Part shown: piece by piece, positions 1-64,000 of the stretch
Layout: every line of letters starts with the position of its first letter
Position numbering within the stretch: the first letter of the stretch is position 1
Assembly: GCA_051294905.1 (NCBI GenBank)
Contig: CM119372.1
Span: forward strand, 17,734,001 to 17,798,000
DNA from: Botryllus schlosseri
Lineage: Eukaryota
Reading direction: 5' to 3'
Length of the DNA stretch: 64,000 nucleotides
Notes under the pieces: model-generated
What the model was told of the DNA's origin: nothing
The model's input: the letters and a program-made list of their open reading frames with translations, nothing else
Database searches by the model: none
Made by a program: the position numbers and the translations under genes

Positions 1-88
1 TATAGTACCCTACATTGATGCAATCTCAATCATACAAATCACAAAAAGGGCAAAACACATGTATTTACACTTTAACAACGCAGGATAA

Positions 89-500
89 ATGTGACACTTG
101 GCTCAGCTTGCTTTGTGAAAGGTTTTCAACTTCTAGTAACAAGTCAGATGAAGCAAGAATCAGACGATATTCTAAATGTGCGTTGGGATACGTGATCTTA
201 GCTTGTTCTTCGCAAATTTCATTGTCGAAAACTATTGTTCAGATGCGTACGCGCTACCAAAAGTCGATGCCATTTCTTTTGCATTGTTGGTCAAGCTGGG
301 ATAAAGATCCATTTCAATAACGGACTCTTTGTCAAAGTCGTGCAGCGATATGCTCATTCTATGAAATTTGTCATTCAATTCAACTGCATCGCATTTCAAA
401 AGGGCCCATTTAAAATTTTCAGGCAATGCTATTGGCGTTCACATTAAACGGAGTACTGAGCAATAGTCAGAATTTATTTTGTACTGAACGAATGTCGTAA
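89..500 (-). pseudogene. C-terminal relic of a hAT-Charlie (SPIN/GTF2IRD2-like) transposase
   Basis: Minus strand reads ...LYPSLTNNAKEMASTFGSAYASEQ*FSTMKFAKNKLRSRI, then a frameshift, then NAHLEYRLILASSDLLLEVENLSQSKLSQVSH. This resembles the Charlie dimerisation-domain end (FGSTYxCEQxFSxMK...RSRL...QxSH). One stop and one frameshift. Confidence 0.75.
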
Positions 501-1384
501 AGGCGGGTGGCGATTCAGTAATTAAATTTCCTATCACAGTTACAAATGTATAGTGCTGGTACTAGGTTTACTCTCCTCCAGTATAGGAAAGTGAGCATAA
601 TTTTCTTTTTACTGTTGTGATTCCCAGAGTCGCAGTTCTGTTTCAAATGCGCCTCAACATCTCATGTATTCAGTTATTTCCCCATGAAGTTGCAAATTCA
701 ATTTGTTTAGATGTGTCGTTTTACTACGAAAGCAAGATTAGATACCCATTTCGATGACAAGATTATGAGTCGGCGATGTTTGTATTTTCAAGAAAAGTTG
801 CTAATTCGTTACTCGGTCCATACACTCGTGCAAACATAGCTGCTCGACTTAATGCGCGAACATGGCAGATATACAGGACATTACCATATTGATTATCTGC
901 TTCTAGTAATATATGGGGTAGGCTGTCTGTCTGTCGGTGATTAAGTTTGTGACACCAAAATCAGCTTTCGCCACTGTGTCCAAAACACTATTCAGGTTTG
1001 TTGTCTTGGCGTACAATGTCCTATGGTGAATTAAACTGCAGATGCGGACGCTAGTTATCTATAATGAAACGGAAAGTTTGAGATTTTGACATTGCGTTTT
1101 TGAAGCAGACGAACGGCACCTTTATTGTCGCACACTATCAGAGTGGCAAACCCTTAAAAATATGGTATGCCTTTGGTTGCACGATACACCCGCTTAATAA
1201 GCACTGGTCTAGTCTACTCTACAGATATTCTCTATCTCCTACTTTTACTATGATATAGGCTACTAGTCAACCGCCTTCGCACCAGCTTTGACGTAACAAT
1301 AGACTAATACGACGTAGGATACTTATCGCAGCAATGCCGCATTCTTTCCAAGCAGTGCTGCATTGCAGATTGGAACTCATTACG

Positions 1385-1490
1385 AAACGGCGGGCCGTAT
1401 TCTTGTGGTAACTAATTACTTGGTCGCGGGCCGGACGATTTCGCTTGGCGGGCCGGATCCGGCCCGCGGGCCGTAGGTTGCCGACCCTTG
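1385..1490 (-). mobile_element. Terminus of a hAT-Charlie-type MITE
   Basis: GCGGGCCG subterminal repeats ending GGTTGCCGACCCTTG, like the termini of the complete elements at 12431, 13224 and 16270. Confidence 0.6.
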
Positions 1491-2110
1491 TCGTATAGTA
1501 TTGACTTTGAAAAGAGTAATAGCCAGGGTTGCCATACCGTCCTTATTTCTAAGATTTGTCCTTACTTTGAAGGGCCACGTCTTAGAAAACTCAACTGTCC
1601 TTATTTCTAAGAAATGTCCTTATTTTCGACTTGCGTCCTTATTTTGTCTTATTTTCAACCGCTACAGAACTTCAATCGTTTTCCTCTGGTAGGCCTATCT
1701 GTGTTGCATAATATTCTAAAATTATGCTTTTTCGTCGAGATTTTATGACATCATAAATGAAAGGAACTCTCGTGACGTACACACCACAACATTTGACTTC
1801 CAAGTGGTGAGATAGCTATGAGCAGTGAGTGGTGGCATATAGCAGTTTCGTCTGTACCAAGCTACCGCAGCGGACGACTTCATTTTAGCAGTAAACAGCA
1901 GTACCAGGTTCCTGATGTTTGGTCTACAGCAGAATAAGCTCAAGCTGTGGGGCAGGCAGCATTTATTGTGTAGTGAAAAAAAGGCGCAGTGCAGTCGACA
2001 CATCGGTTAAGAAGTAATAAAGCTATCAATAATGTATAAATTTTTCTAAATTATATTGCACTTGCGCATATAGTTTTAGCTACAAATAAAGCTAAATCTG
2101 ATTAGTTTAA

Positions 2111-3740
2111 ATGAACAGGCGTAAAAACGTTTGTTGTGACGATTATGAGAGAGAATTCAAAGGTATCTAACGAAGCTTGAAGGGTGAGTGTTTCGCACAT
2201 AGCAATATCTGCAATTGTGATATCAACCTAGAGTAGAGTTACCATATTTCAGCAACCCAAATTCCGCACACTCTTTAGCGCCCACTAGTGGATTTCAAAA
2301 TGAGTTAAGACGTCACACCAGCAAAGCTTTTCTCATAGACCAGAGGTGGTCACGGTCCGGTTCAGGAGTATGTGGCTGTGTGTTGTGTAACCGGGACCTA
2401 AAGCACATGTTTTCAGCTCCATCCCGCCCAAATAAACAATGATTTTGAGCCCACACTACAGGATAATCGATGCAACTTCTGAAGGGGGGGGGAGGGGTAC
2501 TTGCTATATGAATCTGGTTTCTATATGCATCTGGTCGTTAAATTATTTGAATGAATTCTGTCAATAATATTGGTCGTTCCATATATTACTTTATAGATAC
2601 TATACTCTCCGCCCACATGATCAGAGTTAGCGGTAGTGCTGGTGGAGGATGATGAGTTCGAAAATACTGGGAGCGTAATTGCACATCGTTAAGTTATGTT
2701 CATGTCCTACCGATAAGCTTGTTATTCAGCCTTATGCCGGTGCGCACCACGGAGCTATATAAACACCCCACATCCAATGGTTTCCAACCTTTTATGGTCG
2801 CGACTCCATCTCCAATTTGAAAATGTTCCGTGGCCCAGATCAAAATTTTACGAGCTGATTACTAAAAGAAGTCAGCACCTTTGCCCAGACTTACTCACGG
2901 TCTATTTTGGAAGCTGATTACGTTCAACATATTAGCAGCCTATTCCCCCCCCCCCCCCCCGTTTGGAACCACTATCTTTGAATAAAACATTTAAACGGCC
3001 TTAGCGATCTCTAGGAATAGCCTATACCGTTCTCCTATAATTGCGATTGCAATTTGGCTTATTCCAGTAAATGAAGGTTGTTATTATTTATATTTTATGG
3101 CAGTTTTTGCGAGGGTGGTGGTCTCCATATTAAAATCCATAAATGTGATAGTAAATGGCGCGCAGCGCGAAGAAAAATATCATACATCAACATAAATATT
3201 TCCAAATAATATTATTTTTATGCTGATTTACAAAAAAAATTATGAGGCTACGTCAAAATTCCGGACATTTGGCATATTTTCGAAATTCCTCCCGGACGCT
3301 AGTTTGAACACTGAAATTCCGGACGTATGGCAACCCTAACCTAGAGGCCATAGGAAAGACCGCAATTTCAACTCACATTGATACCCCAAAACACAAGAAG
3401 TGTGTAATGATGATTAATTTGAGCCAGTCGATGAATAATTTTTCCTCAAGTCGATCAGCACCAACGACCACAAACTCCAAGGCAGCTGCTGCAGAGGGTA
3501 CCTGGGCATTCCATACTGTCAGCCACCAGCAATCATTCCTCACCAACGATTCCACATCGCAATTGTTCAAAGCAATATTCCTCGATTCCAACATTGCAAA
3601 TAAGTTTTCTTCAGCCAGGACCAAGACTACAAGCATTTTTGCTGGAGTTTTTGCTCCATACGCCCAAAAATGATTTTGTCTAAACTTCGTGTACGGCCTT
3701 TTTCCATCTTGGTAAACGACACTAACGAGGTGATGAAGTT
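2111..3740 (+). pseudogene. N-terminal hAT transposase relic split by a nested MITE
   Basis: Removing 2234-3346 joins MNRRKNVCCDDYEREFKGI*RSLKGECFAHSNICNCDINLE to AIGKTAISTHIDTPKH...AAAEGTWAFHTVSHQQSF...FLDSNIANKFSSARTKTTSIFAGVFAPYAQK in one frame. This gives a BED-like Zn finger followed by typical hAT motifs. Confidence 0.75.
2234..3338. mobile_element. Nested non-autonomous hAT element
   Basis: Ends TAGAGTTACCATA...TATGGCAACCCTA. Perfect TSD ACCTAGAG (2226-2233 / 3339-3346). Contains a further Charlie-like MITE at about 2775-2973. Confidence 0.85.
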
Positions 3741-4614
3741 TGGTATATCACCCTGGGGGGGGGGGGGTGACGAAGCGCTGTTTCGGCCCTGAGTTAAGGT
3801 AAACCTAGCCTGAGCTGTCGTGAGATCAATGAAGCACTTTCTAATCACAAGGAGTTGGGAGCAGATTGTTTCTGGTGAAAGTATGGAATGCGATATGCTT
3901 CGGCTCGTGTAAATACAAAGAATGTACAAAAACGCTCTTTCATGCTAATCTAATTTTTAGACTGTCCTTATTTTTGGGTCCATGTCGATGGCAACCCTGG
4001 TAATAGCTAAACATAGCAGTCCACTAACATGGTTACTATGGTAGATTATATTTAGATATTCAGTCGTTATAGGAATTTTGTTGTGGTGCGATATGTAATG
4101 TATGTTATTTCTTATTTATACCAATACCAAGTTCTATACATAGGCTACCCAACGTTGTACGCATAACCAGTAAGATATGGAGAATGATTAATTTCTCCAG
4201 TCGCTGTTAAATCTTAGCTACGGCGTCAGTATATTATTATGCTGTGATCGTAATTAGGCTTGTATTGGGAACGTAACTATTCGCTTTCGTACTCTTACGC
4301 CGATATGTAGTCTAGCAAGTTCGCCATAATTTTCTAGGACGCAATATGTTACAATATAACTCATTTCTAAAATTACCGCGAGGGCCAATCACAACCTTCT
4401 GGTCGGGTGCATGTGGTCCACGGGCCTCGGGTTGGCTACCCTGCTGTAGGCTATTCTCGTCTCTGAACTTGCACAAAAGTGTATAAATAAACGAACATCT
4501 GGTTGGATTTATTGATAAAACATTATAATTCAGCCGATATCACTATCGGTGAAAAATGCTCACGCAGGATGAGATTTTACGATGTAGCGCTTAGATATCA
4601 CCTTCGTCATTTAT

Positions 4615-5310
4615 TTATTTTAGCTGAAGCATGGAAATTGTGCATTGATATTCATCCACAATATCAGCCCACCAACCTTTGTCTTCATCGTAGACTTCCA
4701 GTGTACTCACATTAAAATGAGTAAAATCGTTCACTATTTCTTCCTTAGTCACGGAATGTGGCGGAGGACAAGCAAGAGAGGTGTCATAATATAACGTTTC
4801 CATCAAAATTCTACCTCCTGCTTTCATCAATGAACGAATGACACCGCAATACGTAGTGCGGGTGACTGGATCGATCGCTCCGTACGAGCTGCGATCGAAG
4901 ACGGCGTCAAATTGACCACAAATTTCTGCGGTCATGCTGTACACATCACCCTGGTATATCTTGATATTCTTTTCCTTGGTGCGATAAAGAACGAACGGTC
5001 CATCTTTAACATCTTCGGTGGTGAAGGTTAGTGAATTATCTTCGTGAAATGCTTCAACGGCGTTTTTTGCGTATTCCACTCCAATAACTTCGTGACCCAT
5101 ATCAGCTAGGTATATCATATCCAGGGTTTTACCGCAGCAAGGAACGTAAACTCTGCTACCGGTCATCGGTTCAGGAAACAAAACATTGTGATATTTTGTA
5201 AGGGACTTTGAAAATTTTTTTCTCTGGAAATCTGGCTCCTCGGTCAAATCACTCCAGTATTTTTGTGCCCATTCATCCTTAGTCATCGCAATGATAGTTC
5301 GCCGTGACAT
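4615..5310 (-). CDS. TPMT: Thiopurine S-methyltransferase family SAM-dependent methyltransferase, 231 aa, single coding exon
   Basis: Motifs RVYVPCCGKTLDMIYLADMGHEVIGVE, IKIYQGD, GQFDAVFDR and PPPHSV match the TPMT family (PLCGK..M.W.AD.GH.V.GVE; FD..WDR; GPPF.V). Orthology versus paralogy is not resolved. Confidence 0.88.
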   Translation of the reverse strand: MSRRTIIAMTKDEWAQKYWSDLTEEPDFQRKKFSKSLTKYHNVLFPEPMTGSRVYVPCCGKTLDMIYLADMGHEVIGVEYAKNAVEAFHEDNSLTFTTEDVKDGPFVLYRTKEKNIKIYQGDVYSMTAEICGQFDAVFDRSSYGAIDPVTRTTYCGVIRSLMKAGGRILMETLYYDTSLACPPPHSVTKEEIVNDFTHFNVSTLEVYDEDKGWWADIVDEYQCTISMLQLK

Positions 5311-5562
5311 TTCAAGTTGAAATGATAAGTATAGATTCTATATATTTTTAATTGCTGTAACATGGAGAAGAGGATACCGATCTCAATTTTTCATACCGGC
5401 CATTTAAAATTTTCTCAAGTAAAAATGAGTTTCGTATTGGCCCAGATATGCTTCCTTTCTTCAATGACATCGCCACGATCACAGATGCGGCGGTTTCGGA
5501 GATAGGCCAGTCTGGGGATTTTTTTCCAGGTAGGCTACTTCATACCTTTTGTCGTTCTTTTG

Positions 5563-5640
5563 CTAGAGATAGCGTAGTGGTGACGATAAGCGCCTACTAA
5601 TCGGGCGGCGTCGGTTCGATTCCCGTCGGAGAGTTATCTG
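5563..5640 (+). mobile_element. tRNA-derived SINE head
   Basis: Pol III A box TAGCGTAGTGG and B box GGTTCGATTCC. No pairing acceptor stem. Confidence 0.55.
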
Positions 5641-5952
5641 GGTGTTTGTATGACATAGAGCGAGAAACCAAAGGTAAGAAAAATCTTACAGTGGCATCCG
5701 GTCGACTCGCAGGAGCGGTCAAATTTTTCATGGTCAAGCCATATTGTAACAAAACAATTTTCGGCGCGTGTCACTTATTGGCAATATAGTACCAAATACA
5801 GACTACAAATGATACACTAAAGTATAATATTTTGCAAGTAATTCAGGAATTCTTTCAAACATTGACTGATTGCTCTGGCAACAAAATTTTTACCGTTCGC
5901 GACCCAAACTTGGAGAACCACTGCTATATAAGAACTAATGTTCACCACGCAG

Positions 5953-6452
5953 CAGGGTTGCAACCAAGTCACAAGAATGGGAGTTACAAGAGAACTTGAC
6001 TTGTATAGTTTGACTCGAGTCAAGTGCAGTCATTTTCAATTCACAACCGAGTCAAGCCCGCATCCAAGTCCAAGTCCAAGTGTTAATTGTCCAGTACTAC
6101 CAAGTTCAATTCGGGTTCAATTCACTTCCGGGAAACTCTTGGGTCATATCAAAGGCATCGGCTAATGAACAAATTTTTCTCAGTCTAAACACTTTTATTC
6201 AAACAGATGAAAGACAGTTTCTATGGGCCTATTTTTCAATTTATCGGTCCTGATATACGAGACTTGACTAAGTGATATAAATTTGGTCGAGTGATGCGCA
6301 ATGACTCGAGTACATGTCGAATCAACACACAAATTGACTCGAATCGAGTAGAGTCATTTTCAATTTTTAAGAAAATGACTTGACTCGAGTCAAGTCGAGC
6401 CAACGAAAAGTTGCGACTCGATTCCGACTCGAGTCGAGTTATTACAAGCCTG
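5953..6452. mobile_element. hAT MITE with GACTCGAGTC/GACTT subterminal repeats
   Basis: Ends CAGGGTTGCAA...TTACAAGCCTG. Perfect TSD CCACGCAG (5945-5952 / 6453-6460). Confidence 0.88.
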
Positions 6453-7221
6453 CCACGCAGTCATGTTACAGATTTAAGATATCGGCATGAGCACGTTTAG
6501 TGTAGTGGGATTTCTCCGTATTTTTATAATCTGTGGCAGTTCGTGGTAGTTGCGCTGGATATTGACCAGAGACTCTATAGATCTGCAGTCATCAACAGTT
6601 GGCTTACTTGACCAAAACACCATCGCCGCAAAATGTCTTAGGACCAATCAAAAATCTTATACGTTTGGAGGTGTATAAAGCATCACGCCATCAGCGTGCC
6701 ACCTAATTGTATGTAATTCGTACTAAGTAGTCAGTGGCCTATTCACAAGAGCACAATGTAGACTGCATAATGGTGCAAAGAGAAATTCACTGACCTGGAA
6801 ACCTTTGACACATGCGAATATACTAAATAAGTTGACTTTGTAAATAATTTTGAACTTATTTTGACTTGTTGACAGGGCAAAAAATATTCACCCCAGTAAT
6901 CATTAGTGAGATTTTATGGTCATCGCCATTAACTAATTTCCCAAATTAGGGATAAAAATGGTTTTGGGTAACTTGAAGCTTAAAACAGAATTAAAATTTG
7001 AATATGCGAGTGGCGACCGGTAGATTCGCTGATTTGACTTTTGATTCTACTTCAAGACACACAAATCCGATGGCATCGATTATGCAATCTTCAATGAACT
7101 TATTTTCTTCGAGTGGCTTTATGCGTTTTGGAACTTCATTGGGTCATCAAAACCTCTATCTTTAACGTTCTGTTGTTGACAGCATTTACTGTGGACTCCA
7201 AAACCTGAATTTAATAGTTTT

Positions 7222-7581
7222 GCGAGATAGTGTAATGGTGATGCGGCCGGCTTCTTGATCGGTAGGTCGTGGATTCGATCCCCGGCCAGGTCAGACGAAA
7301 GACTCGTATCTAGGAAGTTGGTGTTTGCGGTATTCATGGTGTTTATCGACTACTATGGTCATTTGCACCAGGCCAATTCTCTTCATTTCTATTCCATAGC
7401 TGCCGACTTGTAGCACGGCCCACTTCTTTATAAGACACCGCTTACACGAATGACATGGCGCGGAGAAGCCTTGATAAATCTCCAACACTTGGGTAGAAAT
7501 TCTGGCGTCGACCTCGGTCGGACTCGAACCCGAAACCCACCGTTGTTGCAGATGTGGATTATACAACTAGGTTATCTCGCC
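7222..7581. mobile_element. Two tRNA-derived SINE heads in opposite orientation
   Basis: Plus head GCGAGATAGTGTAATGG...GGATTCGATCCC (7222-7290). Minus head GGCGAGATAACCTAGTTG...GGTTCGAGTCCG (7581-7515). Confidence 0.55.
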
Positions 7582-8021
7582 GCACACATCGTTTCTATGT
7601 ATATCATGCCGCAAAAACATCAAGGACAAAAATTTGTAACGTCGTAAAATCTTACTCCCCGGCTAATGCAATAATTCGAATTCTAATCTAATTTGTGAAC
7701 TTGGACTATTATACGCTCTTATTATAATTCTAATATTAATTCCAGTTTTTCTATCATAGAATCGAATTTGTAATGTAATTGTAATGCACTCACAAGGAAT
7801 AGAAAGACCAAGGCAAAATAGATAAACGTCGACATTGACAAATTACTGTGGACATTATCGTCATTGAAACATCCTGACTTGAGAGTCATATTACAACCCC
7901 ACTTTCGGCCCCGGGCGGCATTGTCGACAATGTCGGCATTGGCGACATTGGCGACATCGACAAATTAAATACACCCCTCCGTGGCAGACGAAAGACGTGA
8001 AGCTTCCCTAATCCCTACAAT

Positions 8022-9315
8022 CAGGGCCGTAACAGCACTTCGCCAGGCCCCCAAAACGTTGATCCTGGGCCCCCCATAGGGTGACAAACCTAACTTCTGG
8101 GGGGCTTCGCCCCCCGGACCCCCCTCAAGCTGTACGTTTTTGCCGCTGCTTTTCATCTATATTGGGTGTCCGTTGGGTGAGTCAGTTTTTATCGAATAGA
8201 AAAATTTCTATAATTCATGACTGATTCGAGCAATATGATCAGGAATTGCATATATATTGCTATCAATTTTTATCCTTTCTCTGCTCACGTAATCAGATTT
8301 ACCGGTAGAGCAGAGTGAGGTGTGTTTGAAAGGGTAGGACCACTCAATAATAAATAAACATCTCCGGGTGTATTGTATACCCGTTGGAAGGAACGAAACA
8401 GCACTTCGTCATAGGCCCCACAAAACTGGAGTCTTGAGCTCCCATAGGGTGACAAACAGACCCGCCAGGCCGCCACTACGTTGTTCACTTTGCCACGAAA
8501 TTATAGATGTATTGCGTAGTAAGCCAGCGCGAAGCGCGAAAATTTTCGATTATTCAAGATAAAATCGGTCAATAAGATCGGGAATTGCATATATATTGCT
8601 ATCATGCAATTTCTTGTCCTCTATACTCAGTTGCTCGCGTAATCAGATTTACCGGTAGAGCTGAGTCAGGTGTTGTCTTGGAAAATGTAGAGCCCGTAAA
8701 TAATAATTAAACATCTTCGGGCAGGTGGACCCGTTGGTATGACTTCGTTACATGATGTTATTTCGTGACCTCCTGTCTGCTATATCAAAAATATATAATC
8801 GCCCAAACGTACTAAACTAAAAGATCTCTCGATTTCAAATTGGTATTTATTCACTGACATATAATTTTTCCCTGCGGGGTGGTATTTGTCTTGTGAGGTT
8901 CATGGACTATTAAACCCACATGTATTTTGTATATATAACGAAGTTTTCGGTCAGCATAAGGGCAGTCCTTTTCGGCCAAGGTTTTCTCGCTGCCGATCGT
9001 TCTGGCACACTTCTTGCAGTCGCATGTTACATGGCCTAAAACTTTATACGTCTTGGTGCGTCGTGGCGAGGTAATGGCCGACGCTGATATGCCCATTTCT
9101 ATAAATCTTGCGTATTTTTTCTTGTGGGAAGAGTACCCAATATTCGAGATACTTGACAACTTGAAATCGCGCGCAGCGCGTAAAATTTTTGATAAAGTTG
9201 CTCAAATTTTCAAAAAGTACTCTATAATTTATGCTAATTCGCGAAATAATTTTGGGCCCCCTTCGAGCTCGGCCCCCCCCATTGGGGGGTTTGGGGTGCG
9301 GCAGTTACGGCCCTG
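8022..9315. mobile_element. Non-autonomous hAT element (Tip100-like termini)
   Basis: TIRs CAGGGCCGTAAC...GTTACGGCCCTG. Perfect TSD CCTACAAT (8014-8021 / 9316-9323). Internal duplication (about 8235-8385 vs 8575-8735). Confidence 0.9.
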
Positions 9316-10023
9316 CCTACAATAGAGGAGCTGCCAAGAAATCGCTCGAAACCCAACGCTCAAAATTCGCGAAAAATCCAGAGTTATTTCGAAAGTATAA
9401 AGAAAAAATCGACGAGTAGGCCTATCTATCTCGAGGGAACGCTCAAATAGTTCCGCCGAACTTGCTGCCTTCCGTTGAACGAACGTTCTATCTCATTCAT
9501 TTTCACACCCAACTTCAAAGTATGGAGATACAGTTCTCATGTCTGATTCAAATGCATCCCGCGGTAAGTAGCCGAAGGCTATTGTTAAACAGGTTTTCCC
9601 TGATCGCCACGGATTGGTTCGTAAAGTTACTGTACGTACGCGTCGACTACTGGTACTTACAGACGTGACATCCGCAAATTGGGTCGCCTTGAACTGGAAT
9701 AACATTGCTTACTTATATTGCATGCTTTCTGTATCTTGCCATTTTACATTCCAGTTATTAATTATGCACGTTTTCTGTATATTGCCGATATATAAGTTAT
9801 CTTTAACAAGGAGAAACATAAACACAAAGGGAAAGTTTTAGTAGTACCTAGTTACAATTAGTATTTTCGTCCTATTTTAATACCATTTTTATAATTATTC
9901 CTTCAGGCTTTCGCGGGATCCACATAAGTCATTACGGGCTCAGTGCTGTCCGTGAGCTGTAGTTAGACGACCTGTGCTCTATAGGCTTACACTAGTGTGC
10001 TAGTGTATGAATGAACTCTAACG

Positions 10024-11466
10024 CAGGGGTCACCAATCTTTTTGCAACAAAGAGTTACTTCTTGGGTACTGATTGAAGCGGCCGGCTACCATTCATTCAC
10101 TCCCGCCGTTTACCCGTACCAGACTGAAGTGCCACTTTAATATTCATAGCACTGGGCAAGAATCACATTGCGTTAAGACTTCTAAGACACTATTGTGAAA
10201 TCAAAACATCTCATTGCAAATAGCTAGCTGCTATTTTTTTTAAATCATGAATTACTTCGCAACATGTTCTCATATAAAGGGCCGAAACAGTAGCCTACTT
10301 CGAGCTGAAGGAGTTGTTGACTTCAGATAACAAGCACATGACTATTCCGCGCCTATGGACAATGGTGAAATAGCAATTTATGGTTTCGGTCAACATGCGG
10401 CGGTTATTTTCGCCTAAGGTTTTATAATGGTTACACACTTCGCGAAGTCGCATACTGGCCGAAACTTCAGCAGTCTTTGGTATTGATCTCGGTAATGACC
10501 GTCGCCGCAATGCCTTTTTTAATAAATGATATGTATTTTTTTCTCGGGCCACTGAGGGTACCAAGTTTTTCCATGATAATTCTTGGATTATCCACCGATC
10601 AAGGATAATTCCAAAATTGTCAAAGAAAAACTCAAATAATTCCGCTTCCACTGGTTGGAATTGAGTCAAATTTGTTTTGCATCGTTCTTGAAGACAGCGC
10701 AACAATTTCATTGGGTTGACAAAAAAATTTGAATTTTTTTATTTTTTTTTTGCATTTTTGGGTAAATTCAAAATTTTCAAACGGTACGAAATCCGCGATT
10801 ACCGGTTGGAATGACTTCAAATTTGGTGAGTGTCGTTTTTTAAGGTAACCTAACGATTTAATCACGTAGCCAGCAAGATTCAGGAATTTTATTTGAACAG
10901 CTCTATTGCGCATGCTGACAAATTGAAAGACAACAAGGGACGTCTAAGTTTAGCTTTACACCTATAATGCAGTAACAATATCGTAGAAATATAGTTGTTA
11001 TTATTGAAAAGTGTAGTGGTGGTCTAGTATAGTCAGTAAAATTAAGTCTGAAATCTTTTGGAACCTTGAGGGTTCGAATTCAAAATGAATAACCAATCTT
11101 TGTCATAATGGCATTGAACTTTTTAATTGAATTCCCTTCAACTTATTGCTGTGACGTAGGATTTTCTGCAATGGTATCAATCAAGACGAAGTAAATTTGC
11201 GAGTGACAATTACATGAGAGATGATGTCTATTATCCTTCCCTTTTTCGAGATTTCACCATGCACTGGATAGCATGAAAACAGCATCAGCCTTCCCATTGA
11301 CTTGATATTTTTAACGGGCATTTCAGTGTACATTATGACGTCATCTTCGTGCTGTTTTGCAATTAATTGAGTGCAAGCTGTTATTTGGTATTGTTTAAAA
11401 GAGGGTAATTACATCCCGTCATTTTCTTCTTGGGGGCAACGATATGAAAAAGGTTAAGAACCACTG
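10024..11466. mobile_element. Probable composite hAT-Charlie element
   Basis: Starts CAGGGGTCACCAATC and ends GGTTAAGAACCACTG. Flanks CTCTAACG / CTCTAAAT (2 mismatches), so pairing of the ends is tentative. Confidence 0.45.
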
Positions 11467-13218
11467 CTCTAAATCGTCGTCGTTTCAGCAGGTAGATATA
11501 GATCAGTGGTCGGGAACCTATGGCTCGCGAGCCATATATGGCTGTTTTGGGTATGAGATGTGGCTCTTTGCCAAATATTTATTTTTGTACTGAATTGATC
11601 AATATTGAAGCGACTTGTTATTTAATTTCCATCACGACCGTAATAAATATTCTTGTGGCAGTATAAACGTCCTTGAGTGGTAAAGACAATGCCGTCTTCA
11701 GTTTAGGGGCTCTTACTCCCTCTTTCGGAAATCCTCAAATCTAAGTTACTGTCGCGCCGGCGACCAATATCTCTCGCGAATTCTATGTACCGTACCCGAC
11801 TCGAAATCTTGTATTGTGCGATACGTTGATAAAATCAAAGAGCATAGCAGCCATGGCAACGCCCATTTCACAACGCAGTTTTCAAATACACAATGTCTTA
11901 CTGATCTACGGTGCGAAATGAACTGCCGTGGACGTGACATTCACAATTACAAACTCGAATTACAAACAACGCCATAGCTATCCAAGGTAAGTAGCTCTGT
12001 AGTATCGGCGATAAAACGTAGGCGTGCAGCGCAACATTATGTTACCGCCGAATTCTTTGAGAATTGAGAAGTCGATCAGTATTTAGAATTTCGGAATCAG
12101 TGTGACAGTTACATTTGATTAATATCAGTTATATTAAATTCTAAGCTATTTACGATGGGCTGCATTCAGGGCTTTGGAGCCGGAGCCCCGGAGCCGTGCA
12201 TTTTCACCGGAGCTGGAGCTCCACATAAAATTCAACTATATCTGCTGATTCCACATAATTTACCAGCAGGCGTGAATTTTAATGCTGTGCGCAGCAATGG
12301 CATGGAGTAAAGTGCGGTCTAGTGTTATCGACAATTGACAAGTATTTATTTTGACGTCACTAGCCGGTACGGCGGCACCTATGTCTTCGTTGCTGCATCC
12401 GATGTTACTGACGGCTGACAGGCTTTAGAGCAGGAGTGTCAAACATACGGCCCGCGGGCCGCATCCGGCCCGCCAGACCATTTCATCCGGCCCGCGAAGC
12501 GATTCTGAGTAGGCTACATTGAAAAAAATGCATGTATTCTCCAGCATATCTCTAACAGTTGTTGATATCTTTAGTAATAAATACATCGATTAAATAATCC
12601 CTCAAGACTGCAACTGGCGAGCATGTTTATAGATGTCATTATAACCACCCGACAGCGGTGTCATTCTGTTCACCATTAGGAATACGTCATTGACACCCAA
12701 TTCCGGGAGACATAAAATTTCACACGGAACCCATAGTTTTATGGAAGCATAGACCAAAAATGAGATATTTACAGCAGCGAAAACACCAATGAGAGACCAT
12801 TATGTGCAGGTTACATGGAGAATGGAAACAGTTACACAAAAGTACTTCGAATTTATGTGGTCGCACTGCTGAATAATTTCTGACTCAAAAGATAACGGCC
12901 CCCAGAAAAAAACCCGAATCGCGATTAAATAATAGTGAAGCAATTCCTACGTCTGCGCAAAGGAAACATAGAAATATTCCAGCATATAGATGCGTTAGAG
13001 CCACTTTTCAGCAGTTTATAACTGTATTAAACCGGCCAATCACCTGATTCTTGCCAATTCCATTGTTTGCTAACATAGGTGCTGCGAGAATAGAACCCCT
13101 GTAATCCATAATTTAATATAATATACGGTTGTATAAGGCATGATTGATGAAGTGTACAGGTGAGAAACGAGGGAATGGATTTTAAGGCACAATTTTGAAA
13201 TAATTTAACTGGTCCGGC

Positions 13219-14723
13219 TACGGCAGGGGTGGGCAAACTACGGCCCGCGGGCCGCATGCGGCCCGCAACACCGTTCTGTGCGGCCCGCGAGAGTCTAAAG
13301 ATACTTTTTTAAAATATTGATAAAATATATACTAAATATCGAATTCATGTAGGGACTTGATTAAACTTTTTCTTAGTATATTTCACCATTATAATTTTAC
13401 GACAATGGTTACCAAACTGGGGTGCACCCCCTCCTTGGGGGTGTGAAGGCATCTAAAGGGGGCGCGAAGCTGAGCTCAATTGAAAAAATTTTCGCGCTCC
13501 GCGCGATTGTAATCCAATTCATAATCATTGCTCTGTATTTAGTATGAATTTCATAGTTAGCGTAACCTTCCATGCCATCAAACTATCCGTTAGGTTTGCG
13601 TTTCACCATCATATCGGGGGCTTAACAAGTTTGAGAACCACTGTTCTAAGGTAAATACTTCCTATTATAACTTTTATGTTTAATTTCTTGCGCGACAGCT
13701 CGATCTCAAGGCCCACACAGTTTGAGAGGTTTCAACTGCTAAACATCACAGAAATCCTAAACGAGATTGACATAACCCGGATCACGAGTGGGATTTCAGA
13801 TTGGCCACTACAGTTTTAATTATCTCAGTGATGTGCTTATAAAAACGATTTGCGCGTGTCTTAGGTAGATTCGCTCTCGGTATACGTAGAATTGGGGTAT
13901 CTATATTTTATCTACACATAGTAGAAGTGTGTTTGAAGCTGACATGGTTATGATGCTGTCAGCATTGTGTGTCCTGGAACTGAGCCAAAAGTGGAAATTG
14001 TAAATCTATGAACAGATTGCTGCTCACAGACTTAAATTTCAATCCGGTTCTAACCGACTTTCATCTCTATAGTTTTGACAAATTGGTTATTGAGGTCAAC
14101 CAGCCGATGAAATCTCGCCACTATATGTTCTGACGCGAGTACGATATCATCAAAGCAATGTTTCGTTTGTTTTAAATAACCACATATATTATCTCCATGT
14201 CCTCACTATATTATCAAATACCAATATTGCGTTTTGGTTTATAATCCTAATTTTATATAGTGCGGCCCGCGAATGGATTTAGATGTTGAATGCGGCCCGC
14301 GAGCTCAAAAGTTTGCCCACCCCTGGGCTACGGGGAAGCGAGTGGCGCAGTGTGCTAAGCGAGCGGTCACGACACCAATGGTTCTTGGTTCGAGTCTCGG
14401 CTCTACCATGTTTCTATGTGTCGGAGGTTATCTGGGCTCCTCATCGCCGATCCCACTGTACTAACAGTGTGTTGAAAAGCCCAGACACGGAGCAAGCCAC
14501 GCTCTCATAAAGTCGGCAGCTGAGACCCGAAGACGGACGCATGCAAGAGAAAGAGTGAAAGAGTGAATGCGCTGAGTGAAAGTCGTCCAACGAAGCAATG
14601 CATGATGTTGAAGATACTGACTGTACGATGAATCTGAACTGTACTATGAAACTGAACTGTACCTATATCTGTGTCGTGGCGCACAAGGCCTAAACGGCAA
14701 TACCCGTGCAATAATAATAATAA
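13219..14723 (+). mobile_element. tRNA-derived SINE with (AAT)n tail, interrupted near its 5' end by a MITE
   Basis: A box TGGCGCAGTG and B box GGTTCGAGTC at about 14343-14396. (AAT)n tail at 14710-14726. 13-bp TSD TAACTGGTCCGGC (13206-13218 / 14724-14736). Confidence 0.8.
13224..14325. mobile_element. hAT-Charlie MITE
   Basis: TIRs CAGGGGTGGGCAAAC...GTTTGCCCACCCCTG. Perfect TSD GGCTACGG. Contains another MITE at 13403-13643. Confidence 0.9.
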
Positions 14724-15800
14724 TAACTGGTCCGGCCCGCGAGCGATCTGAAGGTTTGAATCCGGCCCGCGACGCCAGTTGAGTTTGATACCCCTGCTCT
14801 AGGGTCTAGATTACTACAGATGACTAACCTATGGGTAGCTTAGTGATCTATATAGACCAGGGATGGCCAACCTTTTCGGCTATAGGGGCACATGCAATTG
14901 ACGAACGAGTGCGCGGTCCACTAGCGCCAAGCGGGAAAAATTTTCAAAGTTTCTAAGTGAACTAGGTCAATAATATTATTACTTGAGTATATTGCGGGTC
15001 TACTGTATACTGCCCGCTAGGCGCAGTTTGCAAGGACACGACTATTCGGTGTCTAGACACATCGATATCGAAGATTTCCGGTAATATGCGACATTCATTT
15101 TGTGCTTACATTTCATCGTCGACGATCTTTCTGCGAGCGCAAACGCGAAAAGACTTATCCTCCCGTAATTGCTAATACAGTTAGACTCAATCGGGTAAAT
15201 TAGGCGTTTTTTTTTTCATTTTCAGGAGAGGGTAGGCTACCAAGCAAGAAATCGTGTGACAATTAAACACGTGACGCGTGAAGAAAAATTTCATTACGAT
15301 TTTACTTTATTGTAATGTACGACGATTTATTAAAAATGTGACTGGACCCTGGATCTGCCAATGCGTCGGAACGGATATTTTAGTCATCAACATCCCAAGT
15401 GTCTCAGCCAGACTTGAATACTTTGTTGCGCCGATAGCAGACGATATATCTAAAAATAAGATCTTATGCTAGCTTTCACACTCTATTTAAAGAGCCCTGG
15501 TGGACAAACTCCATCCCTATAATTTCTTTGTGTCATATGTAGCGATGTAGGTTGCCTAATCAACGAAGACGGAACGTAAAATAAATACGGGATTATTTGG
15601 ATCACAACTCTAGCTCATGACATGAAAAACTAGTGTGACAACGCACTGTTAGCAGTAAAATTGGGATATCATCTACAAAATTATATATAAAACGTATCGT
15701 CCCATTAGAATATTACAATTTTACACCGCTACAATCATTAGGGATTTTGCAACAGCGGATCAAATGTCTGATTCCCCCGCCGTGGTGTGGATCTTACTAA

Positions 15801-17986
15801 CAGTGTTGGGATGACTCGAGTCATGACTTGACTCGAGTCTGACTCGAGTCACCTTTTTCATATGACTTGACTTGACTCGAGTCACTTTGGCAAAATGACT
15901 TGACTTGACTCGGCGCTTTAGAAATGTGGATTGACTCGTGACTCGAAGCAAAATTCACGAGTCAATTTCGAGTCATCAAGTAAACGTTGTCGGTTAAATC
16001 TCTGCATCTTGTGTATGTTCGGATTGTTCGCGATACGCCGGTGTCACTTGTGAAAGCAACCAGTCATTCACTGATAGTACGTTTCACTGATCCTCCATTG
16101 TTATATGACAAACAAATTGACGGCAAACGAAATTATCACAGCTTACGTTGCCGTAGTAGTAGTAGATTAATCTAGTAGTAACGTATCTCTGTTTCTTAGA
16201 CGGCTCAGTGGCCAGTGCTAACATTGCGCATAGCGCTCACATTTACCAATCCTCTTGTATGATTTAAATCAGGGGTCGCCAACTCAAAATGGGTCGCGGG
16301 CCACTTTTCCAAATTCCTGGAGACCGCGGGCCGCATGACATCAATATCGATATAAAAGTAGGCAACGCAGTTCAACAACCACGTCTGATAACTCTACGTT
16401 ATTACAACGCTGTGCTTTCTAACATAGGCGACGGTTATAGTCACCACAAAAGAACTAATATTTTATTGAACAAACACAAATACAACAAAAAGTATCATGA
16501 TCATCAATGTCATTATATTTTGGACTATGAGCTGTACACGATACCTGACAATGACAACACTCTTTAGCCGCTAAAACAGGGGTGGCCAACATTTTTGTAA
16601 TTCACGGCCGCATTTCGCGTACTCATGTAGCCTGCGGCCGCATACCGGTGGTTAGTCGTGATAAACTAACTGGGGCCAAATACCCACGTTATCATGTCCA
16701 TGTCCATTGCCGGTACACTCCGAACTAATCTATATGCACATATCGGCTTACTATGCGCACCAAATCGTTAGTAGTTATGTTGTAAAGAGCCACAGAGAAC
16801 CAATCTGTAGTCGCGCGAAGCGCGAAAATTTTTTCCATGTTCATGAGTGAATTTCGTCAATAAATATTAGTATAGTTTCACATATTACTATTAAATATTT
16901 ATCCTTTCTCGGCCAATGTGATCAGATTCCCAGATACAGCTGATGCAGGGGGTATCTGCGAAAACTTAGGGTTGTTATTACAAGTGTCGACAGCCGCATA
17001 ATTTTCCTTCTACTGCTGCAGATTGGCCACCCATGGATTGAAGAATCAATATTGGGGTTAGCTATACACGGTAGGCCTACTTGCTAGACAACTATCTCCT
17101 CGTGAAAGCATGGTCTTTTGGAGCGCCCGAAGTCGTTTTGCAGGCGTCTCGGTCTTGGCAGTGGTGGGCCATTGCACGTCAAGGCAATATGCCCATTCGT
17201 ACCAGCAAATTCTTCATCCATGGAATGATATTACCATGCCGAAGCCGTATCAACTAGTGAGTAATAGTGATAGTGGGCACATAGAATGGCTCACTTTGAA
17301 AAACAACAACATTATGTTTCAATTGAAATCAATTTTAGCGTTTCAACATGATTTACTAAGCGTTTGTCTGAATTTTTTCAAATCAGGCCGCGGGCCGCAA
17401 AATAGGACCTCGCGGGCCGCATGCGGCCCGCGGGCCGCGTGTTGGAGACCCCTGATTTAAATCGAACGAATATAGTTTATGCGTTTATATTCTCACGGAT
17501 GTGTGGATGGTTGGGTATAGTGTATTGTACGATATCAATTTGTTCCAACTTTTCGAGGCTTCGTATTCGATCCTCAATTTTGGATGATAATAACAGACTA
17601 TAACATGTAGCTATACAGTTATTCACCTATTTTATCAGCACTTCTACGTGTGCGTGAGTGGTACAACGTCTTTTTGCATGTATTTAACTTCATATTCGTA
17701 AATTGAATCAAGATAAATGGCCAATTAATCTGTCTTTGATGGAGCGAGCAAAATGTAATCGCTCTGAATCATCACTCATACTTCGAAAATTCACTATGAC
17801 TTGAATTGTGACTTGACTCATGACTTGACTTGACATGACTTGACTCGAGTCACCTCCAAAAAACGAGTGACTTGACTTGACTCGAGTCACCTTCGAAAAT
17901 CGATTGACTTGACTTGACTCGAGTCAAAATGTGCAATGACTCGAGATGACTCGTGACTCGAAGGTAGTGACTTGATCCCAACACTG
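15801..17986. mobile_element. hAT MITE with GACTCGAGTC repeats, hosting nested Charlie MITEs
   Basis: TIRs CAGTGTTGGGAT...ATCCCAACACTG. Perfect TSD CTTACTAA. Confidence 0.9.
16270..17454. mobile_element. Nested hAT-Charlie MITE
   Basis: TIRs CAGGGGTCGCCAAC...GTTGGAGACCCCTG. Perfect TSD ATTTAAAT. Contains another element at about 16577-17035. Confidence 0.9.
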
Positions 17987-20331
17987 CTTACTAATAGCTT
18001 CATCACCAACACCTTCTTCTAGCAGAATGAACCAGATTTAATGAAGTTACAATGCGAGGCCAACTTGGCATAACGTCGCTCCGAGACAAGCTACATATTT
18101 TGTTATTGCATAAATCACAATGATGCTTATATGACATATATACATTGCGTGATGATCATCCGAGCAAAGCGCGGGAAATGACTTCGAAGTTCAACAAATT
18201 GATATAAATATCCATGTAACTGCTACAATCACAGAGTCTACGATTAAAAAAACCTCTTTTGGTAGGCCTAGTTTACGGAGTGGATAAGCGAAATGTAAGC
18301 TCTGGAACGCGACAGCGGTCGAATATCATTCGTGTCTATGATATCCAGATTGAAATAATTATCATTAATATTATATTTTTTCATTTGCGAGTGGCACAAC
18401 TGTATTGTATTTGAATATATGACGACCAGGGTTGATAAGTCTGAGTCGCAATCTGAGATAGGAACTGGAACATGTTCCTATCAGGTCTATATATCGACCT
18501 GTCAGTCAGTTAGTGAATGATTTCCGGGGTATGCAATCGATTTAACAAATCAAAAGCTTGATCATTGTTATGGTTCTGGCAAAACTGCCTGAGTACGGAA
18601 AGCATATCGAAAAGAAAAAGTCATACCATACCATACTTGCACAATGCACATGCACATTCCCATACTGCATACCAAGGATTTCGTTCCATACCATGCCCTG
18701 CTAGTAAGTTCGAGGTTCGCCTACGCAAAAGAACCTGCCGCCGATATCTATGTTTCCTGTCGACTAGGTTGCAGACTACTGCATTGCCATTTCGAACTAC
18801 GAAGTAAATGGTTTACCTAATGCATGAAGTAGGCTACGTAGGTGATATACGTTGTGATATGATCATAAAGCGAGTCTTCCCTTCCGTTCATAGCCGCAAG
18901 TAGAGTCGTTTTTTGTGAAATGACAGCCATTTAGCGTGTGGTGTATGAAATGTTCTGAGAAATCACAATACGCTCAACGAATTTGAGGTTTACTAACAAA
19001 GTAACAATATGTGCTATGTGACAGTTGGTAATTTCCTAAACCAGCAAGCAGTTTTATTGAACATATTTTTGAATTATACGAACTACGGAGACCAATGGCA
19101 AATGTCGCCATCAGTCCAGAGACGATGCCATTGAAGTGTTATGTTACTTTTCAGCGTACTCCAGTAGGCTTAGTTTACCTGCACTTCATTCTCCAGTATT
19201 GTGGTTCAACAACTATCTCCTCGTTCAAAACTCCATTTTTCCCTGGTGGACAAGGAGGTCAATTGTGGATAGGCATCAACCATTTTTCTATGCCATCAAT
19301 CTCGGGCCGCTGTAAAAATGTCAAGAAGAGCTTCTTGGAGGTACAGAACTTCAATATACAATTGAATAGTATATTCATATTGAAATGAGCCCAAATATTT
19401 TCGGCTGACACTCGTCAGGGGTAATCGTCAGCAACTAGTAGAGAAATGGAAAGAACATTGTATATCAACAATCGTTTCACAAAATATGACGTCTCCAGCA
19501 TGAAATTTGGTGAATGAGAGAGCGTTCAATGTACTATTTTTAGGTGGTACACGAACTCCTCTTGTTGACATAGTTTTGGTTGGTGTATTTTGATAAAAGT
19601 CGACTCCAAGGCACACAAATGGAATTGTGAACGGCCTCGCCCTACGATTCGAATTGTTCGAATATTCGGGTTCATTTCAATATGAATATGCTATTTAATT
19701 GTATATTGAAATGTCAAGAACCGTCACTATGTAGCCTTATCGGACACGCGTTAGTCACGGACAGGATACGTATTACGCAATTTTCCTAACACGTTGTGGG
19801 CTGTCAACCATTGAGTATAGGAGACGTCCTTATTCTTTGCTGATCGGTCTTAAGAAACTTCACGACGACACAAATGTGATTCTTATTCAAAATCAGTCAA
19901 GTACATATAAGAAATTTATGATTCTGATATATTTTAACACATCTGAAAGAATCAGTTGAGTACATATAGGCAATTTATGATTCATATATATCTGACATTG
20001 AATAACTTTAGCAGTGGCGGCAGAGGTGTATACCTCTCTTCAATTTCGGATTATAAGCAATGGTTCTATAGAACAGTTTCATGAAATGTCATTAGATCAG
20101 TGGAACAAGTTAGCATTACTGCTTACTGTCAACGACTTTTCATTGATGCAGAACCGGCCAAATAAATGACATTTGCGATAGAACCGCCCAAAGAAAAAAC
20201 TTGAATCCATGCCCTAATTATAACGCCGCCCGGCACCCAATAGTGGCAGGCACATGCATAACCAAAATTTAAAACGATTTCTGGCTAAATCCGCGGTCAC
20301 AGTTAAGGCAATATTTCCCACTGCATCCCGG

Positions 20332-22626
20332 TCAAGTCTTGAAGAAACCGGTAGGAGCTGTATCCACGACATCTACAAAGAGCCTCACTTCGTCTGCGCC
20401 CAGCGAAGGCTGAGCTACATCCTTCGATAAATCCTCGGCGAGCTCTTTCGCTTCTCCGTTTGAAAAGTCTCCGCGTATCGCCAACAACGCCTTCAGCTGG
20501 TCCGCGCTAACGTCGCTGTACTTTGTGACCAACCCCGACAGTTCCAGCGACATCATGCTCTTGTCCTGCAGCTTTATGACTTCGGCGATCGGAATCAAGA
20601 CTTCGCACGGTGACCGTAGATGCGAAGATGCCAGGCGACTAAAAAACGCACTCAGCAGCTCCCGTTCTTTTAACAGCTTTTCGCCTGCACGTTTTCGTTC
20701 CTCGCCTGAACCAAACTTAATCCTCCTGCCCAGTGCGCCCTTCAAGTACTGTACGACGACTCTACGCTCGGCCTCCGCCATTATCCACGAAAAGTATTCG
20801 GGACGCAAGTGTACGAAATCGTTGTAGTAATCTTCTATTGTGACGCAGATTGTTTCGACGATACTCTCATCGTTCAGCCACTGTTTCGTCAGCAGGTTGT
20901 CGCAGTGGATCTGCAAGTCGGTGAAGACTTCATCTAAAAGAAACCCGCACGTCGCCTCAGCAACGTGATTCATTTCAACACAGAATTTGTTAGTCTCATT
21001 CCCCTCTCCGTCAGTGTCTGCGAACGGATTTCCGGGATCGCGATCCATAAGATACAATTCGTTTACGCCGGATTGATCAGAGTCCTTCTTACCGCGATAA
21101 TCTTTCTCCATTTGCTGGGCGAATTCTATAAAAGCTTCACAGTTGTTTGCGATTGCGACCATGTACAACGGGTAGTACGGAGGTAGTTCTCGGTTGCGGA
21201 AATGTTCTTCTTTGTAACTAGTCACGGCTTCGCCGTAAGACCGCACGAAGTTCATCATCTCGCTAATGCAAACATCAAACACCTTCTTCTTTTGATCATC
21301 CGATATGGTTTCGGCAACTTGCATCGTCTGCTTAATCATCTGGAATAGAATGACAGGAAGCGAGGTCTTATGGTATCCATCCGCGTCTGTTTCGGGTTCC
21401 TCTTCCTTTCTCCAATCCTTTGAATCTTGCTGTAACGACTTCAATGTCCAGTCCGATATGTTCGTTCTTGTGGTGATGAAATAATTATCCATCAGTTTGT
21501 CGCTGACTTCATCATCCAACAGACTCGGCAGACGGTTGATGTCTAAATCAAGCTCAGGGCTGCCTAACAGTTCCGGGCTGGTGTAGCCGTTCAACCACGT
21601 CAACAGCGAGATGATCTCGTTGCCTTGAAGTCCTTCCCTAATGAGTTTTTGAAGGTGATTGGATATCGCTAGATGATACCAATGGACGTGCTGTTGAAAA
21701 ATGTTGTACGCCGGCGGGAAACAAGGTTGACAGAGGTTTTTAATCGTTTTGAGGTCGTTCAAGACCTCTTTGCGGATAATTTCAAGGTGACGAACGAGCC
21801 ACATTTTATCGTTTGCCCGTGTTTCGTAGACGTCGCTTTCTATACGTTCATCCACGGCGTCTTTTAATGTTTCCATAGCTTTGTCCCTCCATTGTTTAGG
21901 CCTACAAGGTGGTAGAAATCCTGAAAATCTTTCTTGCTCCTGCAGTTTTATATCAGTACGGTGTTCACGTTCGATAATCCTCAACGCCGTCACAAGCTCG
22001 GTCGTGTCTCTTCTCGCAACGTTCAAAGTATTTTTGAGTACGCGAAACAGCGCCTCGCCGAGTTCAGACGACAGTTTTTCCGCGTCTGCGAAAAACCTCT
22101 GCAGCTGCTTCATATCCGAGGAATTCCCAAGCTTGTGCTGTTCGTACAAAAGCTCATCTCTGGATGACTCCAAATCGATCAGGCACTTGTGAGCTTCCAG
22201 AAACTTACGGTCCCTCATCATGCCCCTGGCCTTTTCCACCTCTTCGGGGACGGCGAAAATGTGTTTCAAATTTTCCATCGCCGCAGCCAATTGACGGTGC
22301 TCCGCACTGACGTCTTTGATGTCTCGCATTTTGTCGCTTAAACTGCCACACGTGGCGTACATCTCGTCGACTTCTGTCATTCTTTTTTCCACATTTTTAA
22401 CTTCCTCTAACGCGTCTTTGAGCTGCGTCAAACCCGCCCGAACGCCGTCTAGTTGGGACTGGACTGCCGCTTTCAAACGTGCTTCGACTGAAGCTTTCTT
22501 TCTGGAAGTTCTTCTGCGGTACTGTTCCACCTTCTCCAATTGATCGGGTCTCATCAGGAGATTGGAAACATATTTTATCGCTTTCTTTTGGGCGTCGGCA
22601 TCAGCGTCATCTATAGACTCCATCAT
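20332..22626 (-). CDS. EXOC3: Exocyst complex component 3 (Sec6), 764 aa, single coding exon
   Basis: RPDQLEKVEQYRRR...KKASVEARLKAAVQSQLDGVRAGL, QLAAAMENLKHIFAVPE, KMWLVRHLE, EPETDADGYHKTSLPVILFQM and LELSGLVTKYSDV are Sec6 motifs. First ATG is at 22626 (the ORF track starts at an upstream TTG), preceded by an acceptor-like TTGTAGCAG. Confidence 0.96.
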   Translation of the reverse strand: MMESIDDADADAQKKAIKYVSNLLMRPDQLEKVEQYRRRTSRKKASVEARLKAAVQSQLDGVRAGLTQLKDALEEVKNVEKRMTEVDEMYATCGSLSDKMRDIKDVSAEHRQLAAAMENLKHIFAVPEEVEKARGMMRDRKFLEAHKCLIDLESSRDELLYEQHKLGNSSDMKQLQRFFADAEKLSSELGEALFRVLKNTLNVARRDTTELVTALRIIEREHRTDIKLQEQERFSGFLPPCRPKQWRDKAMETLKDAVDERIESDVYETRANDKMWLVRHLEIIRKEVLNDLKTIKNLCQPCFPPAYNIFQQHVHWYHLAISNHLQKLIREGLQGNEIISLLTWLNGYTSPELLGSPELDLDINRLPSLLDDEVSDKLMDNYFITTRTNISDWTLKSLQQDSKDWRKEEEPETDADGYHKTSLPVILFQMIKQTMQVAETISDDQKKKVFDVCISEMMNFVRSYGEAVTSYKEEHFRNRELPPYYPLYMVAIANNCEAFIEFAQQMEKDYRGKKDSDQSGVNELYLMDRDPGNPFADTDGEGNETNKFCVEMNHVAEATCGFLLDEVFTDLQIHCDNLLTKQWLNDESIVETICVTIEDYYNDFVHLRPEYFSWIMAEAERRVVVQYLKGALGRRIKFGSGEERKRAGEKLLKERELLSAFFSRLASSHLRSPCEVLIPIAEVIKLQDKSMMSLELSGLVTKYSDVSADQLKALLAIRGDFSNGEAKELAEDLSKDVAQPSLGADEVRLFVDVVDTAPTGFFKT

Positions 22627-23368
22627 TATGTCTGCTACAATATATTCAATTTTATAAAGAGGAGTTGGAGTTGACAAATTTTTGATGTGGAATTTGACAA
22701 CAATAGGACTAGAACTAAGTTAATATATATTGTTATTGATCTTCTACACCTTCTCATCTTCTATACTTCTACACCTTCCTATCTTTTCATTGTATCACAA
22801 TATTGTGGATTAAAATGATAATAAAATGCAACTGAACTAGATCAGAATCAAGCTTGACATAATGCTTCCTGCTTCGGGTGAGAAAAGAAATATTGAATGC
22901 TATTCATGAGCGTCACACCAGAAATAGCGATTAAGCGTGTCAACACTCCACTCAAACTTGCCCCACGTGCAGCAGTAATTGCATAAGCAGCCCTACATAT
23001 CCGTCTGGTCGTCCCTCGACTTGATTCATCTCAATGATGTCGCCGCGATACGATATGGACAACTGGACAAGTGGACATGGACAAATACATAACAACAAAT
23101 ATAGATAAATAAATATTATATCGATAAACAAATGTACCGCGAAAAATGAGTTACAGGTAGGACATACTGATGTCCGACTCAACCACTACATTTGTCGGTC
23201 ACCCAAACACTGTTATCATCATTCACAAGCTGCAAAAGTAAAACGCCTCGGTTAGAAATCGCTGAAGACGGGAAGACGGTGTTCACCAAAGTAATACTAA
23301 ACAGTTCTGATCCACTCAGTTGCGTCAGTATCGTTCGGGAGTCCGCTGTATGTAAATTGTAAATATCG

Positions 23369-23718
23369 TGGGGTTACCATATTTTGCTAACGAGAAAGAA
23401 GGACACTTTTTCAAAAATTTTCAAACTTACAATACCGATGGAAAATACTGAAAAATGGTATATTTTTCTACTACTTCGTAGTCGGTTGACTAAAAAAAAA
23501 GGTCGACTTTTCACTCAGCTCCCGAAATACCCGTCGGAGCGTCACTTCGGTACTGATTTACGGCATCTCAGTCGAATTTTGCTATGAATTTGACCAAAAT
23601 TCCTCAAAAAGAGGACAAAATCTCAAAAAGGAGGACATTTAGGCGTCCTCGGAGGACATTTTCAAAAACACGAAAAAGGAGGACAAATCCTCCTAAAGGA
23701 GGACGTATGGTAACCCTT
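23369..23718. mobile_element. hAT MITE (GGTTACCATA termini, AGGAC repeats) between divergent EXOC3 and TRIT1
   Basis: Ends TGGGGTTACCATA...TATGGTAACCCTT. Perfect TSD AAATATCG. Confidence 0.85.
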
Positions 23719-24126
23719 AAATATCGTTGATTCAGTCGTTCTATAAGTCAAATCAACGGTGGCAGTCCATCACAAAGAACAGAAATAATAATAAATTTAC
23801 AGATCTACTTATTCTAATAAGATTCAATTACCATCACGCCAAATTCGCCAAGTCGTCGATTCAGGAAAATGAATCAGAACTATAACCGTCCATTAGCAAA
23901 CTTGTATCACTTGTAAAAACAAAAACACATTTTATTGTACTATACGTTGCTGCAGTAACAATGTAGATTGTAGATGATGGAGTTTTGATTCATTTGTGTA
24001 TCTGGGGTATTTCCCAGGAAAGGTATTGAAATATCCTTCTTCTTCCTCGCGGCTCAATTTAATCCCAAAAGGGACGCAGGAATTGATGATGGGCTGTAGG
24101 TAGCAGAAAGTTTTGCGATCTACCGC

Positions 24127-27100
24127 ATGATTCGATCGCTGAGCAATTTGAGGTGGGTCACCTTTTATCGGCACTTGTCTTCATCGGATGCGATGGCCAG
24201 TTATCAATTCAATGACAAGCCTGTTCTGGTCGTCGTGGGCGCGACTGGAGCTGGGAAATCAAAGCTTGCCTTGGAATTGGGTCAAGTCTTGAATGGCGAA
24301 ATCGTTAGCGCCGATTCCATGCAGGTAAGTTTTCTCTATATACCTTTTATACACATAAATATGATGCACATGAATCAATATTTCTTCCAAGGTATACAAG
24401 GGCCTTGATATTGTCACGAACAAAGTTACCAAAGAAGAGCAGGAATCGTGCCCACATCACCTCATTGGCTTTCTGTCACCATTGCAGGAATATACTGTTG
24501 TTGATTTTCAGAAGCAAGCCAGAGATGTGGTTAGTATTATTCTCAATATTTTTGTGCTAACTCCAGAGACCACTGTGATTCTATTAGAATTTTTGGCGAA
24601 AATCGGTGATCGGGTGAATCATGGAAATTTACTCGGGTGTCATTACGTTTTGTGCTTTGGAAATTACATCGGCATATTCAGGAACCTCTTGCCATACTAT
24701 TTCTTGGTGATGTATTCAATAACAAATGCACGTAAACGACTGTTTTCGGGTGTAATTCCAGGTATTATGACGAAAAAACAATTTTAAGAAGACGAATAGA
24801 TACCTACTACACAGCCGTTTGACTGAATATTTTGCAGAGAAATCGTCAGAAATGTGTCGATGATAACGCTCAACAGACCATGTCTATCGACAATCCTTAG
24901 GTATAAATATATTTCGAAGAGTGCGGGAATGGTTTCACACAGGCGGTTGCTACGATAAATCATCATTCACCCGAATATATGATCACGACGAATAGTAGAA
25001 CACTCATTTAAAGGATTTAGGCTTCGGACTCTACAATCTACATATATCTCATTAAAATCGAATTGAAATCGGACATTTTCGAAATTTCGATAATCCGGAC
25101 ACAATTATGGCCCCAGATCGACCCTTGGGACGTCGACTTGAATAATAATTTTGGTATTGATGGAATCGGCTAGACTAGTAGAATCCATTTCAAAACGAAT
25201 TAGGCTTCGGACTCTACATATATCTCATTAGAATCGAATTGAAATCGGACGTTTTCGAAATTTCGATAATCCGGACACAATTATGGCCCTGATCGACCCT
25301 TGGGACGTCGACTTGAATAATAATTTTGGTATTGATGGAATCGGCTAGACTAGTAAAATTCATTTCAAAACGAATAATGCTTCGGACTCTACATATATCT
25401 CATTAGAATCGAATAGAAATCGGACATTTTCGAAATTTCGATAATCCGGACACAATCATGGCCCCAGATCGACCCTTGGGACGTCGACTTGAATGATAAT
25501 TTTGGTATTGATGGAATCGGCTAGACTAGTAGAATCCATTTCAAAACGAATTAAGCTTCGGACTCTACATATATCTCATTAGAATCGAATTGAAATCGGA
25601 CATTTTCGAAATTTCGAAAATCCGGACACAATTATGGCCCCAGATCAACCCTTGGGACGTCGACTTGAATAATAATTTTGGTATTGATGGAATCGGCTAG
25701 ACTAGTAGAATTCATTTCAAAACGAATTAGGCTTCGGACTCTACATATATCTCATTAGAATCGAATTGAAATCGGACATTTTCGAAATTTCGATAATCCG
25801 GACACAATTATGGCCCCAGATCGACCCTTGGGACGTCGACTTGAATAATAATTTTGATATTGATGGAATCGGCTAGACTAGTAGAATTCATTTCAAAACG
25901 AATTAGGCTTCGGACTTTACATATATCTCATTAGAATCGAATTGAAATCGGACATTTTCGAAATTTCGATAATCCGGACACAATTATGGCCCCAGATCGA
26001 CCCTTGGGACGTCGACTTGAATAATAATTTTGGTCTCGATAGAAGCGGCTCGATTAGTAGAATTCATTTCAAAACGAATTAGGCTTCGGACTCTACATAT
26101 ATCTCATTAGAATCGAATTGAAATCGGACGTTTTCGAAATTTCGATAATCCGGACACAATCATGGCCCCAGATCGACCCTTGGGACGTCGACTTGAATAA
26201 TAATTTTGGTATTGATGGAATCGGCTAAACTAGTAGAATCCATTTCAAAACGAATTAGGTTTCGGACTCATGAAACATAGATCCATAAATCGCGTAACAT
26301 TGCATTATGCATTATCCTTGCTGTGCCGCACTGTTGTAAAAGGGGCCTCAAACAATGTATCCCTCGGTGTTGGGATGACTCGAGTCATGACTTGACTAGA
26401 GTCAGACTCGAGTCACCTTTTTCGTATGACTGAGCCCCCATTGTTTTCTCACAAATAAATTGACCGCAATCGAAGTGATCGTGTATATACGTATATGTGA
26501 GCGATACAGCGCCTTCTTGCATGTACATTTAACTCTATATTCGTTGATCGGTTCGGAATCAATGACCACTAAATCTGTATTTTAGACAGCTCGCAAAATG
26601 CAATGACGTAATCATGCCTCATACTTGGAAAAGGCAATTTGACTTGAATTGTGACTTGACTCGTGACTTGACTTGACTTGACTCGACTTGACTCGAGTCA
26701 CTTCCAAAAATCGATTGACTTGACTCGACTCGAGTCACTTTTGAAAATCAATTGACTTGACTCGACTCGAGTCGAAATGTGTAATGACTCGAAATGACTC
26801 GCATGACTCGAAGGTGGTGACTTGATCCCAACACTGGTTCCATTTCCAATTAACCGGTGCCTACCGCGCGGGCTGGAGATCTCGCATCAATTTAGATGCG
26901 CCCTCCACTCCTGACTGCACTCAACTTTGCGACTCTGACTGACGACTCGCTCCGGCTACCGTCTCTCATGTGAGTGAAATTGTGATTTCGACTCTGAAGT
27001 CTGAAACCGACTCCCTAATGGCAAAAAATGTACGCAATTCTCTGCTTCAGTTACACGACCCCCGCGTTGCCCCAAGCATTGCTGTCAATAGTTCTTCTTC

Positions 27101-30100
27101 GATAACAGTGGTTCTCAAACTGGGGGTGCACCCCCTTTGCAGGCGTCAAATCATATGAAGGGGGTCGAAGCCATTTGAGAGAAATTACACTGGTCAACAC
27201 ATATTTTTAGGCAGACAAAGTAAGAGTGGTTTTGGGGGTTCTGAAGGGCACTGATTCCGAATATGACCTTAGTGTTTTCAAATTGGCTCTTGTTGTGGAG
27301 ATAACCCATGGGGCTATTTTGACCAAAATCTCCCATTTACGCGGTAATGACTGGATATAAAATCGGCTTAGTCGTACTATAAAGTTTAGAAATTCAGTCT
27401 ACTAGTTATTTTTACAAACAAAAGACTATTTTAAATCAAAATACAGCAACAGCACTATATTTAGGGGTATTAAATTTATTACAATTAAATACTTTCACGG
27501 GATATCATGAACATAAATAAACTCCAGTCATGTATATAAGTAATTAAGTATTTACGTAGATACTCGAATAACGTGGCATTAGTTCAATCAGTTTGACGTC
27601 AACCACTTATTGTAAATTTGAAATAATCAGTTGGAATACAATATTATTGATGTATGTTAAATCGAAATTGTGTTTTGTACGATTTTCGCCAGTAGGCTAT
27701 TTAGTGCAGTTTTTCGAAAGGTTCCGGCAATGGTCTGACATAATATGTTTAATGGTTAATATCATCTGCCCTGGCATCTTTCTTTTGTTGTTCTGATGTC
27801 TTGTTAGAACCTCTACCCTTACTAAACAACAAGATGATCGGGAAATATACCAAGATGACTGAACAGGAAGTGAATGTTTATGCTCATGTTTGTTTCAAGT
27901 TTTCGATATGCAGTTACGAATTTTCGGACCAACTGTTTGTAGTTCGGTGCTTTGTGATCAGCTAAAAAGTATTATTTACTACATCTTAGGAGAATGTACA
28001 TGCTGTGAACTCCTCCTAATGTGAAATTGGAATCTTTCATCGGTATTCGAATATACCAGATACCAGATTTAAGCTTCTCGTTTGATAGGGTTACTAGGAA
28101 TACCCACTTTGTTGATTCAGTGGGCGGAAACGCTCAGGGGGCGAAATGGGGGGCGCTGGGCTCAGGGGGGCGATAAGGGGCGCTGAAGAAAAATGGCTTC
28201 GCCGTAGATGATGTGGTAGTAGGACATATCCTTAATGAGTATTCAGAACTAATTAACATCCAACAAAACATGTCTAATCCCGAAATTTTTGGTCGCGCTG
28301 CGCGACGATGTTTGATATATATGTTTTCATAAATATAGTGGGTTATTATAATTCATATAAAACGAATTGCGCGTACTTTTAGATCGCCAATTAAATCGTC
28401 TGAAAGAGTACGCATAATTATAGAAAATAGAAATAGGCATTTCGGCGTCGGCCATTATCACGCCACGATGCACGAAGACATATGAAGTTCCGGTGAATAT
28501 GGGACTCCGAGAAGTGTGTCAAAAGATCGTTAGCAAGAAAACCGTAACCGAAGAGGATTGCCCTTGTTGAGCGTAAACTTCGACGCATATAAGTCCAATT
28601 ATCCATAGGTAATTAAATCACTCGTGCCGAACTATCATGTCGTCGCATTCTGCTCCCCACAGGACAAATAACATCCATCAGAGAAAATTATTTGTCAGTG
28701 ACGAAACGCCACTTTTGAATCGAGTGCTTACTTTTGTTTTACACATTTATGCGTTTCAATAAATTTTGACTATATAGCGGACAATAGGTAACAAAATAAC
28801 ATGTAACGATTTAATTGTACCAACGGGCACGCCCGAATATGTTCAATGACTAATTACGTGGCCTTCATTTTCCAATACAACAGCTCATTCAGCGCTACTG
28901 GTAAATCTGATTACGTGGGCTGAGAGGATAAAAAGTTCATAGTTACATATATATGCAATTACAACCTGGCTCCTAGGGCGACCAGGCTGACCTTTGCTGA
29001 CCATCTAAATCACGCGACGGGGTTCTTGCGGGCCAAGCCCTCAGGAGTTTGGTTTCTCACGTTATGGGTGCCCAAGACAATCGTTTTTAGGGGGGCTGAC
29101 GAAGTGCTGTTACGGCCGTCCCTCTCACTCATTGTCATTATCACAGTCCTTACAATATGAGGTGGGGGCGCTGGAGCACAATAATGTTTGAAAGGGGGCG
29201 CTGGAGGAAAAAAGGTTAAGAACCACTGGTCTAGCCGATTCCATCAATACCAAAATTATGATTCTAGCCGACGTCCCAAGGGTCAAACGGGGGCCATAAT
29301 CATGTCCGGATTACCGAAATTTCGAAAATGTCCGATTTTAATTCGATTCTAATGAGATATATGTAGAGTCCGAAGCCTAATTCGTTTTGAAATGAATACT
29401 ACTAGTCTAGCCGATTCCATCAATACCAAAATTATTATTCAAGTCGACGTCCCAAGGGTCGAACTGGGGCCAAAATTGTGTCCGGAATACCGAAATTTCG
29501 AAAATGTCCGATTTTAATTCGATTCTAATGAGATATATGTAGAGTCCGAAGCCTGATTCGTTTCGAAATGGATTCTACTAGTCTAGCCGATTCCATCAAT
29601 ACCAAAAATTATTATTCAAGTCGACGTCCCAAGGGTCGATCTGGGGCCATAATTGTGTCCGGATTATCGAAATTTCGAAAATGTCCGATTTCAATTCGAT
29701 TCTAATGAGATATATGTAAAGTCCGAAGCCTAATTCGTTTTGAAATGGATTCTACTAATCTGGCCGCTTCTATCGAGACCAAAATTATTATTCAAGTCGA
29801 CGTCCCAAGGGTCGATCTGGGGCCATAATTGTGTCCGGATTATCAAAATTTCGAAAATGTCCGATTTCAATTCGATTCTAATGAGATATATGTAGAGTCC
29901 GAAGCCTAATTCGTTTTGAAATGAATACTACTAGTCTAGCCGATTCCATCAATACCAAAATTATTATTCAAGTCGACGTCCCAAGGGTCGAACTGGGGCC
30001 ATAATTGTGTCCGGATTATCAAAATTTCGAAAATGTCCGATTTCAATTCGATTCTAATGAGATATATGTAGAGTCCGAAGCCTAATTCGTTTTGAAATGA

Positions 30101-33100
30101 ATACTACTAGTCTAGCCGATTCCATCAATACCAAAATTATTATTCAAGTCGACGTCCCAAGGGTCGAACTGGGGCCATAATTGTGTCCGGATTATCGAAA
30201 TTTCGAAAATGTCCGATTTCAATTCGATTCTAATGAGATATATGTAGAGTCCGAAGCCTAATTCGTTTTGAAATGAATACTACTAGTCTAGCCGATTCCA
30301 TCAATACCAAAATTATTATTCAAGTCGACGTCCCAAGGGTCGAACTGGGGCCAAAATTGTGTCCGGAATACCGAAATTTCGAAAATGTCCGATTTTAATT
30401 CGATTCTAATGAGATATATGTAGAGTCCGAAGCCTAATTCGTTTTGAAATGAATACTACTAGTCTAGCCGATTCCATCAATACCAAAATTATTATTCAAG
30501 TCGACGTCCCAAGGGTCGAACTGGGGCCATAATTGTGTCCGGATTATCGAAATTTCGAAAATGTCCGATTTCAATTCGATTCTAATGAGATAAATGTAGA
30601 GTCCGAAGCCTAATTCGTTTTGAAATGAATTTTACTAGTCTAGCCGATTCCATCAATACCAAAATTGTTATTCAAGTCGACGTCCCAAGGGTCGATCTGG
30701 GGCCATAATTGTGTCCGGATTATCGAAATTTCGAAAATGTCCGATTTCAATTCGATTCTAATGAGATATATGTAAAGTCCAAAGCCTAATTCGTTTTGAA
30801 ATGGATTCTACTAATCTGGCCGCTTCTATCGAGACCAAAATTATTATTCAAGTCGACGTCCCAAGGGTCGATCTGGGGCCATAATTGTGTCCGGATTATC
30901 AAAATTTCGAAAATGTCCAATTTCAATTCGATTCTAATGAGATATATGTAGAGTCCGGAGCGTAATTCTTTTTGAAATGGATTTTACTAGTCTAGTCGAT
31001 TCCATCAATACCAAAATTATTATTCAAGTCGACGTCCCAAGGGTCGATCTGGGGCCATAATTGTGTCCGGATTATCAAAATTTCGAAAATGTCCAATTTC
31101 AATTCGATTCTAATGAGATATATGTAGAGTCCGGAGCGTAATTCTTTTTGAAATGGATTGTACTAGTCTAGTCGATTCCATCAATACCAAAATTATTATT
31201 CAAGTCGACGTCCCAAGGGTCGATCTGGGGCCATAATTGTGTCCGGATTATCAAAATTTCGAAAATGTCCGATTTCAATTCGATTCTAATGAGATATATG
31301 TAGAGTCCGAAGCCTAATTCGATTTGAAATGAATACTACTAGTCTAGCCGATTCCATCAATACCAAAATTATTATTCAAGTCGACGTCCCAAGGGTCGAA
31401 CTGGGGCCAAAATTGTGTCCGGAATACCGAAATTTCGAAAATGTCCGATTTTTATTCGATTCTAATGAGATATATATAGAGTCCGAAGCCTAATTCGTTT
31501 CGAAATGGATTCGACTAGTCTAGCCGATTCCATCAATACCAAAATTATTATTCAAGTCGACGTCCCAAGGGTCGAACTGGGGCCATAATTGTGTCCGGAT
31601 TATCAAGATTTCGAAAATGTCTGATTTCAAATCGATTCTAATGAGATATATGTAGAGCCCGAAGCCTAATTCGTTTTGAAATGGATTTTACTAATCTGGC
31701 CGCTTCTATCGAGACCAAAATTATTATTCAAGTCGACGTCCCAATGGTCGATCTGGGGCCATAATTGTGTCCGGATTATCAAAATTTCGAAAATGTCAGA
31801 TTTCAATTCGATTCTAATGAGATATATGTAGAGTCCGAAGCCTAATTCGTTTTGAAATGAATTCTACTAATCTGGCCGCTTCTATCGAGACCAAAATTAT
31901 TATTCAAGTCGACGTCCCAAGGGTCGATCTGGGGCCATAATTGTGTCCGGATTATCGAAATTTCGAAAATGTCCAATTTCAATTCGATTCTAATGAGAAA
32001 TATGTAGAGTCCGGAGCGTAATTCTTTTTGAAATGGATTGTACTAGTCTAGTCGATTCCATCAATACCAAAATTATTATTCAAGTCGACGTCCCAAGGGT
32101 CGATCTGGGGTCATAATTGTGTCCGGATTATCAAAATTTCGAAAATGTCCGATTTCAATTCGATTCTAATGAGATATATGTAGAGTCCGAAGCCTAATTC
32201 GTTTTGAAATGGATTTACTAGTCTCGCCGCTTCTATCGAGACCAAAATTATTATTCAAGTCGACGTCCCAAGGGTCGAACTGTGGCCATAAGTGTGTCCG
32301 GATTATCAAAATTTCGAAAATGTCCGATTTCAATTCGATTCTAATGAGATATATGTAGAGTCCGAATCCTTTAAATAAGTGTTCTACTATTCGTGGTGAT
32401 CATATATTCGGGTAAATGATGATTCTTCGTAGCAACCGCCTGTGTGAAACCATTCCCGCACTCTTCGAAATATATTTATACCTAAGGATTGTCGATAGAC
32501 ATGGTCTGTTGAGCGTTATCATCGACACATTTCTGACGATTTTTCTGCAAAATATTCAGTCAAACGGCTGTGTAGTAGGTATCTATTCGTCTTCTTAAAA
32601 TTGTTTTTTCGTCATAATACCTGGAGTTACACCCGAAAACAGTCGTTTACGTGCATTTGTCATTGAATGCATCACCAAGAAATAGTATGGCAAGAGGTTC
32701 CTGAATATGCAAATGTTATTTCCAAAGTACAAAACGTAATGACACCCGAGTATATTTCCATGATTCACCCGATCACCGATTTTCGCCAAAAATTCTAATA
32801 GAATCACAGTGGTCTCCAGAGGTGGTCAGTAACGAAGTAGACCTACTTCTAATTTTTTGGAGTATACTTGAGTAGTTTTCCACTGCTTGTAGTATTTACT
32901 CAGGTAAATCTAATTTTCTGCTGCTTCTATATGCTTCATGATTTCGTGATTTAGCTACTGTCTTTTCGCTATTTTCGGTTTGTCAAGCATAAGTATTATA
33001 CTACTTCTATCAGAGGAATGACTGTTTTCACAGAGTACCAACAAGAATTTAATTTTTACAAAAGTATATATGGAGTGACAAATATGTTTTCTTGAAAGTA

Positions 33101-36100
33101 TCGGTGAATATAATTTAGGTAGCGGGTTGCGTGGTTCCGTTCACACCGTATTGTTGCCTATATCACATGTTTCATCACATGCAGTAGAATGGCTCATCAA
33201 AACATTTGGAACTACCATTTTGCTATCTACGATCTACCTATTGTAGCGTAATCTAGCAGCATGGTGTGTCCTAATCCGGAAAAGTGGTCTCTGACTTTTT
33301 TGAGCGTTTGACCTGCTTTAGCAGACCACATTTGAAGCTTTCTGGAAAATAACATAAGATGTATATTTCCGCTTTTTAGAAATAGTAATTGTATTTCTCT
33401 TTTATTTCTCAGTATCATTACTTTGAGTTCTTCTAATTTATTCCATTTTTTTTTTCTGGCGAACATACATGTTGATTGGTCGTAGTTCTGTCTATCTGTC
33501 AGAGGAGGATGTCTACTTTCCTCCAGGAACTCCTGGACCCAGAAACACATTGCCATTTGGCCGATATATTACAACGAATTGGCACAAAAAAATAAATCGG
33601 CTCTTCAATCGAATACAAGTCTTAACACAGCAAGAACTTCACACAAAAACTTCCCAAGACTCCGACAATTCACTTCCCATTTCTCTATCTGCACGATACA
33701 CTGCATCCATGACTGGTCTTGCTAACCAGATATTCCGGAGTCATGCCCCCTGAGCGGAGCCGGGCGGTTACGCACAAGTATAGTATTGCCTCTATAAGAT
33801 CACCGTATATGACATTTTTACGATGCACCATATTTTTTATTAGCATATACGAATCGAGCAAAGTGATAGCACCCTGTCAGATACAACTTCTCCGTATTGC
33901 TCTTCGTCTAAACTATGGGCCATATAATACGGGGGAGTGCGCCATACCATGAATTTTGTTTAACAGGGTGTTTGAGAAAACAAATTATTAGAATCGCTTT
34001 TCTATAGAAAAAGTATAATTTACATTCCATGCTGCGGTCGAATGTTAATGCTGTCGAAAATTTCTGTATCCTGGGATGTATCAATATGAATCAAGCTCTT
34101 CTGTATAGCTCAATTTGCGGTTTTTGTCAGTCCATGCGAATGTATTGTGACTGTTTCCACAACTACTTACTTACTGTAGTAGATTTAAAGCCTAGAAAGT
34201 GCCAATTCGACTTCTACCACTTCGTAGTTGAGTTGACGTTTTGTGTCCGTGCTTTAGCTGCTGCTTAAGTAGCTTTCTTGACTACATTGATGACCTCTGG
34301 TTCACTCTTCACTCCCTGCGTGACTACTAAACATAGAATACGTGTCTAGTGCCTACCGTCGTATATGTGCCAAAATTAAGCTTCATTATCTGTATGTGAG
34401 CATAGGAATTGACCTGCGTACAATATTTGCTATCAGATCAACGACATCCATTCGCGCAGCAAGTTACCGATAGTTTGTGGCGGGACTTCATACTACATCG
34501 AATCAATATTATGGGAGTATTTGACTTCAAATGCAAGTACTACCGATGACGAATCATTGCTGAAATCCAAGCCAGAGGCAAATAATATCAGGCAGGTGAG
34601 TCTGTAACAGTTTCTATTACCGTACATCAATGATGTTCATCTCATTTTGCTTCAAATTAGCATTAAGTAACAACGTATTCCTCAACTGTCTACCAAAAAA
34701 TCAAAAACCATTACTTCTATATGAGCTGGCATTTGCGCTATGACATGACCGTTTACTAGAATCAGCGTATCGCTGTGCTCTGTTCACTGTATTAATTACA
34801 CTGAATTTAGATATTGTATGCTATCTAAAATCAGGGATATCTAGATATCTGTCTAAAATCATCCACCGTATCTCGGTGGTTACACCTACAGATCAGGGTG
34901 GCTGGTTTGATTTTCGCAGGCTGTCCCTCAGGATCAATTCACGGGCAAGCAAAACTAGTTTCGGTCCCAAACCCGAGCAGGAAGGGCATCCAACCTAAAA
35001 ACTTAGACCATATCACTGAGCAGTGAGCTGACTTGGCAACTCCACACATGGGAGAAATAGAAATAAGCTAATGTGTATGCCGCATTATAGTATGCATATT
35101 TCCAACCAAATTTATCGAACTGCCGTCAAATGCTTGAAGGAGAATCTAAAATATTTTAATCAAGTATGTCTGCTGGAAAACGGCTGTCATCGAAAGCAAA
35201 CAGATTGAGTAACATACAGCCTACTTGAGAATCGTATTTTGACTACTTTAACTAGCAATGCATTCTTTCTCAGGACTTGGAAGCAATGAGCTCATCAGAA
35301 TTATACGAGATGCTTGAGAAAAACGATCCGGTACGCGCTTCTCGGCTTCATCCGTGCGACAGAAGAAAGGTCATGAGGTCGGTGGAGGTTGGTATTGACA
35401 GTGCTATTTGGAAGTTTGAAATAAATACGCTCTATACAACTCTGAAATATTTTTAATTTCTGCAGATTTTTCTTCAAAGCGGTGTCAAGCACAGTGATTT
35501 GTTACTCTCGCAAGCCGGTGAACGAAGATACGGCGGTCCCTTGCTTTTTCGCAATATCTGCTTTTTATGGGTGCAGTGTGATGAAAATGGTGAGTGAAAT
35601 TACAGCAGAGCAGAATTGAGCACCATCCGATTCCAAGTTGACCATCACCCATTGCGTCAGCATCGTTAGCATTCAAGTTCTTTCTATAAACATTCCCATA
35701 GGTTGTCCTCAAGTTGTAGGAAATGAAGGTGAAACTTTTCACAGGCTATTAGGAACATTATGCCCAACTCATAGTCATAATCAATGTTCCCTCTAAGCTG
35801 CGCTGACAAAGTCTTCGCGCACAGAAAAATGTGTGTCGCGCACAAAAAAATCCACATATGGTTCGAAAAAGATTATCACTATATCTTTTCGCAGAAGGCA
35901 CTGATGATCATCAGTCCAAATTGACGCGCAATGGCTGGTAGTCAAAATCAAATTGTTCACGGTATTCTTGCAATATTCAGTTTTACACGAACGAGTCAAT
36001 AAACGTGTGGACAAAATGCTAGCAGCTGGATTGCTGACAGAATTACAAGATTTCCACAAGGAATATAACAAAAACAGGTATTCTATTGTAACCCTCAAAC

Positions 36101-37676
36101 TCAAGACAAAAGCATAGTGGTCAAGCGCCTAGCTTATCTATCTATTTGCGGCCGGTTCGACTCCTTGCCGGGTCAGACCCAGCCCCAAACTTCTGCTGTC
36201 TTTGCAAGTGAAAACTGCGTCTGGCAACTTTGCTAGGCACAGAGGTAGTGAGCTGTCTCGGTGGTTCTGTTCTGATACTGCTTTGTTACGTATGAGCTAT
36301 ATTGTCGCTAAAGCAGTTGTGGATCTTTGAGTTTGGAGATCGGTATTAAAAATGTGCTAGCAAGTAACTGATCTATAAAAGGTATTATTAAACAGTTCTT
36401 GTTGTCTAGCATTAGATTAATATATGATATGTGTTTTGTCTCACTGCTCTCCGAATGTCACAATGCTCCTAATACAATGCAGGTTGAACAAGGATGGCCC
36501 ACCAGAATATGAACATGGTATATTCCAGAGTATTGGCTTCAAGGGTAAATCAAACACTATTGGATCGACATTTCTCACTCTTGTCCCTCACTTACACTTG
36601 TTTTCAGAATTTCATAAATATCTAACTGAAGATTTGTCGACTGATGATAAGGAAAAGTACTTGAATGACTCAATAGAAAAGATGAAGGTGTCAACTTGGC
36701 AGTATGCTAAATATCAAATGAAATGGCTTCGCAAGAGACTTGTGAATAGTAAGCTATTATTTATGATGGATATTTGTAGAGAATTGGGCATATATTAAGT
36801 AACAATTTAGACATCGGTCATCAATAACAGCTTCCTATCATTTGTTTGACTGCGGTGTGACCATTATCTTATACAGTGATCAATGTTGCCTAATCTGAAA
36901 TATTTTGTTACACATCTAATTATTTTATGGACATGGTCGGTTGACTACTTGACTCTGTTATAAATTGACTAATCTGTGACGGATTTGTACCTGTTTGCAA
37001 TGCTTAGCATCGCTCATGTTCTTCTGTTCAATATTTATTAATGCTAGTTCTTGTATTAATGTCTATTTGACTGACTATAAACCTCCATCAGACAAGTGAA
37101 AAGTCGGAGTTTGACTGATTTTGAAGAACGGTCGGCTTTCGCAGTCAAACAGTAGGTAGACCTATCCCTATCATGTGGCAACTTGCGAAAATTACAGGGG
37201 AAGACACTGCCAATGTATACCCTGTCGATTCTACCAATCCGTCTGATTGGAATGAAGTCGTGTACTATCCGTCGTTGAAAATTTTGAGGGATGCAATTGA
37301 ATGGGATACGTTTGTCGACGGAATAACTGCGGAATCCCCCATTTTTCGAGAGAATCTTGTCGAAAACGCAAAGGATATCGAACCGATTCCGAAAACATCA
37401 GATAAATTCGACAATACCCCAAGAAATAAAAGAACCTGCAATCTTTGTGGTGGAAAGGTATTTCTGACCGATGGAGAATGGGATGGTAGGTACCTTGCCA
37501 TATTACTGCTCAACACTCACTGTCAATATCATTCATTCTGTGCAGTTCACAAAAAGTCCAGGCGACACAAGAGAAGTACCGCCAGCCGAAAAAGGCAACT
37601 TACCAACACCTGCAATATCTTGTCAAACTATGAAGACACCTTGAAAAAGCAAGCTAAAATGCCCGACGACACGTGA
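24127..37676 (+). CDS. TRIT1: tRNA dimethylallyltransferase (MiaA/MOD5 family), 10 exons, 483 aa
   Basis: Exons 24127-24324, 24392-24529, 34437-34595, 35274-35387, 35466-35589, 35981-36077, 36483-36544, 36608-36748, 37198-37485, 37546-37676. All GT-AG and phase-consistent, 1452 nt in total. Motifs: GATGAGKS P-loop, [55 protein letters not shown], and a C-terminal CxxC...H...H Zn finger. Confidence 0.94.
25021..26269 (+). repeat. Tandem array of a 176-bp unit, 7 copies (left arm)
   Basis: The unit start G(C/T)TTCGGACT recurs at 25021, 25204, 25379, 25555, 25731, 25907, 26083 and 26259. Confidence 0.97.
26365..26836. mobile_element. hAT MITE of the GACTCGAGTC family (same family as 15801)
   Basis: Ends CGGTGTTGGGATGACTCGAGTC...GATCCCAACACTG. 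TSD degenerate. Confidence 0.8.
27106..29228. mobile_element. Composite hAT-Charlie-type element in the centre of the foldback
   Basis: Ends CAGTGGTTCTCAAAC...GGTTAAGAACCACTG with GGGGGCGC repeats. Includes an inverted fragment related to the 8022 element (about 28900-29118). Flanks do not match (TTCGATAA / GTCTAGCC). Confidence 0.65.
29229..32366 (-). repeat. Tandem array of the same 176-bp unit, about 18 copies, inverted (right arm)
   Basis: GTCCGAAGCC-like motif recurs every 176 bp (e.g. 29721, 29897, 30073...32185). Reverse complement of the left array. Confidence 0.97.
32817..34299. mobile_element. Older hAT element (CAGAGG termini, AGTA/TACT repeats) whose left end was hit by the foldback
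   Basis: Ends CAGAGGTGGTCAGTA...TGATGACCTCTG. After removing the foldback the flanks are GCTAACTC / GTTCACTC. Confidence 0.65.
36110..36185 (+). mobile_element. tRNA-derived SINE head in TRIT1 intron 6
   Basis: A box-like AGCATAGTGG and B box GGTTCGACTCC, followed by GGTCAGAC as in the 7222 copy. Confidence 0.5.
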
Positions 37677-38895
37677 ATCGCTTTAGCAAATTGGATGCTA
37701 TTAGTCACGATATAAGAACTTTGAAAGACAGCACCGTCGTCCACTCACGTCAATCGGGCGAACTGGCTTAAATATGCATGTACGCCAGGGTGGCGGAACT
37801 TCAGACAAACTGATAAAAATCTACCGGTGCACTGACATATTTTGGATTCATGTTCCAAGCGATGTTTGACATTCTTAAGCCCGTCATCATATATGTCATA
37901 TCTACAACTCTGTTAATCAGTTTTTTAGCATACCATTGGTTGGTGTCAGCGACGAAAGTATTGTACTACAGCACAACCCATAAAATATTTTATTATTAAT
38001 CGCTATTTTATCATGGACTCTTGGTGTTTTGTAGAAAACTCGTGTATCATAGCGTTGACCAACTCATAGCTGATCAAATTCTTGTCTGTCTAGAACAGCT
38101 TGTCTATCCAGGATATAACATTAGTCACAGCACATAAGAGATCATGTCATTGCTAAAGAAGAGTCTGGCTCTTTGGTCTTAATGCCTACCCTTGCTGACA
38201 CTTCCATGTCGAGAAGGGGATATAGATTCATTTTTTCTGGGTGGTTCGAATCAAGGTGCCGTTTTAACAAACTGGGGGACATGTTAAAACGGGTTTTTCA
38301 GAAGCCACACATACTTGTTTTCTGAATTTGCTTTCGTTTAGACATGGTTTCAATTTATTCTACTTGCTATACTGATGGATACTTCATTTACTGCATGCTG
38401 CAATTTGAGAACCACTGGTTTAGATGGTGGCTTGCCTCAGCAATGTAATGATCAACTTGTATTGTCAAAAACCATGCAGCATCAAATCAAATGCATTCTC
38501 AGTCATCAATCTGCGAAAATTTGTATTGGCGCAAACACAGGAAGTCTAGCAACATTTCTATTTACAGCACGTCTAAAGGTCAGTGGCCTCGATTGCTTCA
38601 AGGCAATGAAGAATAGGCACCGAGCTTTCATGTAAATGTAACTCGCACAATCGCAGTCGTTACGGGTCGAAAACGATGTGTCACAAAGAATTGAACTTGC
38701 AGCTCCCTCGTTACACACATTATGCAGGCGAATAGTTTGAGATTGCAGAGATGAATCGACACTAGAAAAGTCAACGGAAGCATTTTGAAAGCAATGGAAC
38801 AAAACGTCATTGTATATAGCTCTTCCCCGTGACAGTGGCTATATGCGCAAACTTCCACAAATACGCTACATGTTTGAGAAAGTTTAAACAAGTAA

Positions 38896-39242
38896 TAGGG
38901 AAGGTTACCATACATAGTTCTCCTTTTTCAGGTTTTCGAAAATGTCCTCCTTTTTGGCAATTCGTGTGGATAGATTCGATTGAAAATGGGGATAAATGAC
39001 GCTGAATAGGAAATTCGTGGTTCGAACGAAAGTTACCTTTATTTTCGTTTAGTCAACCAACGTAAAGTGTCAAAGTAAAACTAAAACTGTATTCCTGGAG
39101 TTGAGCCGGGAAGTTTTTTTCAGTCAACCAACCACAATGCCGTGGAAAATACCCATTTTTTCCGGATTTTACTCCAGTATTCTAAGTCCGAAAATTTTGA
39201 AACAGCGTCCTCCTTTCCCAATTCTAAAATATGGTAACCCTA
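38896..39242. mobile_element. hAT MITE (GGTTACCATA family) between convergent TRIT1 and EEF2K
   Basis: GGTTACCATAC...GTCCTCC repeats...TATGGTAACCCTA. Inverted relative to the 23369 copy. TSD not clear. Confidence 0.65.
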
Positions 39243-39862
39243 GGTATGACGTGTTGCTTTTGCAGTATATAGAACTATTCGCATATCTCGAGTTTGAAAT
39301 AATTCTGATACGCTGGTGAATCTGTGTCGATGTGACATGACAGAAGCAGCATTTCAAAAAATTTTGCAATATTGAAAAAAAGAACTTTACCACTCTTGAT
39401 ACGTCTAAAATTCATGTACATTCGGTAAATTAACTGTGCGGATTACATAGCTGAAGATAAGACATCTATCATACTTAGTCTAGATTGGGTATGCTAGTTA
39501 GATATACAATTGCCTCGTATTTGTACACAGTAAATATACTGAGGTAGCGTTTTAGTAGTTTTCAAAATATATACACAATAGCAATCAATTCGCCGTGAAT
39601 ATCTCTTTCCCGGGACTTTGATAAACCTGCATGTCCTACCGCCCGGAATCGTATCACAAGGTTAGTATGTTCGGATATTCACAGTGATACAATAGAAAAC
39701 TGAGCAAAATCTGCCACCTTGCACCCAAAAATGCCGTCCAAGTCTGCTAATCACGGCCTGTGATATCCAAATACCCTTCGGCCAGGCAGAATAAGTCATT
39801 CGCCGGTCGTCTGTTGTCACCACCAGCAAGCGAGTCCGCAACGTTCATAAGTAGCGCTCGAA

Positions 39863-42800
39863 TCAGGCGTCTTCATCTTCCACCAATGCCCACGCCTCTT
39901 CAGCCAAAATGAAGTATTTGCTAGCGAGTCTTCCTTTCATGGACGCGGTGGCTTCTTCGGCAGCTTGATTGTACAGTTCGCCTGCGCAAGTAATTACTTG
40001 AATAGGTGACTGGCGGTTCTAAACTAGAATATGGCTTTCAAGAGTACATTCATTGCTGTGTACTTTATCAAATCGGAGACTTTTCGTGTGCCCAGTAACA
40101 AGAGGTAACTGCACAGTGCATAATGACAAGCATATGAACATAGATTCAAACGAAAACTAATTTGCCAGCAAGTAAGAGAAAGTCAGCTGTACCAGAAACT
40201 ATGCGGTATTCGTAGCAAATACACGGAGAGTTGTTAAACAAACAGTATTAATGAAAAATCTTAAGGTAGTAAAGGAACTCCTTCTGTCGACACACTTGAG
40301 TACGGCCACTGGAGAAGTGGATTTCATATTTTTGAGTCCTATCCCAGATTTGAGATTCAAATTAAGAATAAATTTCATATCACGGCTAGGGGATGGGCAA
40401 AATCAAGTACCTAAGTCATTTAATTCTGAATAGAGTATTAGCCTGCGAGTCGCTTCGAGTATCACGCATTATGACATCAGTAGGAATGATGCAGAAGGTT
40501 CAAATACGTACCTTTTGCGATCACAAAGAATATAATGCCAGTTCTACGTCACGTATGAAATATAATATATTTTCAGACCATACCTATTTCATTGCACTTT
40601 GTGACACTGAAAATGTGGGCTGATCACGGCTTAACAGATATGTCATTTCCACTAATGTGCGTACTGCGTAGCCTACTACATGTTTTATAAGCGGCGATAT
40701 GACCAATCGAGGTTTCAAGGCTGCCACAGAGCAAGATAATATTGAAACTACAATTCTCATTTACAAATAACTCTCAGTGGCTGGCAGCGTATAATTGCAG
40801 TACTCGAAAAAATCATTTCACAGTCCCACTACTAGACTCGAATCGTTACAATTAATGCTAGACTCGCTTCCGCGCACTCGAATCATTGTGTCCACTGTCC
40901 ATCGAGCTCTAATGGTGACCACGTTCAAAGTAATATCCCAAATCTCTTCAAAAGTCGCATGAATTAGATATCAGTAGGCCGATTGTTTTTGACATGTCAA
41001 AATAAGTCAAAATTTTGTCAAAATTGAAGCGTCAGGTCAAAAAATTGTCAAAATTGTTTACAAAGTCAAAACTTTTTTGACCCCTCCGTTTCGTTTGTAT
41101 CGTAGATTTTGCACTGTCAGTGAACTTATCATTTGATATTTTACATCTTGTAGCCTACTTTATAGCCTACCGTTGTAGACGGCCCATTGTCTGCTCATTG
41201 TGAATCATAAACGGTCAAATGAAACAAACTGGTTGACATGGTGTTATGTACCGCAACATCCTGACTGAAGCAAGAATGCTTGGGCATTGCATGGTTCTTA
41301 TAGCAAGCAGCGCATGATGAAAAATTGTGATGTAGACAACATTGCCAAAAAGAAGCAACACAGTGTGTCACCAGCTGTGTACGCACAACTTCAGTGTTGT
41401 CACCCAACAACTGCTGTTGTTGAACGTTCTTTCTCCATTCTTGGCAAACTATTTAGTAACACAGGACAGACACTTTCTACCCGAGAATGTAGGAAAGTAT
41501 CTTTCGTTGTACTGCAACAAATTTTAATTATTCCTACATTAATAAGTGGTGTAACCACTGGAATTCTTCATAGCGCCCGATTTCGTTAAAATACAGTTTT
41601 TCCATGGAAAAATTTGTCACTTCTCAAGTCAAGAACGTTTTTATTAGGTCTAACTACTTCATAAGGACAGACACTTCCAACCAGAAATGAAGATAAGTAG
41701 TACAATTTTAACATTATGTGCGAAAACACCTAATTTGCATACACGAGGTCAAAATTTGGTCAAACTTTATTTTTTTTAGGAAAAAAATGTCAAAATTAAG
41801 CTTTTTAGGTGCAAATCTTTTGTTTTTTAGGTAAAAAATTCGCCCTAGTTATCAGTTATTGAAGTTATCAGAAATTTCATGTCGAAATCAAATTCCGGCT
41901 TCAAAATAATCGTAAATCCTTATTCAAATCCGGCAAAACTCATCAAATCCCTTTTTTCCGTTACGTCAAAGTGACTCACCAGCCATGTTCGGATCCGGTT
42001 CGATTCCGTTTCCTCCTCTGAGGCGAATCTCAGCGATGGCAGCGAGGACTTGATATTTCGGAGCCAGCCTCGAGGTGACCGAGTCGTAGCCTCCCTCCGC
42101 GTCGGCGTCTTCGCATTTGGCCAGCAGCGTCTCGTACCAGTGAACAGCCGAAGCGTAATTGATGTCCCTGATGAAGGGAAATCGTTTCAAATGCTGACCA
42201 AAAGAGGGAATTCTCGACTTGGTAAGAGTAGAGGAGCCAAGCGGGCGACTAAATTCTGCATTTGCGAAAATTAAAAAACAGCGATCAGTTTAACGAAATA
42301 TATTGTTCACGCCATTTTAAGATTTGAGCAATAGGGAGTGTTGTGAACCTTACCTAATTCCCTGAACTGAAACCTGATAATACCTTTGTGAGTCGTATAA
42401 TTTGTCGTGTGAACGTAGATAACGAAATATGAAATCGTACGACGTTGGGTTCATTTCAAGATATACGTGTGTAATACCACGGAGAGACATTGATGTATAC
42501 ATTCATGATTATTAGCTGGTTCGGAAGTTGATATACATTCATGATTATTAGCTGGTTCGGAAGTCGATAGACATTCATAAGTACTTCGCCAATTGCGAGA
42601 AATATATATTGCATTTTGAACCGTACGTGACATTCAATAAAGTTACAAGTCGGGGAGACGGAAACAAAATATATTCGTCAGTGTGATCCATCGAATATGT
42701 GTGCAATAGACAGGCTTCGTGGTACTTCAGCCAACAAGGTCGTACGGCGTGTACGCCGGTCGTCGAACGGAAGAAGAAACACGCAGCGAATTGTAAACGC

Positions 42801-45800
42801 AACCTTCTTGGAGTCAGATATACAATTATACAACTATAAACATTCGCTCTGCGTTAAAGTGGTGACCCCGACGTGATATAACGTTCGCTCTGCGTTAAAG
42901 TGGTTGACCTTCCGACGTTCAATCAATCAAGACCGACCGAAGACAATCAATATAAAGATTCGCCTTGCATGACGGCGAGAAAGAGCAATACAGCAACGGA
43001 TCACGGACCAATAAATATAAAGATTCGCCTTGCACAACGGCGAGAAAGACCATTCAGAGAAAACGAAGAGACGTTATTGCCAGGAAGAAATGCAGCTGGG
43101 TTGTGCTCCCGACGATCAATACGCCAAAGAGAAGACAATAATGAAGGCAACGTTTGCAGTGTCAGAAATTGGTCGGAAATCGCAGAAGCTTGGCAGATTT
43201 GCGGACAGTGGTGCTCCAAGCATGCATCACACGGATTAGAAAAATGAAAGGTAGATCGATTTTATTTTCTTGCACTACGACGTTAGTTGGTTACTGTTAT
43301 TGGGATATTGACAAAGTATAGTTTTGTAAAGTAACTTGCAATCATTGGTTTCTAAACCCAGGTAGGGGCCGCATTTCCTGCGAGTCTAATCCTCCGCTGC
43401 TAGAGCTGTAGGACGCAGGTGCTTATATAGCATGATGTTTTGATAAGAGATGTGTGCGGGTAAACCCGTGGCAAGAAGGCTACCCTATTTATTCGATGCC
43501 ATGATGCATCCAATAGCTGAATAGCTTGATATGAATGTGTGATGAATAATGATATATTGCAAGCCTTATGAAGAGATATTAGGCCTCTGCCATACAACGA
43601 TACCCTTATGTTGAGTATATCATTGAGAAAATATGCAACGCGGTAGTGCATGATATTTGCAAACATTGCTTTGCATGTAATACAATAAATAGGGCACACT
43701 CTCGTTCTGTTGGTATATACCAATGTTAAATGCTACGTGATATGAATTAGGAAGTTTCATATCAATTTAGAATAAAATGATTGCAGGTGAATACTCGATT
43801 TTTTTTTTATACCCATAACAGTGTCTTGCTGATTAGTTGGCGTGCGAGTGATATTATCGGTTTTCTGAATGTCCAATGTAATGTATCCTTTAATGTTGTC
43901 GTGATATCGTGTATGTATTGTTTTAAGGTATCAGGTGATATTTGTTGTTTTACGAGAACCTAATGTTGTTGATTTGTATTTCAGTAGTCTGCATGAACAG
44001 AATGATGTTACTTCGAGTCATTTCAAGATCAGCCGAATACTATGTTATGATGGTATTTTGTTTTATTTGTTACTTTGCCCATGCATATAAAATTGTTACC
44101 TGTCTCCAGTCCCTGATTAGTTATAACGCTAGATATAACGTTTTGAACGATATGTTCGGTTTTTTTACACGAAGTTCTTTGGCTGAAAGGGGGGAATTTG
44201 TAACCGAACATTTTGAACAATATATTCGTTTTTTTTACACCAAGTTCTTTTGGTAGGAAGGGGTAACTTTTAACGAAATATATTGTTCACGCCATTTTAA
44301 GATTTGAGCAATAGGGAGTGTTGTGAACCTTACCTGATTCCCTGAACTGAAACCTGATAATACCTTTGTGAGTCGTATAATTTGTCGTGTGAACGTAGAT
44401 AACGAAATATGAAATCGTACGACGTTGGGTTCATTTCGAGATATCCGTGTGTAATACCACGGAGAGACATTGATGTATACATTCATGATTATTAGCTGGT
44501 TCGGAAGTCGATAGACATTCATAAGTACTTCGCCAATTGCGAGAAATATATATTGCATTTTGAACCGTACGTGACATTCAATAAAGTTACAAGTCGGGGA
44601 GACGGAAACAAAATATATTCGTCAGTGTGATCCATCGAATACGTGTGCAATAGACAGGCTTCGTGGTACTTCAGCCAACAAGGTCGTACGGCGTGTACGC
44701 CGGTCGTCGAACGGAAGAAGAAACACGCAGCGAATTGTAAACGCAACCTTCTTGGAGTCAGATATACAATTATACAACTACAAACATTCGCTCTGCGTTA
44801 AAATCAGCGCATGATGTCATTTTAAAAGTAACGACCAAGTGAAATCAACATTTTCTTTCGAATTGACAAGAATTGCTTGCAGAAAGAATTTAAGTTTGTT
44901 AAGGTCACTGCAACTGTGCTGGAGTCGACACTCACAAACTGCTCGGAAGACCAGCTCCCGAATGATACGCTTGTCCGATCAAATACATGGAATTGAGATC
45001 GCCGGCTTCCGCCGCCTTCTCCAACAGCTCGAAACCTTTCACGTTGTTCTCCTCGCACGCCTAAAAGCAGGAGTCCGTTGATCAAAAGAACTGTTTCGAA
45101 GGCAACGGTCGTCACAAAGAGCCAGGTGGTCCGTAACAATAAAATTGTAACACTTACTCCAGAAGTTATGATTTATTAGACCAATGGTTCTCAACTGCCG
45201 GTCCACAGACCGATGCTGGCCCGCGGCTAGTTTCCTGGCGCCGCGCCAAATATGTTAGAACCGTAATCCTCAATTCCAAAATGGAAGTTGGACACTTGTC
45301 CATTAATTAAAAAATATAACATCAAATTCTAATTTGATTGAAAAGTTTGAAACGTATTTTACTGCATGGTGTTTCAAATGACAGTTCATATAGCATTTCT
45401 CTCAAAGGATACCGAACAACCACAATCAAGTTAGTGGTCTTAAGTATGACTTCATGAGCTTTGCCTTTCAGAAACTTCAATAGAACCACGCATAAATATC
45501 AAAATCAGGAAAGCAGCATTAAATGAAGTTCCCAGTATTACATTTCAGTGGCATATATTTGACGCAATCATAAATTTAGGGTTAATTTTGATTCTTGAAT
45601 GTTCACCGGCCGGCAACATTCATTTTGAAGTTTTACCGGTCCGCGAGGTCATCAAGGTTGAGAACCACTGATTTAGAGCACTTCCGCCTCTACGTCACCG
45701 TTTTCAGTTGTTCTACTTGTAGTTACTAAAAACTGGAAACGTTACTATTACTTTTGCTCGAGTACTAGACGATGACTGCTTTCACAACCTCTGGTTGAGT

Positions 45801-48800
45801 TTCACCTCCAATTAGACTCTTTCACTTACTAGAATATCGCTACTAGTAGGGCCTACTTAATAAAAACTTATGCAATTACTACTTCTACTTCTGCACCAAT
45901 GATGACTGACTGTGATCAGCTCCGTTCGTTCCTAGCCTCACCTCCAATTCGACAGTGGACAAGATGTCGTGCGGCATTTTGAGATACATCTTAGAGAGGT
46001 TGAGAATCGCGTCCAGCGAGCCGCATTCGGACGCCTTTTCCAAATGGAACACCGCAGAGTCTTCATCAAATGGGAATCGGCCGAGGTCGTAATACACAGT
46101 CATCTCGTAATGTATCTGAACACGAGAAAAGACAGAATAAAAACACGGCCGTAATTGTCCTTGGAAAGTCGCTCCTTACTTTTCCCAATACTGATCTGCC
46201 GATTTCCACTTTTGGCGACGCGTGCAGCATCTTGGAGACTTCAGCCAAAACAGTGGATGGTCTGCGCATCCCGATCGCTGGTTTGTTGTGGGAGAAGTTG
46301 GGCAACGCGCCCAGCCCGTCGGTTGGCGGTGATCCGAGCGAGCGTAAAAAGTCGTGGTATTCCTGCGGGAGAAAACAGCGTTACTTAACTGGCTACGGAT
46401 ACGGCAAGAAATCCTCTGCTGGATAGTCGTGATTTTTTCCCGTGAAATCACGACGATATCGTGCAAGAACGTGCCTAGGATCGGCGTAACTTGTAATGGA
46501 AATCAATCGAAGATTTTCAGTGGAACCAAAATAGATAGACATGAGGAAAATATGGCTCACTTTCAAAATAGTGAGTGCCCGAATAGCGAGTCATGCAAGA
46601 TGCCTGAGTGCCAAGCAAGGCCTTACAATAGCGAGTGTCATGGTAGCGAAGCATTCAAAATAACCAAGGTAACGCTCAACCTTAACACAGGCTAACCTGA
46701 CTCTTAACCTTAACCCAACCCTAATCATAAACTTTAACACAAGCTATTAATAACCCTAACACGAATTCGTTATTTTAATTGACTCCCTATTGTGAATGCC
46801 TCACTGTTATGACAGTGGCTGTTCGGAAATTTGCCAGGATTCTGAAATTACAGCAACAAATAGCGAGATCTTCGTGGAGGTACAGAACTGCAATATACAA
46901 TCGAATAATATATTCATATTGAAATATTTGGGTGGGTTTATTTCAATATGAATAGATTATTCAAAAAGTGACATGGTTTTCACTGCTGACATTTTCCCAA
47001 ACTATTCTTTATAGGCAAACTACCTGCTCATCAGGCAAGGAATAATATTTACAGCATCTCAATAGATTTAATGAAGGCCCAGTAACAGGTTTGCGTTGTC
47101 CATCTATCTGATATGTTGGATTGTAATAGATTACACACCAATAATGTTATCTTCCAAATGAATCTAATATCGATGTGGCTTATCTATATTTATGAATAAT
47201 CCTACAGACGTACGACGCGACAAATGAATTCTCACCCCGTGATCAGACAGTTCGCTGATGGTCCTAGTGCGACGCTGTGAGCCAGGTCTGGAATTATACC
47301 CGCTCGACACCGAGACCTGGTCCGAATCGGGTTCTTCATAGCTCGGTTGAGTTTGAAAGCTTCCGACCGCGCTGTCACTGAAAAAATATTTTAGAAATGC
47401 CACTTATTAGGATCATATTTGAGTGATAGGACATCCGAAAGAACAAACAAAAGTCACAAAGAGGTTTCATTTTTACAACATAAACATACAATAGACTAGA
47501 AATTTATTTTAAAATGCAACCTTCTTAAAGTCTACAGCCGAACATTCATGTACAACTATATTACGAATATACGAAAGAAACTTTGAGCCTTCGAGTTGAC
47601 TACCACCATTCATACAGCCAAGCAAGCCAGCGATACCTCAACACTGGGTTCATGTGAGTATAAAAATTACACTTGGGAGTTGAAACCAGTATATCGATAA
47701 ATCCTACTTATTGCAAAGTCGTTATCTCCTTGACCCTTATCAATTCCAGTACTGTCACGGGAATTCAGATTTCACAAACAACTGGGACACCAAGTACACG
47801 ATATTGCAATTGCACCTCCAACCTCAATAGCACAATATCGTTTGATATGACATACAAAATTAACACAATGTGATCAAGGTTACATTGTTGTGTTAAAATG
47901 CTATCAAGTAGTCTAATAAACTAACATGGATCCTTCATTAGTATCAAGTCTTTTTCTTCCCGGCTGTTGGGGCATCGGAACATCAATTTCTTCCACGTCT
48001 TCCTCCAATATATACAAGTCGTCGTTACCTGGAATCACACCTTTTCGTATCACGGTTAAAAATAGTCAAACAAGCGATTGCCAATATCTGCCGCACTAAT
48101 GCAGTAGTGACCTGGCATTTGCTTCATTACAAATACCAACTCATACCGTGCGGAGACTAGATTCCCAGCCCCCAGGCAATGCGTTTTCAACAACACATCG
48201 TCATTTTGTGTTGGCAGCGGGGATCGATTTTGCATATTCCAAAGTACCTCTTGATCAACCGCTACAAGTACGCTACACTCGACCAAATCTACTTTTTTGA
48301 AACTACTTATTCCACAGTAATCACATCGTTTCGCTTCTAACCTTCCCCGGATCTCGGCGGAAGATAGCTCGAAGATTCTTCCAGTACGGCGAATAAGTCG
48401 GAAGAATCCTTGACGAGGGGCGAAAGCGGCTCCTCATATCCGGTGGGTAGCGTACCCCGTCTCTGAAACATTGATCAACATCGAACATTGCATACCAAGA
48501 AGGCATAATTATGTACAGAGGTGGCCATTTGTCAGTAATGAAGTACTTCTATTTTTTTGGAGTACTCAAGAGGACTTTGCTTGCTTACACTACTCGCTCA
48601 AGCAGATACGCTTTTAGACTACTTTCATGTCTACTTGACAATTTTCGAAGGTAAACAACATATTCTTTGGATAAGTTTGCATCACTTGTACAAGTAAAAT
48701 TGTCATGACGACAGTGCGAATGCGCACCTATATCGTAGGAGCTGAATGTTTTTTTTTCAAAAAGTGCATTTGCACTGACATTAGTCATTTTGCGTCAGCC

Positions 48801-51800
48801 GTACAGATTCACCTTTCAATCTTGAAAATAACCACCTCTGATAGACCATTAATAGCATACGACGCATCGACCGAATCCAATTTTTTCAACTACTTACTTG
48901 ATTACTACTGAGACTTCTCACTTTCTACTTCGACATAAAGTAGTTTTGGAATATCTTGTAAAGCACTACTTCTACTTGTAATTGAGTAAAAAGACACAGC
49001 AACACTGCCACTCCTACTGGAGTAGCAAAGCGGACTATTTTGATTATGTACATTGTACAGCTAAGGGCATTTGGTAAGTACCGTAAAAATTGAGCTTCTC
49101 TTTTCATTCCTGCTCTCTCTTGGAGCCAGGTCAAAGGGCGACAGGTTCAGGCTTTTGCAAATCCTGTTGCAGGTGTGCGAGTAGAAGAACAACGCCATGC
49201 CTTTCGTGCCGAGATTACCATCTCCATATTCGGTGCCTCTGTAAATAATAACAAACATAGTCGCTGCAGTCAATTATATTTAAAGTTCCGTAATCTTAGG
49301 AAATACATTTGCCGACTGGATTTTGATTCGGCAACATAGCCACAGCTCATGCTGTGCACTAGTATTCTATGGTAATGCACTACATGCGTAATGTGGTTGG
49401 TTTTGTCTTTGTGACTGGGCGAAAATTTGGGGTTCGTTGAACGCTTGTAGAATAGAGTATGGATTCGCCATTTTCGTAAAATTTAAGAACCACTGGTCTA
49501 GAATACTTATTACTTTTTCACATACTTGGAAATGAATACGTCTATTTGCATTTGAGTAGAAATTTACGTTATCGGTACCTCTGCTTCTATTTATACTTTC
49601 AACGATGACCAGTTTGACCGCCTTCGGCTATTTTCTAGACAATTTCAACAGGTCAGGACATCGTTAGTTGAATAACAACCACAGTATATTTACGGATGAG
49701 TCACACTCAATATCGGGACCATCGAAATGATTTGCCTTCGAGCAAGACTGATATCGTTTAGCGCCATTGCCGCATAGAAAACATCAAAAAGCGCGGAAAT
49801 CCAAGAGGCTTAATCTGAGATTTAAATCTATAGAAAATAAACGCGACGAAAACATGAGCAAGCACCGACAGTCACGATGGTAATGATACACGATTTACTC
49901 GAAGCACAAGAAAAAAGGTCACGTGACCGTAGACGGCACGAGATTAAAACAGAATTTCCGTCCAAAACGAAGAAAACCGACGTTGAGAGGTGGTCACTGG
50001 TCAGCAACAAAGTACTACTACTTTTTTAGAGTACTCAACCAGGTTTTGACTACTTCTGCTTACTCGAGTGGTTATGTTTTAGACCAGTGGTTCTCAACCG
50101 CAGTTCCGCGGCCAGTTTCCTTCCGATATGCCAAATATATTAGAAATTTATACCTCAATTCGAAATACCAGACGTTGGAGGATCGTCCATTTATTACAGA
50201 AATAAAACATCAAATTTAACGTTGATTCAGAAGTTTCGAAAGTCCCAATGGTGCAAGTATTGCACGAAACTGTTTAAGAGTAGCATACAGCCCGTTTAGG
50301 ACAAGTTACATGTGATAATTACTTTTAACTAAACTTTGTTCAATTCCGACAGTGTAATTTAGCAACACCTTGCAGTATAATAGAGGCTATAGTAAACAAA
50401 AATGTCGCATTTATTTCAAGGGATACCGAAAGATCAAGTTGGTGTTAGTTAACAGGACTTCATAATTTTCGCCTTGTGCAGTAATATCAATAGAACCACG
50501 AATAAATATGGAAAATGAAGCATTAAATGAAGTTTCCAGTATTGCATTGGAGTTCATACATTCGTCGTAATTAAATTATGGGTTAATTTTGATTTTTCAA
50601 GGTTTGCCGGTCCACGGCACTTGTTTTTAAGTTTTACCGGTCTGCGAGATCAAAAAGGATGAGAACCACTGTTTCAGACCACTTCTACATCACCGTTTCT
50701 CAGCAAGACTAATTGCTTAGTACACTTTGGATTTTGCAAGTAGAAAGTAGTTTGGGGTAGGTCTGTGTGAAATGAATGAAATTGTCATAACTACTAGACG
50801 AAAGAGCCCCTGCATCATGGTAGTTCGATTTTCAAAGTAGACACCCCGCTGATTAATTGTTAGAAGTATTCGATCCTCGACTAAATCGACTTTTTGAAAC
50901 TACAGTACTTACTCGAGCACTTTTCATACTTTCGTGACCTTGAAATCATGTTCTTGAAATCCTTACTTTCACTTGTAATTTCGTAGAAGTTTACGGCGGA
51001 GCTTTTACGCCCAATCGAGTACCAACTCTGACCCGCTCTGGTCTTACTTACTTGTAGGTATGGATCTGCGGATCGGTGTAAAGGTCTCCCACTCCCTGAA
51101 TGTCGACAACAATGAGACGATGCTGCGAGCATTCGAATGTGAAATGACTGAATGCCTGCAAGATTAGAGAAATATCGTATTAAAAATGCACACCGGCTTT
51201 TTTCGTTCAAAATCAGGGGTGCTGCAATTTTTACCCACCTGGGGAGTCGCTCTGCTGTCCTCGTCGTCCACAAATCCAGAGTTCGAGTTGTACTTGACAT
51301 AGTCTCCTTCGATAAACGCCTCCAAGTGATAGAGCGGTGTTCCCGGACGATTTACCATTTCGATAACGCACATCTGCATGATATCGACCTGCGCAACATA
51401 GCTATGTAAGGACACGAAGTAGGAGTAATCCGAGCTCTCGACAGGATGAAATGTTTAATAATGAATTATTCAAGGAATGTAGGAAGCGTGATTTCATAAA
51501 AACAACGTGAATGATGAACGAACAGAGGAAACGAATGTCACTACTACCTCATTGAAGGTTTTTGAGCAATTCGAATGCATTGAAAAATAACAGACTGCAG
51601 CGATGGCCAAGCAAATGTATATGCGTAACAATTAGACTGCAACACCTTGACCAAATCTACTTTTAATAACACTACTTACTTGAATACTTTTCAGACCATT
51701 CATTTCATGCTTCAACTCGGAAGTATATTTAGCATGTATGGAAAATCGCTACTTCTACTCGTAATTGAGTAGAGACTTATGGCATCACTTCTACTTGAGT

Positions 51801-54800
51801 AGCAATGCTGGCTACATTGACCAGTGACCACCTCTGCGCATTCCATTGACATTTTATCAATCATTTGCCATTGTTACTGGTCGTCCTTGACGTGAAAGAA
51901 TGTGAGATCACTATAATGAAACCATTTTGAAAATACTATATGGCTATGATGTGATTTATATGCTGTAGAACACATAGTTTCTGTAACCAAGAACCATCCA
52001 ATGGCTATCAACCGCTAACCTGCTATTATGCAGGTAATTTGACAAATGCCGGTGAGCAGTAATTTTACTCTCATACCTTTTTCGGCGGGTTGTGCTTGTC
52101 AAATTCTTCGCCCCACAGTTTGGCGTCCATCTGGAGCCGGACGTCATCGAAGTACGTCTTCCTTTCGACGTCTTCCATGTATCGCTTCACGACGCAATTC
52201 GTCGCGTAATCCCAATCCCTCCGAACAGAAAGACTCGACAGTTTTTTCCTAAGAAAAACACACGGACTTCGAACCGGATTCCGGGGCTATGAGTAAATCA
52301 AGCACTATAAAAACACATTGCAGATTATATAGTGAAGGAGTGGTTTCGATGCGAAAATCTTTTGACGGACGCATAAATGGAATATCAATCTGCTTTCATG
52401 TACCTACACACAACAGTGTATGGCAAGGACCAGCTTTTGGCGAGAACAGGACTAAAACAAGCATGCTAAATAAAATTTTAATTAGATCTACATTAGACTG
52501 ATACACACATTAGTTTTGCTTTTAATCGAAATGTCACAGTGTTGCAGATTAAAATTTGAGAATGTCAACATGCTTCCAGGTCTCATCATAGCCGCAATGA
52601 AATCACAATGATTGACAATGGTGTTATTATATAATTATATATACATTCCAAATGCCTTTAATCTCCTTATCAAATGCCAAAGTTCAAATACTGGACAACG
52701 GACAGATAAAACCATGCCTACAGCAGATTTCTCATGTGTTTTGATGCCAGCGAAACGATTGCGAATGCAGCAAATTTAGCGAGTGACGCACAGCGCACCC
52801 AGCCCACGTGTTCAACACAAAAACAATCTGCTTTGTTTGAAGAGTCCAGCTCAGCAAAGCGCCGATGTCCAGCGCGAGACACAGCTCGCCTATTCAAACA
52901 GAGTGCCATTTCATGCCACAAAGGACACATCACAATAGTATTAGTTCACACAAGGGTCTAGTTACGCCGCCATTGTAGGGGCATCCATTATGTTACAGTT
53001 ACACGACACACAAGCAGCGTACTTTGACAGGAGGGTGATGCCTGCTGCTTTGAACGGTGGGCATTTGGGTAAGACAATACAATTTAAACTTGTTATAATC
53101 CGTTTCAATTTTGTGCAAATATTGAGGCAATAGCGCCTGTAGGCATTCGGGAAACGCCTGCTTCAGGCGCGATCACGTAGACAGCTATTCCACGCTAGCC
53201 AAATCCGCCTCACGCGTCGGCCATTCTGCGCGAGCTGGGTTGCACGCGCGCGTGCCTAACAAAAAGAGAAGAGAAAAAGTATTGCCGCTCACGATCGAAA
53301 ACACTCTCTCATCGCTCCGTGGTTGAAGGCCTGTAATAAAAGAGAGAAGTGTGACTGGGCCGTGATCACGCGTAGGCGAGATAATGCGAGGCGAGGAACG
53401 GCCGAAACTCGAGCGAAACGACCCTACGTGACTTCGCGATTGCTACGGACTCAGGCGCGATCGCGCGTTTAAAATACGGCGAATCTCGAGGATTTAAATT
53501 GTCGCTTATTATCCTCATCGCACGGGTGTAATTTTGTCGGAATCTCTATCAAACCCCGCGAAATTTAGTAAAGAATTACCATAGTGCCCTATTCAGAATT
53601 CTAATATAACTTGGAAAATAACAATGTAGCTATAATTCCAATTCCAATCCAGTTTAGAAAAGCTGAAAATTTTCTAGTTGTCCTAGCCTGTCTGGAACCA
53701 GACGCGGGAAAGGCCACTCAAGATACATAACATTAATTGAGAGCGCGCGTAAGTAAATAAAAGCGACCATGCTTCAAAATATTGAGGCTCAGTCCGTAGT
53801 ATTATTAATACTTCCATCAGATCAAAACGTCACAAGATTGCGACGCAATGATAAGATAGAAACGAGACTCCATAACAGTGGCGTGTGCTATCAACGACCG
53901 CCTCGAAACGCGAAAAGTTTCGTGTTCGGCTGAGAGGCGAGGTATTGGGAAACGTTGCCTTCGATTTAGGTTACGTTGTATGATAAACATTCGATATCTG
54001 GAAGGCAAACATCGCCGTTCACGAAATTCGATACGGCCCCCGGCTATTCGCTGGTCATCCGGTCAGCACGTCTCGGCAAACATGAGCGATTTGTGAATGT
54101 GCAATGTTCATTGTGCGTGCATGGGCAATCGGCCGTCGGCGTTGAACAAATATGCAAAGCAGGTCTCGCACTGCCCGAAAGTCACGCTACAGATCCAACA
54201 CCGAAACAACAACAAATGTCGTACGGCCGGTATGGCGAAACTGGCGGGTAATTATTAGAATAAGAATTGAACATGATATCATCCTCGCCGGGAAATTTCG
54301 ATTACAAGACGCAAGGCTAAAAAATATGACAGGAGGCGTAAACCGGGTCATGGGAATCGCAAAGCCCCCGTTTATTTTAATGTAGCGCGCCCTTACATCT
54401 TGTTATATGCACATTAAATTCACCAACTGAGGAATATACCAGGCTTGGCCGTCGCAAGACGATCTAGCGTTGTTCCGGATGTGAGCATGAATATCCGAAT
54501 TGCGCTTTGCACAAAAATTATACACAGCCATACGCCTCACGGCCAGTATAAAACATTGTAGGCCGTTGTACGCTTGGTCGCGTCTGCACAGAACAAGACA
54601 GATCCCAACGCCTAAGCTAAACCGGTGACCCGAGTTTGTACCAGAAACTTGATGCGAACGAAAGAACATATTTACGCGTAATCATAATCATGATAATTCC
54701 AAATAATTTAGCTTGGAGATTGCCCTGATAATAAAATATCGAGACCGCCGTAAAACGGATACACCTCTGTAAAGCGATTTATATTTTCCATTGAGCATGG

Positions 54801-57800
54801 GCTAACGCAAAATCAAGCATATAACTGGCGAAACACACGGATGAGCGATGAAGAATATCATAAAAATAGAATCGCGACAGGACACAGCAAAAGCGAAGGT
54901 ATCGAATGTACTAATGTACGATTGTTCGCGTACAGGCGATTGATTCTACTTGCGATAAACGAGCCCGCTTGTATTATCATTCATATCGCTCAGCGTTTGG
55001 CGGGCATTAATATGAGCAATCCAATTCCGAGAAATCAAAAGTCCTTTGTCTGGACTATCATACTTCAAGCAGTCGCCGATTCGTGGTATTTCAACATACG
55101 AACCAGGTATCGCGGTTTTACAAAAGCCCGAATCGACCAATAACGATTTTGATATGATATCCTGTCCTGCACACGAACATTCTATCTATTCCATATGTTA
55201 GGGCGGCGAAAAGATAAAAACTTGATCACTTCAATCCCATATGTTGATATTTGCTAATGGAAATAGTTTTATCCATAGGTACGCTACCGACTAAGACTTG
55301 GCAAAATCGAGCGACAGAGCGATTCTAATCGCTGTGGAGTATTCCGGTATCACATACCATGACTTCATAATAGTAAGACTTGGAAAGTGCAAATACGTAC
55401 GTTTATGCGGTCATACGGAAAACGACGCCAGTTCCAAGATGTAAAACATCAATTTATGTCTGTGGCAATGACTACCTCATAACGCTTTGTGACCTGCGCT
55501 TTGGGCAGGTGTGACATGTTTTCGATGCTGAGATACAACCAGCCGAGATTTCAAGGCCCCGACAGAAGGGAAAAAAGTATCGAAACTATCTTTGTTGATG
55601 ACAAAACAACTCATGGTGCCAAGGGCGTGTGACTTGTTACTCATTAATACTGACTCTCCCTACTTGAATCGAATCATTATAATATACACACAGCAATCGT
55701 TGTGCCCAACCCTACCGCAAACAATCACAAATTATATATCTTCGGCAAGATACACCCACCCACCTCTCCTTCGATTTTAATCTCGATCTCATCCTCTGTC
55801 CAGATTCCCTTCCTCGGACTGTACCGATAGCGTTTCACCTTTTCCACCGGCAGATTGTTGACCGATGCCCACTTATCTCTGTGGACGGATCTGGCATGAC
55901 ACGCAGAAAGTTTCCACATGCGCTTGCCCTTAGCGATTGGGTTCGACATCTTGCGGACCTGCAAATCGTATAGCAAAGATTGCTGATGGTGGTCAGAAGA
56001 AAAATGTGGCATTAGGAGGTCCGTATTATGACCCTACTTCCCCGATTGTTAGTTCAACAAAATTAAGGGCCATCAATTTTGACACTAAAACCTCATAATG
56101 GATCGAACAACATCGAATGGATGATTTTCCAGGAATTTGATTCCACTATTCAATCAATAGGTTACTGTTGACAATCACATTGACGACAATATGTCCAGTT
56201 GTCCCGACAAATACATGACATAGTGCAATCATTTGGTTACTGATGCCGTATCCTGTATGGGACCTACAACAAAACACCGCCCCCATGCAGTTTAAATCCT
56301 GGGTGTGACGGATGGGCAAATTTGAGGCATCGTGTGGTCAGGAATTTGTGAAATTTAAGGAGACATCCTACCCCGGGGTGTCCAAGAACACAGGCTTGGT
56401 ATTGGAAGACAAGTATTTATTAGGCTACAGTTACAGGCTACAGGACTTTTGAAGAGGGGCACAAAACAATTAGCATGCACTGCACTACTATTGCTACTAT
56501 CGGTACGTTGCATTATTACTACACTACACCATCACTGGTTACAAAGAATTAGAATTCCAAACCTACATAGCAAAACAGAGGCTAGTAAGATTGAACCAGG
56601 AAGTGAACTAATATTTTCCGCTACAGTGGATTACCATGCGTGAAACGCTAGACGTTCTACCTAGAAAGAACTTGTTTCGCATGTCTCTCTGAAACAAGTC
56701 ATATATACCGGGTGCAATGGAGAATACATTTCTTTGGCCAAGTAACCTTCCCAATTCGAGATGATTTGAATTTCCGCTTCAATTCTGTGTAAGATCTTTG
56801 ATATGCCTTCACAATCCAAATGTGATTGATTTTGGCTTAAAACTGATCCGTTGTCAGACGGTATAAGACCAAGGAAACATTCCAGATTAAATTGAGTCTA
56901 ATCTCATGAAGAAACATCATGACTTATAGGCTAATAATGAACCTATGACAACAAGCATTGATAAAGTGCGAGTGGACAATAGCATTCCACACTTTCATGA
57001 GCAACATTCAGTAGCAATCTGGATATGTATGTTTTCATAGAAAAAATTACAAAATTGATTAGAAGTCATGTTTTGATTACAAATAAGACAATTACATCAT
57101 GCATAGTGAATTTTCAAAAACAGTCAGACCCATTCGTAATGTGAATAGCCTTACTTGCGAGATTCCTTGATAGTTTTCATTGCGCTGAATATAACAGAAG
57201 ATACCAACATCGTAAAGTTGGAAACCCGTAGGCTAACAAATCCAATAAAGTTATCAAATTATAGCAATATATACTAGAGTAAAAATCACTGTCTAATGCA
57301 TTAATCATAATATTAGCCAAACAACCAATGCGTTAACTTGCACCAATTAACTCAAGATGTGACAACAGACCTACACATAACAATTTTACAAGAGAAACAG
57401 GCTACTTAAAACACACAGCAAAAGTACATTATTGTGCTTAGAACCGTACCATACCTGATTCGTCATTGACTTGAAAACCGCAGATTTCAATTTATTCAAA
57501 ATATCATCTTCATCGTCATCATCTTTGGTGACTCCGTCGCTAAATCGTATAATGGCAAAAACATCAAATACAGCTACTTCACAAATGCGGAACAAATATG
57601 CACACAAAACAGATGAAAATCATGTAAAATAACCGAACACATATAACCGATATCAGTAAGCTTAGAATAACAAGCACCTAACCATAACACAGCCACGTCA
57701 CGAGCGTTAGACAGAACACCAACTGTCAGCAACAGCGCAATAATATGAAGGGTACTTCATTTCACAGGAGAAATATCGCCATCATTTATGAAACATGGTA

Positions 57801-59147
57801 GCTGTACTATATTGAAGTGGCTTGCCGGTCACTTTGTGATAATTACAACATCCAAAGTACCAGCATTCGAATTGCGTGCGTCAACAGCTACCGTCAACAA
57901 TGCTTTTGCAAATATACTTTACATCGGTGTCAAGTTTGAGGTTGGAACTTGGAAAGCATAGATAGTAGAGGAGTTCAATTGTTAATTGGTCCAGTTCCAG
58001 TAGGTGGAAAGTAAATCCAAGCTGACAGCTGAATAATCAGACACACACACCAGATACTGGTTAATCATTGACAAAGATGGACAATAGGATATCAATAACA
58101 AATATTGAGGCGCAGGGCTTTGATGTTCCTCTGATAAAACCGATACGACTTCATGGTGCATTCGGAGTATTTGGTGTGAAAATTGGCTCACCACCAATTG
58201 CGATGTGACAGCATCACGTTTTTTGTCAAACATATTAGTCATTCTCATACCGATGCAATTACACAACTAAACAAGTCGAATACTATGTAGTCACGTGTGT
58301 GTTATTATGGGAACATGGGTGAGGTAAAATAAATTTGAAGAAAACCATTTATGGTTATTTAAATCAATTTGGGTTCTAATATTCTTTCAAGTAAATACAA
58401 TGAGGAATATAAGCTATTTCTTTACATATAAGAAGAGTCCTTTGATGCTAGCAAACAAGATTTACGTGAGTTTTTGAAAGGTCCTAAAATGAAAATGATC
58501 AAGACCAACACATATTAGCCTACATCAAAAAACAATGCCAGATAATAATCATAGTCCCACTGCCGACCGAATACAAATGTAAAATCTCTTATTCTGTTTT
58601 ATAAGTCTAAAAACATTTACCCTTAATTTGCAATATTAATCAAGGAAGATAGCTGGGACATTATTGAAATTGCTCGCCGACAACTCTTTACTTGGATACG
58701 AGTCATCATAAAGGCAACTTTCAATCTTTTCGTGATTAAGCTAGTTAGATTGTGTAGGCCTATTATATCCTGGCACAATGAAACAATTTATTCAGAGCCG
58801 TCATAGTTGCGTTGGAACCATTACGATTAGGCCATATAGGCTGACATATTTCCAACAAGTCATCTATAGCATTCGGTGGGACTATATTTCAAAAAGTTTA
58901 AGGGTGCAACAACGATCAGAAATTGAGTGAAAATATTAGAGAATAAGGTAAAATTTAGGTCTACGGTGAAATGGTGTTGATACCTTTCTTCCCCGGGTGA
59001 TTTTTCTTCCATTGACCCAGAACCACTATCTTCATCCTCGTCAAATCCAAACAAATCCATTTCTTCCATTTCAAAATCGCTGTCACTATCTTCATCAACA
59101 TCAGCAAGTCTATTCTCTTGGCGAGTTGAAGATGCCATTACTTCCAT
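39863..59147 (-). CDS. EEF2K: Eukaryotic elongation factor 2 kinase (alpha-kinase plus SEL1-like repeats), 16 exons, 739 aa
   Basis: Exons 59147-58984, 57539-57455, 55958-55764, 53330-53293, 52248-52077, 51388-51239, 51155-51052, 49238-49082, 48462-48342, 48028-47926, 47377-47236, 46362-46180, 46115-45942, 45060-44936, 42167-41980, 39981-39863. All GT-AG and phase-consistent, 2220 nt in total. Motifs: [101 protein letters not shown]. Confidence 0.95.
40975..41847 (+). mobile_element. Deleted hAT element with a transposase dimerisation-domain remnant
   Basis: Ends TAGGCCGATT...AATTCGCCCTA with GTCAAA repeats. TSD GATATCAG / GTTATCAG. Internal [24 protein letters not shown]...[13 protein letters not shown] (41287-41527). 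Confidence 0.8.
42289..44802 (+). mobile_element. Non-autonomous LTR retrotransposon (TRIM/LARD-like), antisense in EEF2K intron 14
   Basis: LTRs 42289-42858 and 44269-44802 differ by about 5 substitutions plus a 36-bp tandem duplication. TSD ATCAG. PBS TGGTGACCCCGACGTGAT. Purine tract GGTAGGAAGGGG before the 3' LTR. Confidence 0.93.
42860..42877 (+). other. tRNA-Trp primer binding site
   Basis: TGGTGACCCCGACGTGAT is the 18-nt complement of the animal tRNA-Trp 3' end, located 1 nt after the 5' LTR. Confidence 0.92.
45182..45670. mobile_element. hAT-Charlie MITE (same family as 50085)
   Basis: Ends CAATGGTTCTCAAC...GTTGAGAACCACTG. Internal similarity to 50085-50671. Confidence 0.75.
50085..50671. 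mobile_element. hAT-Charlie MITE
   Basis: Ends CAGTGGTTCTCAACC...GATGAGAACCACTG. TSD TTTTAGAC / TTTCAGAC. Confidence 0.8.
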
Positions 59148-59819
59148 CGTATCGTGATAGTAATGAAACTATTCGAGTATCTAATGTAAAACTGTCGGGA
59201 GCAGAAAATTGAGTCAATTGGGGGGGGGGGGCAGAAAAAGACCAGATGAAGAACAAAAAAGGACGGCGAGAAAAGGACCACCGAATAACGATTAACATCG
59301 AAAAGATTGTGACATTGGGAACTAGGCCAAGGTGGATGCCAGATTGGGAGACCGCAACTCGTCGTTTCGGCAGCCTCCTATCTATTCAATACATTGCATT
59401 GTGTCTTGTGTATTCTATATTGTGTGCGTCTTGATAGGATAAAAATATAATCTGACGATTGCTGATTATTATTATTGAGTTTAAAGTTCTACTATTAGAT
59501 CTAAATTAAGTCGCACTACCAGTCAAAACGGCTTATTATTATTTATAAATATTTATATCAAATTCTTTTTTATTTTCATTCGAGGTGCATGCCTCCTCTT
59601 TGCATCGCCTAGGCCAAGGTGGGTGTCTGTTCTCAAAGATTACTCCAAGCCGTTTCGACACCTATCCATCTTTCCATTGTATCGCAGTCTTGTGGTGTTT
59701 TGAAATAATGAAATTTTTATAATAAACCGAATTAAACTTGTATGTAATAATCATTGATAAATGATAATGCCGTAAATGACTTGTTTTGATGTAATAGGAT
59801 ATGGGCTAAACGTGTATTA

Positions 59820-60160
59820 TAGGGTTACCATATTTTGGAAATCTAAAATGAGGACACTTTTTCAAAATTTTCAGACTGTAAAAATGTAAAATTTTTCCCA
59901 CTTCTTGATCAGTTGACTAAATTAAAAAGGTCAACTTTCCGGCTCAAAAACCTCGAATTACAATTTTTCTTAAACCTCTTCCATTGGTTTTGACTAAAAA
60001 AAAAGGGTCAGCTTTCCGACTGAGCGTTACTTCAGTGCTGATTTACTGTATCTAACTCAGTCGAATTTTGCCCTATATTCAACCATAATTCTCAGAGAAG
60101 AGGACAAAATCTCAAAAACTAGGACATTTGGCGGTCATCCGAGGACGTATGGTAACCCTA
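59820..60160. mobile_element. hAT MITE (GGTTACCATA family) between divergent EEF2K and POLE2
   Basis: TIRs TAGGGTTACCATA...TATGGTAACCCTA. TSD GTGTATTA / GTGTAATA. Confidence 0.85.
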
Positions 60161-61540
60161 GTGTAATAGCAGGCCAGGGTACCGTAGGCCAATACTATCG
60201 AATGAGTCACATTCGATACTAGTACCCTAGAAATTGGCATAAAAACATAGCACTTACGATATACAAATAAGGTGATATTTATAAGTATTTTTACTTCATG
60301 CGTTGCTCCTTGCTACTACACTTTACAAGACTTCCAAAAGCTTATGATCTCACGATCCCTATTAACTGGTTCCTGCATAATCCTTACAGAACTATAGTAA
60401 ACTCGAAGCATGTCTGGCACCGATCTCTAGCCAATTCCTGCCAACTGCCGTCAGACAAGCGAAGACGAGAGAGTTTGCAGGGAGCAAACGTTATCTGTAA
60501 GACGAAGCTGCTAATCGTAATGCGGCAATCACTCGAGTCGGTATTCGGCCCTTCCCTACCACCTAGCAGTCTGTTTTGAGAATCATGATTTGAGCTTTGG
60601 CGCCGTTTCGCAAAGTTCAGCAACGGCAATGGATTGAGTATTTTCAAATACGATTTAGTGTACTTTCTCCATGACTATTTGTATACTAAAAATGAGATAT
60701 ATGTATGTCATTGCTACAGACCAAGGAGGGTTCACCGCAATGTAACGATTTTTGATCTTCGTATGCTCTTTGCGCTACAATGTAAGTTTCAAAATCACAT
60801 CTAGCAGGAATGGTGAGTCGAAATCAGAGTTGTGCTGGAATTTGACTTGAAAGAGTCCGGCGCTATAGTCAGAATCGCTATTATCAATCGTAGGGAGTGG
60901 TGACTCGCCTCGCTATTTACCAAGCACGTCCAAGCTCTTGTTGGATAGAGATACTTGAGCAATGAACATATCTTGTATGCGGAATGTGAAGTTGAAGTCG
61001 CAATTTGCCAGTCAATGGACGATCGTGGGTTACTTATTTCAAAGGCTATACTCAGTCGTCTCGACACCTTCCTTCGCATCTTTTAATTGTATCGCAATCT
61101 TGTGGTGTTTTTGAAAGGATAAAATTAATAATAAACATGATGATGATGATGTGTGAATATGAGATATGTAGGCAATTGATTTGATGGACAAAAACTGCCA
61201 AATATGGAAATATGTAGGCATACTCATATTCCATACTTGGATATTTACTCATGTCATACCCCATGCTATGCCCTGTGAGTCGGTTGGGACGAGATTTGCG
61301 AAAAAATAATGAGTTTAATATAGACTAAAGCTGACATGACATGTATCTTGGTGAATCATGTTCAAGTTTAATTAGAATTGCAATTTTATTGAAAATTTCA
61401 TTCTAATCAAAACACCACAAGAACAAACATCCAAGGTCTGTTTGAATTCTATAATATTTCACCAAGGCTTAGCAGTAATCCATTGTTTATAGCTCTGTAC
61501 CTGTCTGCTGGCTACGGCTGCCCATCTCATCGAAAGAGAT

Positions 61541-63109
61541 ATGGAGGGTTCTTTAAAAACGAACATAATTTCGGCATTCAAGATGTACGGTTTATCGCTT
61601 CGAATTGACGCAAGGAACTATCTCGTCGACAAGTTGCAGTCTGTAAACGTGGTAGAAAGGGAAGGTCAAATTGAGAGAATACTCGATGAAGTTAACAAAC
61701 TAACATTGGCTACCCCTTTCATCGATGTTGACATCATACAAAATGCAATTAATGAGAGCTGCAAAACTGAAGCTGACGTTAATAGCAATGGTCAGAAATT
61801 GTCCGTGATCGGTGCTTTTGAAATGCCAAAATTTTTGTACGATACGGAAAAGAGAAGGTTCCTCAACCATTCTGGGCCATTGAAGGTACTCGCCAATGCC
61901 AGTGAAAAGGCCGAGTTATTCCGTGAGCGTTATAAGTTATTGCATCAGCGCACTGTAAGGCATAAACTCTTCTCTCCTGCAACGCCAGGACCGCATGGTG
62001 AAGACGATATGAAATTTCACCTTCGGACCGTCGAATACTTGCTCGGTTGCTCGTCAAAAGTGAAAGATATCATTGTATTCGGGATGATATCGCAACTCAA
62101 AGTTCGGAGATATTTTCTCGAAGATCTCACCGGCGCTGTTGAACTGGATATGTCGAAAGCCAAATTTCACTCTGGATTGTTCACCGAAAACTGTTTTGTG
62201 TTGGCAGAGGGCTGGTATGACGACAATATATTTCACATAACAGCAATCGGCTTTCCTCCGTTAGAAACGGCAGCCACCACAAGAGCATATTATGGCAAAA
62301 CTAATTTATTTGGAGGGAGTTGCAATCTTTCTGCGAGTGCTTTGTCGAATGCCAGGGAATTTGAGATGCGCAACGATGATGCGATGATAGTCTTATTATC
62401 GGATGTATGGCTTGATCAAGAACGAGTTCTCGCAAAACTAGAAGCATTGTTCAGTGGCTTCAAAGATTCCCCGCCAATTTGCTTTATATTTTGTGGAAGC
62501 TTCATATCTGACACGCATAGCGCAAACCGTGTTAAAGTACTGAACGATTCATTGAACAACTTGATGAGAGTTATCCTGAAGTTTCCAGATCTGAGCTCAC
62601 AATCAAAGTTCATATTTGTTCCGAGTATGGAGGACAGTGGTCCCGCAAAAATCTTGCCGAGACCCGCAATACCAGAAATGATGACCGAAAAGTTTGTTCA
62701 AGAGATTCCAAATGCCATTTTTACATCCAATCCATGTCGCGTGCAGTATTGCTCGCAAGATATTGTGATATTTTGTGAAAACGTGTTTCATAAGATGATT
62801 CGAAATTGCTTGCAGTGTCCATCTGATGATCTCCCGTCTCATTTTGTCAAAACCATATTTGCGCAGGGCCATCTTTGTCCTTTACCTAACGAAATTGTCC
62901 CAGTGTATTGGCAATATGATCACGCGTTGTGGCTTTATCCCCTGCCCGATTTGGTCGTAATCGCAGATAGCCACGCGCCATCTTTCCAACAGAGCGACGC
63001 TATCGGTTGCACAGTCACTAACCCGGGATCTTTTTCCAACGGAGGATTTTCATTCAAGGTTTATTACCCCTCATCGAAAGTAGTTGAAGATAGCATTATT
63101 GGTGATTGA
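61541..63109 (+). CDS. POLE2: DNA polymerase epsilon subunit 2 (Dpb2), 522 aa, single coding exon
   Basis: SAFKMYGLSLR, KAELFRERYKLLHQRTVRHKLF, FHSGLFTENCFVLAEGWY, LSDVWLD, FTSNPCRVQYCSQDIV and HLCPLP...PVYWQYDHALWLYPLPDLVVIAD match POLE2. Confidence 0.97.
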   Translation: MEGSLKTNIISAFKMYGLSLRIDARNYLVDKLQSVNVVEREGQIERILDEVNKLTLATPFIDVDIIQNAINESCKTEADVNSNGQKLSVIGAFEMPKFLYDTEKRRFLNHSGPLKVLANASEKAELFRERYKLLHQRTVRHKLFSPATPGPHGEDDMKFHLRTVEYLLGCSSKVKDIIVFGMISQLKVRRYFLEDLTGAVELDMSKAKFHSGLFTENCFVLAEGWYDDNIFHITAIGFPPLETAATTRAYYGKTNLFGGSCNLSASALSNAREFEMRNDDAMIVLLSDVWLDQERVLAKLEALFSGFKDSPPICFIFCGSFISDTHSANRVKVLNDSLNNLMRVILKFPDLSSQSKFIFVPSMEDSGPAKILPRPAIPEMMTEKFVQEIPNAIFTSNPCRVQYCSQDIVIFCENVFHKMIRNCLQCPSDDLPSHFVKTIFAQGHLCPLPNEIVPVYWQYDHALWLYPLPDLVVIADSHAPSFQQSDAIGCTVTNPGSFSNGGFSFKVYYPSSKVVEDSIIGD

Positions 63110-63213
63110 TATTGTGCGGTATAGTTCGCTAATTTATTTTATGTGAATTTGTTTATTGTGAATTGGACACCAATCATATTTTTCTGTATATTTTCCAGGT
63201 CAACGGAATCACT

Positions 63214-64000
63214 ATGACACTGCTGCCACCTAATCTTTTAACATATATGTCGGAAGAGGGTTATGATAAATATAAAAAGATACGCCACTTGTTTGACGAA
63301 GACAGTAAATGCGATCCAGAGAACGACCCCTTCCGGTCAGCATACAAGGCTCGTGAATTACTGCAAGAAATTTCAAATAAAGTTCATGTAGAACGTGAAT
63401 GCGACGGCGCTCATGTCGGATTGAGAGTGCTTGAAGGTTCCTTGTGTTATCAACTTGGATTGAATTACATATTCTGTGAAGAACGACCGTGCGGCGAGGA
63501 ATATTTGCAGAAATCTGTGACCCTACTGAAGGACGATCTCGACACTGGTAATAGCAAGGATGCAGTTTCAATAGTCATGGCTGCTCAAACGGAACTTGGC
63601 ATACTCTGGGCAAGCCGTTATCAAGGCGCAGAACAAGCTTTATCGATCTTGGAAAAAGTGGAATCTTCTTACCACGAATACAAACGCAAGAGCGATCACG
63701 CACCGTTGACAATCGACGAATTGCTCAGCCCGCCAGAGGAACGATTGACTGACGCCGAGCGCAGGGAAAAGTTCGAAAATATATACACGCACGCGCTTTT
63801 TTATTTGGCGCAAGTCCATAAGAACTTAGGGAATAATGATCTGGCCGCGACACATTGCCAGAGAACGCTACGACGGCAACTAAAGATTGGAAATTACGAC
63901 AGGAAAGAATGGGCCGTGAATGCCGCCGGTCTGTCGCAGTATTTCATCACCAGAAACATGTTCGCCCAAGCTAAGCATTGCCTGTGCTGCGCCAATGTTG
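63214..64000 (+). CDS. KIFBP: KIF-binding protein (KBP/KIAA1279), 5' part, open to the window end
   Basis: Not in the ORF track because it has no stop in the window. Translates MTLLPPNLLTYMSEEG...DPENDPFRSAYKARELL...LGLNYIFCEE...ELGILWASR...KFENIYTHALFYLAQVHKNL...HCQRTLRRQL...EWAVNAAGLSQYF...AKHCLCCANV, matching KBP motifs. Confidence 0.92.
   Translation, partial: MTLLPPNLLTYMSEEGYDKYKKIRHLFDEDSKCDPENDPFRSAYKARELLQEISNKVHVERECDGAHVGLRVLEGSLCYQLGLNYIFCEERPCGEEYLQKSVTLLKDDLDTGNSKDAVSIVMAAQTELGILWASRYQGAEQALSILEKVESSYHEYKRKSDHAPLTIDELLSPPEERLTDAERREKFENIYTHALFYLAQVHKNLGNNDLAATHCQRTLRRQLKIGNYDRKEWAVNAAGLSQYFITRNMFAQAKHCLCCANV

Follow-up and report, generated by a model that had tools for sequence, protein, structure and literature searches.

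Foldback elements built from satellite-sized units are already known, with 164-bp units in Tribolium Rehavkus and 220-bp units in Drosophila Tetris. Rehavkus is reported to be placed by Repbase in the MuDR/MULE superfamily (PMC4455052) and is tabulated with 9-bp target-site duplications (Table 1, PMC6446971). In the published descriptions, Rehavkus-1_TC carries mostly 5 and 8 of its 164-bp units per end (PMC10218199), Rehavkus-3_TC carries 6–8 and up to 50 units, and Tribolium Rehavkus units can escape into arrays of up to 80.5 kb (bioRxiv 10.1101/2024.12.02.626372, PMC10218199). Duplications of 8–10 bp are described for Tetris, with no autonomous copy known to that account (PMC4079207), and also for Tm1 of root-knot nematodes, together with empty sites (PMC3169594).

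Here we analyse an 8.2-kb foldback element at 24569–32813 of the window (the whole 64,000-nucleotide stretch studied) in the ascidian Botryllus schlosseri, which lies within TRIT1 intron 2 and has CTCCAGAG on either side. Compared by description, the element resembles Tribolium Rehavkus in its long inverted ends and in its subterminal satellite-sized units of variable number, but differs in that the Botryllus copy holds no transposase, in a duplication of, by the favoured reading, 8 rather than the tabulated 9 bp, and in its chordate host, the tabulated hosts being arthropods and annelids (PMC6446971). With Tetris of Drosophila virilis, as described, it shares an outer domain, a tandem array (of ~220-bp units in Tetris) and a variable non-coding middle; Tetris units are commoner than the outer domain, and so is the Botryllus unit by depth ratio (PMC4079207). 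However, the Botryllus unit is 176 bp long, 37.5% G+C and CpG-rich, whereas Tetris is given as ~70% A+T; the Tetris unit has 37 bp in common with its outer domain, whereas the Botryllus unit has no such match; and the paired inner domain of Tetris is no longer present in the Botryllus element (PMC4079207). Muta1 of Aedes aegypti, described as a MULE and type 2 foldback with 8- or 9-bp duplications, likewise has a short imperfect terminal palindrome (10 bp in Muta1), and, in a non-autonomous Muta1 copy, a number of subterminal tandem repeats that differs between the two ends; those repeats are 12 bp long and adjoin the terminus, unlike the Botryllus units, which lie ~420 bp inside (PMC5499845). 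Tm1 is similar in its composite inverted ends, mostly non-autonomous copies and nested insertions, and differs in its mostly 9-bp duplications and in a reported copy with a Phantom-like transposase (PMC3169594).

A foldback element with satellite-filled arms in TRIT1 intron 2

The inverted arms, their arrays, the direct repeat and the IPPT matches of the flanking exons confirm a foldback element with satellite-filled arms at the place where the original prediction had put it (Table 1). TRIT1 intron 2 (24530–34436, GT..AG, phase 0) is bounded by exons whose IPPT profile positions adjoin in a Pfam search; the element makes up 83% of the intron and starts 31 bases from the donor. A transcript read past exon 2 would meet 85 open codons running into the left arm. 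CTCCAGAG occurs in the window at 24561 and 32814 only, while the terminal sequences ACCACTGTG and CACAGTGGT occur only at 24569 and 32805, respectively.

Table 1. Features of the TRIT1 locus and of the foldback element (window coordinates)
Feature	Position	Strand	Observation
TRIT1 coding exon 1 (P-loop)	24193..24324	+	P-loop family matches in Pfam weak only
TRIT1 coding exon 2	24392..24529	+	Pfam IPPT E 3.8e-15, profile 2-46; single block in X14 contig
Left target-site duplication copy CTCCAGAG (8-bp reading)	24561..24568	+	31 bases past exon 2 donor; X16 contig leaves window exactly after 24568
Non-repetitive outer domain of left arm (~420 bp)	24569..24989	+	High depth in 4/4 runs examined
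Left 176-bp tandem array: diverged partial unit, then 7 units	24990..26269	+	
Sequence after left array, possibly an inner-domain remnant	26270..26364	.	No match elsewhere in window
Decayed, internally deleted copy of hAT-type element at 15801-17986	26365..26836	.	95%/65 bp, 79%/58 bp, 81%/354 bp
Spacer	26837..27105	.	Without substantial match in window
hAT-type element, CAGTGGTTCT ends, unlike flanks	27106..29228	.	Right end adjoins right array mid-unit
Right 176-bp tandem array of ~18 units, truncated on its inner side	29229..32392	-	
Right outer arm domain	32393..32813	-	
Right copy of CTCCAGAG	32814..32821	+	
TRIT1 coding exon 3	34437..34595	+	Pfam IPPT E 6.7e-08, profile 48-82

The two arrays, which lie in opposite orientation, have a period of 176 with 94–95% matches and contain 7.0 copies on the left (25037–26269) and 17.9 on the right (29225–32370), in agreement with the predicted 7 and about 18. 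The outer arms (24561–25017 and 32365–32821) are 96% complementary, with 14 differences over 449 bp (~97% alike), and the whole arms, of 1.7 kb and 3.6 kb, are 93–97% alike. The left outer arm starts with an 11-bp imperfect palindrome (4/5 pairs). The predicted arm plan of about 450 bp of unique sequence followed by an array holds for the array, but the unique part is shorter, as unit-like sequence starts near 24990.

The tested 176-bp unit contains nine six-base palindromes, compared with a mean of 3.9 (a count attained in 15 of 2000 shuffles is nine), a modest enrichment that bears out the predicted richness in palindromes for this length; four-base and eight-base palindromes are not enriched (117 and 176 of 2000 shuffles, respectively, reach the observed count). 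"Nucleosome-length" finds no support beyond the number 176: in a crude test of one unit, no 10-bp AA/TT/TA periodicity appeared, the power being below the mean at 10.35 bp and 1.5 times the mean at 9.8 bp, with neither among the top eight. We also considered the unit as a repeat of a terminal binding motif and rejected it, its likeness to the outer arm (score reached by 499 of 500 shuffles) and to the terminal 45 bases (559 of 1000) being no better than that of shuffles. Within the right array, similarity is highest between units six apart (14 of 10,000 shuffles at lag 6; 112 of 10,000 at any lag from 2 to 9). Mirror homogenisation of the two arrays is not seen, units at mirror positions differing by a mean of 12.2 letters versus 10.0 for all left–right pairs, nor is CpG-driven decay, with transitions at 6/22 CpG sites versus 12/45 other C/G sites. 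Searched as exact patterns, terminus and unit sequences had no match in metagenome contigs.

The 3-kb middle of the element is hAT debris and has no detectable transposase, as predicted for the element. Specifically, no open reading frame contained entirely in the element exceeds 78 aa, none of 54 stop-to-stop pieces of the middle and left outer arm matched Pfam at E 0.05, and an Rfam search of 24500–29600 gave no match. It is conceivable, if somewhat unlikely, that the locus is composite or rearranged, the arms not forming one mobile unit with the present middle, and that another middle was replaced by hAT activity or host DNA was captured. This alternative draws on the decay of the middle, whose pieces are 70–82% like other copies in the window versus 97% for the arms (the larger hAT-type element contains such decayed pieces of a hAT-type element at 8022–9315), on the lack of an exact duplication at either hAT-type piece, including the flanks of 26365..26836, and on the right array, which is cut mid-unit by a hAT terminus at 29228. 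However, both ends share one duplication and were therefore inserted together, and variable middles are described as normal in foldbacks (PMC4079207). The alternative bears on the middle alone and can hold alongside the main reading given below.

Target site and mobility

Because the insertion target is a near-palindrome, duplications of 8, 6, 4 or 2 bp are all formally possible, so that of the predicted 8-bp direct repeat the exact repeat at both ends stands and its length of 8 is favoured. Direct repeats of 3, 5, 7 or 9 bp fit no symmetric start from 24563 to 24572. The 11-bp terminal palindrome fits start 24569 alone of six starts tried (background 2%), which in the 8-bp reading gives an ACC terminus. 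Depth arithmetic places the first base of the family at 24569 in three of four runs; given where the X1 junction contig stops, a 2-bp reading is unlikely if there are at least 100 like ends, and this test does not separate 8 from 6. Counting against 8 bp, run X1 gives 24571 and the alignment of one X5 contig begins at 24567, starts that would fit a duplication of 4 or 6 bp.

Read evidence came from four of 22 listed public runs, whose contigs were compared over the left junction only. Depth steps up at the left terminus in 4/4 runs, and the arm reaches about 90–340 times the flank (87 in X16, ~340 in X1), where summed contig depth is not a copy number and points to multiple copies indirectly. 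Furthermore, a 597-letter contig at full single-copy depth from run X16, which belongs to another study, matches 24117–24568 and then continues with 145 letters unlike the element. Departing exactly at 24568, it is probably an empty site without the insertion in another animal of the species. Arm depth and this departure together support a multi-copy, mobile element. With long inverted ends, modular arms with a variable array, a target-site duplication and evidence of mobility, membership in the foldback class is supported.

The unit-to-arm depth ratio is ~40, compared with 12.5 units per arm in the TRIT1 copy, which hints at satellite amplification beyond the arms. The proposed role as a carrier that seeds and multiplies a satellite is plausible, having been shown for Tetris and Tribolium Rehavkus, and for the Botryllus element is no more than hinted at by unit-to-arm depth. 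The location inside genes is based on one insertion, that in TRIT1.

Transposase superfamily and alternative explanations

We conclude that the element is very probably a non-autonomous cut-and-paste foldback DNA transposon that was mobilised in trans, the enzyme most likely being of the Mutator/Rehavkus type. As judged from its anatomy, the superfamily would on balance be MULE/Rehavkus, with another one a serious contender. The original prediction left the superfamily unassigned; these ends have no transposase assigned to them, and the TRIT1 copy is the one complete copy read; the anatomy points to MULE/Rehavkus. MULE duplications are 8–11 bp long (PMC6446971), and 8 bp is favoured here, with 6, 4 and 2 formally possible at a single site. 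The first three end bases are G/C-rich in most arthropod MULEs (PMC13359780), and two of three are G or C in ACC. The 9-bp duplication of Rehavkus was not found; its long ends with subterminal tandem repeats were. A MULE would be recognised by a MULE DDE transposase in an autonomous partner with matching ends, and the Rehavkus group by a PHD-finger transposase, whereas the TRIT1 copy has no coding part. The Repbase rule, as reported, asks for a terminal match over positions 1–11 to a classified family (PMC4455052).

Mobilisation by a different cut-and-paste superfamily that makes 8-bp duplications (P/Galileo, Zisupton, Merlin or an atypical hAT), or by one yet to be described, is possible but unlikely. 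Foldback structure is also reported in the P superfamily (PMC5499845), including Galileo, although Mutator-type elements are said to make up most foldbacks (PMC4079207). The target is similar to palindromic ones used by hATs in the window, such as ACCTAGAG, and the favoured duplication is 8 bp, versus 9 tabulated for Rehavkus. However, hAT elements have short ends and start with CAG or TAG, P elements start with CA and encode a THAP transposase, and Merlin elements start with GG. The ACC start and the kilobase-long arms speak against hAT, in line with the predicted difference from hAT starts; with a CAG/TAG-type filter, which is blind to other starts, the window yields eight hAT-type elements that carry 8-bp duplications at up to one mismatch, and 8/8 are short-ended. 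No direct-repeat reading begins with CA, which counts against P/Galileo, and the GG of Merlin is absent. Transib and EnSpm/CACTA elements combine a CAC start with a 2–5-bp duplication; with a start at 24571, the flanks form no direct repeat of any of these lengths, one mismatch being present in the 3-bp pair, and both groups were rejected.

That the element, itself without genes, depends on a Polinton/Maverick element, a group with an AG start and a 6-bp duplication, is very improbable: the 6-bp reading (TCCAGA) is formally possible and the junction test does not separate it from 8 bp, but it starts with GACC, and AG goes with the 4-bp duplication. An assembly artefact, with a collapsed or inverted satellite region, is scarcely credible; near-identical arrays are hard to assemble, so unit numbers may be off, and the four runs, examined at the left junction, showed neither a long read nor a bridge across the whole element, but the arms differ at 14/449 sites and have different unit series, the target duplication sits exactly where another animal's contig departs, and in X1 a contig extends over the left junction by 26 letters (below the 31-letter bridge threshold).

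For the Mutator/Rehavkus-type transposon, we propose that a transposase encoded elsewhere in the genome, most likely of that group, would bind the two long inverted ends. A staggered cut would account for the observed insertion 31 bases into TRIT1 intron 2 and its 8-base duplication. The 176-bp units belong to the terminal repeats and, as their pattern shows, change in number independently in the two arms, probably through unequal exchange or slippage. By analogy with Muta1 they may supply further binding sites for the transposase, although the difference in repeat length and position means that this function does not transfer by analogy alone. The middle has either lost a transposase or never had one, and a hAT-linked deletion probably removed the inner end of the right arm. 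TRIT1 most likely still works, because the element would be spliced out with the intron.

Implications for satellite origin in ascidians

No ascidian foldback element was found in the literature searched. Simmen and Bird reportedly described one in Ciona in 2000, and we therefore make no claim to a first for ascidians. A new mechanism would be opened only if the transposase turned out to come from an undescribed group. It is quite improbable that the ends, with their ACC start and 8-bp palindromic target, are those of an unclassified transposase group or of PHD-MULE-protease fusion enzymes and that, in a still-polymorphic chordate lineage, the 176-bp unit has escaped into arrays several times the arm length, as satellite birth in progress; if so, the filled and empty alleles would lie in a housekeeping gene and be usable for a test of effects on splicing. 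Filled TRIT1 alleles and the empty ones that another animal appears to carry could test the effect of a kilobase-scale pre-mRNA hairpin on splicing. Foldbacks are documented as a source of satellite DNA in flies and beetles, and a clean ascidian case would carry this route to chordates.

Structure of the foldback element

The element, which occupies positions 24569-32813 in TRIT1 intron 2, is real; it is a non-autonomous foldback transposon whose arms hold satellite-sized repeats, and the original prediction had described it correctly in all main points. Specifically, Tandem Repeats Finder recovers the two predicted arrays of 176-bp units (7 and about 18 copies), which lie in opposite orientation, and the arm sequences outside them, 24561-25017 and 32365-32821, pair at 96% as inverted arms, with 14 differing sites in 449 bases of outer arm. 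The proposed direct repeat CTCCAGAG has its two occurrences in the 64-kb window at the two ends, the left copy abutting the arm start ACCACTGTG (24569) and the right copy abutting the arm end CACAGTGGT (32805-32813). A unique outer domain is present in each arm, but measures about 420 bp rather than the predicted 450 bp, because unit-like sequence begins near 24990. The unit, described as palindrome-rich, is modestly so for hexamers in a shuffle test of one unit (9 versus 3.9 expected, reached in 15/2000 shuffles), and not for tetramers or octamers.

No ORF longer than 78 aa lies wholly within the element. Consistent with the predicted lack of a transposase, none of 54 stop-to-stop pieces (at least 35 aa; middle and left outer arm) matches Pfam, and an Rfam scan of 24500-29600 gave no match. 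The right end of the larger hAT-type element in the middle adjoins the right array mid-unit, and we infer that a hAT-linked deletion took the inner end of the right arm and part of the older middle. The eight window hAT-type elements carry 8-bp duplications, one mismatch allowed; two are nested within others, and in five of the eight the fourth and fifth bases of the left duplication are TA.

Features of the window and their coordinates
Feature	Position	Remarks
Direct repeat CTCCAGAG	24561; 32814	
Left array	25037-26269	7.0 copies
Right array	29225-32370	17.9 copies
hAT-type, middle	26365-26836	Deleted, decayed copy of 15801-17986; without exact duplication
hAT-type, middle	27106-29228	CAGTGGTTCT ends; 70-82% matches to 8022-9315 inside; without exact duplication
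hAT-type, window	1524-3999; 2234-3338; 8022-9315; 13224-14325; 15801-17986; 16270-17454; 50085-50671; 59820-60160	
hAT-type end, very high-copy	23400-23717	Upstream of TRIT1
TRIT1 exon 2	24392-24529	Pfam IPPT profile 2-46
Next TRIT1 exon	34437-34595	Adjoining profile 48-82
Intron between them	24530-34436	9,907 bp, GT..AG
POLE2	20332-22719 (-)	Single long intronless ORF
795-aa intronless ORF	61493-63109 (+)	Taken to be EXOC3/Sec6
240-aa ORF	4615-5337 (-)	Presumably thiopurine methyltransferase
Scattered exons	~45885-59168 (-)	Presumably eEF2 kinase
Direct duplication, ~550 bp, 93%	42289-42858; 44269-44802	First copy holds a 36-bp tandem repeat

Alignment of 23 full units shows variants common to both arms, and units at mirror positions are not closer to each other (12.2 differences) than left-right pairs overall (10.0). 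Units six positions apart in the right arm are closer than expected (7.2 differences; 14/10000 shuffles at lag 6, 112/10000 at any lag from 2 to 9), which points to block duplication. Derivation of the unit from the outer arm or terminus was not detectable, a crude test found no 10-bp dinucleotide rhythm in the unit, and no CpG-biased change was seen in it. CpG is not depleted: the window as a whole has an observed/expected ratio of 1.10, the two intronless genes have 1.28 and 1.12, and the satellite unit has 1.6.

The TRIT1 site and its duplication

The duplication starts 31 bases past the exon 2 donor, and the intron minus the element and one duplication copy is 1,654 bp long. The exon 2 frame is open for 85 codons beyond the donor into the left arm (24530-24787, +); in unspliced TRIT1 transcripts, the reading frame would end inside that arm. 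POLE2, whose best named matches are ascidian (Styela clava, 60%; Phallusia mammillata, 57%), and the 795-aa ORF are intronless, in contrast to the neighbouring TRIT1; both are of housekeeping type.

Because CTCCAGAG is a near-palindrome, the terminus can also be placed one or more bases further out. Readings of 8 bp (ACC start), 6 bp (GACC), 4 bp (AGACC) and 2 bp (GAGACC) leave an identical empty site, and no odd length fits this site. Depth in the terminus bin, where 11 covered positions correspond to a start at 24569, gives 11.2, 10.7 and 11.1 positions in sequencing runs X16, X14 and X5, and 8.7 in X1, which does not favour that start. An 11-bp imperfect palindrome (4/5 pairs, background 2%) fits solely 24569 among six starts, while one X5 contig and one X1 contig begin alignment at 24567 and 24571. 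If words are 31 letters long and flanks are random, the position where the X1 junction contig stops makes a 2-bp duplication unlikely given at least 100 ends and does not separate 8 from 6. We favour a duplication of 8 bp, which is not thereby proven.

Family depth and an empty-site candidate

Read evidence comes from contigs of four of 22 listed public runs (X1, X5, X14 and X16) over region 23400-25160. Depth rises at the terminus in 4/4 runs. Median arm depth is ~340x (X1) and 87x (X16) that of the flank, summed contig depth not being equal to copy number, and unit depth is ~40x that of the arm in both; this copy has 12.5 units per arm. Arm and unit depth show a repeat family, and the unit-to-arm excess hints at longer or free 176-bp arrays. 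Upstream of TRIT1, summed depth at the very high-copy hAT-type end reaches ~12,000x flank (X16), and allelic divergence is high at 23770-24154, one X16 contig being 13/207 letters off the window.

X16 comes from a different study. One of its contigs, 597 letters long and at full single-copy depth (99.7), aligns to 24117-24568, and its other 145 letters do not fit the element; their side was judged by the way in which the X14 exon contig occupies the depth bins. An empty allele would produce such a contig. The element is probably polymorphic. The X14 contig holds exon 2 as a single block and then continues unlike the intron, a pattern that would be expected of a spliced transcript. An X1 contig (24359-24594) enters the arm by 26 letters, below the 31-letter bridge rule, and mismatches the window at two exon sites.

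At six of nine listed arm positions, the left arm letter is private and the right arm letter common; at the other three, both arms have the minority letter. The copy is therefore young, not brand new, with outer domains from one subfamily. X1 and X5 contigs that match the terminus at 83-90% lose the match at 24705, and X1 and X16 each contain a joint 24705->24818; the break points to a putative related subfamily with another outer domain.

Relation to known foldbacks and possible mobilisation

The element has paired ends, a duplication, high-copy arms and unequal arrays, and no coding capacity was found. Tetris has the same order of outer domain, array and variable non-coding middle, with an array of ~220 bp, has duplications of 8-10 bp and gave rise to satellite arrays (PMC4079207). 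Tribolium Rehavkus likewise carries satellite units in inverted ends; in Rehavkus-1_TC the units are 164 bp long, with mostly 5 and 8 per end (PMC10218199). One unit of this kind grew to 80.5 kb (bioRxiv 10.1101/2024.12.02.626372). Related sources treat Tm1 (PMC3169594), arthropod MULEs (PMC13359780) and satellites from transposons (PMC12628747). The element thus appears to work like a Rehavkus or Tetris foldback. A literature search, mostly outside subscription journals, found no paper on an ascidian foldback or 176-bp satellite; a Ciona foldback element was reportedly described in 2000.

We consider it fairly likely that a MULE/Rehavkus-type enzyme moves the element, a putative transposase link drawn from ends and arm build and favoured because MULE duplications are 8-11 bp (PMC6446971) and foldbacks are mostly regarded as Mutator-type (PMC4079207). 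Repbase places Rehavkus within MuDR and sorts families that are non-autonomous according to how long their duplication is and to terminal bases 1-11 (PMC4455052). Because the 9-bp duplication tabulated for Rehavkus is not found here, we do not file the element as Rehavkus, and the comparison concerns ends and arms. An unclassified or unusual transposase, together with a satellite that is now escaping from the arms, seems unlikely. The ends do not follow the terminal rules for hAT, P, Polinton, Transib or CACTA.

A cut-and-paste transposase made elsewhere probably moves the element in trans, and unequal exchange probably changes the number of units in the arrays. In Muta1, more subterminal repeats give stronger binding and excision (PMC5499845), and extra repeats might similarly aid the element, although those of Muta1 are 12 bp and beside the terminus, unlike 176-bp units ~420 bp inside. 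In TRIT1, the element would be removed along with the intron.
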